Position numbers and translations under genes: made by a program
Shown here: positions 1-64,000 of the stretch, one piece after another
Layout: each line of letters begins with the position of its first letter
Numbering within the stretch: position 1 is the first letter of the stretch
Assembly: GCA_965235115.1 (NCBI GenBank)
Contig: OZ249452.1
Location: 12,772,001-12,836,000 of the forward strand
Direction: 5' to 3'
Length of the DNA: 64,000 nucleotides
Source of the DNA: Laetmonice hystrix
Lineage: Eukaryota
Notes under the pieces: generated by a model
The model's input: the letters and a program-made list of their open reading frames with translations, nothing else
Told to the model about the DNA's origin: nothing
Database searches by the model: none

Positions 1-1370
1 AACTTGAACACCACAAAAGGTGACAGAAACTCATCAACATGAATAACAAGGCACAAGACATACGAAACGAAAGAGCAAATCACACACAGCAAAATTGTCC
101 GTCTTTGCAACTGATCGGACTTGGTGGCGAATATCCTGTCCCACACAGGTTATTTACAAATTTCAGTTTCAAATGAGAGATTCAGTTACATCAATTTTGT
201 ACACTGGCTGAACGTTTTCCCATACACGGTATACTTATTAGATGCGTGGGGAAAGAGAAATATTTCTGGAATTGGAATAGGGAACAGATATTTTGCATGC
301 TGCCAAGTATGGTTATGCTGAGTAGAATGAAAGCTGCACAAATAAGGAAGGTTAACAGAGATATCATGGATGTTGTAGCAATGGAGAAAATATAAATACG
401 AAATAAAGATCAACATGAAACATCGCATAAAGGGCCAAAAATCAAGTCCTTGAAAGTCTGATGAGAAAGATAATATTTTATCTGTCACGTAGCTTTCAAG
501 ACGAAACGGCTTCATTTTTAGCCCGGAATGTAAAAACAAGATCAGAATCTTTCAGACATGAGAATTGACTGGCGAAAAATATCAGCTGTTGACTTATCAA
601 CGGGTTTCACGGTTAGAAAAAAGCGGTAATCCGCCAATCCGTAGGCAACTCTCATGTCTGATACTGTCTCTATTTATTGCAAATGGCAGAAACTGTAAGA
701 CAAAAACCAACTGAAAGCGTTGTCAGATGTTTGGTTGCCTTCATTTCTGTGTGAATTTAATACTTTAATAATTTAATCAAATATATTGCAATGACCCGAT
801 ACTTCGGAAAAGTCTGTTCTTTCTCAACCAAACTATGTACAGCGCTCCAGCGTCATGTGCGAACACGAGCGCAATGAAATGTATTATTGTAAGAAGCAAC
901 TGAAATGTAAATAGCGCGAAGGATTATGCACAAGTATATGTGAGGGGGGCTGCAAATGGCTGCGTCGCCAACACTTGAGAAGAATTCAAAATGAACATAA
1001 CGTTCATAACATGAACTGGTAAACAATGCTCATGACACATTCCAGCAAATACCAATCAGAATAACAATAACTGACTTTCCAGGCCAATCAGACAATAGCA
1101 TAGATTGTTCAGATTGTTCTGGATTCCTTTTACCAATCACAAAAACAGTCTCTGAAATAAACCATGCTCTCTCAATCTCAGAAACTCTATATTATAAAGA
1201 AATGAATTGATCTAATTCATGCTAAAATAAACAAGTCAGCTGTACGCTGATAAACATCTACAATCTCGTAGTCGCTCTACCAGAAAAACCAACATCAGAT
1301 CCAGTTGTAAATCTAACAAATTTATAGAACGAACAATAAACCATGCTTCCTCCATGCCCATAATGTGTAC

Positions 1371-4300
1371 CTTGCTGGACAGGTGTTTCAGGTGCCTTCT
1401 GAACGATTTCTTCACTTGTTATGGCCTCGTGTGTCATCTTAGTGACCTCCTCTGGTGAAACACCTTCGGTTGTGTAGGTGACAGTTTCTTCTGTTGTTTC
1501 AGGGGCCATTTCTCCCTCCTGGGTAATGACTTTAGTTGTGACCTTCTTAGTGACAGTGGCCTGCTGGGCGAAGTCGATGGTTTCTTCAGGCTGGACACCT
1601 TCAGTTGTGTAGGTGACAGTTTCTTCTGTTGTTTCAGGGGCCATTTCACCCTCCTGGGTGATAACTTTAGTTGTGACCTTCTTAGTAACAGTGGCCTGCT
1701 GGGTGAAGTCCATGGTTTCTTCAGGCTGGACACCTTCAGTTGTGTAGGTGACAGTTTCTTCTGTTGTTTCAGGGGCCATTTCACCCTCCTGGGTGATAAC
1801 TTTAGTTGTGACCTTCTTAGTGACAGTGGCCTGCTGGGTGAAGTCCATGGTTTCTTCAGGCTGGACACCTTCGGTTGTGTAGGTGACAGTTTCTTCTGTT
1901 GTTTCAGGGGGCATTTCTCCCTCCTGGGTAATGACTTTAGTTGTGACCTTCTTAGTGACAGTGGCCTGCTGGGTGAAGTCCATGGTTTCTTCAGGCTGGA
2001 CACCTTCAGTTGTGTAGGTGACAGTTTCCTCTGTTGTTTCAGGGGCCATTTCTCCCTCCTGGGTAATGACTTTAGTTGTGACCTTCTTAGTGACAGTGGC
2101 CTGCTGGGTGAAGTCCATGGTTTCTTCAGGCTGGACACCTTCCGTTGTGTAGGTGACAGTTTCCTCTGTTGTTTCAGGGGCCATTTCTCCCTCCTGGGTA
2201 ATGACTTTAGTTGTGACCTTCTTAGTGACAGTGGCCTGCTGGGTGAAGTCCATGGTTTCTTCAGGCTGGACACCTTCGGTTGTGTAGGTGACAGTTTCTT
2301 CTGTTGTTTCAGGGGCCATTTCTCCCTCCTGGGTGATAACTTTAGTTGTGACCTTCTTCGTAACAGTGGCCTGGTCGGTCACATCAGCAGGAACTTCTTC
2401 AGGCATGACTATCTCCTCCATGGCATCAACAAATTCGTCCTCTACCGTTTCTGGAACAATCTCTGTTACCTGGGAAACAACCTGGGTTACGGGTTTCTCT
2501 TCCTGTTCAGCCTTGTCTGTCACATCCGTAATTTCTTCAGGTTTCACTGTCTCCTCAGTAACCATGGTAACAGCCTCCTCTGTGGTTTCTGGTGCGAGTT
2601 CGGTGATCTGCGTCTCAACCTGTGCAGCTACTGGTTTTTCAACCTCAGCCTTGTCTGTCACATCCGTAATTTCCTCAGGCTTAACTGTCTCATCAGTAAC
2701 CATGGTAACAGCCTCCTCTGTGGTTTCCGGAGCGAGTTCGGTGATCTGCGTCTCAACCTGTGCAGCTACTGGTTTTTCAACCTCAGCCTTGTCTGTCACA
2801 TCCGTAATTTCCTCAGGCTTAACTGTCTCCTCAGTAACCATGGTAACAGCCTCCTCTGTGGTTTCCGGTGCGAGTTCGGTGATCTGCATTTCAACCTTGG
2901 CTGTCACTGGTTTTTCAACCTCAGCCTTGTCTGTCATATCAGTAATTTCCTCAGGCTTGACTGTCTCCTCAGTAACCATGGTAACAGCCTCCTCTGTGGT
3001 TTCCGGAGCGAGTTCGGTGATCTGCATTTCAACCTTGGCAGCTACTGGTTTTTCAACCTCAGCCTTGTCTGTCACATCAGTAATTTCCTCAGGCTTGACA
3101 CTCTCCTCAGTAACCATGGTAACAGCCTCCTCTGTGGTTTCCGGAGCGAGTTCGGTGATCTGCATTTCAACCTTGGCTGTCACTGGTTTTTCAACCTCAG
3201 CCTTGTCTGTCACATCAGTAATTTCCTCAGGCTTGACTGTCTCCTCAGTAACCATGGTAACAGCCTCCTCTGTGGTTTCCGGAGCGAGTTCGGTGATCTG
3301 CATTTCAACCTTGGCAGCTACTGGTTTTTCAACCTCAGCCTTGTCTGTCACATCAGTAATTTCCTCAGGCTTGACTGTCTCCTCAGTAACCATGGTAACA
3401 GCCTCCTCTGTGGTTTCTGGAGCGAGTTCGGTGATCTGCATTTCAACCTTGGCCGTCACTGGTTTTTCAACCTCAGCCTTGTCTGTCACAGCTGTAATTT
3501 CCTCAGGCTTGACTGTCTCCTCAGTAACCATGGTAACAGCTTCATCTGTTGTTTCTGGAGCGAGTTCACTTATCTGCATTTCAACCTTGGCAGCTACTGG
3601 TTTTTCAACCTCAGCCTTGTCTGTCACATCAGTAATTTCCTCAGGCTTGACTGTCTCCTCAGTAACCATGGTAACAGCCTCTTCTGTGGTTTCTGGAGCG
3701 AGTTCGGTGATCTGCATCTCAGCCTTGGCTGTTACTGGTTTTTCAACCTCAGCCTTGTCTGTCACATCAGTAATTTCCTCAGGCTTGACTGTCTCCTCAG
3801 TAACCATGGTAACAGCCTCCTCTGTGGTTTCTGGTGCGAGTTCGGTGATCTGCATTTCAACCTTGGCTGTCACTGGTTTTTCAACCTCAGCCTTGTCTGT
3901 CACATCCGTAATTTCCTCAGGCTTAACTGTCTCATCAGTAACCATGGTAACAGCCTCCTCTGTGGTTTCCGGAGCGAGTTCGGTGATCTGCATTTCAACC
4001 TTGGCAGCTACTGGTTTTTCAACCTCAGCCTTATCTGTCACATCCGTAATTTCCTCCGGTTTGACTGTCTCTTCAGTAACCATGGTAACAGCCTCCTCCG
4101 TGGTTTCTGGAGCGAGTTCGGTGATCTGCATTTCAACCTTGGCTGTCACTGGTTTTTCAACCTCAGCCTTGTCTGTCACATCAGTAATTTCCTCAGGCTT
4201 GACTGTCTCCTCAGTAACCATGGTAACAGCCTCCTCTGTGGTTTCCGGAGCGAGTTCAGTGATCTGCATTTCAACCTTGGCAGCTACTGGTTTTTCAACC

Positions 4301-6614
4301 TCAGCCATGTCTGTCACATCAGTAATTTCCTCAGGCTTGACACTCTCCTCAGTAACCATGGTAACAGCCTCCTCTGTGGTTTCCGGAGCGAGTTCGGTGA
4401 TCTGCATTTCAACCTTGGCAGCTACTGGTTTTTCAACCTCAGCCTTGTCTGTCACATCAGTAATTTCCTCAGGCTTGACTGTCTCCTCAGTAACCATGGT
4501 AACAGCCTCCTCTGTGGTTTCTGGAGCGAGTTCGGTGATCTGCATTTCAACCTTGGCCGTCACTGGTTTTTCAACCTCAGCCTTGTCTGTCACATCTGTA
4601 ATTTCCTCAGGCTTGACTGTCTCCTCAGTAACCATGGTAACAGCTTCATCTGTTGTTTCTGGAGCGAGTTCACTTATCTGCATTTCAACCTTGGCAGCTA
4701 CTGGTTTTTCAACCTCAGCCTTGTCTGTCACATCAGTAATTTCCTCAGGCTTGACTGTCTCCTCAGTAACCATGGTAACAGCCTCTTCTGTGGTTTCTGG
4801 AGCGAGTTCGGTGATCTGCATCTCAACCTTGGCTGTTACTGGTTTTTCAACCTCAGCCTTGTCTGTCACATCAGTAATTTCCTCAGGCTTGACTGTCTCC
4901 TCAGTAACCATGGTAACAGCCTCCTCTGTGGTTTCTGGTGCGAGTTCGGTGATCTGCATTTCAACCTTGGCTGTCACTGGTTTTTCAACCTCAGCCTTGT
5001 CTGTCACATCAGTAATTTCCTCAGGCTTGACTGTCTCCTCAGTAACCATGGTAACAGCCTCCTCTGTGGTTTCTGGTGCGAGTTCGGTGATCTGCATTTC
5101 AACCTTGGCTGTCACTGGTTTTTCAACCTCAGCCTTGTCTGTCACATCAGTAATTTCCTCAGGTTTGACTGTCTCCTCAGTAACCATGGTAACAGCCTCC
5201 TCTGTGGTTTCTGGTGCGAGTTCGGTGATCTGCATTTCAACCTTGGCTGTCACTGGTTTTTCAACCTCAGCCTTGTCTGTCACATCAGTAATTTCCTCAG
5301 GTTTGACTGTCTCCTCAGTAACCATGGTAACAGCCTCCTCTGTGGTTTCTGGAGCGAGTTCACTTATCTGCATTTCAACCTTGGCTGTCACTGGTTTTTC
5401 AACCTCAGCCTTGTCTGTCACATCAGTAATTTCCTCAGACATGACTGTCTCTTCAGTAACCATGGTAACAGCCTCCTCCGTGGTTTCTGGAGCGAGTTCG
5501 ATGATCTGCATTTCAACTTTGGCTGTCACTGGTTTCTCAACCTCAGCCGTGTCTGTCACATCTGTAATTTCCTCAGGCTGCAGAGTTTCCTCCCTTGGAA
5601 CTTCAAGGGTCTCTTCCTCTGTATGTTCTGCTGTGATTTCAGATACCTGTTCACCAGTCATCATCTCCTTCGGTTTCTCTACAGCAGCCGTGGCAACATC
5701 TATGGTAATTGGCACTGGAGCGATCTCTTCAGAGGCATCCTCAAAGATCTCTTCTTCGGTTGTCTCAGGAGCAAGCTCTGCAACCTGCTCAGAAACCATC
5801 ATTTGGGTTGGCATCTCAGAGACTGCATGGGTAATATCGGTTGTGACATCCAATGGCGTCACTGTTTCTTCCTGTGTAAGAATAACCTCCTCCCCTACTT
5901 GCTCAGTAGTGAGTTGTGTCTCCTGTTCGCCAATGTACAACTCAGGTTTTACTTTGATCTCTGCAGTGCTGACATCCAGTTTGGTTTCTGTGGGAGCAAC
6001 TTCCTCCGGAGCCTCCATGAATTCTTCCTCCTGGGTCTCCTCCATGGTGATCACGGCCTGTTGCATTTGGCCCATAGCCTGCACCTGGGCAGGCATGGTT
6101 ACACCTGCCTGAGTGGTTTCAACACTCACCTCTTCTGGTGCAACCTCTTCAGATGGCTGTGAATCAGGAACCTCTGAAATATCCTCTGGTTGGATCACCG
6201 CTTGCTGTTCCATAACTGTGCTAGCTTGTGGCATCTGGATATCTGCCACTGTGGCCTCCTCAGGAATGTCAGTTGGGAGGACTTCTTCAGAGGGTTGAAC
6301 AATGATTTCACCCGAAACCACTTCCATTTTTAGTTCAGTCTGCTGAACACCTACAGTAGTGCTTGTTGGTAGTTGCAACTCTGCTACAGTCATCTCTTGG
6401 GGCACTTGGGCAGGCTGGGCTGCCTCTGTTGGTTGTTCCTCAATTGCTTCTGAAATAACCTCATCTTGGGTTACAATCTCCTGGGTTTTAACCTGCATCT
6501 CCGAGGGCATTTCAAGGGATTCAATCCGCATCATTGTGGTCTGAACCTCCTCAGGAGAAACCTCTTCGGTAGATATAGGGGACACCCCCTCCTGTGTGAA
6601 CTCAACCTTGATTT
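1371..6614 (-). CDS. Large exon (5244 nt, phase 1-1): unique E/V/T-rich segment, then 46-aa and 45-aa repeat arrays
   Basis: Acceptor attttctttcag|AA at 6615-16; donor CAAG|GTACAC at 1365-70; length divisible by 3. Confidence 0.9.
1440..2373 (-). repeat. Coding tandem repeat, 135 bp / 45 aa (QATVTKKVTTKVITQEGEMAPETTEETVTYTTEGVQPEETMDFTQ), ~7 copies
   Basis: The anchor agggg(c/g)catt recurs at 1501, 1636, 1771, 1906, 2041, 2176 and 2311. Confidence 0.95.
2500..5580 (-). repeat. Coding tandem repeat, 138 bp / 46 aa (EVEKPVTAKVEMQITELAPETTEEAVTMVTEETVKPEEITDVTDKA), 22 copies
   Basis: accatggtaacagc recurs from 2561 to 5459 at 138-bp spacing; near-identical units. Confidence 0.95.
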
Positions 6615-7750
6615 CTGAAAGAAAATGTGGATTTGGACATTTACATCAGAGTGAGCATGCTGCCACCATGGCAAGTTTACCCTCCTGCAGAACAGGAATA
6701 CAAACGACCCATCCAAAAGGACCAGTTATAGTGTGCAGACGTATAATATGAATGAGTATATAAATAATTATAAATTATATTTATTGCTAATGATAAAATG
6801 CTCTTAGGCATGTCTTATTGTAGGCCCATTGGTATGCAGATGACATAGTGTTAACCTCAAAAAGGACTAAAACCTAGATTAAGGAATTGTAATCGTGCAG
6901 CTGTAGAAAATGGGGACTATGCACTTGCTGAAGCAAAGCAGGCTAGGTGCATCTCAATGAAGGTATGGCTTAAAAATTGAGGCCATCTATAAAGTGTTCA
7001 AAGTTAAAAAGTAAATATTTTATAGATATAACACAAATTGAGGTTAAATAAGGATTGAGGGATCTTGCGAAAGAAGAAAATGATAGTTCAAGAACTGTTT
7101 CATACTGCTAGAATGAAACTAATCAAGATATATACCATTTTTAGGGATAAATAAACCATACATAATGACCACTAGGGTTTATTATCCAAAAACAAAACAA
7201 GAAAAAAGAGAGGAAATAAAAGTCATATTGGCATACAAAATCATAAACCTAATTGAATGGAAGCTGAAAACCTGATCCACAATTGCAAAATAGCAAAGCA
7301 TGAAAGAAAGAGCTACTTATTTTTGAGTAATCCTGAAATAAAATCATGCGATGCAGCGCCAGTACGATAACACACATCGTCATCATACCATGCCATTAAA
7401 AAAAAGGAGAGTAGTGAACGGATTTTCAACAAAATTGTATCGAGTCAGTGAGCAAACGAAGAATGAACAGTAATGAGTAACAGTAATTCATTCGCCATAG
7501 CGCTTGGTTTGCATTGCGCTGCTCTTGTTTAAACCAGCCATTTGCTGGTTCAATACATGATGAACCTGGGGGAGAAACAAATTATGAAATCATAAGTGTA
7601 CAAAGAAGTCATGCATCTGTGAGGAATAAAATAATAACATGATGTATGGCAGACCCTTCAAAGTAAAGAAGTAAAAAAGTACGTGAACACATGCAGAAAC
7701 ACATGTGTTGAAATGTTGCCATACTCATGCTATCAAATGGCTCTCGTTTG

Positions 7751-7800
7751 TCAATGCAGGACTTTGACATGCAAAGCTTTCCTTGTTGAGGTCATTTCAA
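7751..7800 (-). CDS. Weak candidate short terminal exon: VEMTSTRKALHVKVLH*
   Basis: Acceptor cccttctgcag|TT at 7801-02, 104 nt after the 7904 donor; open in phase 1 to TGA 7751-53. Short enough to be chance. Confidence 0.15.
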
Positions 7801-7904
7801 CTGCAGAAGGGCTTTCCATTTTCCTGAGGTTCAATGGATTCTTTCTGTGACATTTGTTATAGTTACAGATCTAATAAGAGCATGAAAAAGTCCAGTTGTT
7901 GTAC

Positions 7905-10900
7905 CTTCTGATTCCTCTGGTGCCTGGCCGAGTTTTTCCTTGACATCAGCAGGCTGTATAACAACAACAGTTTCTGTGTCCGTAATGACTTCTTCTGGCT
8001 TTATTTCATGATCAATAGGCACATCTTCGTCTGTCCTGGAAGCAGTTTCCGGCGTCACTTCCACCTGATCTTCTTCAACACGGGTCTCTTGAGGCTGTGT
8101 CAATGCAGCCTTTAGAGTCAGTGATTCAACCTCAGCTGTCTCCGCAATCTCTTCCGGTGAGGGTAAACTCACCTGCTCAGTAACACCTTCTTTGACCTCA
8201 GCGAATTGCTCAGTAACCTGTGTGGTCATTGGCAGCTCAATAGTAGAGGTCTCTGTCTCCCTTGTGATGTCGGCCATAACGGCCTGCTCGTCATGAACAG
8301 AACCGGTCTCGGAGACAACATCAGCGGTCATCTCAGTGACCTGCTCACCGACTTGCGTCAACTGAGGCATCTCAATTCCAGCAGTTGTGATTTCCATAGT
8401 TATTTCACTGGGCTCAACACCTTCTTCTTTTGGTGCCACTATCTCCTGAGTAATAGTTTCAGGTTTAAGCTCTGCTTCTTGAACACCTACTTCAGTAGGT
8501 TGTGGCATCTGAATTCCAGCAGTTGTAATTTCCATTGTGATTTGGCTCGGCTCAACACCTTCCTGCTTAGGTGTCACTATTTCTTCAGCGATTGTTTCAG
8601 GTTTAAGCTCTGCTTCTTGGACACCAACCTGAGTTGGCTGTGGCATCTCAATCCCAGCAGTTGTAATTTCCATAGTTATTTCACTGGACTCAACACTTTC
8701 TTCTTTTGGTGCTGTAATCTCCTCAGTAACAGTTTCAGGTTTCAGCTCTGCTTCTTGAACACCTACTTCAGTAGGCTGAGGCATCTCTATTCCAGCAGTT
8801 GTAATTTGCATGGTTATTTCACTGGGCTCAACACCTTCTTCTTTTGGTGCCACAATCTCCTCAGTAACAGTTTCAGGTTTGAGCTCTGCTTCTTGGACAC
8901 CTACTTCAGTAGGCTGTGGCATCTGAATTCCAGCAGTTGTAATTTCCATGGTGATTTGACTTGGCTCAACACCTTCCTCCTTAGGTGTCACTATTTCTTC
9001 AGTAATTGTTTCAGGTGTCAGTACTGCTTCTTGGACACCAACTTCAGTGGGCTGAGGCATCTCAATTCCAGCTGTTGTAATTTCCATGGTTATTTCACTG
9101 GGCTCAACACCTTCTTCTTTTGGTGCCGCAATCTCCTCAGTAACAGTTTCAGGTTTGAGCTCTGCTTCTTGGACACGTACTTCAGTAGGCTGTGGCATCT
9201 GAATTCCAGCAGTTGTAATTTCCATGGTGATTTGACTTGGCTCAACACCTTCCTCCTTAGGTGTCACTATTTCTTCAGTGATTGTTTCAGGTTTGAGCTC
9301 TGCTTCTTGGACACCAACCTGAGTCGGCTGTGGCATCTCAATCCCAGCAGTTGTAATTTCCATGGTTATTTCACTGGGCTCAACACCTTCTTCTTTTGGT
9401 GCCACTATCTCCTGACTAATAGTTTCAGGTTTGAGCTCTGCTTCTTGGACACCAACTTCAGTAGGCTGAGGCATTTCAATTCCAGCAGTTGTAATTTCCA
9501 TGGTGATTTCACTGGGCTCAACACCTTCCTCTTTTGGTGTAACAATTTCTTCAGTCACCGTTTCTGGTTTGAGCTCTGCTTCTTGGACACCAACCTGAGT
9601 TGGCTGTGGCATCTCAATTCCAGCAGTTGTAATTTCCATGGTTATTTCACTGGGCTCAACACCTTCTTCTTTTGGTGTCACTATCTCCTGAGTAATAGTT
9701 TCAGGTTTGAGCTCTGCTTCTTGGACACCTACTTCAGTAGGCTGTGGCATCTGAATTCCAGCAGTTGTAATTTCCATGGTGATTTGACTTGGCTCAACAC
9801 CTTCCTCCTTAGGTGTCACTATTTCTTCAGTAATTGTTTCAGGTGTCAGTTCTGCTTCTTGGACACCGACCTGAGTTGGCTGTGGCATCTCAATTCCAGC
9901 AGTTGTAATTTCCATGGTGATTTGACTTGATTCAACACCTTCTTCCATTGGCGTCACTATTTCTTCAGTGATTGTTTCAGGTTTGAGCTCTGCTTCTTGG
10001 ACACCGACCTGAGTAGGCTGTGGCATCTCAATTCCAGCAGTTGTAATTTCCATGGTTATTTCACTGGGCTCAACACCTTCTTCTTTTGGTGCCGCAATCT
10101 CCTCAGTAACAGTTTCAGGTTTGAGCTCTGCTTCTTGGACACCTACTTCGGTAGGTTGTGGCATCTGAATTCCAGCAGTTGTAATTTCCATGGTGATTTG
10201 ACTCGGCTCAACACCTTCCTGCTTAGGTGTCACTAGTTCTTCAGTGATTGTTTCAGGTTTGAGCTCTGCTTCTTGGACACCAACCTGAGTTGGTTCTGGC
10301 ATTTTAATTCCAGCAGTTGTAATTTCCATGGTGATTTGACTAGATTCAACACCTTCGTCCATTGGTGTTACAATTTCCTCGGTGATTGTTTCAGGTTTGA
10401 GCTCTGCTTCTTGGACACCTACTTCAGTAGGCTGTGGCATCTGAATTCCAGCAGTTGTAATTTCCATGGTGATTTGACTTGGCTCAACACCTTCCTCCTT
10501 AGGTGTCACTATTTCTTCAGTGATTGTTTCAGGTTTGAGCTCTGCTTCTTGGACACTAACCTGAGTCGGCTGTGGCATCTCAATCCCAGCAGTTGTAATT
10601 TCCATGGTTATTTCACTGGGCTCAACACCTTCTTCTTTTGGTGCAACAATTTCTTCAGTCACCGTTTCTGGTTTGAGCTCTGCTTCTTGGACACCAACCT
10701 GAGTTGGCTGTGGCATCTCAATTCCAGCAGTTGTAATTTCCATGGTGGTTTGACTAGATTCAACACCTTCGTCCATTGGTGTTACAATTTCCTCGGTGAT
10801 TGTTTCAGGTTTGAGCTCTGCTTCTTGGACACCAACCTGAGTTGGCTGTGGCATCTGAATTCCAGCAGTTTTAATTTCCATGGTGATTTGACTTGGCTCA

Positions 10901-13900
10901 ACACCTTCCTGCTTCGGTGTCAGTATTTCTTCAGTAATTGTTTCAGGTGTCAGTTCTGCTTCTTGGACACCAACTTCAGTGGGCTGAGGCATCTCAATTC
11001 CAGCTGTTGTAATTTCCATGGTTATTTCACTGGGCTCAACACCTTCTTCTTTTGGTGCCGCAATCTCCTCAGTAACAGTTTCAGGTTTGAGCTCTGCTTC
11101 TTGGACACCTACTTCAGTAGGCTGTGGCATCTGAATTCCAGCAGTTGTAATTTCCATGGTGATTTGACTTGGCTCAACATCTTCCTCCTTAGGTGTCACT
11201 ATTTTTTCAGTGATTGTTTCAGGTTTGAGCTCTGCTTCTTGGACACCAACCTGAGTCGGCTGTGGCATCTCAATCCCAGCAGTTGTAATTTCCATGGTTA
11301 TTTCACTGGGCTCAACACCTTCTTCTTTTGGTGTAACAATTTCTTCAGTCACCGTTTCTGGTTTGAGCTCTGCTTCTTGGACACCAACCTGAGTTGGCTG
11401 TGGCATTTCAATTCCAGCAGTTGTAATTTTCATGGTGATTTGACTAGATTCAACACCTTCGTCCATTGGTGTTACAATTTCCTCAGTGATTGTTTCAGGT
11501 TTGAGCTCTGCTTCTTGGACACCAACCTGAGTTGGCTGTGGCATCTGAATTCCAGCAGTTTTAATTTCCATGGTGATTTGACTTGGCTCAACACCTTCCT
11601 GCTTCGGTGTCACTATTTCTTCAGTAATTGTTTCAGGTGTCAGTTCTGCTTCTTGGACACCAACTTCAGTAGGTTGTGGCATCTCAATTCCAGCTGTTGT
11701 AATTTCCATGGTGATTTGACTAGATTCAACACCTTCGTCCATTGGTGTTACAATTTCCTCAGTGATTGTTTCAGGTTTGAGCTCTGCTTCTTGGACACCG
11801 ACCTGAGTTGGCTGTGGCATCTCAATTCCAGCAGTTGTAATTTCCATGGTTATTTCACTGGGCTCAACACCTTCTTCTTTTGGTGCCACTATCTCCTGAG
11901 TAATAGTTTCAGGTTTGAGCTCTGCTTCTTGGACACGTACTTCAGTAGGCTGTGGCATCTGAATTCCAGCAGTTGTAATTTCCATGGTGATTTGACTTGG
12001 CTCAACACCTTCCTCCCTAGGTGTCACTACTTCTTCAGTAATTGTTTCAGGTGTCAGTTCTGCTTCTTGGACACCAACCTGAGTTGGCTGTGGCATCTCA
12101 ATTCCAGCAGTTGTAATTTCCATGGTGATTTGACTAGATTCAACACCTTCGTCCATTGGTGTTACAATTTCCTCAGTGATTGTTTCAGGTTTGAGCTCTG
12201 CTTCTTGGACACCGACCTGAGTTGGCTGTGGCATCTCAATTCCAGCAGTTGTAATTTCCATGGTTATTTCACTGGGCTCAACACCTTCTTCTTTTGGTGC
12301 CACTATCTCCTGAGTAATAGTTTCAGGTTTGAGCTCTGCTTCTTGGACACGTACTTCAGTAGGCTGTGGCATCTGAATTCCAGCAGTTGTAATTTCCATG
12401 GTGATTTGACTTGGCTCAACACCTTCTTCTTTTGGTGCAACAATTTCTTCAGTCACCGTTTCTGGTTTGAGCTCTGCTTCTTGGACACCAACCTGAGTTG
12501 GCTGTGGCATCTCAATTCCAGCAGTTGTAATTTCCATGGTGATTTGACTAGATTCAACACCTTCCTCCTTAGGTGTCACTATTTCTTCAGTGATTGTTTC
12601 AGGTTTGAGCTCTGCTTCTTGGACACCAACCTGAGTCGGCTGTGGCATCTCAATCCCAGCAGTTGTAATTTCCATGGTTATTTCACTGGGCTCAACACCT
12701 TCTTCTTTTGGTGCAACAATTTCTTCAGTCACCGTTTCTGGTTTGAGCTCTGCTTCTTGGACACCAACCTGAGTTGGCTGTGGCATCTCAATTCCAGCAG
12801 TTGTAATTTCCATGGTGATTTGACTAGATTCAACACCTTCGTCCATTGGTGTTACAATTTCCTCAGTGATTGTTTCAGGTTTGAGATCTGCTTCTTGAAC
12901 ACCGACCTGAGTTGGCTGTGGCATCTCAATTCCAGCAGTTGTAATTTCCATGGTTATTTCACTGGGCTCAACACCTTCTTCTTTTGGTGCCACTATCTCC
13001 TGACTAATAGTTTCAGGTTTGAGCTCTGCTTCTTGGACACCAACTTCAGTAGGCTGAGGCTTTTGAATTCCAGCAGTTGTAATTTCCATGGTGATTTCAC
13101 TGGGCTCAACACCTTCCTCTTTTGGTGTAACAATTTCTTCAGTCACCGTTTCTGGTTTGAGCTCTGCTTCTTGGACACCAACCTGAGTTGGCTGTGGCAT
13201 CTCAATTCCAGCAGTTGTAATTTCCATGGTTATTTCACTGGGCTCAACACCTTCTTCTTTTGGTGTAACAATTTCTTCAGTCACCGTTTCTGGTTTGAGC
13301 TCTGCTTCTTGGACACCAACCTGAGTTGGCTGTGGCATTTCAATTCCAGCAGTTGTAATTTCCATGGTGATTTGACTAGATTCAACACCTTCGTCCATTG
13401 GTGTTACAATTTCCTCAGTGATTGATTCAGGTTTGAGCTCTGCTTCTTGGACACCAACCTGAGTTGGCTGTGGCATCTGAATTCCAGCAGTTTTAATTTC
13501 CATGGTGATTTGACTTGGCTTAACACCTTCCTGCTTCGGTGTCACTATTTCTTCAGTAATTGTTTCAGGTGTCAGTTCTGCTTCTTGGACACCAACTTCA
13601 GTAGGTTGTGGCATCTCAATTCCAGCTGTTGTAATTTCCATGGTGATTTGACTAGATTCAACACCTTCGTCCATTGGTGTTACAATTTCCTCAGTGATTG
13701 TTTCAGGTTTGAGCTCTGCTTCTTGGACACCGACCTGAGTTGGCTGTGGCATCTCAATTCCAGCAGTTGTAATTTCCATGGTTATTTCACTGGGCTCAAC
13801 ACCTTCCTCTTTTGGTGCAACAATTTCTTCAGTCACCGTTTCTGGTTTGAGCTCTGCTTCTTGGACACCAACCCGAGTTGGCTGTGGCATCTGAATTCCA

Positions 13901-16900
13901 GCAGTTGTAATTTCCATGGTGATTTGACTAGATTCAACACCTTCGTCCATTGGTGTTACAATTTCCTCAGTGATTGTTTCAGGTTTGAGCTCAGCTTCTT
14001 GGACACCAACTTCAGTAGGTTGTGGCATCTGAATTCCAGCAGTTGTAATTTCCATGGTAATTTGACTCGGCTCAACACCTTCCTGCTTAGGTGTCACAAG
14101 TTCTTCAGTGATTGTTTCAGGTTTGAGCTCTGCTTCTTGAACACCAACCTGAGTTGGATGTGGCATCTCAATTCTAGCAGTTGTAATTTCCATGGTGATT
14201 TGACTAGATTCAACACCTTCGTCGATTGGTGTCACAATTTCTTCAGTGATTGTTTCAGGTTTGAGCTCTGCTTCTTGGACACCGACCTGAGTTGGCTGTG
14301 GCATCTCAATTCCAGCAGTTGTAATTTCCATGGTTATTTCACTGGGCTCAACACCTTCTTCTTTTTGTGCCACTATCTCCTGAGTAATAGTTTCAGGTTT
14401 GAGCTCTGCTTCTTGAACACCTACTTCAGTAGGCTGAGGCATTTCAATTCCAGCAGTTGTAATTTCCATGGTGATTTCACTGGGCTCAACACCTTCCTCT
14501 TTTGGTGCAACAATTTCTTCAGTCACCGTTTCTGGTTTGAGCTCTGCTTCTTGGACACCAACCTGAGTTGGCTGTGGCATCTCAATTCCAGCTGTTGTAA
14601 TTTCCATGGTTATTTGACTAGATTCAACACCTTCGTCCATTGGTGCAACAATTTCCTCAGTGATTGTTTCAGGTTTGAGCTCTGCTTCTTGGACACCGAC
14701 CTGAGTTGGCTGTGGCATCTCAATTCCAGCAGTTGTAATTTCCATGGTGATTTGACTAGATTCAACACCTTCGTCCATTGGTGTTACAATTTCCTCAGTG
14801 ATTGTTTCAGGTTTGAGCTCGGCTTCTTGGACACCGACCTGAGTTGGCTGTGGCATCTCAATTCCAGCAGTTGTGATTCCCATGGTGATTTCACTGGGCT
14901 CAACACCTTCTTCTTTTGGTGCCACTATCTCCTGAGTAATAGTTTCAGGTTTGAGCTCTGCTTCTTGAACACCTACTTCAGTAGGCTGAGGCATTTTAAT
15001 TCCAGCAGTTGTAATTCCCATGGTGATTTCACTGGGCTCAACACCTTCCTCTTTTGGTGCAACAATTTCTTCGGTCACCGTTTCTGGTTTGAGCTCTGCT
15101 TCTTGGACACCAACCTGAGTTGGCTGTGGCATCTCAATTCCAGCTGTTGTAGTTTCCATGGTTATTTCACTGGGCTCAACACCTTCTTCTTTTGGTGCCG
15201 TAATCTCCTCAGTAACAGTTTCAGGTTTGAGCTCTGCTTCTTGAACACCTACTTCAGTAGGTCGTGGCATCTGAATTCCAGCAGTTGTAATTTCCATGGT
15301 GACTTGACTCGGCTCAACACCTTCCTGCTTAGGTGTCACAAGTTCTTCAGTGATTGTTTCAGGTTTGAGCTCTGCTTCTTGGACACCAACTTGAGTTGGA
15401 TGTGGCATCTCAATTCCAGCAGTTGTGATTTCCATGGTGATTTCACTTGGTTCAACACCTTCATCTCTCTGCAGAACAATTTCTTCTGAGATTGTTTCAG
15501 GTTTGAGCTCTGCTTCTTGAACACCAACCTGAGTTGGATGTGGCATCTCAATTCCAGCAGTTGTAATTTCCATGGTGATTTGACTAGATTCAACACCTTC
15601 GTCCATTGGTGTCACAATTTCCTCAGTGATTGTTTCAGGTTTGAGCTCTGCTTCTTGGACACCGACCTGAGTTGGCTGTGGCATCTCTATTCCAGCAGTT
15701 GTAATTTCCATGGTTATTTCACTGGGCTCAACACCTTCTTCTTTTGGTGCCACTATCTCCTGAGTAATAGTTTCAGGTTTGAGCTCTGCTTCTTGAACAC
15801 CTACTTCAGTAGGCTGAGGCATTTCAATTCCAGCAGTTGTAATTTCCATGGTGATTTCACTGGGCTCAACACCTTCCTCTTTTGGTGCAACAATTTCTTC
15901 AGTCACCGTTTCTGGTTTGAGCTCTGCTTCTTGGACACCAACCTGAGTTGGCTGTGGCATCTCAATTCCAGCTGTTGTAATTTCCATGGTTATTTGACTA
16001 GATTCAACACCTTCGTCCATTGGTGTTACAATTTCCTCAGTGATTGTTTCAGGTTTGAGCTCTGCTTCTTGGACACCGACTTGAGTTGGCTGTGGCATCT
16101 CAATTCCAGCAGTTGTAATTTCCATGGTTATTTCACTGGGCTCAACACCTTCTTCTTTTGGTGCCGCTATCTCCTGAGTAATAGTTTCAGGTTTGAGCTC
16201 TGCTTCTTGAACACCTACTTCAGTAGGCTGAGGCATTTCAATTCCAGCAGTTGTGATTTCCATGGTGATTTCACTGGGCTCAACACCTTCCTCTTTTGGT
16301 GCAACAATTTCTTCAGTCACCGTTTCTGGTTTGAGCTCTGCTTCTTGGACACCAACCTGAGTTGGCTGTGGCATCTCAATTCCAGCAGTTGTAATTTCCA
16401 TGGTGATTTGACTAGATTCAACACCTTCGTCCATTGGTGTCACAATTTCTTTAGTGATTGTTTCAGGTTTGAGCTCTGCTTCTTGGACACCGACCTGAGT
16501 TGGCTGTGGCATCTCAATTCCAGCTGTTGTAATTTCCATGGTTATTTCACTGGGCTCAACACCTTCTTCTTTTGGTGCCGTAATCTCCTCAGTAACAGTT
16601 TCAGGTTTGAGCTCTGCTTCCTGGACACCAACCTGAGTTGGCTGTGGCATCTCAATTCCAGCAGTTGTAATTTCCATGGTGATTTGACTAGATTCAACAC
16701 CTTCGTCCATTGGTGTCACAATTTCTTCAGTGATTGTTTCAGGTTTGAGCTCTGCTTCTTGGACACCGACCTGAGTTGGCTGTGGCATCTCAATTCCAGC
16801 AGTTGTAATTTCCATGGTCATTTCACTGGACTCAACACCTTCCTCTTTTGGTGCAAGAATTTCTTCAGTCACCGTTTCTGGTTTGAACTCTGCTTCTTGG

Positions 16901-18506
16901 ACACCAACCTGAGTTGGCTGTGGCATCTCAATTCCAGCAGTTGTAATTTCCATGGTGATTTGACTAGATTCAACACCTTCGTCCATTGGTGTCACAATTT
17001 CTTCAGTAATTGTTTCAGGTTTGAGCTCTGCTTCCTGGACACCAACCTGAGTTGGCTGTGGCATCTCAATTCCAGCAGTTGTAATTTCCATGGTGATTTG
17101 ACTAGATTCAACACCTTCGTCCATTGGTGTCACAATTTCCTCAGTGATTGTTTCAGGTTTGAGCTCTGCTTCCTGGACACCAACCTGAGTTGGCTGTGGC
17201 ATCTCTATTCCAGCAGTTGTAATTTCCAGGGTTATTTCACTGGGCTCAACACCTTCTTCTTTTGGTGCCGCAATCTCCTCAGTAACAGTTTCAGGTTTGA
17301 GCTCTGCTTCTTGAACTCCAATCTGAGTTGGTTGTGGCATCTCAATTCCAGCTGTTGTAATTTCCATCGTGATTTGACTTGACTCAACACCTTCATCCAT
17401 TGGTGTCACTATTTCGTCAGTGATTGTTTCAGGTTTGAGCTCTGTTTCTTGGACACCAACCTGAGTTGGCTGTGGCATCTCAATTCCAGCAGTTGTAATT
17501 TCCATGGTTATTTCACTGGGCTCAACACCTTCTTCTTTTGGTGCCACTATCTCCTGAGTAATAGTTTCAGGTTTGAGTTCTGCTTCCTGGACACCAACTT
17601 CAGTGGGCTGAGGCATCTGAATTCCAGCAGTTGTAATTTCCATGGTGATTTCACTTGGTTCAACACCCTCTTCCTTTGGTGCCACAATTTCATCAGTGAT
17701 TGTTTCTGGTTTGAGCTCTGCTTCTTGGACACCAACCTGAGTTGGCTGTGGCATCTCAATTCCAGCAGTTGTAATTTCCATGGTTATTTCACTGGGCTCA
17801 ACACCTTCCTCTTTTGGTGCAACAATTTCTTCAGTCACCGTTTCAGGTTTGAGCTCTGCTTCTTGGACACCAACCTGAGTTGGCTGTGGCATCTCAATTC
17901 CAGCAGTTGTAATTTCCATGGTAATTTCACTGGGCTCAACACCTTCCTCTTTTGGTGCAACAATTTCTTCAGTCACCGTTTCTGGTTTGAGCTCTGCTTC
18001 TTGGACACCAACCTGAGTTGGCTGTGGCATCTCAATTCCAGGAGTTGTGATTTCCATGGTGATTTCACTGGGTTTGATACCTTCAGCCTTCTGAATACTT
18101 ATATCAGATGTATATTCTGGTGTAACATCCTCTTTCTGCTCTTCCACTTTGACTGATTTTGGTAGCTCAATAGCAGCAGTAGCAATGTCAAGAGTGATTT
18201 CTGCTGGTGTGACATGTTCAACCTTGGGAAGTGAAATCTCTTCATGACTTTCATCCCTCGGCAAATCAGGGGTCACTTCCTCAACCTTTGATTCTTGTTG
18301 TTTAATCTTGATCTCACTGACATGCTGGATTACCTCTGTTTGTTCTAGAGTCTGTTCTGGCGTTGTCACTTCAAAAGCAATGGGTTGAAACCCTCTTTTT
18401 TCAGGGGCCTCAATGATAATCTGTTCGGAAACAAACTTCATCTCTGGCGATTCCTCCTTGACGGTAGGCTGTTGAGGCTGTATCTGTATCTTGGTCTGCT
18501 GAAGTT
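7905..18506 (-). CDS. Giant exon (10,602 nt, phase 1-1): almost entirely ~70 copies of a 46-aa repeat
   Basis: Acceptor ttcattatag|AA at 18507-08; donor GAAG|GTACAA at 7899-7904; length divisible by 3. Confidence 0.9.
8350..18070 (-). repeat. Coding tandem repeat, 138 bp / 46 aa (VGVQEAELKPETITEEIVTPKEEGVEPSQITMEITTAGIEMPQPTQ), ~70 copies
   Basis: Visible periodicity in DNA and protein; ~9.7 kb divided by 138 bp. Confidence 0.95.
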
Positions 18507-19410
18507 CTATAATGAACAACATTTTAATCAGTTTACCCTGCAAAATGAAAACAGTCTGTTTTTGACAGTGATCTTTAACAATAAGCCCTTGTACATGTCT
18601 AAATATCAACCTGGAAGAAAGCAGTTTTTATTTACCATATTTGTATGGAAAATTTGATTACATATTTCTAACTATACTCTGTACAAAGAAACAATATTCA
18701 TTGGTGACAATAAAACGTAAGACTTCGTCTGCTGTCATGTTGTGTTGTGAAAGGCATATATGCATCAGGGCAAAATAAAGAAATACAATATGAGACTATG
18801 CGCATAAAACAAGGAGCACGATTATTGGTATGTGAGCAGCGCTAGCATTTAAAGGTAACATTTCTTAAATTAACGCAATCTGAAACGTCAACGTAAAATA
18901 TAATATTGTAATTCTGCGCTACCAGATGTTTTTTGTGAGTTAAATGATGACTCTGTATTGAGGGATTTGACAAAATGCGCAAATGTAGCAACATAAGATG
19001 ACATACCCCTCGCTAAAATAAGAAATAAAACATAATTGTGTCATAACATGAAAAAAGGATACCTAGAGAAAGAAAGCCTCATGAAGCAATTGGGTACTTG
19101 AGTTATACACGTATACAGCAGACACATAAAAGTATGTATGTAGCACAATAGTTCCTCTTCAATAAAAGAAACAGGGTCAATATGCAAATGAAAGATCTAA
19201 TAATGAACAAATGCATACATGGACAAATAAGGTACCTATTAAGTGACAACTAAACATACAAATCAAGAATGGTATATACGTCAGTGAAGATGCTGTGGGA
19301 TACAGGAAGCACTTTTACAGTGGCATGAGATGACTTGGATAAAATGTCTCAGGAACTGTTTCCACTCGGGAAAGGAGCAGGATCAAGACACCCATTTAGA
19401 AATTGATGGA

Positions 19411-19562
19411 TTACTGCAGGAAATGTATAGAAGGAGAAGAGGATCTGAGAGGGAACGCGACATTCTTCTTTAAGGGTTCAGATGTTTTCTTCAATGTAGA
19501 CCAGTCACTGTTCCACGAAGCTGTCCCCAACCAGGTGGGGGCATTCATGGGACCTGAGGGAG
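19411..19562 (-). CDS. Candidate alternative terminal exon: APSGPMNAPTWLGTASWNSDWSTLKKTSEPLKKNVAFPLRSSSPSIHFLQ*
   Basis: Acceptor ttttgtttatcttcaagcag|CT at 19563-64; 49 sense codons after the split codon in phase 1 (matches the donor at 20114); TAA at 19411-13; GC-richer than the flanking intron. Confidence 0.5.
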
Positions 19563-20114
19563 CTGCTTGAAGATAAACAAAAGGTCACCAGGGAGAAAGC
19601 ATGTACACCTCTTACTGCATTGACACTTCTTGCCAGCGGCCTCTTGACCCATTAAATGTCAGATGACTCCTTATAACGTGTGTGATACCTTGAAGGTAGA
19701 CTTACTCCATGCATAATAGGAATGACTATCGAAAAACTGACGTCAAATTAACGTCCTATTGTAAATACACACATTAATAAACTAATCTTTTTAGGACGTT
19801 CTACCTTTCAAAATCATGCTTGAATGTCCCCACACACTATTCTAATAGACTGTTAAGTCTTCACATGCTCTCATAGCATTTGAATTCAAACTTAAATTCT
19901 GAAGAAGCAACCTCCTCACAGTTCCATGCTTGATGCATACCAATGCCTTTGAGTTCATATATATGTATTGTGAAATCGTGTATCCAATGCATCTGTCATT
20001 GCATTGATTAGTTTTTCTCCGGCATAGATGTGATTACAACTAATTTGCATAATACTGTGTCTTCCTGAGTTATTGGAGAATATGTATATAATGGACACAT
20101 CTTAGAGCGACTAC

Positions 20115-23100
20115 CTTGTTCAGTGGGTTCTTCTGCAGGGTGCCTCTCAACCACCACAGTGCTGACGCCATGGCTTTCCTCTTGAGTTCTTTCTTCTTCA
20201 GATCTAACATCCTCTATGCCCTCCAATTGAACCTGTCTAGTTGCTGTCTCAGTTTGTTTTGATTCTAAGTCAGTCATGTCTTCGACCTGCTCTTTATCAA
20301 CCACAGCTTCATGTCTAACAGTGACCCTTTCCTCAGCCTGCTCAGAGCTGGTATCTGTAGGAGACTCTGGTTGCTCAAAAGCCTCTGTTGGTGATTCCTC
20401 CCCAGTAGCCGGTTTTGTTTCTTCTTCTTCATCATCATATTTTGGAGATTCTGGTTCTTGAATCATTGGTTCCTCCATTGCATCAAGGAATGGTTCTTCA
20501 CTTTGTTTTTGTTTCTCTATAACCTCTTTTAATGCCTCAGAAAAGATTCTGTCTGCAAGATCAGTAGCAAGTGTTACTTCATCAGCCGAGGGAATTTGGA
20601 AATACAATGGTTCCTCAGGCATTTCTTTGACACTAGTTTCATCTTTCACAAGTTCAGGTTTATCCTCAATTGCATAAATGATCTCCCCATCACGTGTGCC
20701 ACTGATTGGAGTAACAGACTCTTCAACTTCAAGGGTAGAATCAAGAACAACTGTCTGCTCAAATTCGACAACTGACAAAGTCTCCACTTTAGCTTCTGTA
20801 GTCTCTATCGGCCTCAATTCAGTCTCCTTGGGTACTTCAATAGGAATTAGTTCCACCTGGCTCATTTCTGTTGGTTTAGGGCCCTCTGTGACAAGGGTAG
20901 TCACTGTCTCTTCCGTGACCTCATGAGTGACTACCGTTTCCTCAGTGACAGGCTCCTTGGGGGTTTCAACAACAATTGTCACTTCCTCGGGTCTCTCTTT
21001 CACTGGGATTTCAACCTTGGTTGTCTCCCGGGGTATTTCCTCAACTGTTTCTTTTGTAGTCTCATCCTCCTGAGTTTGCACTATTTCCTCTGTCTTTTGA
21101 ACATCAATTGTGAATGTGATTTCCTCTGGTTTCTTTTCAACAGGAAACTCAAGGCCTGTCACTTCATGAGGACCTTCAACTGGGAATTCCAGCTGACTCA
21201 CTTCTGTTGGTTTAGGGCCCTCTGTGACATGGGTAGTCACTGTCTCTTCCGTGACCTCATGAGTAACAACGGTTTCCTCAGTGACAGGCTCCTTGGGGGT
21301 TTCCACCGTTACTGTCACTTCCTCGGGTTTTTCTTTCACTGGGATTTCAACAGTGGCTGTCTCCCGGGGTATTTCCTCAACTGTTTCCTTGGTTTCCTGA
21401 ACAGTCTCATCCTCCTCAGTTTGCACTATTTCCTCTGTCTTTTCAACATCAATTGTGAACGTAATTTCCTCTGGTTTCTTTTCAACAGGGAATTCAAGAG
21501 CTGTCACTTCATGAGGACCTTCAACTGGGAATTCCACCTGGCTCACTTCTGTTGGTTTAGGACCCTCTGTGACAAGGGTAGTCACTGTCTTTTCCGTGAC
21601 CTCATGAGTGACAACGGTTTCCTCAGTGACAGGTTCCTTGGGGGTTTCAACAATAATTGTCACTTCCTCGGGTTTCTCCTTCACTGGGATTTCAACAGTG
21701 GTTGTCTCCCGGGGTATTTCCTCACCTGTTTCCTTGGTTTCCTGAACAGTTTCGTCCTCCTGAGTTTGCACTATTTCCTCGGTCTTTTGAACATCAATTG
21801 TGAATGTGATTTCCTCTGGTTTCTTTTCAACAGGGAACTCAACTGCTGTCACTTCATGAGGACCTTCAACTGGGAATTCCACCTGGCTCACTTCTGTTGG
21901 TTTAGGACCCTCTGTGACAAGGGTGGTCACTGTCTCTTCTGTGACCTCATGAGTGACTACGGTTTCCTCAGTGACAGGCTCCTTGGGGGTTTCCACCATT
22001 ACTGTCACTTCCTCGGGTTTTTCTTTCACTGGGATTTCAACAGTGGCTGTCTCCCGGGGTATTTCCTCAACTGTTTCCTTGGTTTCCTGAACAGTCTCAT
22101 CCTCCTCAGTTTGCACTATTTCCTCTGTCTTTTCAACATCAATTGTGAACGTAATTTCCTCTGGTTTCTTTTCAACAGGGAATTCAAGAGCTGTCACTTC
22201 ATGAGGACCTTCAACTGGGAATTCTATCTCACTCACTTCTGTTGGTTTAGGACCCTCTGTAACAAGGGTAGTCACTGTCTCTTCCGTGACCTCATGAGTG
22301 ACAACGGTTTCCTCAGTGACAGGCTCCTTGGGGGTTTCAACAACAATTGTCACTTCCTCGGGTTTCTCTTTCACTGGGATTTCAACAGTGGTTGTCTCCC
22401 GGGGTATTTCCTTAACTGTTTCCTTTGTGGTCTTAACCTCCTGAGTTTGCACTATTTCCTCGGTCTTTTGAACATCAATTGTGAACGTGATTTCTTCTGG
22501 TTTCTTTTCAACAGGGAACTCAACTGCCGTCACTTCATGAGGACCTTCAACTGGGAATTCCACCTGGCTCACTTCTGTTGGTTTAGGACCCTCTGTCACA
22601 AGGGTAGTCACAGTCTCTTCCTTGACCTCATGAGTGACAACAGTTTCCTCAGTGACAGGCTCCCTAGGTTTTTCAACAATAATTGTCACTTCCTCGGGTT
22701 TCTCCTCCACTGGGATTTCAAGAGTGGTTGTCTCCCGGGGTATTTCCTCAACTGTTTCCTTGGTTTCCTGAACAGTTTCATCCTCCTGTGCTTCCACTAT
22801 TTCCTCTGTCTTTTGAACATCAATTGTGAACGTGATTTCGTCTGGTTTCTTTTCAACAGGTAACTCAAGAGCTGTCACTTCATGAGGACCTTCAACTGGG
22901 AATTCCACCTGGCTCACTTCTGTTGGTTTAGGACCCTCTGTGACAAGGGTAGTCACTGTCTCTTCCGTGACCTCATGAGTGACTACGGTTTCCTCAGTGA
23001 CAGGCTCCTTGGGGGTTTCAACAATAATTGTCACTTCCTCAGGTTTCTCTTCAACTGGCATTTCAACAGTGGTTGTCTCCCGGGGTATTTCCTCAACTGT

Positions 23101-26100
23101 TTCCTTGGTTTCCTGAACAGTCTCATCCTCCTGAGTTTGCACTATTTCCTCGGTCTTTTGAACATCAATTGTGAATGTGATTTCCTCTGGTTTCTTTTCA
23201 ACAGGGAACTCAACTGCTGTCACTTCATGAGGACCTTCAACTGGGAATTCCACCTGGCTCACTTCTGTTGGTTTAGGACCCTCTGTGACAAGGGTAGTCA
23301 CTGTCTCTTCCGTGACCTCATGAGTGACTACGGTTTCCTCAGTGACAGGCTCCTTGGGGGTTTCAACAATAATTGTCACTTCCTCAGGTTTCTCGCCAAC
23401 TGGGAGTTCAACAGTGGTTGTCTCCCAGGGTATTTCCCCAACTGTTTCCTTGGTTTCCTGAACAGTCTCATCCTCCTGAGTTTGCACTATTTCCTCGGTC
23501 TTTTGAACATCAATTGTGAATGTGATTTCCTCTGGTTTCTTTTCAACAGGGAACTCAACTGCTGTCACTTCATGAGGACCTTCAACTGGGAATTCCACCT
23601 GGCTCACTTCTGTTGGTTTAGGACCCTCTGTGACAAGGGTGGTCACTGTCTCTTCTGTGACCTCATGAGTGACTACGGTTTCCTCAGTGACAGGCTCCTT
23701 GGGGGTTTCCACTATTATTGTCACTTCCTCAGGTTTCTCCCCAACTGGGATTTCAACAGTGGTTGTCTCCCGGGGTATTTCCTCAAATGTTTCCTTGGTT
23801 TCCTGAACAGTCTCATCCTCCTGAGTTTGCACTATTTCCTCGGTCTTTTGAACATCAATTGTGAATGTGATTTCCTCTGGTTTCTTTTCGACAGGGAACT
23901 CAACTGCTGTCACTTCATGAGGACCTTCAACTGGGAATTCCACCTGGCTCACTTCTGTTGGTTTAGGACCCTCTGTGACAAGGGTAGTCACTGTCTCTTC
24001 CGTGACCTCATGAGTGACAACGGTTTCCTCAGTGACAGGCTCCTTGGGGGTTTCAACAATAATTGTCACTTCCTCGGATTTCTCCTTCACTGGGATTTCA
24101 ACAGTGGTTGTCTCCCGGGGTATTTCCTCAACTGTTTCTTTGGTTTCCTGAACAGTTTCATCCTCTTGTGTTTCCACTATTTCCTCTGTCTTTTGAACAT
24201 CAATTGTGAACGTGATTTCCTCTGGTTTCTTTTCAACAGGGAACTCAACTGCTGTCACTTCATGAGGACCTTCAACTGGGAATTCCACCTGGCTCACTTC
24301 TGTTGGTTTAGGACCCTCTGTGACAAGGGTGGTCACTGTCTCTTCCGTGACCTCATGAGTGACAATGGTTTCCTCAGTTACAGGCTCTCTAGGTTTTTCA
24401 ACAATAATTGTCACTTCCTCGGGTTTCTCCTTCACTGGCATTTCAACAGTGGTTGTCTCCCGGGGTATTTTCTCAAATGTTTCCTTGGTTTCCTGAACAG
24501 TCTCATCCTCCTGAGTTTGCACTATTTCCTCGGTCTTTTGAACATCAATTGTGAACGTGATTTCCTCTGGTTTCTTTTCAACAGGGAACTCCAGAGCTGT
24601 CACTTCATGAGGACCTTCAACTGGGAATTCCACCTGGCTCACTTCTGTTGGTTTAGGACCCTCTGTGACAAGGGTAGTCACTGTCTCTTCCGTGACCTCA
24701 TGAGTGACTACGGTTTCCTCAGTGACAGGCTCCTTGGGGGTTCCAACAATAATTGTCACTTCCTCAGGTTTCTCTTCAACTGGGAGTTCAACAGTGGTTG
24801 TCTCCCGGGGTATTTCCTCAACTGTTTCCTTGGTTTCCTGAACAGTTTCATCCTCTTGTGTTTCCACTATTTCCTCTGTCTTTTGAACATCAATTGTGAA
24901 CGTGATTTCCTCTGGTTTCTTTTCAACAGGGAACTCAACTGCTGTCACTTCATGAGGACCTTCAACTGGAAATTCCACCTGGCTCACTTCTGTTGGTTTA
25001 GGACCCTCTGTGACAAGGGTGGTCACTGTCTCTTCTGTGACCTCATGAGTGACTACGGTTTCCTCAGTGACAGGCTCCTTGGGGGTTTCCACTATTATTG
25101 TCACTTCCTCAGGTTTCTCTTCAACTGGGATTTCAACAGTGGTTGTCTCCCGGGGTATTTCCTCAACTGTTTCCTTGGTTTCCTGAACAGTCTCATCCTC
25201 CTGAGTTTGCACTATTTCCTTGGTCTTTTGAACATCAATTGTGAACGTGATTTCTTCTGGTTCCTTTTTAATAGGGAACTCAACTGCTGTCACTTCATGA
25301 GGACCTTCAACTGGAAATTCCACCTGGCTCACTTCTGTTGGTTTAGGACCCTCTGTGACAAGGGTGGTCACTGTCTCTTCTGTGACCTCATGAGTGACTA
25401 CGGTTTCCTCAGTGACAGGCTCCTTGGGGGTTTCCACTATTATTGTCACTTCCTCAGGTTTCTCCCCAACTGGGATTTCAACAGTGCTTGTCTCCCGGGG
25501 TATTTCCTCAAATGTTTCCTTGGTTTCCTGAACAGTCTCATCCTCCTGAGTTTGCACTATTTCCTCGGTCTTTTGAACATCAATTGTGAACGTGATTTCC
25601 TCTGGTTTCTTTTCAACAGGGAACTCCAGAGCTGTCACTTCATGAGGACCTTCAACTGGGAATTCCACCTGGCTCACTTCTGTTGGTTTAGGACCCTCTG
25701 TGACAAGGGTAGTCACTGTCTCTTCTGTGACCTCATGAGTGACTACGGTTTCCTCAGTGACAGGCTCCTTGGGGGTTCCAACAATAATTGTCACTTCCTC
25801 AGGTTTCTCGCCAACTGGGAGTTCAACAGTGGTTGTCTCCCAGGGTATTTCCTCAACTGTTTCCTTGGTTTCCTGAACAGTTTCATCCTCTTGTGTTTCC
25901 ACTATTTCCTCTGTCTTTTGAACATCAATTGTGAACGTGATTTCCTCTGGTTTCTTTTCAACAGGGAACTCAACTGCTGTCACTTCATGAGGACCTTCAA
26001 CTGGGAATTCCACCTGGCTCACTTCTGTTGGTTTAGGACCCTCTGTGACAAGGGTGGTCACTGTCTTTTCCGTGACCTCATGAGTGACAACAGTTTCCTC

Positions 26101-29100
26101 AGTGACAGGCTCCCTAGGTTTTTCAACAATAATTGTCACTTCCTCTGGTTTCTCCTTCACTGGAATTTTAACAGTGGCTGTCTCCCGGGGCATTTCCTCA
26201 ACTGTTTCCTTGGTTTCCTGAACAGTCTCATCCTCTTGGGTTTCCACTATTTCCTCTGTCTTATCAACATCAATTGTGAATGTGATTTCCTCTGGTTTCT
26301 TTTCCACATGTAACTCAAGAGCTGTCACTTCATGAGGACCTTCAACTGGGAATTCCACCTGGCTCACTTCTGTTGGTTTAGGACCCTCTGTGACAAGGGT
26401 AGTCACTGTCTCTTCCGTGACCTCATGAGTGACTACGGTTTCCTCAGTGACAGGCTCCCTAGGTTTTTCAACAATAATTGTCACTTCCTCAGGTTTCTGT
26501 CCAACTGGGATTTCAACAGTGGTTGTCTCCCGGGGTATTTCCTCAACTGGTTCCTTCGTCGTCTCATCCTCCTGAGTTTGCAATATTTCCTCGGTCTTTT
26601 GAACATCAATTGTGAATGTGATTTCCTCTGGTTTCTTTTCAACAGGGAACTCAACTACTGTTACTTCATGAGGACCTTCAACTGGAAATTCCACCTGGCT
26701 CACTTCTGTTGGTTTAGGACCCTCTGTGACAAGGGTGGTCACTGTCTCTTCTGTGACCTCATGAGTGACTACGGTTTCCTCAGTGACAGGCTCCTTGGGG
26801 GTTTCCACTATTATTGTCACTTCCTCAGGTTTCTCCCCAACTGGGATTTCAACAGTGGTTGTCTCCCGGGGTATTTCCTCAAATGTTTCCTTGGTTTCCT
26901 GAACAGTCTCATCCTCCTGAGTTTGCACTATTTCCTCGGTCTTTTGAACATCAATTGTGAATGTGATTTCCTCTGGTTTCTTTTCAACAGGGAACTCAAC
27001 TGCTGTCACTTTATGAGGACCTTCAACTGGGAATTCCACCTGGCTCACTTCTGTTGGTTTAGGACCCTCTGTGACAAGGGTGGTCACTGTCTTTTCCGTG
27101 ACCTCATGAGTGACAACAGTTTCCTCAGTGACAGGCTCCCTAGGTTTTTCCTTGGGGGTTTCTACTATTATTGTCACCTCCTTAGGTTTCTCCTGAACTG
27201 GAATTTCAACCGTGGTTTTCTCGGTAGTGACTTTCTTTTCCTCAGATGTTTCTTTTGTTTGTTTGATGGTCTCATCCTCATATTCATCCACTGTATCCTC
27301 TTTCTTTTGGACATCAATTACAAACGTAATCTCTTCTGGTTTCTTGTCAATTGGGAACTCTAGAGATGTCAATTCCTGGGGGCCTTCAACTGGGAATTCC
27401 AACTGGCTCACTTCCGTTGGTTTAGGACCCTCTGTGACAAGTGTAGTCACTGTCTCTTCCGTAAACTCGTGAGTGACAACAGTCTCCTCTGTGACAGGCT
27501 CTTTTGGTTTTTCAACTATTATTGTCACTTCCTTGGGTTTCTCCTCAACTGGGATGTAAACCGTGGCTGTCTTCTGGGGGATTTTCCTTTCCTTGACTGT
27601 TTCCATTGTTTCCTTAATGGTTTCGTCTTCGCGAGTTTCTACTCTTTCTTTCACTGTCTCCTGTGTCCTTTGAACATCAATTGTGAGAGTGATTTCCTCT
27701 GGTTTCTTTCCAACGGGAAACTCAAGAGCCGTCACTTTTTGAGGGGCATCAACTGGTAATTCCACCTGGCTGACCTCTGTTGGTTTAGGGCCCTCTGTGA
27801 CAAGAGTTGTTACTGTCTCTTCCGTGACCTGATGGGTGACAACAATCTCTTCAGTGATCAGCTCCTTGGGTTTTTCCACTATTATCGTAACCTCCTTAGG
27901 TTTTTCTTCCACTGGTATTTCAACAGTGGCTGTCTCTCTGATTACTTTCTTTTCCTGAACTGTTTCTTTTGTTTCTTTTATAGTCTCATCCTTACGAATG
28001 TCTTCAGATTCTTCAACTGTTTCCTGTTTCTTTTGGACATCAATTACAAACGTAATTTCCTCTGGTGCCCTTTGAATTGGGAACTCTACTGTTGCCACCT
28101 CATGGGGGGTTTCAACCGGGAATTTCACTCCTGTAGGTTTATGCCTTTCTGACCTCTCTGTGACAACAGTCTTTGTCTCTTGGGTAACCTCATGGGTGAA
28201 AACAGTCCCCTCTGTGACAGGCTCCTTTGGTTTTTCCACTATTATTATCACTTCCTTGGGTTTCTCCTCAACTGGGATTTCTAGAACGCTAATCTCTCTG
28301 GTGACCTCTTTTTCAACATCAAAGTCAAGGGTTGTCACTTGCACTGGTTGAGGCAGTAACTCTTGGACAGTTATAAACCTTTCTTCAGTTGTTTCCTCTG
28401 TGAGTTCTTGTTTAACAACTTTTCTATAATCCTCCTCCGTAGAGGTGTCCAGTTCAGATACATGGACGATTTGGGAAACTGGTTGCATTTTGACTCCTGT
28501 TATGAATCTTTCTTCTACAGTTTCAGTAGTAATGCTTTCGTCAGTTGTCCTTTCTGTGTCACTTGAAACTTTCTCAGTAAATTCTATCGGTATAGTTTTT
28601 CTTGGTTTCTGAGGAACGATTTCAACTGCCGTAATGAATCTCTCATCTATATCTTCGGAATCCCTCTGGACAGTTATTTTATCAGTGTGCGACACTACCT
28701 CCTGGGTATCAGTCTGTTCTTCCTCAGACACTGTTTGCACATATTGTATAAGAGTGTGTTCTTGTGGTCGCTCTTCTGTCTGCAATCGTTGCCGATAAGT
28801 TTTGGTCTCCTCCACTTCAATACTGCCTTGGTCCCTAAGTTCCAGTTCAACTTGATGATCGTGTGGCACAAATCGAATTATCCTTTCTTCGGTGGTTTCC
28901 TGTTCTGCCATCCAAACCTCTTGCTCTTTAACATCTACCTTAGAAAGATCATGGTCTGAAGTGTCAACCCCAACAGCAACTGTTTTTTCCTGGTCCTGAA
29001 CATCAGATGGAGCCTCAAAATGCATTTTTATATCCTGTGGCAGGGCCCTACTCTCAACTGGAACCTCCTTTATAGCTTTATCGAGAACCGTCGTTACCTG

Positions 29101-32100
29101 CTCAGAGGGAGCAGTTTCTTCGTCTGTTTCTGATACATCTGATGGTACATCAAGATCAAAGTGTAGTTCCTGAGGTTGGGTCTGTGTAGTAACTGGCATT
29201 TCCTTAGTGGCAGTCTCAAGTATATCAGGAATACCTTCTGAGGGCATGGCTTCCTCCTCTGTTTCTGACACATCTGTTGGCGACTCGAGGTCCACTAAAA
29301 ACTCTTGAGGCTCTGTTTGGCTTTCAACTGGGCTCTCTCGGCTGGCTCTGTCCTGGTATAATGGAATGTTCTCCATCGGTGCCTGTTCTTCTTCAGCTGC
29401 TGGTATATCCGAGGGCACCTCCATTGGGACTTCAATATCCTGAAGCTGTGTCTGTGACGCAAATGGTGTTTCTTTGGTGGCGGTTTTCAGGATAACTGAA
29501 ATGTCCTCAGATGGAGCAGTTTCTTCCCGTGTGGGTTGTACATCGCTGGGCACCTCGAGCGCAAGGATAACCTCCTGGGTCTGTACTTGACTTGGCATGG
29601 GCATTTCTTTTGTAGCAGTCTCCAAGACATCAGGAATCTTAACCTCTGAGGCCCTCCTTCTTTTAACTTCTGGGACAACTGCTGAGGTTTCTATGTCAAC
29701 GACTACTTTTTGTGAATCAGTCTTACTCTCAGTTATTTTGTCATCAGAAACAATTCCAAGCAACTGTACTATATCCTCACAGGGGGCGGCTGCTTCCTGT
29801 GCTTCAGGCACCTTTGTGGGCAGCTCTTCTTGTACTGAAACCTCCTGTGTTTGAGTTTGACTTTCTATAGGCATTTCACTCTTTGCTAAGTCAAGCACAG
29901 TGGGAGTGTCCTTGGACGGAGCAGTGCTTTCTTCTAGACCTGACACCTCAGATGGAATTTCAAGTTCAAGCGAAGCCTCTTGTGTTTGTGCATGGCTCTC
30001 AATTTGACTCTCTTTTGTAGCCTTTTCAAGGACATCAAGGATGTTTATGAATGGAGCCGTTTCTTCCTGTGTTTCAGGTACATCAGCAGGTAATTCCAAC
30101 TGAAGGAGAACATCTTGAGTCTTTGACTGACTCTCAACTGGAATTTCCTTAAAAGCTGTCTTTAGAACATCTGGGATCTCCTCAGAGGGTACTGTTTCTT
30201 CCTGTGTCTCAGGAACATCTGATGGTGTATCCAGTTGAAGAACAACTTCCTGTATCTGTGTCTGTGACTCTACTGGTGTTTCCTTTGAGGCAGTTTCAAG
30301 TGTATCTGGAATATCAATTCCAGGGGCCTTTTCTTCCTTCAGGGAAGGAACCTGGGAAGGTGTTTCAAGTTCAAGAACAAATTGTTGAGTTTCAGTCTGA
30401 CTTTCAGTGAGGGTATCTTCAGACCTGGTGACAAGAAGCTGCACCACATCTTCACATGGTGCAGCCTCCTCCTGAGTTTCAGGCACACGTATTGAGGTCT
30501 CCTCCTGTACCAGTTCCTCCTGGGTCTGGGTAAGACTCTCAACTGCAGTTTCTTTGGTTGCCTTTTCAAGGACATCTGGGATCTCCTCAGAGGGAACCGT
30601 TTCTTCCTCTGATTCAGGAACATCTGATGGAGTATCAAGTTGAAGGACAACTTCCTGTAACTGTGACTGTGTTTCTATTGGCACTTCCTTTGAGGCTGTG
30701 TCAAGTACATCTGGAACCTCATATCCAGGGGCCTTTTCTTCCTTCAGGGATGGAACCTGGGAAGGTGTTTCAAGTTCAAGAACAAATTGTTGAGTTTCAA
30801 TCCGACTCTCGGTGACAGTATCTTCAGACTTGGTGACGAGAAGCTGCACCACATCTTCACATGGTGCAGCCTCCTCCTGAGTTTCAGGCACACGTGTTGA
30901 GGTCTCCTCCTGTACCAGTTCCTCCTGGGTCTTAGTCAGACTCTCAACTGGAGTTTCTTTGGTTGCCTTTTCAAGGACATCTGGGATTTCCTCAGAGGGA
31001 ACTGTTTCTTCCTCTGTTTCAGGAACATCCGATGGTGTATCAAGTTGAAGAACAACTTCCTGTATCTGTGTCTGTGATTCCACTGGTGTTTCCTTGGAGG
31101 CAGTTTCCAAAGTGTCGGGAACCTCGATTCCAGGAGCCTTTTCCTCCTGAAGGGAAGGAACATCAGATGGTGTCTCAAGGTCGAGAATAAATTGTTGAGT
31201 TTCAATCCGACTCTCGGTGACAGTATCTTCAGACTTGGTGACAAGAAGCTGCACCACATCTTCACATGGTGCAGCCTCCTCCTGAGTTTCAGGCACACGT
31301 GTAGAAGTCTCCTCCTGTACCAGTTCCTCCTGGGTCTGGGTCAGACTCTCAACTGCAGTTTCCTTGGTTGCCTTTTCAAGGACATCTGGGATCTCCTCGG
31401 AGGGAACAGTTTCTTCCTCTGTTTCAGGAACATCCGATGGTGTATCAAGTTGAAGAACAACTTCCTGTATCTGTGTCTGTGATTCCACTGGTGTTTCCTT
31501 GGAGGCAATTTCCAAAGTGTCGGGAACCTCGATTCCAGGAGCCTTTTCCTCCTGAAGGGAAGGAACATCAGATGGTGTCTCAAGGTCGAGAATAAATTGT
31601 TGAGTTTCAATCCGACTCTCGGTGACAGTATCTTCAGACTTGGTGACGAGAAGCTGCACCACATCTTCACATGGTGCAGCCTCCTCCTGAGTTTCAGGCA
31701 CACGTGTTGAGGTCTCCTCCTGTACCAGTTCCTCCTGGGTCTGGGTCAGACTCTCAACTGCAGTTTCCTTGGTTGCCTTTTCAAGGACATCTGGGATTTC
31801 CTCTGAGGGAACAGTTTCTTCCTCTGTTTCAGGAACATCTGATGGTGTATCAAGTTGAAGAACAACTTCCTGTATCTGTGTCTGTGATTCCACTGGTGTT
31901 TCCTTGGAGGCAGTTTCCAAAGTGTCGGGAACCTCGATTCCAGGGGCCTTTTCCTCCTGAAGGGAAGGAACCTGGGAAGGTGTTTCAAGTTCAAGAACAA
32001 ATTGTTGAGTTTCAGTCTGACTTTCAGTGACAGTATCTTCAGACTTGGTGACAAGAAGCTGCACCACATCTTCACATGGTGCAGCCTCCTCCTGAGTTTC

Positions 32101-35100
32101 GGGCACACGTGTTGAGGTCTCCTCCTGTACCAGTTCCTCCTGGGTCTGTGTAAGACTCTCAACTGGAGTTTCTTTGGTGGCCTTTTCCAAGACATCAGGG
32201 ATTTCTTCAGAGGGAACTGTTTCTTCCTCTGTTTCAGGAACATCTGATGGTGTATCAAGTTGAAGAACAACTTCCTGTATTTGTGTCTGTGATTCTACTG
32301 GTGTTTCCTTGGAGGCAGTTTCCAACGTGTCGGGAACCTCGATTCCAGGGGCCTTTTCCTCCTGAAGGGAAGGAACCTGGGAAGGTGTTTCAAGTTCAAG
32401 AACAAATTGTTGAGTTTCAGTCTGACTTTCAGTGACAGTATCTTCAGACTTGGTGACAAGAAGCTGCACCACATCTTCACATGGTGCAGCCTCCTCCTGA
32501 GTTTCGGGCACACGTGTAGAAGTCTCCTCCTGTACCAGTTCCTCCTGGGTCTGGGTAAGACTCTCAACTGGAGTTTCTTTGGTTGCCTTTTCAAGGACAT
32601 CTGGGATCTCCTCAGAGGGAACTGTTTCTTCCTCTGTTTCAGGAACATCTGATGGAGTATTAAGTTGAAGGACAACTTCCTGTATCTGTGTCTGTGATTC
32701 TACTGGTATTTCTTTTGAGGCCGTTTCCAAAGTGTCAGGAACCTCGATTTCAGGAGCTTTTTCTTCCTGAAGGGAAGGAACATCAGATGGTGTCTCAAGA
32801 TCCAATATAAACTGTTGTGTCCCTGCTTGAGTTTCTGTTATTTCATACCCTGATTTAGTGATGAGTAGTTGCACCACATCCTCACATGGTGCAGCTTCCT
32901 CCTGAGTTTCAGGCACACGTGTTGAGGTCTCTTCCTGTATCAGTTCCTCCTGGGTCTGAGTTAGACTCTCAACTGCGGTTTCTCTCGTTGCCTTTTCCAA
33001 GACATCAGGGATCTCCTCAGAGGGAACAGTTTCTTCCTCTGTTGCAGGAACATCTGATGGTGCATCAAGTTCAAGGACAACTTCCTGTAACTGTGACTGT
33101 GTTTCTATTGGCACTTCCTTTGAGGCTGTGTCAAGTACATCTGGAACCTCATATCCAGGGGCCTTTTCTTCCTTCAGCGAAGGAACCTGGGAAGGTGTTT
33201 CAAGTTCAAGAACAAATTGTTGAGTTTCAATCCGACTCTCGGTGACAGTATCTTCAGACTTGGTGACGAGAAGCTGCACCACATCTTCACATGGTGCAGC
33301 CTCCTCCTGAGTTTCAGGCACACGTGTTGAGGTCTCCTCCTGCACCAATTCCTCCTGGGTCTGGGTAAGACTCTCAACTGGAGTTTCCTTGGTTGCCTTT
33401 TCAAGGACATCTGGGATCTCCTCTGAGGGAACTGTTTCTTCCTCTGTTTCAGGAACATCTGATGGTGTATCAAGTTGAAGAACAACTTCCTGTATCTGTG
33501 TCTGTGATTCTATTGGTGTTTCCTTGGAGGCAGTTTCCAACGTGTCAGGAACCTCGATTTCGGGAGCTTTTTCCTCCTGAAGGGAAGGAACATCAGATGG
33601 TGTCTCAAGATCCAATATAAACTGCTGTGTCCCTGCTTGAGTTTCAGTAATTTCATACCCTGATTTAGTGATGAGTAGTTGCACCACATCCTCACATGGT
33701 GCAGCTTCCTCCTGAGTTTCAGGCACACGTGTTGAGGTCTCCTCCTGTACCAGTTCCTCCTGGGTCTTAGTCAGACTCTCAACTGGAGTTTCCTTGGTTG
33801 CCTTTTCAAGGACATCTGGGATTTCCTCAGAGGGAACAGTTTCTTCCTCTGTTTCAGAAACATCCGATGGTGTATCAAGTTGAAGAACAACTTCCTGTAT
33901 CTGTGTCTGTGATTCTACTGGTGTTTCCTTGGAGGCAGTTTCCAACGTGTCACGTACCTCGATTCCAGGAGCTTTTTCCTCCTGAAGGGAAGGAACTTGG
34001 GATGGTGTCTCAAGTTCCAAAACAAATTGTTGCGTTTCAGTCTGACTTTCAGTGACAGTATCTTCAGAACTGATGACAAGAAGCTGCACCACATCTTCAC
34101 ATGGCGCAGCTTCCTCTTGAGTTTCAGGCACACGTGTTGAGGTCTCCTCCTGCACCAGTTCCTCCTGGGTCTGGGTCAGACTCTCCACTGGAGTTTCTTT
34201 GGTTGCCTTTTCTAGGACATCTGGGATCTCCTCACCTGGTGCCATCTCCTCTTCTGTTTCTGACACATCTGACGGAGATTCTAACTTTAATTCAATTTCT
34301 TGAGTTTGAGTTTGTGTTTCTACACGGAAGTCTGCCATGGCTTTACCAAGTACATTCGGGATGTCTTTAGCTGGGGCTGTTTCATCAAGTATCTGAGGCA
34401 CATCAGATGAGGTTTCCATTTCCAATACAATTTCCTGCAATTGTGTCTGACTCTGAGCAGCAGTCTCCATTGAAACTGTTACGAGATTCTGCATCACTTC
34501 TTCATAAGGGGCAGTTTCCTCCTTGGCGACTGGAACATCTGCAGGAACTTCAAATTCTAACTCAACCAGCTGAGGCTGGGCTTCAGTTTCAATAAACCTT
34601 TCTAATGTCGCTGTTTCAAGCTTCTGTGTGATCTCTTTTGATGGCGCCGTTTCCACTTCTGTTTCAGGAGCTTCAGAAACACCCTCAAACTGAAGTTCAA
34701 AGACTTGTGGCTCACTCTGACTCTCAACTACAACTTCTTGTGTCACACTTTGTGTCACCAAGGGAACGTCTGTGGACTTTAGTTCAACCTCTTCCCGGAC
34801 AAAAGTCACTTCCTCTGTTGTTTGGGTGTCTGTGGTTAGTTCTTGAGGCTGAGCTAGATTCTCAAAAATCTTTTGGCTTTGAGCTTCGCCGAGCTCTACA
34901 GGAACCAGCTCTGGATGGAGAACTTCATCTTGAAGCGTGGTTATCTCGTCAGCAACTTCACAGGTCTGGGTCACTGTTTGCTGGACTATTTTACTTTCTT
35001 TTGGCACTAGAATTTCAGGCCTTTTTAGATACTGGACCAGCTCAGTTTCTGTGGGTTTAGTTTCGTAAGTCATGACAGTCAGGTCAACTTCATCAGGCTG

Positions 35101-35429
35101 CTCAAGCTCAATAATTTTCTCCTGAGTCAAAGCCTGAGAAGATCTCACCTCGAAATCTGCTTCAGAAAGGTAAACTGGAATTTCTTCAGGTGCTAGAGTA
35201 AATTCTTCTTCATGAGCGTCTTCGGTTACCTGAGGCGTTTCAAAAATTGCTGGGGTAAATGATACCTCTGCTAGATTGATAGCGTCAGGCTCGCCAACAG
35301 GCACTGTGATTTCAGTGGTCTTCATGGCACTCTCAGGAGAGATTAGAACCCTCTCCGTTTCTTTTTTGGTCAGGTCAAGGTCAATGCGAGTTACAAAAGG
35401 TTCTTGGCTTGGGATGGACAGGGTGACGT
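20115..35429 (-). CDS. Giant exon (15,315 nt, phase 1-1): Ig-free E/T/V/P-rich segment with 405-bp and 345-bp repeat arrays
   Basis: Acceptor ttcccaaatag|AC at 35430-31; donor CAAG|GTAGTC at 20109-14; length divisible by 3; continuous ORF. Confidence 0.9.
20860..28270 (-). repeat. Coding tandem repeat, 345 bp / 115 aa (EIPRETTTVEIPV..KPEEVTIIVETPKEPVTEETVVTHEVTEETVTTLVTEGPKPTEVSQVEFPVEGPHEV...), ~21 copies
   Basis: aacatcaattgtgaa at 23161 and 24541 (4 x 345 apart). A few units carry small in-frame indels. Confidence 0.95.
30050..34290 (-). repeat. Coding higher-order repeat, 405 bp / 135 aa = 3 x 45-aa subunits, ~10 copies
   Basis: Shadow ORFs at 30963/31368 are 405 bp apart. The unit splits into EETVPSEEIPDVLEK.. 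/ EEAAPCEDVVQLLVT.. / EEKAPGIEVPDTLET.., each 45 aa. Confidence 0.93.
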
Positions 35430-36526
35430 CTATTTGGGAAGGAACAAATCAGAAAGAACATTAACAGTGGAGTAGTTCCATGATTTACCGCAAAGGCATG
35501 TTCAGAAATCAAAAGAATAAGACAATATCTAGTAGGACAATACTGTCTTGTTCAAAAACCTGAAAGTTCTTATCAAAAAACACATTTTCATCAAAATATA
35601 GCGTAAATATTTAACTAAACCATTTTAAAAATCATTTAAGCATATTTCTATTCATACTGAAGCTTTAAGCAGTTTTGAAAGAGAGATTAGAGTAAAGTGC
35701 CTTAACCAGAAGATAGAAACAGAAGTTTGTACATGAGAGACTTTACACATATCAATACTTGTTTTAAAAAGCATGAGAATAATGCAGAGAAAGGATAGAG
35801 AAACATAGGCATTAACAAAAACACTGAAATGACTGAATGACACAACAATATGAAGATCCTTGACGTATTTCTATCACCTCTGAAAAAGGAGAAAATCTCA
35901 TAAGATTTATTGCATTAGCACAGCAAGGAAAAATCTGTCCTGCATCTAGCCACCTGTTATCAGAATTAAAGGTTGGAAGAATATCACTTAAACGTTTCGC
36001 TAAGGACAAGACCCCAACAGCTTGTGAGTGAATCATATGTTCCTATATGTAGTTATGTTGAAATGTTCTCTACTGTCTGTCAACCCCACACATCTGAATC
36101 GGCCATCTATGTACACCACCAAACACTCATTTTTCTAAACCCTTTCAAACACGTTCACCTTCTCTGCACAACAACCTTTCCATATGTCTAAACTTCAATG
36201 AACTAGCCATTAATACTGAGGTAAATCTAAGAATTCAAGAGTTCCCCCACTCTTGGACCCTTCTCTGAGGTGGTGAGGGCCAAGCAAGCAGTGGCCCTTG
36301 GCTTTGGCTGACTAAGTCTGGTGCTCTCAGCAGGTCCAAATCTACCTCTCCAATACATAGGACCAGTGTCATCAACCCGATCATCAAAAATGGACTCAAT
36401 ATGTTGCACTTCAGATGTTCTCCACTGAATTTGCTGACACGATTTAAAGCCACCAATCACTCACTCCAAGAAATCAAACACCAAGTAAGTGGGTTCATTA
36501 CGCATTGAGGGTCAGAGAGGTATTCG

Positions 36527-36654
36527 TCAGGAAACCATATTTTGATCCATTTTGGACACAATAATATATAGAAATATGTGGTTCTTAAACTTTGGGCAAA
36601 GTGACAGGGGCCAAAAGGACTCTGGATTAGGACAGGGCGAGCTGGGAAAGAATC
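36527..36654 (-). CDS. Candidate alternative (possibly terminal) exon: GFFPSSPCPNPESFWPLSLCPKFKNHIFLYIIVSKMDQNMVS*
   Basis: Strong acceptor (tttccttttcgtcttttctatgcag|GA) at 36655-56; phase-1 frame ends at TGA 36527-29. A GTGAGT donor at 36459-64 would instead suit a phase-0 frame, so the reading is ambiguous. Confidence 0.3.
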
Positions 36655-36866
36655 CTGCATAGAAAAGACGAAAAGGAAATGAGGACTACATAATTATATA
36701 CATAGATATCTACTCAGTATTTGAGCTTCAAAATAGACAGAATTTTATCCTCGAATAGAGCAAATATATCCAAAGCAAGTAAAATTTAGATAGCTCAGAT
36801 GTGAAAAGGAAGTATGTCATACTTTATGAAAGAGTTGTGAGCAAACAAGAAAGAGTTCAAGAACTA

Positions 36867-37818
36867 AAGGCCCGGTCCCACTGGGGAGAGGATTAATTGC
36901 GCATGAATTGAGTATACAAATTCGGGCATTCGTTGTCGTCCGCAACAAAATTGGCCAAAAATGACAAATTTCACAGTATGAATTACGGATATATTAAAAA
37001 TGTATAGCGAATAAAAAGCGAATGCGATTGCGGATGCTCTCCCATGAGGGATACAACTGGTAAATGTTGTCGAATGTATTGCGAACATTGTGGATATGTA
37101 TACGAACAATCACGGATGTATAACGCATGTATTAAGGAAACGGATCGGACGCATTGCGATTATCACGAAAGTATTACGGATGTATTGCGCACGTGTTGCG
37201 GAAACATCGGTTGTATTGCGCATGCGCGGCATCTGCATTGCGGTCATCACTCGGGCCTTTCAGCATCATTATTCATTATTCTCCACAGCTGCACTGGAAA
37301 TGACTGGCAAATATGTCGATTTCTGCCACATTTATATAGTACTTTGGGTTTACGGGTGTTATGTATTCGCAAATTGTTCCCAAATCAGATGCAAAGCAGG
37401 CGTAATACAAATGCTTTATTCGTGGCCAATCTGTATGCATTCGCTACAAATTATTTAAGTTCCTGATGTGGACGTGATAGGCATGCTATATATTCGTTTT
37501 ACATACTGTCCCAGTCCGCTGCCAAGCCGCAATACCCCGTCAGTTGCGGATATCAGCAGATAACAGCGGATATACAGCGCATAGATTCAGTATGTATTGA
37601 GTATGTATTGCGTATGTATTGCGTAACCAAAATTTTGTGCAGCTCAAAAATCCTGGCAACGGAAAAACGTGCCTTTGTGGATAAATGCGGACATGTGAGG
37701 ATGTCGGCCGACTCATACAAGCATGTTTCACGAATATTGCGGGTGTTTAGCGAATATAAACCAATTTTATGCGGAATTCATACGCAAATCTTCCTAAACA
37801 CCAGTGGGACCGGGCCTT
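36867..37818. mobile_element. Non-autonomous TIR DNA transposon (MITE-like, ~950 bp); superfamily uncertain
   Basis: Perfect 20-bp inverted match taaaggcccggtcccactgg (36865-84) / ccagtgggaccgggccttta (37801-20). The flanks read either as a TA duplication or as CTAA/TTAA. Further imperfect subterminal matches (gcgcatgaatt / aattcatacgc) and repeated GTATTGCG motifs; no transposase ORF. Confidence 0.85.
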
Positions 37819-39240
37819 TAATTCAAGTCATCGTTTGAGTCATCAGAAAGAATTATCAAATTTAAGCCTGATATTTATTCGGTAATTTCGAGCTTTCTGT
37901 TCTTATTGAGTAATATACTGGGTGATTTTGAATAGGCGTTGCTGAAAGAGAAGGCATTTATACTGGCGATGTCATGTGATCAGCAAGTGACGACTGATAA
38001 CGTTCCATTTTGAACACACAGGCTTTCAATATTAATTTTACTCAGTTTTTGAAACTAACTTTTTATTGAATAAAACCAAACTATGTGCAGATTCTTTATC
38101 TCTATCATAATCTGATAGATTTATACTATTAGCAATTTGTACAATATACGGCCACAACGTGCCAGCTGTTGGCTGTTAGCACCCATGCAATGTTTTCCGT
38201 GACTGAGGTGAAAATATCCAGAGATGATACTTTTATTATGGATTCTATAGCGAAAAGAGAAGCTAGAATAAACAAATATTCTAGACTCAGTGTTTCTGTC
38301 AGGTCAACCACCTGATATGTCATTGTCTTCAAATATCTTATAACGCCAAAGGAACCTCAGACTATGGTATTCATGCATGGGTGCTTATGATTTCCGTGTG
38401 CTTTAAATCAACACAATTGTTTTCTGTGAGAATGTTCTGCGTTTCACAGTTTGGTTATAATATGTCCTCTCAAACCAACACGATATTGTAAATCTAAACT
38501 GAGAAAACTAGTCCTAAAATCAAACTTTCTAACATTCATACGTCACTTGTGAACATTGTGGATCACGGAAACTAGCAATCTGGATAAAACGTGGACTCAA
38601 AAGCTAAATATTCAAAAATTATCTTCTACAAAAGATTTTCAATCTACAGAAAGGCCTGCATATCGAGAAAATAAGCTGACAGCATTTCCAAAAGAAAACA
38701 TATAAAAATTATTTTGTTGCCAAAATATACACACTGTAGTAAACAGCAGGTACTCTAAATAACACATTTCAACCGTTCTACTTTTGCTCAGCTTATTTCC
38801 CAATAGACAGGAGAGCAGGAAGACATTTTCTCTTCTATATGACTTCATACGGAACTGAACAAAGCAGCTACGCAGAAAATTTATAATATATCAAAATAAA
38901 GCCCTTCAAAAAACTTCAGTTTTACTGAAGCCAACTCAAGCCCCAGATTGCTGCTTCCAATAGTTGTGCAAGAAAAATATATTGATAAATATAAATCACC
39001 AGCCTGTCAAGTACAACCTTTTTGCATAATTATGAACTTCCGTAAACAACACTTTACACCACGGAATGTTGTCCAAAAGGATAGCAAGGTTAGGTATGGA
39101 TACTTCAGTCACGATTCCTTTTTGTTTCAATGAACTTAAATTACGCCAGGAGTGTTTCTGACAAGCTGATGTTGAAACGATGCACGCGTTATTTTCATCA
39201 TTATATGCTATATAAACAATAGTCCGAGAGATAAACACAC

Positions 39241-42200
39241 CTGTGACGGTAAGAATGCCTGCCGTCTGTGCAGTACCCAAGGCATTGCTAGCCTTACAGA
39301 TGTACTCCCCCTCATCGTCTGGCAGCGTCTTCCTGATGACCAACGTGTGAGTTCCGTCAGGCCTTGACTTGAACTCGTACAGGGTGAGGTCGGTGACCTC
39401 CTCTCCGTCACAGTACCAGGTGACCTTCGGGGCGGGTTCACCAAAGATGCAGCACTCCAGCCGGACACTTTGGCCCCCGGAAACGGTCTTATCTAAGAGG
39501 GTCCTTAATACGGTGGGCTTCATAGTGGGTTTGGCTGGGCGGGATTCAGTTAAATCAACCCTCATTTCAAGATCAGTTTGGGAGATAGTGTGGGTCTCCT
39601 TGGTAACCTCAACGGACCCCCCTTGGACTTCTTGCAGGATTTCCTTCTTGACCTCCTCTCTGACCTCCAACTGCTCTTCCCTAGATGTTTCATCCCTTTC
39701 AACATCTACACTAATATCTCCATTGACCAGCTTTTCAACCTGCACAACTTCTTCCTTTAATTCCTTTGAAACGTCAACACTAGTTTTTTCTTTGCCCTCA
39801 AGCTCTTCATTCATGCTCTTTTCAACCTGCAACGTTCTTTCAATTTCAACTGAAACCTCCTGTGTAACTTCCTTCTGCATTCTCTTGGTCATTTCCTGAG
39901 CCTCAACCGACAAGTCAACTTCAGTTTCCCTAGTTTCCCTCTGAGATACAGCTCTATCAACTGAAATCTCCTCCTTGACAACTCTTTCAATTCTTTGAGA
40001 CATTTCCCCAGATATTTCTTCTTCTAAAATTTTCTCAGACTGAATATTTCTTTGAGCATCAAAAGCAACCTCCTCCATGACCTTCCTCTCAAACATCGTG
40101 TCTTGTTTCCTAGCATCAACAGACATTTCAGCAATGTTCTCTCTTTCAGCAACCACAGTTTCCTCAATCACCTCTCTTTCCTCCTCTGTTGAGCGTTTTC
40201 TATTTAAGACTTTCCCCTCTATACCAACAGTAACTTCTTGGATCAACATTCTTTGCGTTCGCTTCCCTATTTCTTGGGCTTCTTGAGAAGATTCAACTAC
40301 AACCTCTCTTTCAATCTCAAGTGTCCTTTCAATCTCTCTTTTAGGTATAGCTCTCCTTTCAATGTCTACTGAAACCTCTTGATTGATTTGTTTTTGAGTT
40401 CTTCTCGCAATATCTGAAACTTCCTTGGTATCGATCTCATCCCTGGTCTCCTCCATAAGTTGCTCTGACTGAACACCTTTCTCAATCTCAACCACGACCT
40501 CCTCTGTTACCTGCTTCTTAACCTCACCCTTATCAACTTTGTCAATCATTTTCTCCTCAACTATCATCCTCTCTTGAATCTCCATGAAAGGAGTCTGCAA
40601 TTTCATTTCCGGGAAAGCCGCCTGAATTACCGTTTCCTCGAATAAATGAGAAGCTGGAAGCTCTTCAGTGAATGTTTCAGCCACAGGCTTAAACTCATAC
40701 TCCTCACTTTCAGCCCTTGGTGCCTGAGCAAACACTTCTTTGGGAGCCTCTACAGTCACCTCCTCATGGATCTCCTGGGAAATCTTTTCTACAACCTCTC
40801 TGTCAATAACCTTCTCCTGGAACGTCCTAGCTACATCAATCACTTGGGATTGAGTCTCTTCCATGAAGGAGAATGTATCTGTGACTTGTTCTAGTACTAA
40901 TTCAGTGGAATCCTGTCTTGGAACTGCTGAGTGAGCTGGCTTTCTTATCTCTTCAACCACCTCCTCCCGCACTACTTTAGAAACCTCTGGGCCCTTTATC
41001 TCTTCTCTGACCATTTTTTCCTCCTTCATGTATTCTGAGATCTCCTCAGATACTTGTTTCGTTACCTGCATGGCCTCCTCGTTCTTGCTTTCATAGACCT
41101 GCTGTCCTTGAGTTTCTACCTGCCCCACTCTAGTTTCTGTTTCATTTGACTCAGCATAAGCAAAGGCAGCTTCAGTTTTTCTTGCATGGGCCTCAGCATA
41201 CCTCTCATGTGCCTGTTTAAAGGCAGCCTGAGCATACTGACGTTGACTCTCCTCCTTCGACACCTTTATGTATTGAGTGTATTCAGTTACCTCCATAAAG
41301 TGTTCCATCAGCTCATCAAATTGGAACACTTCAGTATAGCCTCCCCCGGCTTTCTTAAGGTCTGAATCAATTACAGTAATCTGAACTTCTTCAATACTGG
41401 TATCGGGTAGAGATTCAATGTCTTCAGCTATCTCATGGGGTATGTCTGGCTGAGCAAGTGTCTCAACTGCCATAACTTTAGCCGTCTTAATCTGAGCCTG
41501 TTTCTCTACGATCTGGTCTTCAGCTAGTTCTATCTCAGTATCAGAGACATTCAGTGCCTCCTCTTCATCAATTACTTCTGCAATTTGTACAGTTTCTTTG
41601 GGAACCACTGGAGCGACAGCAACTTTCTGTAGAGACTTTTCCTCTACTAGGTGCTCCATGGTTTCTTCCAACAGAACCTCATGTACATCTTCAATGTCTT
41701 CAGGTGAAACGTGCTCCTCAGCAACACCTATCTGTTCGGGCACTCGGTCTATGACCATTGCTTTATCTTCAAGTTTTATGTCAATAACTTCTACAGGGGC
41801 TTCTTCAGTAAGAACTTCACTAACCTCCTGTATAAAGTCCTCTTTGACCTCTTCATGCACCTCGGGAGTCTGTTCTGGCATTCTCTCATTAATAAGAGGA
41901 CACTGACAATCTAGCTGGCTAAGGATCAACTCTACAGGGGCTTCCTCAGAAACAGTCTCATCAACCTCAAACACTATATCTTCTGGAACCTCCTCTTTTG
42001 TTTCAATCGTCAACTCTGGGATCCTTTCTGCCACTAAAACCTCACCATCCATTGGGTTATCTGTCATCTTTTCTGGGACCTCCTCTTGTGGTATCTCTGA
42101 AACATCCTCTGTGTCTTCCACAGGATTAACCTCAGCTGCCTGGGGTGTTAATTCTGGAACTCTATCACTGACCTCAGCCAGAACTTCTGGTTCTTTCTCA

Positions 42201-44115
42201 ACTACCTCCTCACCTGGGGTGCCCTCTGGTACTGTTTCCTTAATAACTACTGCCTCTTCTTTGATTACACTCTCTGTCATCTGAGAAACCTCCTCCGGAA
42301 CTGGTTCTGTGCGAGACTCTTTGTCAAAGATCTCGACAGGGATCTGTTCAGGGGCATGTTCTGGTTGCTTTGCAACAGATTCCCCAGGCAACTGTTCCGA
42401 GGGAGTTTCATCAGTATCAAGAACCACTCCGCTTGGGATCTCATCCATAAACTCAAAGGTCTCTTGTGGAATCCTGTCAGAGACTTCCACAAATTTATCT
42501 TCTTTCGGCTTGAGGACTTCCTCCACCACCTCTGAAACCTCTACCTCAGGAACATTATTTGGGGCATCCACTGGGACCTCCTCCGAAATCTCAATAGTTT
42601 GTGTTAAGATCCTCTCCGAAACTGTCCCCTTATATTTCTTTTCCTCCTCAACATCCTCTTTCTTGGGTGATTCCTCCTCAACTGTTTCAGAAAGACCTAC
42701 GGCCTTTTCCACCCCAACAGGCTCAACTACCTCAGAAACATTTTTGGGGACTTCCTCTGATAGTGTCTCCTTTTCTAGGATCTCAACGGGAGTCTGGACA
42801 GGAATGAGGTCTGGGCTCTTATTTATCGATTCCCCTGGGAGTTCCTCCTCTGGAGCTGATTCAACTTCTTCAATTTTATCAACAATTACTTCCTCAGTAA
42901 CTTCTGCTGTTTGCTCTACTGATCTATCAGCAACCTCTACCACTTTAGGAGCGACACTTGGAATCTCAACTACCTCAGTTTGTTCTGTAGAAACCTCAAG
43001 AGCTGATTCAACTTTATCAACAGTTACTTCCTCAGTAACTTCTGCTGTTTGCTCTACTGATCTATCAGCAACCTCTACCACTTTAGGAGCGACACTTGGA
43101 ATCTCAACTACCTCAGTTTGTTCTGTAGAAACCTCAACAACATCCTCAGCAGATTCTTCTAGAACAGCCTCAATGACTCCCTCAAAAGCTCTTTTAGTTT
43201 TGACTAACTCTAGAATTTCTTCTACGGTTTTCTCTTGAATGACTGTTTCTGAATACTCAACTACTACTTCTGATGAGATTTCCTCTTGCTTTTCAACCAC
43301 ATGCTTCAAGTCAACCTGCTGAGCTTCAACTTCTTCTGGGCGCTCTTCCGATAGAGTCTCAGAGACCCCTAGAACCTTTCCTTTCAGAATCTGCTCTATA
43401 ACCTCTGATGTCATTTCTGGGGTAAGCCCGGTGAAATCTTCTTTTTCTAAGAGATCAACTGGGGTTTTTTCTACAGTACGCATTGACATTTCATCAGTGA
43501 CCTGTTCCTGGCCCTCTTCTGATCCTAGCACAGGAACTTGGTCCAAAGGCTCATCATCTAATGGTTTATCTACTTTTTCAGAGACAAGAGTCTCAGTGTA
43601 AACCCTGCATGCTAGATCACGATAAGGTTCATCAATAAGCTCCTCAGAGATCGTTTCTGAGAATGTTTCGGGAGCTTCTTCAAAGACATCTTCATCCTCC
43701 TGCTCAACCTCTTCATCAACACGATGTGGTGCTGGAACCGGTGCTTCGACCATTGGAGCTGGCTCGGGTAGGATGAACTCTGAAATAGGCTCAGGTTCAG
43801 GTAAAATTAATTCTTCGTCTACTGGCGCAGGGACCTGGTACCACTCGGGCACATCTGGAATAGGACGCTCGGCGACAGGTTGTGGCTCCGGGATAATTGG
43901 CTCCTCATCAACTGGAACTGGAAGGTCGACTTCATCATAAAGCGATGAATCGGAGGTGTAGTCATCTGTTGTTAGATCTGTTTCCTCACCTTTAGTCTCC
44001 GTTTTTGCAACCTGCATTGTTGTTTCAGTTCGACTCATGGCAACCTCGGATTTCTCCACCTCGACTGTTGTCTTCGTGGTATAGGTCGTTTCTTCCATCG
44101 TTTCTGTGACCTCCT
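39241..44115 (-). CDS. Exon (4875 nt, phase 1-1): E/V/P-rich segment with degenerate ~46-aa repeats, ending in an Ig domain (~39242-39516)
   Basis: Acceptor acttgagcag|AG at 44116-17; donor G|GTGTGT at 39235-40; matches the 1700-aa ORF; VRLECCIFGEPAPKVTWY...DDEGEYICKASN. Confidence 0.9.
42875..43137 (-). repeat. Near-perfect 138-bp (46-aa) tandem duplication within the 4875-nt exon
   Basis: cttctgctgtttgctc at 42901 and 43039; EVSTEQTEVVEIPSVAPKVVEVADRSVEQTAEVTEEV occurs twice. Confidence 0.93.
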
Positions 44116-45458
44116 CTGCTCAAGTAAAAAAGTTTACTTAAAAGCATAGTGTCAGAAGCAGCATAAATAGGGAACACATTTGGTATCTATTAACATATAT
44201 GTATGTTGTAGAAAAGAAACACTGAAAAAAATAGTGAAATGTATAATTTCTGGTCTACAAGAGGACGAAATTGTCAGAAAATGAAATTGCGCGTACACAA
44301 ACATTGCGCCTTTTGGGGGATGAAACTTCACAACAGTTTTTCTATATTTTGTGTTCATTTGTTTTGGTTTTAGTTGCAGCTATAAAATAACGACTGTCCT
44401 TTGATGGGGGTCGATATAAATGTGTGTTTTGCATTGTTTTATGTATGTTGGAACCCATTTCACATTCACTCACACATTCAGAGCAATCACTCTTCTTTGA
44501 CGTTTTAGCTGGACCGAGTGGCAGCTAGGGATACTGAGCAGGATTAGATCAACCCTTTTAAGTAATGCAGCAACATACAAATCTTCAAGACAGAAAATTT
44601 GAAAAAGTCCATAACAAGTTTCTACCATATTTACATCTTTCTAGTGATACAATCGTGTACAAAATATAAACAAAGGGACATATAAATAGATAAATAAAAC
44701 CAAGGCTTTTCTTCACACGTTTGGCAGTCGTTTGTCAATAAGCTGCATGCTCCAACTAGGTTGAGATCACTGATCCAGACTCACGTTTCGTTCAGGTTCA
44801 TTATAAACTGATTGACATGTTTGAAGGTTCGTCTTCTCTCATAATATTTACATTTTTCAAAACCTGATCACATGCAGTAATTGGACTTGGCGGTGTAGAT
44901 TAAGATCCGGTGTTGGGTGCACGATTTGATGAGAATGGGAGATTCTGTCTTGCAGGGAGTCTGATGTATATGATGGTGTGTGATGGACATAACAACATCA
45001 ACTCTTCCACTACATTCACACAAGGTTACTTCCCACATCCTTTTGCTTCTGCATCCTTCATTCAGATAACAATGACATTTAACCACTTGTTCTTCTGAGG
45101 TGAAGAAAAATTCAAGCCCATGATTTTCTTGTTGCTTTTTCACCTTTTACATAAAATCCGTAGAAACATTTTGGTGCCTATGCCGACTGACATGTTCATA
45201 CTACATTTTGCTGGCCACAGACCAACCTCTAAAACATGCAAGGGGTCCTCAACTCTTTGCATACTTTTGATTGTACAACATAACACGTTGTAAGAAGCAG
45301 GTACAAAATTACAAAGTGTAATATACAAAACCATTCAAGTTGATTTTGTATATCATTTGTAACACTACACTCCAGGAATGAGAAACAAGTAAGGAAAAAA
45401 CAAAAAATCTGTGTTTTTTGTTTTGTTTCTTTGTGCTGATCAACGGTTGTAAACTTAC

Positions 45459-45519
45459 CCAGCAGTTACGCATCCAGTGTCAGTAAAAACTCGCAGGTTC
45501 ATGAAGAAGTCAAATCCTC
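45459..45519 (-). CDS. Possible 61-nt exon (phase 1-2; GFDFFMNLRVFTDTGCVTA)
   Basis: Acceptor gtgtag at 45520-21 and donor GG|GTAAGT at 45453-58. Only the phase-1 frame is open; the other two contain TGA. Confidence 0.3.
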
Positions 45520-45796
45520 CTACACGCATGCAGGTTTGAAGGCAAAAATCACCTTTCTAAAAAATGACAAACATGAACAACGGGGTACAACTAGAACAAG
45601 GAACATGCTTTCTGGCTTTTATTGTATTTACTAACTCGAAGATGGTTCACAGAATATTCATTTCATTTGTAATATCCCTGTAACATCTTCCGTGCATTTC
45701 ATGCTAAAGATCTCTAGTTCTCTCAACACATTCACAATGACACAATCGGTCCCAAGTAAAACTGATGCAATACTTCACGCCAAACAACCGCTACAA

Positions 45797-45942
45797 TTAT
45801 TTCCATGTTTTCATAACTAGAGAGACATGACTTCGATTGTTTCTGTGAAAAGCTGTAATAGAATGACATTTTGTTTTCAGCGACATGACAAGACCCCGAG
45901 ATACAGTATCACCGCGCTTGGAAAACAGTCCTTGTGGAACTG
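45797..45942 (-). CDS. Candidate alternative terminal exon: VPQGLFSKRGDTVSRGLVMSLKTKCHSITAFHRNNRSHVSLVMKTWK*
   Basis: Very strong acceptor (tttcttttttttaattttctatcctgcag|CAG, a NAGNAG) at 45943-44; open in phase 1 to TAA 45797-99; AATAAA on the minus strand at 45618-23. Confidence 0.35.
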
Positions 45943-47221
45943 CTGCAGGATAGAAAATTAAAAAAAAGAAATATATAAAAAAAAGTATCACAGAAATGAT
46001 GCTCTCAGGTTTCTGGATTATTTCATGACCAGTTTGTCCGGTATAAGGCGTACTTTGGGACCAAGTGTGCAGAAGTGAAGTGTGGATATACAGACAATAA
46101 GGTATTAATATTCAACTCCTGAATATTCAACACCATTCAGTCAAGTCAACACATTATCTACATATTAATGATGCAGATAACCTCATTGGTGTTACTCACA
46201 AAAGTGCATTTAGCAATGGTAGCCATACTGCAGGTATAGCTAGTGCATACTCAATCCATACTAGGCAAAATATACTTTAAACAAAAGTACACTGTTAAGT
46301 GTCCCTCTGCATTTACACCGTGACAATAGAAACAATAAATGGTACAGTACGGAACTAAATAATAAGCGTTGGTACATTTTGCTTAATGTTTATATAAAGA
46401 AAATCATGTTTTGGGACAAAGTAATATTTCAAAGAACTTAGATAAATACAAAATGCAAAGGTATGAGAACACATTTCTCTCTAGCTACATAATGCCTAGT
46501 GTGGATGTGGGTTTCGTTAGCGCCACCTTCAGGGAAACCATTGAACCATGCACATGATAACCAGCTGACATTTTGGCAGGTTTGGGGGAGCAGGATGCAC
46601 CGTCCTCAAAATAAAGCATTTCAACCCAATGCACAATATTACCAGCTTGTGGAATAGAAATATATAATAAATTCGGATAGATGGGAGTGAATAATAGAAG
46701 AGCAAATAATATACCGCTATACTATACCCTTGTTTTTCTGTCGTTTTCTAAGGCAGCCTGGCATTGCGTCAAGCCGTCGAACATATGCACCAAAATGAAC
46801 CTGTCTTACATGTAAAACTCTATGATTGGAAACAGCTATAATAACCCATCCTTTCAAAACGGGCATTATAGACTCCAGGTTCAGATAGGTTAATGGAAGA
46901 AGTGGTTATTTGTCATTAAAATCACTCTTTCCTGATGTACACTCTTTCTGAGTTACAACTAAGATTCAGGACTTTTATAGAGTTCAATCCACTTTTTATT
47001 TCAGGTAAAGCTCTCCGTACAAAACCTGAAGTCACACATCCAGACGTCCCCCAACCTTATGCTTAACTTTTGGACTAGTTTACACCATGGACGGATGTTT
47101 TATCAAAATGTATTGACACTTGTTAAGACGTGCTCCGCTCCATACCTCATACCTGCCAAACTGTACAATCTGGATTGTATTTTGCCACACAACTGAAAGT
47201 CTTCCCAAAACTGCCACTTAC

Positions 47222-47259
47222 AGCTACAACAAAGCAGTTTAAATGCACGACGAGGTTAT
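47222..47259 (-). CDS. Possible 38-nt micro-exon (phase 1-0; NLVVHLNCFVVA)
   Basis: Perfect donor GTAAGT (plus strand 47216-21) and possible acceptor ccacaag at 47260-61; open in phase 1. No partner phase-0 exon was confidently identified. Confidence 0.2.
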
Positions 47260-48033
47260 CTTGTGGTAACACGAGGTTTACACACAACAGTTTGAAACAT
47301 TTTTATTTGATGGCTTTGTACTGAAGGATCGGGGTCACATTACAAGGTTGGAAACATGACCGATTTTATCATTTACATAATTGGTTTAAAAAATATTTTG
47401 TAATCATTGTGGTTTCGTTAGTAGCAGTGAGCAGTTTTGAGCGGCCTTCTTACATTAGTGAGCAAGGAAACTTTACAACTGTATTCTAAGGCTTTTGTTA
47501 GAAGATTGCACACGACCACTAATGGTAATGATCACCATAGCATTCTCTTCATACGTCTCAAGGCACATAGCTGTGTCTATGGATAAACTGGTGACAACAA
47601 AATCTGGCTTGTTTGTAATTTCCAAGTCATGGAGATGACAGTTGCTGCATAGTGACCTGCAGCTTGAATGACACTGAAAGACTTTTACACCACTGCCATT
47701 CACATCGTAGCTTTCACACTCTAAAGTGTTTCACTCTTGTGACACAAGTGGCTATATATATCCCATTCATCACAAAAGAAATACAACCGTCTATGGGATT
47801 CTTCATGTTATAATGTATGTAGATGACGTTATGATCTTCAGATAACTCTACAAAATAACAGCGTATGAGTGTCAATAATAGGGAGTCCCGGCCACTGTGA
47901 AAAGACCCAAAGGAACTGCAAGCTTAGCGCTAGCGCCATCTACAAAACACAAAAACGCAGGCAAGCTCGTAAAACTGCAGCGTGTCGATGTGCCAGACTC
48001 AACGCTTTAACGCCAAGAGCTGAAATTTCCTCT

Positions 48034-48047
48034 GCGCCCTCTAGCTG
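48034..48047 (-). promoter_or_regulatory. CTCF-like motif (CAGCTAGAGGGCGC on the minus strand)
   Basis: Matches the CCASYAGRKGGCRS consensus at 12/14 positions; related cores at 46520-33, 47933-46 and 51197-207. Motif match only. Confidence 0.3.
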
Positions 48048-48509
48048 TCCAAGGGGTTCCACTGGGTCTGGGTGTGTGACTTCATAAACTGAGGCTTGGC
48101 ATTCGGGTTCACTTCCCACAACAGCCACTTTATCAGATTCTAAAAATCAAATAAACCGCCGCCACAATGTCAACAGCACATTTTTTTTTTTTTTTACAAT
48201 GGGAACAATAGCCTTGTCTCTCTAGAATGCGCTCATTGGGGTTTAAGGCCAAACTTGGCGGTAAACACTAGAGGGTCATCTAAGTATTCACCGACAGTTT
48301 CCCTGGATTTATAAAACCGGATTTCTTGAAATGGGCACAAGGACTGGGACACCACCTCAGTGGGTCGTTCCAGTTTTACCAAATTGTCCATATTCTAAAT
48401 CATGAGCACACTTTTTTCAATGAATACTTGAACACTAACCTTACTGCTATGGTTAGTAAACTTACTGCTTCTAAGCAACATGCATCATGGTTGCCTTCAG
48501 GACAAATTT

Positions 48510-49984
48510 GAGTTTGATGAGTGCTGTTGATGGTGGGAACCTGATCCAAGTTCACAATTCTTATTTGTCTGTACATAATGACTGTATTGCGCAAAGCATC
48601 ATGGGACCCATGAAGTCAATTTCCCTACTCAGACTACATAGATTAACAAATACATAATTTTACAAACAAAAGGTGTTCAGAACACAATGTGACTAATAAT
48701 CAACACAAACCAATACAGCTTCCAGTGCAGGTGCAGGGTCAACAAGACAACAGAAATGGGGAAACCAATTTCAGATGCCAAAAATAGCATCAGATAGACT
48801 TCAAAAGAAAGAAAACAGAACGAGTTGAAAAGTAATTAATACAGTTCCCACCTCCATTTCTTCTCTCCCTCTGTGTCCCATGATGCTTTGCTACAGGAAG
48901 TGACCTACTCCTCTAAATTGATTCATTTTTTTCTTCACAGATCAAGGCAGCCATTTTGAGACAACAATACGCAGCACAGTGTACTTGTCACAAGGGAGGA
49001 CCAATCAGATGATTTGTATCTGATAGATCCAAAACCAATCAAGATCTTTGTTTCAGATTGGTGAAACAGAAATGGTCATACAGCCCTGGTCTAGGTAATG
49101 CAGTGAAACTTTGAGATTTTTTTTGGTGCAAGTTAATATGGTTCAAAACTGTTTCCATTCTTCATCAATGATTTTTTCAGAGCTCAGAAAACAAACAAAC
49201 ATATCAAAAAGCTAAACTACCTTGGATCCTCCGCCCTTTTAACACAACATATGAAGAACTGGAGACCTAATGCCACCACAATAACCTCCTTTTTCATGAT
49301 TTGAGATATCAAAGTACACAGACTGGTAACATGAGACACCATCTTTTCTTCTTTTTTTTTGTTTTTTTTCTATAAACTTCAGTCTGGGGCCATCTTTGAG
49401 AAATGCTTCTCCGTTTGCGAGGCGTCATGTTACCAGTGGCACCTAGACCAGGGCAGAAAAGCTACTTGAGGACCATCTAGAAAGTCATCCCTCCAAAAAG
49501 TATCGAAGGGACTGGGTGACGGGGAAGCACCCAGCGAATCAGGACGCACAATTATTGCAAGGAAAACAATTTCTTGGGACAAAGTACACATGAGCAAGAA
49601 ACTTCACACTGCTGACGAAACATGACGGCACGAAATAATTAAACAATCAATGAGATCAGGCGGAATACATCTGATAACAAGCCGGTGACCAATAACCACC
49701 AAGCTGCCAAGAATTTTCAGCAATAACAAAAAAAGGGGACATAAATGCATAAAGGACAAATTCACCAGATAATAATTTAGTACAAAATGGCTGCCACATA
49801 ATCTGCACCCTGATTGGCTACGACTACTGCTACGCTGGATAAATGTGCAATTCTAGACTTGAGCTCAGCAAATGGAGGATGGCAGTTGAGCTTGTTTGGA
49901 AGACGGTCGCCACTTGACGAATATCTCAATCTCAACATCATAGAATTCCTCTAGAATCACTTGCTCAACAGCACTCATCAGCTC
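48510..49984 (-). other. Nested inverted repeats predicting a branched pre-mRNA secondary structure
   Basis: Exact reverse-complement pairs: 48515-30/49965-80 (16 bp), 48591-607/48875-91 (17), 48946-58/49783-95 (13), 49083-96/49441-54 (14) and 49322-34/49425-37 (13). Also imperfect 48979-94/49573-89. All are non-crossing. Confidence 0.7.
49865..49983 (-). CDS. Candidate alternative terminal exon: (K)LMSAVEQVILEEFYDVEIEIFVKWRPSSKQAQLPSSIC*
   Basis: Acceptor ttttctgtgttcag|AG at 49984-85 with a pyrimidine-rich tract upstream. Open in phase 1, which matches the upstream donor at 51310. E/V-rich, ends at TGA 49865-67, and no strong internal donor was seen. Confidence 0.5.
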
Positions 49985-51310
49985 TGAACACAGAAAATAA
50001 TCATAGAGTCAGTTCTAAAGAGTGTGGAGACAAGAGAGAAAAGCAGAATGACAAAGAATGACGACGATTCTGTTTTAACCAATAAGAACAACAAAATTAC
50101 TTCAGTGCTGAATAAGCAGTGTTGTTGTCATGGTGATGCAAGATATATGCCAATCACAGTGCAGCGAATCATGTGCTGCAGAACAAGAAGTCCAAGATTT
50201 TCCTCCAATCATCTGATCTTATAGAGGGTCAGTGCATGGAGCCCCAGAGCTGAATTCTGATGACATTTTCCATTACACCAGAAAACAGGTCTGATAAACT
50301 TCCAGCTTCAAGATTTAGGGTAGGAACGTACTTAGTATTCTTGCTCTGCAGAGAATGCATGTATAAAAAAATTGAGGTGACTGGCAGCATGATATTACAT
50401 ATTACAGGTCCCATATTCAGTGAGCACCATGTATATAAGAGGTAGGACAAGAGGTTAACAATACAATGCCTCACAGATACATAGCACCATGGTTTACGTT
50501 TTCTTGTCTAGCCTACTTTAACATATGAAAAAAATGGCCTGAGTATACACATTTACATATGCACATTTAATATTATTCTCTTTGGTCAGTCTACTTTATT
50601 TCAATAATATCACACTCTGAAAAAACATCTGATTAAATCCAGAATATCATTGTATAAATTTAGACCAATATTCAGGAACTCCAGAAGCTATCTAAATTGA
50701 CTTGGTGAAGGGGAAATGAGGATGATACTAAACAAAGCAATAACAAAATACAATGACCAAGAGGGCAAGGGGTGTTTTGGGTGCTGGCAGTGTCTGAGAA
50801 CTAGATCACACATAAACTAGGTCACGCAAGAACTACGTCACACCGCTGACCTTTCTGGAGCAATTTGTCCGATTTGATGATACCACCTCACACAAATAGT
50901 TTCATTCGACACAACTACATAACAACGCGCCAAAACCATCACACTGAAATTATCGGTCTCCTAAAAGCAATCTCCGCCAAAACCATTTTTTTTTGTTAAC
51001 AAATGAAAATAAACAAAACCAGAACTTTCCTTTTAGCCATTTCCCAGCAAAGGGGAAGAATACGAAGAGAACTGAATATTGACTGATAAAGAAAACAGAA
51101 AACACAAATTTGGTTGTCTGATTGATCATCAGTTATGTTGTCCACAGCTATCTGCGCTCATACATTGTGTACAAACTACAGTCCAAACACAAAAGAGCCA
51201 CCTAGTGAGTAACAAGAGTATCAGGGGTACTCTTATCTAGAAACATCGACTAGCGAAGCACTTCTGGTATACATGCTCTACTCTCGACAATACGGGCAAC
51301 AGTCGCTTAC

Positions 51311-51476
51311 TTTCAACAAGTAGCTCAGCCATAGTGGTTGCGACACCAGCTTCGTTCTTGGCCTCGCACATATATTCAGCTTCATCTTCGATGGAAACCT
51401 TGTCGATGCGAAGGATACAACGGCCTTGTTTGTATTCCAGGACTGTGTGTTCTGTGCTACTGATCTTCTTGCCGTC
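51311..51476 (-). CDS. Exon (166 nt, phase 0-1): second half of the Ig domain (DGKKISSTEH...EDEAEYMCEAKNEAGVATTMAELLVE); not in ORF track
   Basis: Acceptor ccctgtag|GAC at 51477-78; donor A|GTAAGC at 51305-10; completes the Ig domain begun in the previous exon. Confidence 0.9.
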
Positions 51477-51787
51477 CTACAGGGGGCAGCACAGCAGTCA
51501 AACACAATTTAATAAATGATCTTCATTGTAATATTAATATAATTTTACTGGGACAAATTTAAAAAGTGAATTCTACTTTTAATTCTGATTGCCTTCAAAT
51601 TAGTATTACAAAACTGACATTCATAGCTTTTCATAGTAAAAATTAACGTTTACCAGAAGTAGGGAAACAGTAGTTTCTCTACTGTAGCACCTCTCAAAAA
51701 TCCTCTCAAAAATTTTTCCTTAACCCCTACTCCCCAATTATCGTGTGAATGTTACCATGGAGATAACCACCTTACACAGTAACTCAC

Positions 51788-51921
51788 CTGGTACCACGTG
51801 ATTTCTGGAGTAGGATGTCCCGTAACACGGCATTCAAGCGTGACAGGCATCGTCTCAAAGATTTCCTTGTGCTCCAGATTCCTGGTGAAACGAGGTGCTT
51901 CTGGTTGCTCAGGCATTTGCA
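51788..51921 (-). CDS. Exon (134 nt, phase 1-0): first half of an Ig domain (APRFTRNLEHKEIFETMPVTLECRVTGHPTPEITWYQ); not in ORF track
   Basis: Acceptor tttcctag|TG at 51922-23; donor CAG|GTGAGT at 51782-87; I-set motifs read by hand translation. Confidence 0.9.
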
Positions 51922-52121
51922 CTAGGAAAGAAAAAATAATACTGGTTTTTATTTGCTGTTATAGTAGATGGAGGGTTATTTACAGGTGAAACTTAACCTA
52001 GCTTAATAAGCTTCATTTTAAATTACTGCATCGTTTGTACCTATTTCTATGGCACAGTTATAATAAAGGAATTTCAACATTTTAAATATACATGTAGGCC
52101 CGTCGAGAAATCAGTACTTAC

Positions 52122-52271
52122 TTTCTATGACAGTGACCTCTTTCTTTAACTGCAAGGCCATGTCTACCTCGACCTTCTTAAATTGTTCAAATACTTCCTC
52201 TTCAGGTTTCTTTCCAGTTGGTTTGGCTGGGACACCTTCGATGGGGGACTCTGACAAAGGCCTTGACGGAG
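52122..52271 (-). CDS. Exon (150 nt, phase 1-1): PSRPLSESPIEGVPAKPTGKKPEEEVFEQFKKVEVDMALQLKKEVTVIE; not in ORF track
   Basis: Acceptor ttccaacag|CT at 52272-73; donor A|GTAAGT at 52116-21; open in phase 1 with PEVK-like composition. Confidence 0.85.
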
Positions 52272-52549
52272 CTGTTGGAACAAAATCCGGTCAAATCACC
52301 AATATGCATTCCTTTCCTTGGGCAACTCTTGGCAATATCTTTCTCAAGTTTCTGCTAAATTTGAAATTTACCGACCTTAAAATGCTGAAACTTGTGTATC
52401 AAGCGAAACTGAAATTTTAATTCCCTTTCTGTACATGTACCAGTAATCAGATAAAGCCTTGTGTAAATAAACCAGGATTACGATCTAAGGAAAAAGGCAG
52501 TTATTTTTGCCATATGCTTGAGCCTGAGATTAAAGGCTTTGGTACTTAC

Positions 52550-55500
52550 GGAGTACAGACAGGTAAGCAGTGGTGATGCATGTTCCAGCATCATTGACAG
52601 CTTTCACGGAGTACTCTCCCTCGTTTCCAGGCATGACGTCTAGGATACTCATCCTACAGACGCCTTCCTCGTACGTGATCTCCACGTCCTTGGTGGCCTT
52701 GATCATGCGACCCTCCACGTACCACGTCACGGTCGGCATTGGGACGCCGTTGATGCGGCACTCGAAGACGGCCTTTTCGCCTTCAAAGATGGTGATGTCT
52801 GAGAGTGGGAGCTCAAACACCGGAGCCATCAACTGCCTGGCGGATACCTCCGTCACTTGCGTAACTTCCTGGACGGTTTCCGAGACTTCAGGTTTCTTGA
52901 TCACCTCAATCTGTTCGGAGGTGAATTCAGTGATGACCTGTTTTTCCTCGGTCACCTCCTGCGCAGTGCGGACTATCTGCTCGGTCTTGATGGCTTCTAG
53001 CAGTTCAATTTCCTTTCTGGATAGTTTGGGTGAGACCTTTTCAATCGAAATGTCAATATGTTGTTCTGCAGCCGCTTCCACAGTCATAATTACCTTTTGA
53101 GTTTGAGTTTGGAACTCCTTGGTATCCTTCTTAGCTTTCCTAAGGCTCTCGGTCTCTTCTGTGGAGGCAACCTCTGCTTCCTCTAAAAAATGATGCTCCT
53201 GGTCAGTTGTAGTTTCTTCATCTGTTATTGTTGGCCGCACATGTGATTCTAAACGGTAGCGTTCAATGACTGCGCCCTCGTAGGATGGACGGACAACAGA
53301 TGGAATCATCCAAACCTCTTTAATGTGAGCGACATATTCCTGGGCAATGTCCTCCGGTGGATGTGATTCAGCAACAGGCTCAACACGGGTTTCGGGTTTG
53401 TCTCCCTCCTCTGGAGCCTGCAGCAGTACAATAACATCCTCCTGGGCTGGAATCTCCTCGGAGTATCCAGACACGTCTTCTTTGGTCATGCAAACATCAA
53501 CGAGCTCTTCATACGTCTCAACATGGGATGGTTTCGGGGACCCTCTATCAGCGACCTCTAGTGCGACCTCGACTGCACTCTGGGTGGTCGTTTCCTGGGT
53601 AACTGTGTCCGCGGGTAACTCCTCTGTGACCTGGGGCGTGGTCAACTTCTCTTGAAGAGCCACCATAGAAGGACGTCGTTCCTTCTTCTTGGCTGTTTCC
53701 AGGGGGACTACCACTGCCTCTGGTTTAGTCTCGGTGACTTCAAATTCAATGTGGGCCTCCTCAGTTATCTCGATATGCTGCACTTCCTCCTGTGTTGGCA
53801 CAAGTGTCTGTGCCTTATCCTGGACTGCAGGGGTTGAGAGGTCTACTCTGACCTCTTCCCCTGGAATTTCAGGTTCAGGAGCCTCAAAGAACATGTCTTC
53901 TTCTTCCTCCTCTGAATGTCGCTCTTCTGTAAGGTCTACATGTGCTTCCCTTGTGTCCTGTACCATGGGTTGGTCGTACATGCTCACTATCTCTTCTTTC
54001 TGTGGTGCCATGCTCTCTAGGGCGGCAAGATCGCTCTCAATTTCGCCCTCGGATAGAACCTCATCTTGAGGAAGAGCATGACTGACACGTGCACCCTCCA
54101 CCTGTGGTTTGGACAGGTCGACCGTGATCTGTTGCTCCATTGACACCTCTGGTGATGGCATTCTCTCGAGTAAATCATAGATTGTCTCCTCTGGCAGTCT
54201 TTCTTCCTGCGTCTGAACAAGACTCTCGCGGGCAGCCTCCACCACTTTCTGACCCATTTCAACCTGGACCTCTTGCCCATCAGTTGTTTCCGTGGTGATG
54301 TCCTCCACGAGTTCATGGGCCACGTCTTCAGCGAAAGCCTCGATCTGAGTCAGGACATGTGATTCTGTGACTGGTTCAACAGATGATTGACCTAGATCTA
54401 CAGTTACTTCTGTTGGGTGTGTTTCAATATCAGGGACCGGAGATATACGATCAGTGCCTTCCTCAGTGATTTCCTCTTGGACAGTTTCTACGCGAGTTTC
54501 CGTTGCCTCCTCTTTGAGGGGCTGGCTAAGCTCTACGAAGGTCTCCTGTTGTTGGGTGGCCTCAGTCGTTGTCTCCTTGACAGCTTCAGTGATCTGTTCC
54601 ACTCCAATCTTCTCTTCCATTGCTTCCACACGCATTGGGAGCCCAGCAGGTTCTGGAGCCTGGACCATGTGCACCACTATGTCCTCTTGCTGTGAGACTT
54701 CAGTGGGAACAGCAGCAACCTCCTCTGTGATCTCAGATGACACCTGTTCGGCAACTACTCCAACCCTTGACACCAGTTTCTCCTCTGCAGTTGTTTTAAC
54801 GAGGTGTACGATTATCTGTTCTTCTTGTGGGACCTCGGTGGGTACCTCAGCTACCTCTTCAGTAATTTCTGGAGTGACTTGCTCATCAACAGCTTGAACA
54901 TGGGTTTCCCTCTTCTGTTCTGCCATTGGCTGTGCAAGGGTTATGAAGATCTGTTCCTCCTGTGGGACTTCAGTGGGCATTTCAGCAACCTCTTCCGTGA
55001 TCTCTTCTACTACGGTTTCATCCACAGCTTCAACACGCGATTCCTTCTTCTGTTCAGCAGTGGGTTTAACAAGAGTCACAAATATTTGCTGCTCTTGTGG
55101 GAGCTCACTTGGGACCTCAGCAACCTCTTCAGTCACCTCTGTTGTTATCTGCTCTGCAACGGTTTCCACTCGGGACACCATTTTCTCTTCAGCAGTTGTT
55201 TTAGCCAAGTGGACAACAATCTCTTGTTCTTGTGGGACTTCAGTGGGAACCTCAGCCACTTCCTCTACGAGTTCAGGACTCAAGCGCTCAGCAACAGCTT
55301 CAACACGTGTCTCTGTCTTTTGTTCAGCAGTTGGTTTTACCAGTTGCACAAAGATTTGTTGTTCTTGAGGAAGTTCAGTCGGAATTTCTGCGACCTCCTG
55401 GGTGACCTCTTCGGTGACTTTTTCAGCAACAACTTCAACCCGTGATTCCATGGTAGGCTGGGCAGTTGGTTGTTTCAACTCCACAACAATTTCTTGTTGT

Positions 55501-58345
55501 TGAGGAACTTCGGAGGCTTCAATGAATACCTCTTCAGTCATTTCTTCTGTGACCTTCTCTTCAACTGCTTCTACCCGAGACTCCATTGTTGGCTGGGCAG
55601 TTGGTTGTTTCAGTTCTACAATGATTTCTTCCTTTTGTGGAGATTCAGGAGCTTCAACAAAGACCTCTTCAGTGACTTCCTCTGTAACACTTTCTACAAC
55701 AGCTTCGACCCGAGATTCCATTGTAGGCTGGGATTTCGGTTGCCTGAGTTCAACAACGATCTCTTGCTGTTGTGGAACCTCTGATGTTTCTGCAAATACC
55801 TCTTCTGTGACTTCTTCCGTGACTTTTTCCACCACTGCTTCTACACGAGATTCCATTGTAGGTTTAGCTGTTGGCTGCCTGAGATCAACAATGATCTCCT
55901 GTTTCTGTGGGACTTCAGAGGGCTGAATGAAGACTTCTTCCGTGACTTCTTCTGCCACTCTTTCAACCACTGCTTCAACACGGGATTCCATTGTAGGTTT
56001 AGCTGTTGGCTGTCTGAGATCAACAATGATCTCCTGTTTCTGAGGGACTTCAGAGGGCTGAATGAAGACTTCTTCAGTGACTTCTTCTGCCACTCTTTCA
56101 ACCACTGCTTCAACACGGGATTCCATTGTAGGTTTAGCTGTTGGCTGTCTGAGATCAACAATAATTTCTTGTTTCTGTGGAACTTCAGAGGGCTGAATGA
56201 AGACTTCTTCAGTGACTTCTTCTGCCACTCTTTCAACCACTGCTTCAACACGGGATTCCATTGTAGGTTTAGCTGTTGGCTGCCTGAGATCAACAATGAT
56301 CTCCTGTTTCTGTGGGACTTCAGAGGGCTGAATGAAGACTTCTTCCGTGACTTCTTCTGCCACTCTTTCAACCACTGCTTCAACACGGGATTCCATTGTA
56401 GGTTTAGCTGTTGGCTGTCTGAGATCAACAATGATTTCTTGTTTCTGTGGGACTTCAGAGGGCTGAATGAAGACTTCTTCGGTGACTTCTTCTACCACCT
56501 TTTCAACCACTGCTTCAACACGGGATTCCATTGTAGGTTTAGCTGTTGGCTGTCTGAGATCAACAATGATTTCTTGTTTCTGTGGAACTTCAGAGGGCTG
56601 AATGAAGACTTCTTCAGTGACTTCTTCTGCCACTCTTTCAACCACTGCTTCAACACGGGATTCCATTGTAGGTTTAGCTGTTGGTTGCTTGAGTTCAACG
56701 ACGATCTCCTGTTTCTGTGGCACTTCAGAGGGCTGAATGAAGACTTCTTCAGTGACTTCTTCAGTCACCTTTTCCACAACTGCCTCCACACGGGACTCCA
56801 TTGTTGGTGCCGCCTTGGGTTGTCGCAGTTCGACAATGATCTCCTGGGTCTGAGGTACTTCAGGAATCTCATGAGTAACCTCAGAGATCTCCTCAGTAAC
56901 CATCCGTTCCTCAACTGCCTGGACTCTTGTTGTTGGCTTCTCTTTAGGTTTGGCTTGTTTGAACTCAACCTTGATCTCCTGTTGCTGGGTCGTTTCTTCA
57001 GCAGTTCTGATGACTTCCTCGTATACCTCCTCCCGTACTGCAGTTTGCTGAACCAGGGCCTTCATTTCAGTTGGTAGGGTGACGGATGCCACCTTCACCT
57101 GCTTCGGGGAAACTTGTCGCGGCGCAGGGATTTCCATGCTGACGTCGGAGATGATCTCCTGGGTGATTTCCTCCTGTTCCATCTCCTCCTGGGGGAAGGC
57201 CTGCTTGGGGATCTGCCACTTCACATCTGCCATCTGCACAGTCTCCTCCGTGAACTCCTCTGTCATCTCAACCTCCTCCTCTTCCACGTGCTCCTCCTGA
57301 ATGTCCTGCCGCAGTTTCTCCATCTTGGCAATAAAGGCAGATGTCCTCTCGAGGAACTCTGCCTCATCTTCACTGATCACCCGCTCCTGCTCTGACATTT
57401 CTGCCTGGGATGCAGATGCCTCCTCGGAATCAGGGACGTACTCATAGACATCCACCTTGAGGAAGGCCGAGGTGATTGCAGTGCCGTAAGGGTTGACCGC
57501 AATGCACTGGTATTCTCCATTGTCTTGTGGGAAGACCTCCATGATGTTCAGAACACACTCGCCAGTTTTCCTGTTGTAGGATGTCTGGAAGTCAGGATTG
57601 TCTTCCACTGGCTTGTTGTTACGATACCACGTGATCTCTGGCATGGGGTTACCCGTGACAATACATCTGAAGGTAACCTCTTCACCATCCATGCAGTTAA
57701 TAGAGTCAAGTTCAAAGGTGAATTTTGGCGGAGCTCCATCAAGTTGAATCTTCAACATCTGCCGCTGAGTCTCAATGGCCTCAACGCGCTTTTTCTGGAG
57801 GATGTCCAGACGGGATGTCTCCTTCTTCTGCTCTGCAATCTCCACCTCCATCTTGACACCTCGGAGGGCAGCAAGCTGTTTGAACTCGATGAAGGACTTC
57901 TCAATCCTCTTCTCTGGCAGCCTAAACTGCACTTCCATTTCTTTCATTTTGGCATGGTGGTCAATCGCAACCGTTTCTGAGAAGCGACGCTGTTGCACCA
58001 AAGGTATGGTTAGTGCCTGTCGTTTTGTAACTTGAGCCTCTACTTGTTTCTTCAGTTGGGTGAGTGTTAACGTAGATTCCACAGTCTTTGGTGGTTGGAC
58101 TTCAACACTCAACTTCATTCCCTTTGGTAAAGAATCCCTTCGAGTGAAGAATTCAGCTCGTTGTGGTTTCTTCTCCGGGATTTTGAAGTGGAACTGATAC
58201 TCCTTTGGTTTGCTGTGGTGATCAATGGAGAGAGTTTCGCTGAAACTGCCGGATGATCTCACATAAACTGGCTTCTGAGTGCGCACGACCTGGACAGTGC
58301 GACTTACAATCTTCTCTGTATCCTCATCTGATGACGACGATGGCA
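52550..58345 (-). CDS. Exon (5796 nt, phase 1-1): duplicated 87-aa basic module, Ig (~57450-57735), 45-aa repeat array, acidic linker, Ig (~52550-52825)
   Basis: Acceptor attccag|TG at 58346-47; donor C|GTAAGT at 52544-49; matches the 1938-aa ORF. Confidence 0.93.
54600..56960 (-). repeat. Coding tandem repeat, 135 bp / 45 aa (ESRVEAVVERVAEEVTEEVFIQPSEVPQKQEIIVDLRQPTAKPTM); ~7 near-identical core units with degenerate flanks
   Basis: cgggattccattgtagg at 55981, 56116 and 56521 (multiples of 135); divergence increases toward both edges. Confidence 0.9.
57725..58245 (-). repeat. Diverged 87-aa (261-bp) tandem duplication, K/R-rich
   Basis: FSETLSIDHHSKPKE...KRQALTIPL versus FSETVAIDHHAKMKE...QRQMLKIQL; the FSE codons are 261 bp apart. 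Confidence 0.8.
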
Positions 58346-58579
58346 CTGGAATAAAATGAAATGCAATGAATCAAAGGCAAAAAAAATACCTTCTGAATTA
58401 AAGGTGAAACCATGATGAAATATTATAACAAATACATTTACACTCAGTTATCTCCGGAGTATGATATCTGACAGTACTTTTTAAACACGCTTTCCAATTT
58501 TTCTATGTTTATCAATGTAACATTTACAAAAGTTAGTTCAAGGCATATCTGATAGCCAGCTCTTAAGTAGCATACTTAC

Positions 58580-59062
58580 ATTTGACAAACAGGTGGCAGT
58601 GTGTGATAGCAGCGCCCAGCCTGTTCTCAGCTTTGCACATGTATTCGCCTTCATCTTCTGGGAACACCTCAGCAATATTAAGGGTACTCTCTCCCCGCAC
58701 ATGATCAATCCTAATCTGAAAGTCTCTGCTTGGTTTCACCGGTTGGCTGTTAAAATACCAGGTGATGGATGGCTTGGGTAGACCCCGGAACATGACCCGG
58801 AGTACAGCCCGGTCACCATCGTGTACCTGCTGGTCGTTGAGCGGCAGTGTGAAGCGGGGAGCTTCAAGGCGGTCACTTGGCATCTCAATGTCAATGACGG
58901 CACAAGGCTCTGTTAGCGGTTGTGGTGGCACGTCTGGTGCGGCGTCCGGTGCAGTCTGTACAGTCGGCCCGGTCTGTGGGATGACTGACGACTCCGAGAC
59001 GGTCTGCTGTTTTTGTGTTGTGGTCTTCTCAGTACGTGTTGTGATTGTCTCAGTCTTGGTGG
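58580..59062 (-). CDS. Exon (483 nt, phase 1-1): T/P-rich linker plus Ig domain (APRFTLPL...EDEGEYMCKAEN)
   Basis: Acceptor ttaacag|CC at 59063-64; donor T|GTAAGT at 58574-79. Confidence 0.92.
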
Positions 59063-59274
59063 CTGTTAATAAATATGATCCATTGAGCAACTTTGTCCAA
59101 ACAATAGTTTCAACATCATGTCATGATTCATGATATAGAAATTAAAATGGAAACACTGCCCTTCTTCTGACGCCTTTTGTGACATTTAAAAGTTGATTTG
59201 ATCTTTATTACTTTTCATCTGAAAACGAAATACGTTTTAAAAAAAGAAAGAATTAATAATCGAGATTGACTTAC

Positions 59275-59492
59275 ACTTGACAAAGACAACTGTTCTGCTT
59301 GTGGCTGTACCCAGAGGATTATCTGCCTGGCAGATGTATTCACCAGAATCCTCTGGTCTGGCATCGTTGATGGTCAAGCGGCTGTGTCCAGTATCATAGG
59401 TTATCGTGATGCGATCAGTGGGGAAGATCTGGATCCCACTCTTGTACCAAGTGATCTTTGGCTCTGGCTCAGCAGCAATGAGGCACTCCAAC
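59275..59492 (-). CDS. Exon (218 nt, phase 2-1): remainder of Ig domain (LECLIAAEPEPKITWYK...EDSGEYICQADN)
   Basis: Acceptor tgttgtag|G at 59493-94; donor T|GTAAGT at 59269-74; canonical I-set motifs. Confidence 0.92.
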
Positions 59493-59832
59493 CTACAACA
59501 CCAACATTTGTATCATATTTAGAATGTCCTCAAAGCAGATAGAGCGTTCTTGAACCATTTTGAGATAATTTCATCGTTTTTTTATATCATTGTCCATAGC
59601 AATCAGAAATTTATCATACATAATGAGATAATGCTCTTTTTGTGTTGACACTCAATAGTTAATCCCTCGTGGTAATATTCACATGAAATTGGCAGGTAGG
59701 ACTAGAGAACTGAGGTAAGGGTTAGGTTTGGTCTAGGAATAGTGACCAATTTTTAGTTTCCATGCCGATATTACCATTTGGGGCCATCTGAGTGAACCCA
59801 TGTTTAGGGTATACATGTAGATTGAGACTTAC

Positions 59833-59992
59833 GTTACGTTGGCGCCTTCATTGACGGTATACTGCGGCAACATGGCTTCCGTGAACTGGGGCGAAGTCTC
59901 AATGACACGCGTCTCCTGCTCACCGACCACGGTGACTTTCTCTTTCTTCACTGACACTGTCTTCTCTGTTACAGTGACCTCGGCATGGGGAG
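59833..59992 (-). CDS. Exon (160 nt, phase 1-2): linker plus N-terminal part of an Ig domain (SPQFTEAMLPQYTVNEGANV)
   Basis: Donor AC|GTAAGT at 59827-32 is clear. The acceptor cttgaag|CT at 59993-94 is weaker but gives the correct phase. It joins the next exon as ...GANV-T-LECLI. Confidence 0.8.
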
Positions 59993-60768
59993 CTTCAAGG
60001 TCAAAGGTCATAAGGTCAGATTACATTATGCAAAAAATTAATTAACATCAAAGATCCATTCTATCCCACATATTGCAAATCCCTGATGCTTGCTTTCCAC
60101 AATATATGATTTTTACTCACATTAAAGGTTGGAAAAGCAATCACCAAAAACGCATTGTTGGATTTGTGGGAGAAAATGCATCCTTAGCCTGTATGGAGTA
60201 AAAGGACACTGATCTAGTGACACACGCACAGCACAGCTAACATGTTATAGACAACATGGGTTTGATTTCTGTCTCTACGCTGTGAGAACTCACACTGAAA
60301 CCTCTCAGCAGGACAATAGCTGCATGACAGTTAACAATGGCTTACAGAGGATGGTCGGCCTGAGGCCCTGCTAATGACATCAAATGGCGACAAGTTCTAA
60401 TAAATACCAACAATGACATGAAAACAAACACCAAACTATAGGACTGACAGAATACACTAAGAAATAAACAAAGGACGGAGAATGACAGGGAAAGGAAACA
60501 AATAATACATGAAATCAACCGCTGAAATAAATCAAGAGCTACAACCAAAGAACCAACTAAAAACATGACCTACAGAAATCAACGAAAGAGAAGCCGCAAC
60601 CCTTCACATTATGTCCTTCCACTTCCTCCTCTTAGCGAGATAACCTCAGCAAGTCCTCTCTGACCTAATTAAATGGCTCCTTTATTGAAAACCTCAGGCA
60701 CCTAGAGCTTCTACAACCTGAAGATGACTATCTACCATGCTAGGTACTTCCGACTGGGGTCTACTTAC

Positions 60769-63700
60769 GAACAACAACCAGATTGGCTGTGCATGAGGCT
60801 TTTCCCATCGAGTTCCGTGCTTCACATCTGTAATTGGCAGCGTCATCAGGGAATACACCTTTCAGGAACAATTCGCAATACCCGGTCTCTATGTCATATT
60901 TCATTGCTACCTGTGGTGACTCGTCTAACCTGGTATTGTACTTGTACCAGGTAACTTCAGGCATTGGGTTCCCAATGACAACACCTGAAAACAAGCAGTC
61001 CTCGCCTTCAGTAGCGACCTGAGGCTGAATGGTTGTGGTGAACTTTGGAGGCCTGTGATTGACAGTTTCATCCTTGGTTTCTGTCAATTCGACATGTTCT
61101 CTCGTCTTGCTCACCTCCTCTTGTGTTGAAGATTTCCTTTCCGTTGTCACTTCAGAGGAATCTTTTAAATCTGTCCTTGCCTCTTTTATGTGTTCCACTA
61201 CAATCTCTCTTGTGTCAGATTTCCTTTTTGTTTGGCTTCTCCTATCCTTGCTGACTGTCTCCTTCTCAGTTTTCACTATCGGAATGATTTTGAGCTTTGC
61301 CTGCTTAGCTTGCGGCTGGCCCTCTTGTATAGCAGGTTGGCCTGGAGTTTTCATCACGGCCACCTGGGAGTGTTTGCTGGGACGTTTCTTTCGTTCAAAG
61401 GTCTTTGAGGACTTCCTGACGATACACAGCTCGTCATCCTCAGTTTCTGTGAAGACTTCCTCAGCGTCAGACCAGGACTCGGTTCTGCGACTCCTCACCA
61501 CCGTCCTGTCTTGGAAAGAGGCTGTTTTGGAGGGATGCGGCGTGGTGGAGGTGGACTCAGTTTTGATAGCTTTGGGATAGTCAATCCTCACCTCCTCGTG
61601 GATTTCTTTAGGTCCGAGCACATCAACCATCATTCTCTCGGAGTGAGACTCGGTTGATCTCATAACTGTGTCATGTCTTACATCAGACTGGTCTGTTTGG
61701 TCTCTTGTGTATTTTTCCTCTCTGACTTCTTGAGCTGTTTCATGAGGGACCTGTATGGGAATCAGTCTGGAATCCCTGGGCAGTATCCCATGGGGTACAA
61801 GTTGCTGTGTGTGCCCTTGATCACTGATGACTGTGCTCTCAGAGCGGCTGGTGGTCGTGGTTGAACTGCTGACTGATTCACGCTTTTCTGAGGAAATCCG
61901 CGTCTCTTCTCTGGTCAGTTTCTCCAGTGGTCCTGTTTGGGAGAGCTGGATTGGAATGTGTCGTATTTCTCGTGGTGGTTTGATATAAGTAATGTTCATC
62001 TTGGATTTGGGTTTCCCTGGTATGCTGACAATCACACTTTCAGTGTAACTTGATGGTTCCCAATGCCTCTCATGGCTTGTCGATGATTTTCGGACAACTG
62101 TTTCCTCACTTACAAACTTTGATTCAATATCTGATTTCAAAACTGTTGAGTGATCATCACTTGTTCTTTGTTTACGGACTGATGCGGGGGAGTAAACAAT
62201 CGGTATCACCTTGAGTTCAGTCTGCCTGACTGGCAGGGTATAAAGGACCTGCACTTTCTGAGGTTTCCTGCCTGGTACATGTACAACCATGGTCTCAGAG
62301 TAAGAGTCATAGCTATCCTTGGCACCCTGGCCTGTTGTAACTTTCTTGTGCTCAGTCCTCTTCGTCTCAGTTCTTCTAGTTTCTGAGAACTGCGCTGGAA
62401 TACGTTGAGTGGGTATTGGGTGGTGGACCGGAATGTTGGTCTGTGGAGGTAGTGCTGCCACCTCAGAGATTGGTTCTCTCATAATTATAGTGTCTGGCGT
62501 ACTCACATCCATTGACTCAGCCCGGTCTATCCTGGGCTCTGTCCCAACGAGACGGGGTCTTAAACTCTGGGCCCCTACCGGTTCAACCGGTTGAACGTAC
62601 TCAGAGGGGATGTAGTACATTTCAGGTCCAGAACTGGTGATTGTTACATTGACATCTCTTTTTTCGACATACTTCACCTCTTCCACTTTATCCTCAAAAG
62701 AAACTGGGATTTCCTTTAGTGGAGGACTGACAGTCATCACAGCATGCTCCTCTGGGTTTTCAGAGACCTCCATGTTGATCGTGGCAAGCTGTTCAATTGG
62801 TAGTTTTGTCTCTTTTTTTGCCGAAAGTATCGCTTTAATTTCATCTTCTTCTGCTTCAGCCTCATCTGGTTCCCACAGAACCACCTCTTCAGTCACTTCA
62901 GAAACTTCGACATTCTTGGCCTCTGTGCATGGTTGAAGAACGATTTCAGATTCTTCTGAGGGGAAGCGGACCTCAAATGGAACGCCCTTATCGCCCTCAG
63001 TTTCTTCATACTCCGAGTCAGTTTGGACCTCGACATGGGACATCTTCTTGGGACGCTTTATAGAAATTCTTTCTGTGGGTTTGACTAAGACTGTCATCTG
63101 CTCCGTTCTTGGCTGGATTACCATGGTAACCCCATGGTCTACAGGAGGACCTTGAAGTGACCTTTGTTGAGTGGTTGTTACAGTTTCGTGTTTCTCCGTT
63201 TGCTTCTTCATTTCATAGCATTCATGGATTCGCATTGAGCCAGGGGCCCATGTTTCAAGTGTAGATGAAGTGTTGGTCAACTCAACCAGACGGGAGCCAC
63301 CTGGTCGTATGATCTGAATTTGTTTTGAGGACCTTTTCAAAGGCTCCTTTTTCATTACACCTTCCACGTCAGACTCTGGGTATTCCACCACCGGACCTTT
63401 TGTATCAGGGGCAAGTTTTGTCACCTTAATGTGCTCAACCGGGATTTTAGTCATTTTGCCTTCAACATCTGAATCAGGCTCTTCAACGATTGGATGGACT
63501 TTCAGATGCTGTTTTATCTGGCCTCTGACGTCTTCTGTTTGGGTTTCGCTGCTCGTGTAACCATCTTCTGATGGTTCGGTGACTCGTAGCACTGCCATGG
63601 TTGTCGCACGACCTGAATCATTTGTCGCGACACACTTAAACAATCCAGAGTCATCCACAAATGTCTCTGGTATACGAAGCTTGCACAGTCCTGTCCTCCG

Positions 63701-63876
63701 ATTATAACTTATACGATAGTATGGATTCTCCTCAACACAAGTGTCATCCTGGAACCAGGAAACCTCTGGAACTGGGTTTCCCTGTACGACACAGGTCAAG
63801 GAAATCTCTGTCCCATCTTTGGTCGTCACCGTCTCCATCTGCTCGATGAACGTCGGCAGGAACGTTCCGTCAGTCC
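60769..63876 (-). CDS. Exon (3108 nt, phase 1-1): Ig domain (~63580-63860), long unique linker, Ig domain (~60770-61050)
   Basis: Acceptor tctccag|GG at 63877-78; donor C|GTAAGT at 60763-68. Lies within the ORF-track 1046-aa ORF. Contains LTCVVQGNPVPEVSWF...DDSGLFKCVATN and GNPMPEVTWYK...DDAANYRCEARN. Confidence 0.92.
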
Positions 63877-64000
63877 CTGGAGATTTTTGTTCGCATGGCA
63901 AGAAAGAATCAGATTATAAGGCTCTGTTCTGATTAGGTGTACATCTAGAAAGTAGGCCATGCATTAGTTGAGTGACCTACCTCTAGGGTGCTGCCTCTAT

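What the first reader, a model, noticed from the sequence alone, without database searches (positions are those of the whole stretch)
48510..49984. A ~1.5-kb nested inverted-repeat scaffold in an intron: a predicted multibranch pre-mRNA structure
Seen in sequence: five perfect helices and one imperfect helix, all mutually nested with no crossing. A = tgatgagtgctgttga 48515-30 / 49965-80. B = gcaaagcatcatgggac 48591-607 / 48875-91. C = ggcagccattttg 48946-58 / 49783-95. F = gtgtacttgtcacaag 48979-94 / cttgggacaaagtacac 49573-89 (1 bulge, 1 mismatch). D = gccctggtctaggt 49083-96 / 49441-54. E = actggtaacatga 49322-34 / 49425-37, whose 3' arm lies 3 nt from D's. A encloses B and C; C encloses F, then D, then E. 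Rough arithmetic: ~1e6 position pairs in 1.5 kb times 4^-13 gives ~0.02 expected 13-mers under uniform composition, so five at 13-17 bp is far from chance. The sequence between arms shows no obvious similarity. Established: long-range intronic pairings regulate exon choice in Dscam1, 14-3-3xi and Mhc. Inference: this is a splicing or 3'-end switch in a titin-like gene; I did not recognise it as a described element.
Basis: partly seen in the sequence, partly recalled or inferred. Interest (0 to 1): 0.85.

Follow-up and report, generated by a model that had tools for sequence, protein, structure and literature searches.

The report
Conserved RNA helices around an alternative gene end
The five perfect inverted repeats are real, and they lie in a conserved alternative last exon and its long 3' UTR within a titin-like muscle gene, next to RNA helices kept across distant species that probably help decide between a short and a giant protein form.

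Summary
All five perfect helices (A-E) are at the stated coordinates and are far beyond chance: 5 observed against about 0.02-0.1 expected. The imperfect helix F is at chance level.

The region is not a plain intron. On the minus strand it starts 3 nt inside a conserved, stop-containing alternative terminal exon (CDS 49983-49865). It continues through that exon's ~2.9 kb 3' UTR to an AATAAA at 47000. Contigs from two related species that lack the intron join the preceding Ig exon directly to this exon.

- **Helix B** has both arms conserved in two other species, while its loop is not alignable.
It ends 29-41 nt before the poly(A) signal.
- **Helix H** (47160-51/46581-72) encloses the poly(A) signal and crosses G in all three species where it can be checked.
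- **A, D, E and C's downstream arm** have no counterpart in the other species. The only close relative has no retrievable DNA.

No evidence supports a transposon, an inverted-duplication relic or an Rfam family.

Best reading: a long-range RNA duplex system governing use of an alternative 3' end. This is a new member of a known kind. The mechanism is inferred, not shown.

The parts
51311..51476 (-). Second half of a split I-set Ig domain (exon). It ends with one spare base (phase 1), and the donor GTAAGC follows at 51310.
   Evidence: Translation. It is 69-75% identical at DNA level to the same exon in L006, L008, L009, L010 and L011.
49984..50012 (-). 3' splice site of the alternative exon: branch-like CTGAC, a pyrimidine tract, and CAG at 49986-49984.
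   Evidence: Read. An AG|AG acceptor is present at the same place in L006, L009, L011 and L013.
49865..49983 (-). Alternative terminal coding exon, phase 1. It encodes (K)LMSAVEQVILEEFYDVEIEIFVKWRPSSKQAQLPSSIC and then the stop TGA at 49867-49865.
   Evidence: Homologous peptides are found in P0037, L004/L011, L005-L010, L012, L013 and L014. It is joined directly to the Ig exon in L010 and L012. No GT donor is conserved inside it.
49965..49980 (-). Helix A, upstream (5') arm. It is 16 nt, lies inside the coding exon and starts 3 nt after the splice site.
   Evidence: dG -26.6.
48515..48530 (-). Helix A, downstream (3') arm, 1434 nt away. It closes the domain that holds C, D, E and B.
   Evidence: No equivalent pairing exists in L005, L010, L011 or L013.
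49783..49795 (-). Helix C, 5' arm (GGCAGCCATTTTG), 70 nt after the stop codon. This is a conserved box.
   Evidence: The box is present after the stop codon in L011/L004 (one mismatch) and in L005/L007 (10 nt).
48946..48958 (-). Helix C, 3' arm (13 nt, dG -21.5).
   Evidence: In L011/L004 the exact same 13-mer lies upstream of the alternative exon instead.
49441..49454 (-). Helix D, 5' arm (14 nt, dG -28.5).
   Evidence: Not found in other species.
49083..49096 (-). Helix D, 3' arm.
49425..49437 (-). Helix E, 5' arm (13 nt, dG -18.9), 3 nt from D's 5' arm.
49322..49334 (-). Helix E, 3' arm (90-nt loop).
48872..48891 (-). Helix B, 5' arm (17 bp perfect, 20 nt at 95%, dG -32.2).
   Evidence: A 20-nt block is identical in L005/L007. 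The arm is present in L013 with one mismatch and is degenerate in L014.
48591..48610 (-). Helix B, 3' arm (loop about 267 nt).
   Evidence: 15 nt identical in L005 and 18 nt identical in L013. The loop is not alignable.
48979..48994 (-).
48066..48084 (-). Helix G, 5' arm.
47027..47045 (-). Helix G, 3' arm, ending 26 nt before the AATAAA.
   Evidence: The core is conserved in L005, L010, L011, L013 and L015, with compensatory changes and sense-strand G.U pairs in the extensions.
47151..47160 (-). Helix H, 5' arm core (TTTGGCAGGT). It matches the conserved box GTTGGCAGGT with one extra T.
46995..47000 (-). AATAAA poly(A) signal of the alternative terminal exon. A UGUA lies between G's 3' arm and this signal.
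   Evidence: An AATAAA lies 29-41 nt after the G 3' core in all five genomic loci. The intron-less L010 contig ends 22 nt after its G arm.
46572..46581 (-). Helix H, 3' arm core (ACCTGCCAAA), 414 nt downstream of the AATAAA. About 17 of 20 positions pair.
   Evidence: The same arrangement, with the poly(A) signal inside H and H crossing G, is seen in L011 (14 bp perfect) and L015 (11 bp perfect).
38996..44115 (-). Next exon of the long isoform: acceptor CAG at 44118-44116, phase 1, about 1700 codons of E/V/T-rich repeats, then an Ig domain.

Best explanation
The nest is the upstream part of a system of long-range RNA duplexes built around an alternative 3' end of a titin-like gene.

**Layout on the minus strand.** After the split Ig exon, the transcript has two options. 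It can splice to a short conserved terminal exon (49983-49865) and be polyadenylated about 2.9 kb later (AATAAA at 47000). That gives a truncated protein. Or it can remove the whole 7.2 kb as an intron and continue into the next giant exon (44115).

**The helices.**
- A closes a 1.43 kb domain that contains C > D > E and hairpin B.
- G closes the next 1.0 kb and ends just before the poly(A) signal.
- H pairs a box upstream of G's 3' arm with a box about 400 nt beyond the poly(A) signal. H can therefore form only on read-through pre-mRNA, and it then encloses the signal.

**Proposed mechanism (inferred).** A and G shorten the effective distance between the 3' splice site or stop codon and the poly(A) signal from about 3 kb to a few hundred nt. 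This would favour definition of the terminal exon and so the short isoform. If cleavage does not occur in time, H forms, crossing G, and loops out the poly(A) signal. This would favour read-through and splicing to the long isoform.

**Shown:** the helices, the exon, its use in intron-less contigs of related species, and the conservation and covariation of B, G and H.

**Inferred:** the direction of each effect, and that A, C, D and E are selected rather than merely present.
For: - Helices A-E are real and far beyond chance. Together with G they do not cross.
- The alternative exon is conserved at 75-81% DNA identity, like the neighbouring Ig exons, while flanking sequence is unalignable.
- Its reading phase fits both splice choices.
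- Contigs L010 and L012 join Ig exon 2 directly to it, and the L010 UTR runs on to G's 3' arm.
- Between the window and L005, L013 or L015, the only shared blocks of >=13 nt in about 2.9 kb of UTR are the arms of B and G: 20, 18, 16, 15, 14 and 14 nt. Shuffles give a longest block of about 12 nt on average.
- B's ~267-nt loop is not alignable although both arms are identical.
- G is present in six species. Its 10-11 bp core is invariant. Its extensions differ by double substitutions: CCAGAC/GTCTGG against CCAAAG/CTTTGG, and T-A against G-C at the position that is a C.A mismatch in the window. Some G.U pairs are possible only on the sense strand. In L015 the helix extends outward instead of inward, to 16 bp.
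- An AATAAA lies 29-41 nt after G's core in 5 of 5 genomic loci.
- The H 5' box is present in all six species. Its complement lies downstream of the poly(A) signal in all three loci that extend far enough (10, 14 and 11 bp perfect), always crossing G.
- In L011/L004 a C-box pair brackets the alternative exon, with one arm in the upstream intron, so it can form only in pre-mRNA.
- Two of the four window-specific helices use an ancient functional element as one arm: the exon start for A and the C box for C.
Against: - There is no transcript, structure-probing or mutational data for this species, so use of the exon here is inferred from relatives.
- A, D, E and C's 3' arm have no counterpart in L005, L010, L011, L013 or L015. 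Their selection is untested.
- The one close relative (P0037, ENA ERZ26222911) could not be read.
- B is absent or degenerate in L010, L011 and L014.
- B and H show conservation of both arms but little covariation, so conservation of the sequence itself is not excluded for them.
- All arms except H's 3' arm lie in the mature short mRNA, so a purely post-transcriptional role fits equally well.
- Whole-region folding energy is unremarkable.
- The effect of helix A on the adjacent splice site could be inhibitory rather than helpful.
Confidence: 0.5

Rival explanations
1. The helices act in the mature short-isoform mRNA rather than in pre-mRNA processing. Bulge-free long-range duplexes would compact a long 3' UTR and serve as binding sites for a double-stranded-RNA-binding protein of the Staufen type. 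Alternatively they would bring the poly(A) tail near the stop codon. Either way they would set mRNA stability, translation or localisation.
For: - Both arms of A, B, C, D, E and G lie between the splice site and the poly(A) signal, so they are kept in the mRNA.
- The intron-less L010 contig carries both G arms.
- The helices are perfect and symmetric, 12-19 bp long, with loops of 90-1434 nt.
- Human STAU1-bound long-range 3' UTR duplexes are described as symmetric and lacking bulges. They have a mean span of about 250 nt, reaching kilobases, and they compact the UTR and are linked to lower degradation (PMC10164587).
Against: - H's 3' arm lies beyond the cleavage site in three species, so H cannot exist in the mRNA.
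- In L011 one C arm is in the upstream intron.
- Helix A abuts the 3' splice site, and G's 3' arm keeps a fixed short distance to the AATAAA. Both point to processing signals.
- No protein-binding data exist.
Confidence: 0.25
2. Only B, and G and H outside the reader's span, are functional. A, C's downstream arm, D and E are young neutral by-products of DNA-level events, such as short template-switch or inverted micro-duplications during replication. These would create perfect, sharp-edged inverted copies of nearby sequence.
For: - The four helices are absent from all other species available.
- They are perfect Watson-Crick with abrupt ends, and their flanks show no extension that is G.U-tolerant or strand-specific.
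- There is no covariation to examine.
Against: - Four independent events of 13-16 nt in 1.5 kb are unexpected when the other 5.9 kb of the same intron has only G (conserved) and one 12-mer.
- They do not cross each other or the conserved B and G. For six random chords the chance of that is 132/10395 = 0.013 (my arithmetic).
- Two of the four take a conserved functional element as one arm.
- The ancient helices B and G are just as perfect, so perfection does not imply youth here.
Confidence: 0.2
3. The nest is a relic of nested terminal-inverted-repeat or foldback transposons, or of one decayed inverted duplication.
For: A, C, D and E are concentric with roughly similar centres. A real transposon-like element with 24-nt terminal inverted repeats sits in the next intron at 36861-37824.
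Against: - No target-site duplications flank any arm pair, and the arms share no terminal motif.
- The arms and the interior are single-copy in the window.
- Inverted 8-12-mers are not in excess, so no decayed palindrome surrounds the arms.
- One arm of A is conserved coding sequence. B's arms are conserved at the orthologous place in species whose flanking sequence has diverged completely.
Confidence: 0.03
4. Helix C is not an RNA helix. It is two oppositely oriented DNA binding sites for a YY1/Pho-type factor. The box CAAAATGGCTGCC resembles the YY1 consensus; this rests on my own knowledge and was not tested.
For: The box is conserved after the stop codon in three lineages. Its complementary copy changes position: downstream in the window, upstream of the exon in L011, and none in L005.
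Against: The two window copies match over all 13 nt, beyond the expected motif core. L011 also keeps a complementary pair. This reading explains only one of the five helices.
Confidence: 0.05

Closest known systems
Pairs of conserved complementary regions (PCCRs): long-range RNA structures, RNA bridges and exon loop-outs in animal pre-mRNAs (Kalmykova et al. 2021, PMC8052449)
   Same: - The arms are nearly perfect complementary boxes of >=10 nt with dG <= -15 kcal/mol, hundreds to thousands of nt apart in one gene. Here dG runs from -18.9 to -32.2.
- Nested groups occur in that catalogue too.
- Both arms are conserved while the loop is free to vary.
- That paper describes looped-out alternative 3'-end exons. 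It also proposes that RNA structure suppresses intronic polyadenylation.
   Different: - This case is in an unidentified non-human animal and in a titin-like gene.
- Most arms lie in an alternative terminal exon and its UTR rather than in constitutive intron.
- Seven helices are concentrated around one alternative 3' end.
- One conserved pair of helices (G and H) crosses, and H has an arm beyond the cleavage site.
- No functional data exist.
   Same: Long-range intronic base pairing that affects exon choice.
   Different: There is no cluster of mutually exclusive exons. There is no single docking site complementary to several selectors, since each arm has one partner. The choice here is between terminal-exon polyadenylation and read-through.
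Staufen-bound long-range 3' UTR duplexes (hiCLIP atlas, PMC10164587)
   Same: Symmetric, bulge-free duplexes with spans of about 100 nt to kilobases that compact a long 3' UTR.
   Different: Binding is unknown here. Helix H and the L011 C pair need sequence that is absent from the mRNA.
Short isoforms of giant titin-like genes made by an internal alternative end (Kettin is a short isoform of Drosophila sls, PMC11081514; vertebrate Novex-3 titin, from my own knowledge)
   Same: A giant Ig-rich muscle gene has an internal alternative termination that yields a much shorter protein.
   Different: No homology of the terminal peptide to those isoforms was tested or found, and Pfam finds nothing in it. 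I know of no report of RNA helices controlling those choices, and I ran no search aimed at that question.

Membership tests
Conserved long-range RNA pairings (PCCR-type) | Complementary boxes of >=10 nt with hybridisation energy <= -15 kcal/mol, within 10 kb in one gene | tested here: met
   A -26.6, B -32.2, C -21.5, D -28.5, E -18.9, G -29.1 kcal/mol. H has a 10 bp perfect core with about 17 of 20 positions paired.
Conserved long-range RNA pairings (PCCR-type) | Both arms evolutionarily conserved | tested here: inconclusive
   - Met for B (window, L005/L007, L013), for G (six species) and for H (three species with both arms).
- C: the 5' box is conserved, but its partner changes position.
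- A's 3' arm, D and E: no counterpart in any available species. The close relative could not be read.
Conserved long-range RNA pairings (PCCR-type) | Compensatory substitutions that keep the pairing | tested here: inconclusive
   - Met for the extensions of G: double changes at four positions among 4-6 species, plus sense-strand G.U pairs.
- Not seen in B or H, whose arms are invariant or carry single mismatches.
- No data for A, C, D or E.
- Too few sequences for a formal covariation statistic.
Conserved long-range RNA pairings (PCCR-type) | Disrupting or restoring the pairing changes splicing or polyadenylation | not testable with these tools
   Needs minigenes or genome editing.
Terminal-inverted-repeat / MITE / foldback transposon | Target-site duplication flanking the inverted repeats | tested here: not met
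   No direct repeat flanks any of the five arm pairs (sequence; flanks).
Terminal-inverted-repeat / MITE / foldback transposon | Multiple copies in the genome | tested here: inconclusive
   Single-copy within the 64 kb window. In related loci the arms occur only at the orthologous site. The rest of the genome was not available.
Decayed inverted duplication | Residual inverted similarity around and between the arms | tested here: not met
   Inverted 8-10-mers are at shuffle level, with none of 11-12 nt. Arm flanks pair at random level.
Docking-site/selector system (Dscam1 type) | One docking site complementary to several selector sequences upstream of mutually exclusive exons | tested here: not met
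   Each arm has exactly one partner within 2 mismatches in the window. There is no array of alternative exons in the interval.
Staufen-type 3' UTR duplex | Both arms within the 3' UTR of the mature mRNA; long bulge-free stem | tested here: met
   Arms of A-E, B and G lie between the stop codon or exon start and the AATAAA. The G arms are present in the intron-less L010 contig. This is not met for H.
Staufen-type 3' UTR duplex | Bound by Staufen or another dsRNA-binding protein | not testable with these tools
   Needs CLIP or hiCLIP.
Any described RNA family (Rfam 15) | Match to a covariance model | tested here: not met
   No match up to E = 1 in 44000-52000 on either strand.

The most novel reading that the evidence does not exclude
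The conserved, crossing helices G and H form a kinetic switch at an alternative poly(A) site. G presents the signal. H can form only after polymerase has read about 230-410 nt past the signal, and it then hides it. This would time the choice between a short and a giant titin-like protein.

Lineages then add their own perfect helices (here A, C, D, E) to retune the switch. Helix A pairs coding sequence with a distant complement, so it could also act as an ADAR editing duplex recoding the short isoform's tail.
Probability: 0.15. Interest if true: 0.8.

Novelty: new member of a known kind. Interest (0 to 1): 0.62.

Why it matters
How animals choose between short and giant isoforms of titin-like muscle proteins is poorly understood. 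Well-documented cases of RNA structure controlling an internal poly(A) site are few.

Here the only non-coding sequences kept across distant species in a ~3 kb terminal exon are the arms of long-range helices. One of those helices has an arm beyond the cleavage site.

This gives a compact, directly testable model for structure-controlled alternative 3'-end formation: seven defined helices, one splice site and one poly(A) signal. It also lets the evolution of such helices be followed, with an ancient core and lineage-specific additions.

It also shows that a cluster of perfect repeats found by eye in one genome was a real pointer to a conserved system.

Tried and rejected
- **Folding energy.** Whole-region z-scores against dinucleotide shuffles do not separate this region from a control intron or from the orthologous region in another species. 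An earlier attempt timed out.
- **Rfam.** A permissive-threshold scan of 44000-52000 found nothing.
- **Decayed palindrome.** Rejected by the bimodal length distribution.
- **Transposon.** There are no target-site duplications, no shared termini and no other copy in the window.
- **Helix F and the alternative pairing 49415-31/49619-35.** Both are at chance level.
- **Finding the source genome.** Exact look-ups of five window ORFs all returned 'not on record'. A literature search for the assembly and sample accessions found nothing. Cluster names were empty. The species therefore remains unidentified.
- **First homology search.** The 1700-aa exon gave only Ig-level hits.
- **Close relative.** P0037 and P0017 (ENA ERZ26222911) returned gene tables but no DNA.
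- **An A-like pairing of the exon start in other species.** None stands above shuffles. A duplexfold version timed out.
- **duplexfold on long flanks of the poly(A) site.** The output was uninformative, but reading it exposed the window's H arms.
- **RBFOX-type UGCAUG and QKI-type ACUAAC motifs.** They are not conserved next to the helices.
- **Formal pair counting.** I did not build an alignment for the count of structure pairs. The arms sit about 1 kb apart in unalignable sequence, and the structure string would have had to be typed at length. Pair tables were computed by script instead.
Full report
**1. The observation**

- A: 48515-30 / 49965-80, 16 bp
- B: 48591-607 / 48875-91, 17 bp
- C: 48946-58 / 49783-95, 13 bp
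- D: 49083-96 / 49441-54, 14 bp
- E: 49322-34 / 49425-37, 13 bp

In 48400-50100 the inverted 8-, 9- and 10-mers occur at the frequency of first-order Markov shuffles. There are none of 11-12 nt. The five of 13-17 nt compare with an expected 0.025. A gapped scan gives 5 hits against 0.11 expected.

Across the whole 7.4 kb between the flanking exons, the only other perfect inverted repeats of >=12 nt are helix G and one 12-mer.

The imperfect helix F is not special. Matches of its score occur 3.4 times per shuffle.

The arms are single-copy in the window and the interiors match nothing else in it. Each helix ends abruptly, and the flanks pair at random level on either strand.

**2. What the region is**

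The gene is on the minus strand. It consists of I-set Ig domains separated by very long exons of E/V/T-rich tandem repeats, so 'titin-like' is fair.

The Ig domain upstream of the finding is split into two exons, the second being 51476-51311. That exon ends in phase 1 with a GTAAGC donor. The next giant exon starts at 44115 after a CAG acceptor, also in phase 1.

Between them, the orthologous locus of another species (L003/L004) showed an ORF homologous to the window's minus-strand frame at 50008-49868. At DNA level this stretch (49986-49910) is 75-81% identical to six other loci. That is the same level as the Ig exons, and nothing around it aligns.

It has a good 3' splice site: CTGAC, a pyrimidine tract, and CAG at 49986-84. 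It starts in phase 1 at 49983 and encodes (K)LMSAVEQVILEEFYDVEIEIFVKWRPSSKQAQLPSSIC. It stops at 49867-65.

The conserved part contains no GT donor shared among species. In every species the frame runs into a stop soon after.

In two contigs from related species (L010, L012), Ig exon 2 is joined directly to this exon with no intron. I infer from this that they are spliced transcripts. In L010 the two halves of the Ig domain are also joined. Its untranslated tail runs 1.65 kb to a sequence matching window 47042-47028.

The first AATAAA downstream of the stop in the window is at 47307. The next is at 47000, and comparison singles that one out (section 3).

It is intronic only for the long isoform. 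Arm A's upstream copy is codons L-M-S-A-V-E, starting 3 nt into the exon.

**3. Comparative evidence**

I obtained the locus from five other species:
- L004/L011
- L005-L007, which are one species with 99.7% overlaps
- L010
- L013
- L014/L015

The terminal peptide is 43-75% identical to the window's, so the UTRs are unalignable overall.

A much closer relative exists (P0037, 33 of 37 residues identical, ENA ERZ26222911). Its DNA could not be fetched.

*Helix B.* A 20-nt block containing the 5' arm and a 15-nt block containing the 3' arm are identical in L005. The loop is 267 nt against 271 nt but cannot be aligned. L013 has the same 17-bp helix with one mismatch and a 411-nt loop, plus an outer 11-bp helix. 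In L014 it is degenerate, and in L010 and L011 it is absent.

Its core AGTCACAC/GTGTGACT is present on both arms in all six species. The extensions differ in ways that keep the pairing:
- window CCAGAC/GTCTGG against L010 CCAAAG/CTTTGG, which is two double substitutions
- at the window's C.A mismatch position, L005 has T-A and L013 has G-C
- L005 continues with three G.U pairs that exist only on the sense strand
- L015 extends outward instead, to 16 bp perfect

This is the clearest sign of selection on an RNA duplex.

In all five genomic loci an AATAAA follows the G 3' core by 29-41 nt. The intron-less L010 contig stops 22 nt after it.

*Helix H (also outside the span).* A box GTTGGCAGGT lies 70-165 nt upstream of G's 3' arm in all six species. 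In the window it reads GTTTGGCAGGT, at 47161-47151. Its complement lies downstream of the poly(A) signal in every locus that extends that far:
- window 46581-72: 10 bp perfect, about 17 of 20 positions paired, 414 nt past the AATAAA
- L011: 14 bp perfect, with the AATAAA at 8550 between the arms
- L015: 11 bp perfect

By simple arithmetic, a given 10-mer occurs by chance in 600 nt with probability about 6e-4, and less for the longer ones.

H therefore encloses G's 3' arm and the poly(A) signal. It crosses G in all three species, in the order G5', H5', G3', AATAAA, H3'.

*The C box.* GGCAGCCATT(T/A)TG follows the stop codon in the window (70 nt after), in L011/L004 (about 120 nt after) and, as AGCCATTTTG, in L005 (about 155 nt after). 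Its exact complement lies downstream in the window (helix C). In L011/L004 the complement lies upstream of the alternative exon, about 65 nt into the preceding intron. There the pair brackets the exon and can form only in pre-mRNA.

*A's 3' arm, D and E.* These have no counterpart anywhere else. L013's exon copy of arm A is 15 of 16 identical, because it is coding, yet L013 has no downstream complement. These helices are therefore specific to the window's lineage, and their selection is untested.

**4. What it is not**

- It is not a transposon nest. There are no target-site duplications, no common termini and no extra copies. One arm of A is an old coding exon, and B's arms are conserved at the orthologous site.
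- It is not a decayed inverted duplication.
- It is not a described RNA family.
- Thermodynamic z-scores are uninformative at this length. The sense strand gives -3.1, the antisense -2.2, a control intron -2.4 and L004 -2.6.

**5. How it most likely works (inferred)**

With A and G closed, the path from the 3' splice site or stop codon to the poly(A) signal shrinks from about 2.9 kb to a few hundred nt. The inner helices C, D, E and B fold first and bring A's arms together. This would help define a very long terminal exon and so favour the short isoform.

H needs sequence transcribed about 230-410 nt after the poly(A) signal. If cleavage has not happened by then, H can form and enclose the signal. 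The whole unit can then be spliced out as the intron of the long isoform.

The conserved crossing of G and H fits either two alternative conformations or a pseudoknot. I cannot tell which.

The direction of A's effect is open, since it could bridge or could mask exon positions +4 to +19. A role in the mature mRNA (Staufen-type binding, UTR compaction, protection from decay) explains A-E and G equally well. It does not explain H or L011's exon-bracketing C pair.

**6. Relation to known systems**

The closest known kind is the conserved long-range complementary pairs catalogued in human genes. These are >=10 nt with dG <= -15 kcal/mol. The catalogue includes nested groups, RNA bridges and loop-outs of alternative 3'-end exons. 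Its authors also propose that structure suppresses intronic polyadenylation (PMC8052449).

Long-range, bulge-free STAU1-bound duplexes that compact 3' UTRs are the closest mRNA-level analogue (PMC10164587).

Short isoforms of giant titin-like genes made by an internal end are known. Kettin, for example, is a short isoform of sls (PMC11081514).

There is no exon array, and each arm has a single partner.

I rate the finding a new member of a known kind.

**7. Limits**

- The species is unidentified.
- There are no expression data.
- That L010 and L012 are transcripts is inferred from the missing introns.
- The covariation rests on 4-6 sequences tabulated by script, not on a formal test.
- Whether the arms are multi-copy in the rest of the genome could not be checked.

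Noticed in passing
window 36861-37824: A ~960-bp element in the neighbouring intron has 24-nt terminal inverted repeats (96% complementary, core TAAAGGCCCGGTCCCACTGG). It also carries many internal copies of an 11-nt motif (GTATTGCG-type). It looks like a non-autonomous DNA transposon and is quite unlike the A-E helices.
   Followed up: partly
window 1460-34234 and 55433-56808: There are very large in-frame tandem-repeat arrays inside the coding exons. The main ones are 138 bp x 70 copies (8362-18072), 138 bp x 22 (2507-5579), 345 bp x 20 (20851-27936), 405 bp x 10 (30167-34234) and 135 bp x 10 (55433-56808). They encode PEVK-like E/V/T/P-rich modules.
   Followed up: no
window 50009-49999 with 46827-46817 (minus-strand sense): A perfect 11-bp complement links the branch-point region of the alternative exon's 3' splice site to a site 173 nt past the poly(A) signal. 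If real, it would loop out the whole terminal exon. Statistically it is at chance level, with ten 11-mers observed against 6.5 expected.
   Followed up: partly
window 37938-37951 with 40140-40153: A 14-bp perfect inverted repeat links the intron to the coding sequence of the next giant exon. It is borderline by chance, with about 0.7 expected per window by arithmetic.
   Followed up: no
window 48484-48479 (sense UGCAUG): An RBFOX-type UGCAUG lies 31 nt downstream of helix A's 3' arm. Helix A would place it next to the alternative 3' splice site. It is not conserved in L005 or L010.
   Followed up: partly
window 48482-48490, 48596-48604 and 48878-48886: The 9-mer GCATCATGG from helix B occurs a third time just downstream of A's 3' arm. 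That offers a 9-bp alternative partner for one B arm.
   Followed up: no
window 62581-62596: A perfect 16-nt palindrome, GTTCAACCGGTTGAAC, lies in this span.
   Followed up: no
ENA ERZ26222911 (no DNA held): contigs of 145,116 and 82,946 bp: The same sample holds a near-identical terminal peptide (P0037) on one contig. It holds a 49%-identical copy of the upstream Ig region (P0017) on another. The gene may therefore be duplicated in this lineage, and some 'orthologues' used here could be paralogues.
   Followed up: no
L013 (ENA ERZ25070786 ctg140979l) 11111-16163: The long repeat exon is broken into many short overlapping ORFs in this contig. That looks like frameshift errors from a long-read assembly, so the single mismatch in its B helix may be an error too.
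   Followed up: no
L013 19256-19266 with 19747-19757: In this species helix B is wrapped by an extra perfect 11-bp outer helix. This is another lineage-specific addition to a conserved helix.
   Followed up: no

What the first reader, a model, noticed from the sequence alone, without database searches (positions are those of the whole stretch)
49865..49985. Outer helix A pairs directly with the first bases of a candidate terminal exon
Seen: the 16-bp arm at 49965-80 is exon nt +4 to +19 of the phase-1 exon that starts at 49983. After a 1x2 internal loop, pairing extends 3 bp (GAG 49984-82 with CUC 48512-10) over the acceptor G itself. The partner lies 1.45 kb downstream in the transcript, and the nested helices B-F would bring the two arms together. 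Inference: co-transcriptional folding masks the 3' splice site, so Pol II speed or RNA-binding proteins could toggle between a short isoform ending ...LPSSIC* and read-through to >12,000 further codons (docking/selector-like logic).
Basis: partly seen in the sequence, partly recalled or inferred. Interest (0 to 1): 0.8.

Follow-up and report, generated by a model that had tools for sequence, protein, structure and literature searches.

The report
Conserved RNA helix masking alternative last-exon acceptor
A giant titin-like muscle gene carries a real, evolutionarily conserved "early stop" exon whose first bases pair with its own 3' UTR 1.45 kb downstream, and this pairing has co-evolved in several species, so it probably helps decide between a short and a giant protein.

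Summary
Bases 49980-49965 (exon +4..+19, minus strand) are perfectly complementary to 48530-48515. A 3-bp extension reaches the acceptor G. Four further perfect 13-17-bp helices nest inside; no dinucleotide shuffle of the intron gave such a cluster (0/3000).

The "candidate" exon is real. Orthologues occur in nine loci from environmental assemblies. Two spliced transcripts (L001, L009) join the preceding Ig exon to it, stop after 36-41 codons and run on for at least 1.4 kb.

The helix partner is not in a separate intron. It lies in the exon's own roughly 3-kb 3' UTR, which ends at an AATAAA (47000) just after a second conserved long-range helix, H2.

Pairing of the exon start with the distal UTR recurs in L010 (with G.U pairs), L009 and L003 (three compensatory pairs each). 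It is degenerate in L001 and L005.

A direct copy of the exon box (48179-48170, also in L005) can compete for the 3' arm, and the two folds are predicted isoenergetic.

Best reading: a long-range RNA structure controls choice of an alternative last exon, as in Drosophila Nmnat. The direction of the effect, and use of the exon in this species, are untested.

The parts
51311..51476 (-). Second half of an Ig (I-set) domain. This is the common upstream exon. Its phase-1 donor (GTAAGC at 51310) feeds either acceptor.
   Evidence: Sequence. Aligns to the spliced transcripts L001 1973-2138 and L009 579-744.
49984..49985 (-). Proximal acceptor AG behind a pyrimidine-rich tract. G49984 is paired in the helix A extension.
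   Evidence: The AG|A(G/A)CTN acceptor context is conserved in the genomic loci L002, L003, L006, L007, L008 and L010.
49865..49983 (-). Coding part of the alternative last exon (K + 38 codons + stop at 49867-49865).
   Evidence: Peptide conserved in nine other loci (alignment A1). Seen spliced to the Ig exon in L001 and L009.
46975..49983 (-). Inferred full terminal exon (about 3.0 kb: coding part plus 3' UTR). The 3' end at about 46975 is inferred, not observed.
   Evidence: L001 and L009 transcripts run at least 1.4-1.6 kb past the stop. AATAAA follows the H2 3' arm by 28-83 nt in the window, L002, L005 and L010.
49965..49980 (-). Helix A 5' arm (exon +4..+19; codons for M-S-A-V-E).
   Evidence: Bare duplex dG -26.6 kcal/mol.
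48515..48530 (-). Helix A 3' arm ('docking' box), 61 nt after the H1 3' arm. CUC at 48512-48510 extends it over the acceptor G.
   Evidence: A homologous box sits at the syntenic place in L010, and degenerate versions in L001 and L005.
48170..48179 (-). Decoy box: a direct copy of exon +10..+19. It can pair with 48530-48521 in place of the exon start.
   Evidence: The same 11-mer lies just upstream of H2 in L005.
48875..48891 (-). H1 hairpin 5' arm.
   Evidence: Conserved in the window, L001, L005 and L010 with a 258-271-nt loop. Present in the RNAalifold consensus.
48591..48607 (-). H1 hairpin 3' arm.
49783..49795 (-). Nested helix 5' arm (13 bp), pairs with 48958-48946. Seen only in the window.
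48946..48958 (-). Nested helix 3' arm (13 bp).
49441..49454 (-). Nested helix 5' arm (14 bp, plus one G.U), pairs with 49096-49083.
49083..49096 (-). Nested helix 3' arm (14 bp).
49425..49437 (-). Innermost nested helix 5' arm (13 bp), pairs with 49334-49322.
49322..49334 (-). Innermost nested helix 3' arm (13 bp).
48066..48084 (-). H2 long-range helix 5' arm: 11-12-bp conserved core plus a 6-bp extension.
   Evidence: Core found in the window, L002, L005, L009 and L010. The extension covaries.
47027..47045 (-). H2 3' arm. The loop is 1034 nt.
46995..47000 (-). AATAAA, the presumed poly(A) signal of the short isoform, 28 nt after the H2 3' arm.
44115..44117 (-). Distal acceptor AG (44117-44116) and first base of the next large exon (phase 1), leading into more than 12,000 codons.

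Best explanation
The locus is an alternative last exon of an invertebrate titin/sallimus-like gene. The phase-1 donor at 51311 can splice to the proximal acceptor (49983). That gives a truncated protein ending in a conserved peptide of about 38 residues, with a roughly 3-kb 3' UTR polyadenylated near 46975. Alternatively it splices to the distal acceptor (44115) and continues into the giant isoform.

The terminal exon carries a conserved set of long-range RNA helices. Helix A joins the acceptor G and exon bases +4..+19 to a box 1.45 kb downstream. H1 is a hairpin with a 270-nt loop. H2 closes about 1 kb of UTR just before the poly(A) signal.

Most likely helix A forms once Pol II has transcribed about 1.45 kb beyond the acceptor. 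It then occludes the AG and the first exon bases, which closes the time window for choosing the short isoform and favours the distal acceptor. A downstream decoy copy of the exon box can take over the 3' arm and free the acceptor again, so the element behaves as a two-state switch.

Shown: the sequences, their conservation and covariation, exon use in relatives, and the predicted energetics. Inferred: that the effect is on splice choice, that it is repressive, and that the exon is alternative in this species.
For: - Perfect 16-bp helix plus nested helices far beyond chance.
- Exon conserved in nine loci and spliced in two transcripts.
- The exon start pairs with its own downstream sequence better than shuffled queries do: window (0/200 with intron bases, 2/150 exon only), L010 (dG -39.6, 0/150) and L009 (dG -25.7, 0/150).
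- The L010 partner is homologous and syntenic, 60-90 nt after H1. It pairs through three G.U wobbles, which work only on the sense strand, and its helix also covers the intronic AG.
- L009 and L003 have different codons at +5, +8, +9 and +10, with matching changes in their UTR boxes: G:C to A:U, G:C to C:G, A:U to G:C.
- An exact 8-nt complement of a species' own exon +3..+11 occurs downstream in 4 of 7 species, against 3 of 42 cross-species pairings and 0 of 7 in three sequence controls.
- H2 core identical in five species with a covarying extension, always 28-83 nt before AATAAA. H1 conserved in four species inside otherwise unalignable UTR.
- Decoy conserved in the window and L005. The helix A and decoy folds differ by 0.4 kcal/mol in a 3-kb fold. 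In growing-transcript folds helix A is present from +1480 to +2000 and lost by +2400.
- Experimental precedent: the Drosophila Nmnat stem around the proximal acceptor of an alternative terminal exon (PMC2724269).
Against: - No expression data exist for this species, so use of 49983 and of the 51311-to-44115 junction is inferred.
- The helix covers the AG and exon start but not the polypyrimidine tract or branch point.
- Both arms lie in the same exon, so a post-splicing role or an exon-definition role fits equally well.
- Pairing is not better than shuffles in L001, L002, L003 and L005.
- In L009 and L002 the best partner lies inside the H2 loop, unlike in the window and L010.
- Partners in L009 and L003 were picked as best matches, so their homology is not proven.
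- MFE differences of under 1 kcal in 3-kb folds are within model error.
- The three innermost nested helices were seen only in the window.
Confidence: 0.5

Rival explanations
1. The same conserved helices work the other way. Helix A and H2 together fold away about 2.5 kb of the 3-kb terminal exon and bring the proximal acceptor within a few hundred nucleotides of the poly(A) signal. This helps terminal-exon definition and promotes the short isoform.
For: H2 ends 28-83 nt before AATAAA in four species. Helix A starts at the acceptor. With both formed, only about 430 nt of linear spacer remains in the window (48515 to 48084) and about 160 nt in L010. The polypyrimidine tract and branch region stay unpaired in helix A.
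Against: The AG itself and the first 19 exon bases are inside the duplex, which usually hinders acceptor recognition. In the Nmnat case the stem favours the distal acceptor. No data show that the 3'ss and poly(A) site cooperate here.
Confidence: 0.2
2. The structure acts in the mature short mRNA, not in splicing. A compacted 3' UTR with CDS-UTR pairing could control translation, decay, localisation or dsRNA-binding proteins such as Staufen or ADAR.
For: Both arms, H1 and H2 are retained in the spliced transcripts of relatives: L001 contains H1 and L009 contains H2. The whole UTR is rich in conserved helices.
Against: Ribosomes would open helix A on every pass, because its 5' arm is coding. In the genomic loci (window, L010) the pairing continues into intronic bases including the AG, which the mRNA lacks. 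The L005/L006 overlap shows no A-to-G differences, although both contigs may be RNA.
Confidence: 0.15
3. There is no switch. The exon at 49983 is the constitutive last exon of one gene, and the ORFs from 44098 downstream belong to a separate downstream titin-like gene that starts at the ATG at 44098.
For: An in-frame ATG with an A at -3 and a G at +4 lies 17 nt inside the downstream exon. About 2.9 kb separates the poly(A) signal from that exon. No transcript spanning 51311 to 44115 was found.
Against: The downstream exon opens directly behind a good acceptor and in phase 1, matching the donor, in the window, L010 and L003. L010 has no ATG near the start of that exon. The ORFs on both sides share the same protein architecture. 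Giant titin genes are known to have internal alternative terminal exons.
Confidence: 0.1
4. The inverted repeats are a DNA-level by-product with no RNA function: a decayed palindrome, nested transposons with terminal inverted repeats, or chance.
For: All five window helices are perfect Watson-Crick pairs, which gives no strand information by itself. Three of them were not found in other species.
Against: There is no similarity between the boxes and no target-site duplications. The arms are unique in the window. No shuffle reproduced the cluster (0/3000). Both arms of A, H1 and H2 are conserved across species inside unalignable sequence, with G.U pairs and compensatory changes.
Confidence: 0.05

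Closest known systems
Drosophila Nmnat intron 4 stem (Raker et al. 2009, PMC2724269; later miR-1002/MIMOSAS work, PMC13092977)
   Same: A long-range stem is associated with the proximal acceptor of an alternative terminal exon that has its own poly(A) signal. [quoted passage not shown] The distal acceptor leads to an internal exon and a different C-terminus. The boxes are conserved across species.
   Different: Here the 5' box is the acceptor G plus coding bases +4..+19, not an intronic box upstream of the acceptor. The span is 1.45 kb. A second conserved helix (H2) sits next to the poly(A) signal, and a decoy copy of the exon box exists. The gene is a giant muscle protein. No mutational test has been done.
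Dscam1 / 14-3-3zeta type docking-site and selector-sequence competition
   Same: One box (48530-48515) can pair with either of two sequence-related partners, the exon start or the decoy at 48179-48170, in mutually exclusive helices.
   Different: There is no cluster of mutually exclusive cassette exons and no series of selectors. The choice is between two acceptors and 3' ends, not among exon variants.
Short titin isoforms from internal terminal exons: vertebrate novex-3 (Nx3) and Drosophila Kettin (short sls isoform) (PMC13649281, PMC11081514)
   Same: A giant Ig-rich elastic muscle protein gene has an internal alternative 3' end that yields a much shorter isoform.
   Different: No sequence similarity of the terminal peptide to either was shown, and Pfam finds nothing. 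Regulation of novex-3 or Kettin termination by long-range RNA pairing is not described in the papers read here.
Conserved complementary regions (PCCRs) in human pre-mRNAs (Kalmykova et al. 2021, PMC8052449)
   Same: These are conserved long-range pairs that loop out exons, including an alternative terminal exon (FGFR1OP2), and are linked to poly(A) site usage.
   Different: Those pairs are intronic and were detected genome-wide. Here one arm is coding and abuts the acceptor, and the system lies inside a single terminal exon.

Membership tests
Long-range RNA structure controlling an alternative terminal exon (Nmnat type) | Two complementary boxes hundreds of nucleotides or more apart on the sense strand of the pre-mRNA | tested here: met
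   16/16 bp, 1434 nt between the arms. The G.U pairs in L010 work only on the sense strand.
Long-range RNA structure controlling an alternative terminal exon (Nmnat type) | The boxes involve the proximal acceptor of a terminal exon with its own poly(A) signal, and a competing distal acceptor exists | tested here: met
   The 5' arm is +4..+19 and its extension covers the AG. The conserved AATAAA is at 47000. The phase-matched distal acceptor is at 44115. Usage is inferred from the orthologous transcripts L001 and L009.
Long-range RNA structure controlling an alternative terminal exon (Nmnat type) | Pairing conserved across species with compensatory substitutions | tested here: met
   Helix A recurs in L010, L009 and L003 with changes on both sides. 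Own versus cross-species complement test: 4/7 versus 3/42. The helix is degenerate in L001 and L005.
Long-range RNA structure controlling an alternative terminal exon (Nmnat type) | Breaking the stem shifts splice choice and compensatory mutations restore it | not testable with these tools
   This needs a minigene or genome edits.
Dscam-type docking/selector system | A cluster of mutually exclusive exon variants, each with its own selector that pairs to one docking site | tested here: not met
   Only one exon exists. The only other partner is a single decoy copy in the UTR.
Dscam-type docking/selector system | Mutually exclusive alternative helices that share one arm | tested here: inconclusive
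   The 3' arm can pair with the exon start (-26.6 kcal/mol) or the decoy (-14.9 kcal/mol). The global folds differ by 0.4 kcal/mol. This is prediction only.
Titin / sallimus / connectin-like giant muscle protein | Repeated I-set Ig domains separated by long E/V/P/K-rich disordered stretches encoded by very large exons | tested here: met
   Pfam I-set hits at E values of 1e-19 to 1e-43 in ORFs of 1046, 1938 and 1700 aa. ORFs of 5105 and 1775 aa have no domains. The nearest named relatives are called titin-like, titin homolog or unc-89.
Titin / sallimus / connectin-like giant muscle protein | Fibronectin-III super-repeats and a C-terminal kinase domain | not tested
   Neither was seen in the ORFs scanned. 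The ends of the gene lie outside the window.
ADAR editing-site complementary sequence (exon-ECS duplex) | A-to-G differences between RNA and genome within the duplex | tested here: inconclusive
   L005 and L006 are the same species and their 123-nt overlap is identical. Both contigs may be RNA-derived. There is no matched DNA and RNA for the window species.
Transposon with terminal inverted repeats (MITE-like) | Terminal inverted repeats flanked by a target-site duplication, with multiple copies in the genome | tested here: not met
   None of the five pairs has a target-site duplication. The arms occur once each in the window. The rest of the genome could not be searched.

The most novel reading that the evidence does not exclude
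A three-box, co-transcriptional RNA timer sets the ratio of a short (novex-3/Kettin-like) isoform to the giant isoform of an invertebrate titin. The three boxes are the exon-start box at the acceptor, a docking box 1.45 kb downstream, and a decoy copy 350 nt further on. They are scaffolded by conserved helices H1 and H2 next to the poly(A) signal. The codons of the exon's first residues co-evolve with the UTR to preserve the switch across distant species.
Probability: 0.25. Interest if true: 0.75.

Novelty: new member of a known kind. Interest (0 to 1): 0.6.

Why it matters
How giant sarcomeric genes choose between truncated and full-length isoforms (novex-3 in vertebrates, Kettin in flies) is poorly understood. 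Here the choice point carries a sequence-defined, evolutionarily supported RNA structure. It can be tested directly with arm mutations and compensatory mutations, antisense oligos and structure probing. It is also a clean example of coding bases at a splice acceptor co-evolving with a distal 3' UTR box. Finally, it shows that a terminal exon's own UTR can hold the regulatory partner, which annotation pipelines that look only at introns would miss.

Tried and rejected
- Decayed palindrome: rejected. The segments between the boxes align no better than shuffles.
- Nested transposons: rejected. There are no target-site duplications and the arms are unique.
- Known RNA family: none in 44000-52600 at E <= 1.
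- Known protein domain in the terminal peptide, or in small ORFs of the intron: none.
- The search for homologous proteins: the 300-aa exon end, the P0018 tail and the 1700-aa downstream ORF gave no orthologues. Only the all-against-all representative search and the metagenome scan did.
- My first inverted-repeat null was inflated by self-overlapping palindromes. It was redone with non-overlapping arms.
- RNAduplex with queries or targets of more than 100 nt gives long meaningless duplexes.
- The longest run of WC plus G.U pairs does not discriminate from shuffles.
- A helix bracketing the exon (50164-50149 / 49818-49803) was not found in L010 or L003, so it is not part of the core model.
- The organism could not be identified from accession searches or cluster names.
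- The count of structure pairs was not used for helix A or H2, because the arms are more than 700 nt apart and the structure string would be very long. Pair tables were computed in scripts instead.
Full report
**1.

On the minus strand, 49980-49965 is the exact reverse complement of 48530-48515. After a 1x2 internal loop (C49981 against A48514/A48513), G49982-A49983-G49984 pair with C48512-U48511-C48510. The helix therefore reaches the G of the acceptor AG (49985-49984). RNAduplex finds an alternative extension that pairs UUCAG (-5..-1) with CUGAA after an 11-nt bulge.

Four more perfect helices lie inside helix A and are mutually compatible:
- 49795-49783 / 48958-48946 (13 bp)
- 49454-49441 / 49096-49083 (14 bp)
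- 49437-49425 / 49334-49322 (13 bp)
- 48891-48875 / 48607-48591 (17 bp)

All five are in the MFE of 48500-49995 (-427.4 kcal/mol).

The 64-kb window has only six such repeats of >=13 nt with non-overlapping arms within 1.5 kb, and five are here. In 3000 dinucleotide shuffles of the intron the mean was 0.24. No shuffle put three or more in one 1.5-kb span, and 0.6% had an arm >=16 nt.

The sequence between the boxes is not palindromic (z about 0). No pair has target-site duplications. The arms occur nowhere else in the window. Rfam has no match.

**2. The gene**

The minus strand carries very large ORFs of 1046, 1938, 1700, 5105, 3592 and 1775 aa. They contain I-set Ig domains separated by long E/V/P/K-rich disordered sequence. 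Distant named relatives are called titin-like, titin homolog or unc-89. This is an invertebrate titin/sallimus-like gene. The organism could not be identified.

Small exons follow the 1938-aa exon. The last one, 51476-51311, is the second half of an Ig domain and ends with a phase-1 donor. The 7.2-kb interval down to the acceptor at 44117-44116 contains the finding.

**3. The candidate exon is real**

An exhaustive profile search with the end of the 1938-aa exon found P0018. P0018 is encoded by an uninterrupted ORF on a 3.7-kb metatranscriptome contig, L001. It runs through the orthologues of all the small exons without introns. It continues ...LLVE-K-LVSAVEQLMLEEFYEVEI... to a stop.

tblastn and a metagenome scan then found the exon in:
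- L002, L003 and L010 (genomic)
- L006, L007 and L008 (genomic, upstream part only)
- L005 (same species as L006, identical 123-nt overlap)
- L009, a second spliced transcript (...SELLVE-K-LINAVEQ...)

. All have the acceptor context AG|A(G/A)CTN. All share a conserved core, L-x-x-x-x-EQ-x-x-x-EE-(F/Y)(Y/F)-(D/E/Q)-(V/I)-EI-x-x-x-x-KW. All reach a stop within 32-48 codons after the junction lysine. Pfam does not know the peptide.

**4. Extent of the exon, and where the partner lies**

L001 continues 1445 nt past its stop and L009 continues 1637 nt. A second long-range helix, H2, has an identical 11-nt core in the window (48083-48073 / 47038-47028), L002, L005, L009 and L010. Its loops span 713-1709 nt. 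The stem next to the core changes on both sides between species. For example, the window has CCAGAC:GTCTGG where L009 has CCAAAG:CTTTGG.

An AATAAA follows the H2 3' arm by 28 nt in the window (47000), 83 nt in L002, 40 nt in L005 and 45 nt in L010. L009 ends 22 nt after the arm. The terminal exon is therefore about 3 kb (49983 to about 46975).

The helix A partner is in the exon's own 3' UTR. It is intronic only with respect to the long isoform.

**5. Is helix A selected?**

The 17-bp hairpin H1 is conserved in the window, L001, L005 and L010, with a loop of 258-271 nt, although the loop itself does not align.

At 50-90 nt after the H1 3' arm, all four species have a related box. It is the helix A 3' arm in the window. 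L010 has a version with four changes. L001 and L005 have degenerate versions.

In L010 the exon start pairs with that box at dG -39.6 kcal/mol (0/150 shuffled queries as good, z -4.9). The helix uses three G.U wobbles and one A-C mismatch within +4..+19. It continues over the intronic AG. G.U pairs would be A-C mismatches on the other strand, so the structure belongs to the sense RNA.

L009 has different codons (CTA ATC AAT instead of CTG ATG AGT). Its UTR holds exact complements of its own version at +1514 and +1620. This gives G:C to A:U, G:C to C:G and G:C to A:U relative to the window (dG -25.7, 0/150, z -4.2).

L003 (CTG ATC GAC) has an exact 8-nt complement at +1195 and a 7-nt one 27 nt later. 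This again implies three two-sided changes.

Across seven species, an exact 8-nt complement of a species' own exon +3..+11 occurs downstream in four. The figure is 3 of 42 for cross-species pairings. It is 0 of 7 for each of the reversed, complement-only and direct controls.

Against this, the best duplexes of L001, L002, L003 and L005 are no better than shuffles in energy. In L009 and L002 the partner lies inside the H2 loop rather than before it. The three inner nested helices were seen only in the window.

**6. A competitor**

Folding the whole terminal exon (-20..+3010) gives an MFE in which the 3' arm pairs with 48179-48170 instead of the exon start. That site is a direct 10-nt copy of exon +10..+19. 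The same 11-mer lies just upstream of H2 in L005, next to a conserved GGTTCCC:GGGAACC-type helix.

Forcing helix A costs only 0.4 kcal/mol (-858.2 against -858.6). The bare duplexes are -26.6 kcal/mol (helix A) and -14.9 kcal/mol (decoy).

In MFEs of growing transcripts, the exon start first pairs weakly with intron -45..-28. Helix A then forms completely from +1480 to +2000. It is replaced by the decoy fold at +2400 and beyond. These are model predictions with differences inside the error of the energy model. They show that two states are plausible, not that they occur.

**7. Is there a long isoform?**

The next exon opens directly behind a good acceptor and in phase 1, matching the donor, in the window (44115), L010 and L003. 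L010 has no ATG near the start of that exon. Read-through is therefore likely. No transcript across that junction was found, and an in-frame ATG at 44098 leaves a two-gene model open (rated 0.1).

**8. Mechanism**

The best-supported reading is that a conserved long-range RNA structure governs the choice of an alternative last exon. I favour occlusion of the proximal acceptor (0.5) for three reasons. The AG and the first exon bases are inside the duplex. The pairing extends into intronic bases in genomic loci. The closest tested precedent, Drosophila Nmnat, works this way: breaking the stem reduced distal-acceptor use and a compensatory stem restored it (PMC2724269).

The main rival (0.2) is that helix A plus H2 bring the acceptor and the poly(A) signal together and promote definition of a 3-kb terminal exon. 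A role confined to the mature mRNA (0.15) is possible, because both arms stay in the mRNA. It does not explain pairing to intronic bases, and ribosomes would unwind a coding arm.

**9. Comparison and novelty**

The system works like the Nmnat stem and like exon-looping conserved complementary regions in human genes (PMC8052449). It is not a Dscam-type docking/selector array.

The short-isoform logic parallels novex-3 and Kettin, but no homology of the terminal peptide to either was shown.

Four things are new:
- the gene context
- a coding 5' arm that abuts the acceptor and co-evolves with a UTR box
- the H2 helix next to the poly(A) signal
- the conserved decoy

I class it as a new member of a known kind, of moderate to high interest because it is directly testable.

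**10. Limits**

There are no expression data for the window species and the organism is unknown. Only seven loci have downstream sequence, and they are too diverged for a phylogeny-aware covariation test. Partner sites in L009 and L003 were identified as best matches. All structures are predictions.

Noticed in passing
window 36861-36884 and 37801-37824: A 24-nt, 96% complementary inverted repeat (20 nt perfect), with 916 nt between the arms, lies in the next intron downstream (35326-38995). It is the only other long inverted repeat in the window. It could be another long-range helix or a transposon relic. The 140-aa plus-strand ORF between the arms has no Pfam hit.
   Followed up: partly
window 55433-56808: A tandem array of 10.2 copies of a 135-nt (45-aa) unit, 87% matches, lies inside the 1938-aa exon. 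It is a recently expanded PEVK-like repeat. The related fragment P0022 (L004) lacks most of it.
   Followed up: partly
window 50149-50164 and 49803-49818 (also 49533-49548): A 16-nt helix (14 Watson-Crick pairs, one G.U, one mismatch) brackets the acceptor and the whole coding part of the terminal exon (-181 to +181), which is the Nmnat-like geometry. Its 3' arm has an alternative partner at 49548-49533. L002 has a comparable bracketing pair. L010 and L003 do not.
   Followed up: partly
window 48465 and 48444 (minus strand): Two strong donor-like sites (GCA|GTAAGT and GCA|GTAAGG) lie 50-70 nt after the helix A 3' arm, inside the presumed 3' UTR. They could mark a UTR intron or an alternative cassette form of the exon.
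   Followed up: no
window 48181-48195 (minus strand): A run of 15 A lies immediately upstream of the decoy box, and a second A-rich stretch is near 49350-49375. Both could cause internal oligo-dT priming artefacts in 3'-end data for this exon.
   Followed up: no
L001 2176-2192/3654-3670; L003 2911-2934/4700-4723; L010 4768-4787/7224-7243: In three relatives the codons for EE(F/Y)(Y/F)E(I/V)E, about +37..+50 of the exon, are 79-82% complementary to a site 1.5-2.4 kb downstream. An own-complement 8-mer for this exon segment is found in four species. This may be a second exon-UTR helix, or a composition effect of AT- and purine-rich sequence.
   Followed up: partly
L002 17084-17101 and 17214-17231: In L002 the best partner of the exon start (about +1690..+1733) is also 89% complementary over 18 nt to a nearby upstream site. 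This is another possible competing local hairpin.
   Followed up: no
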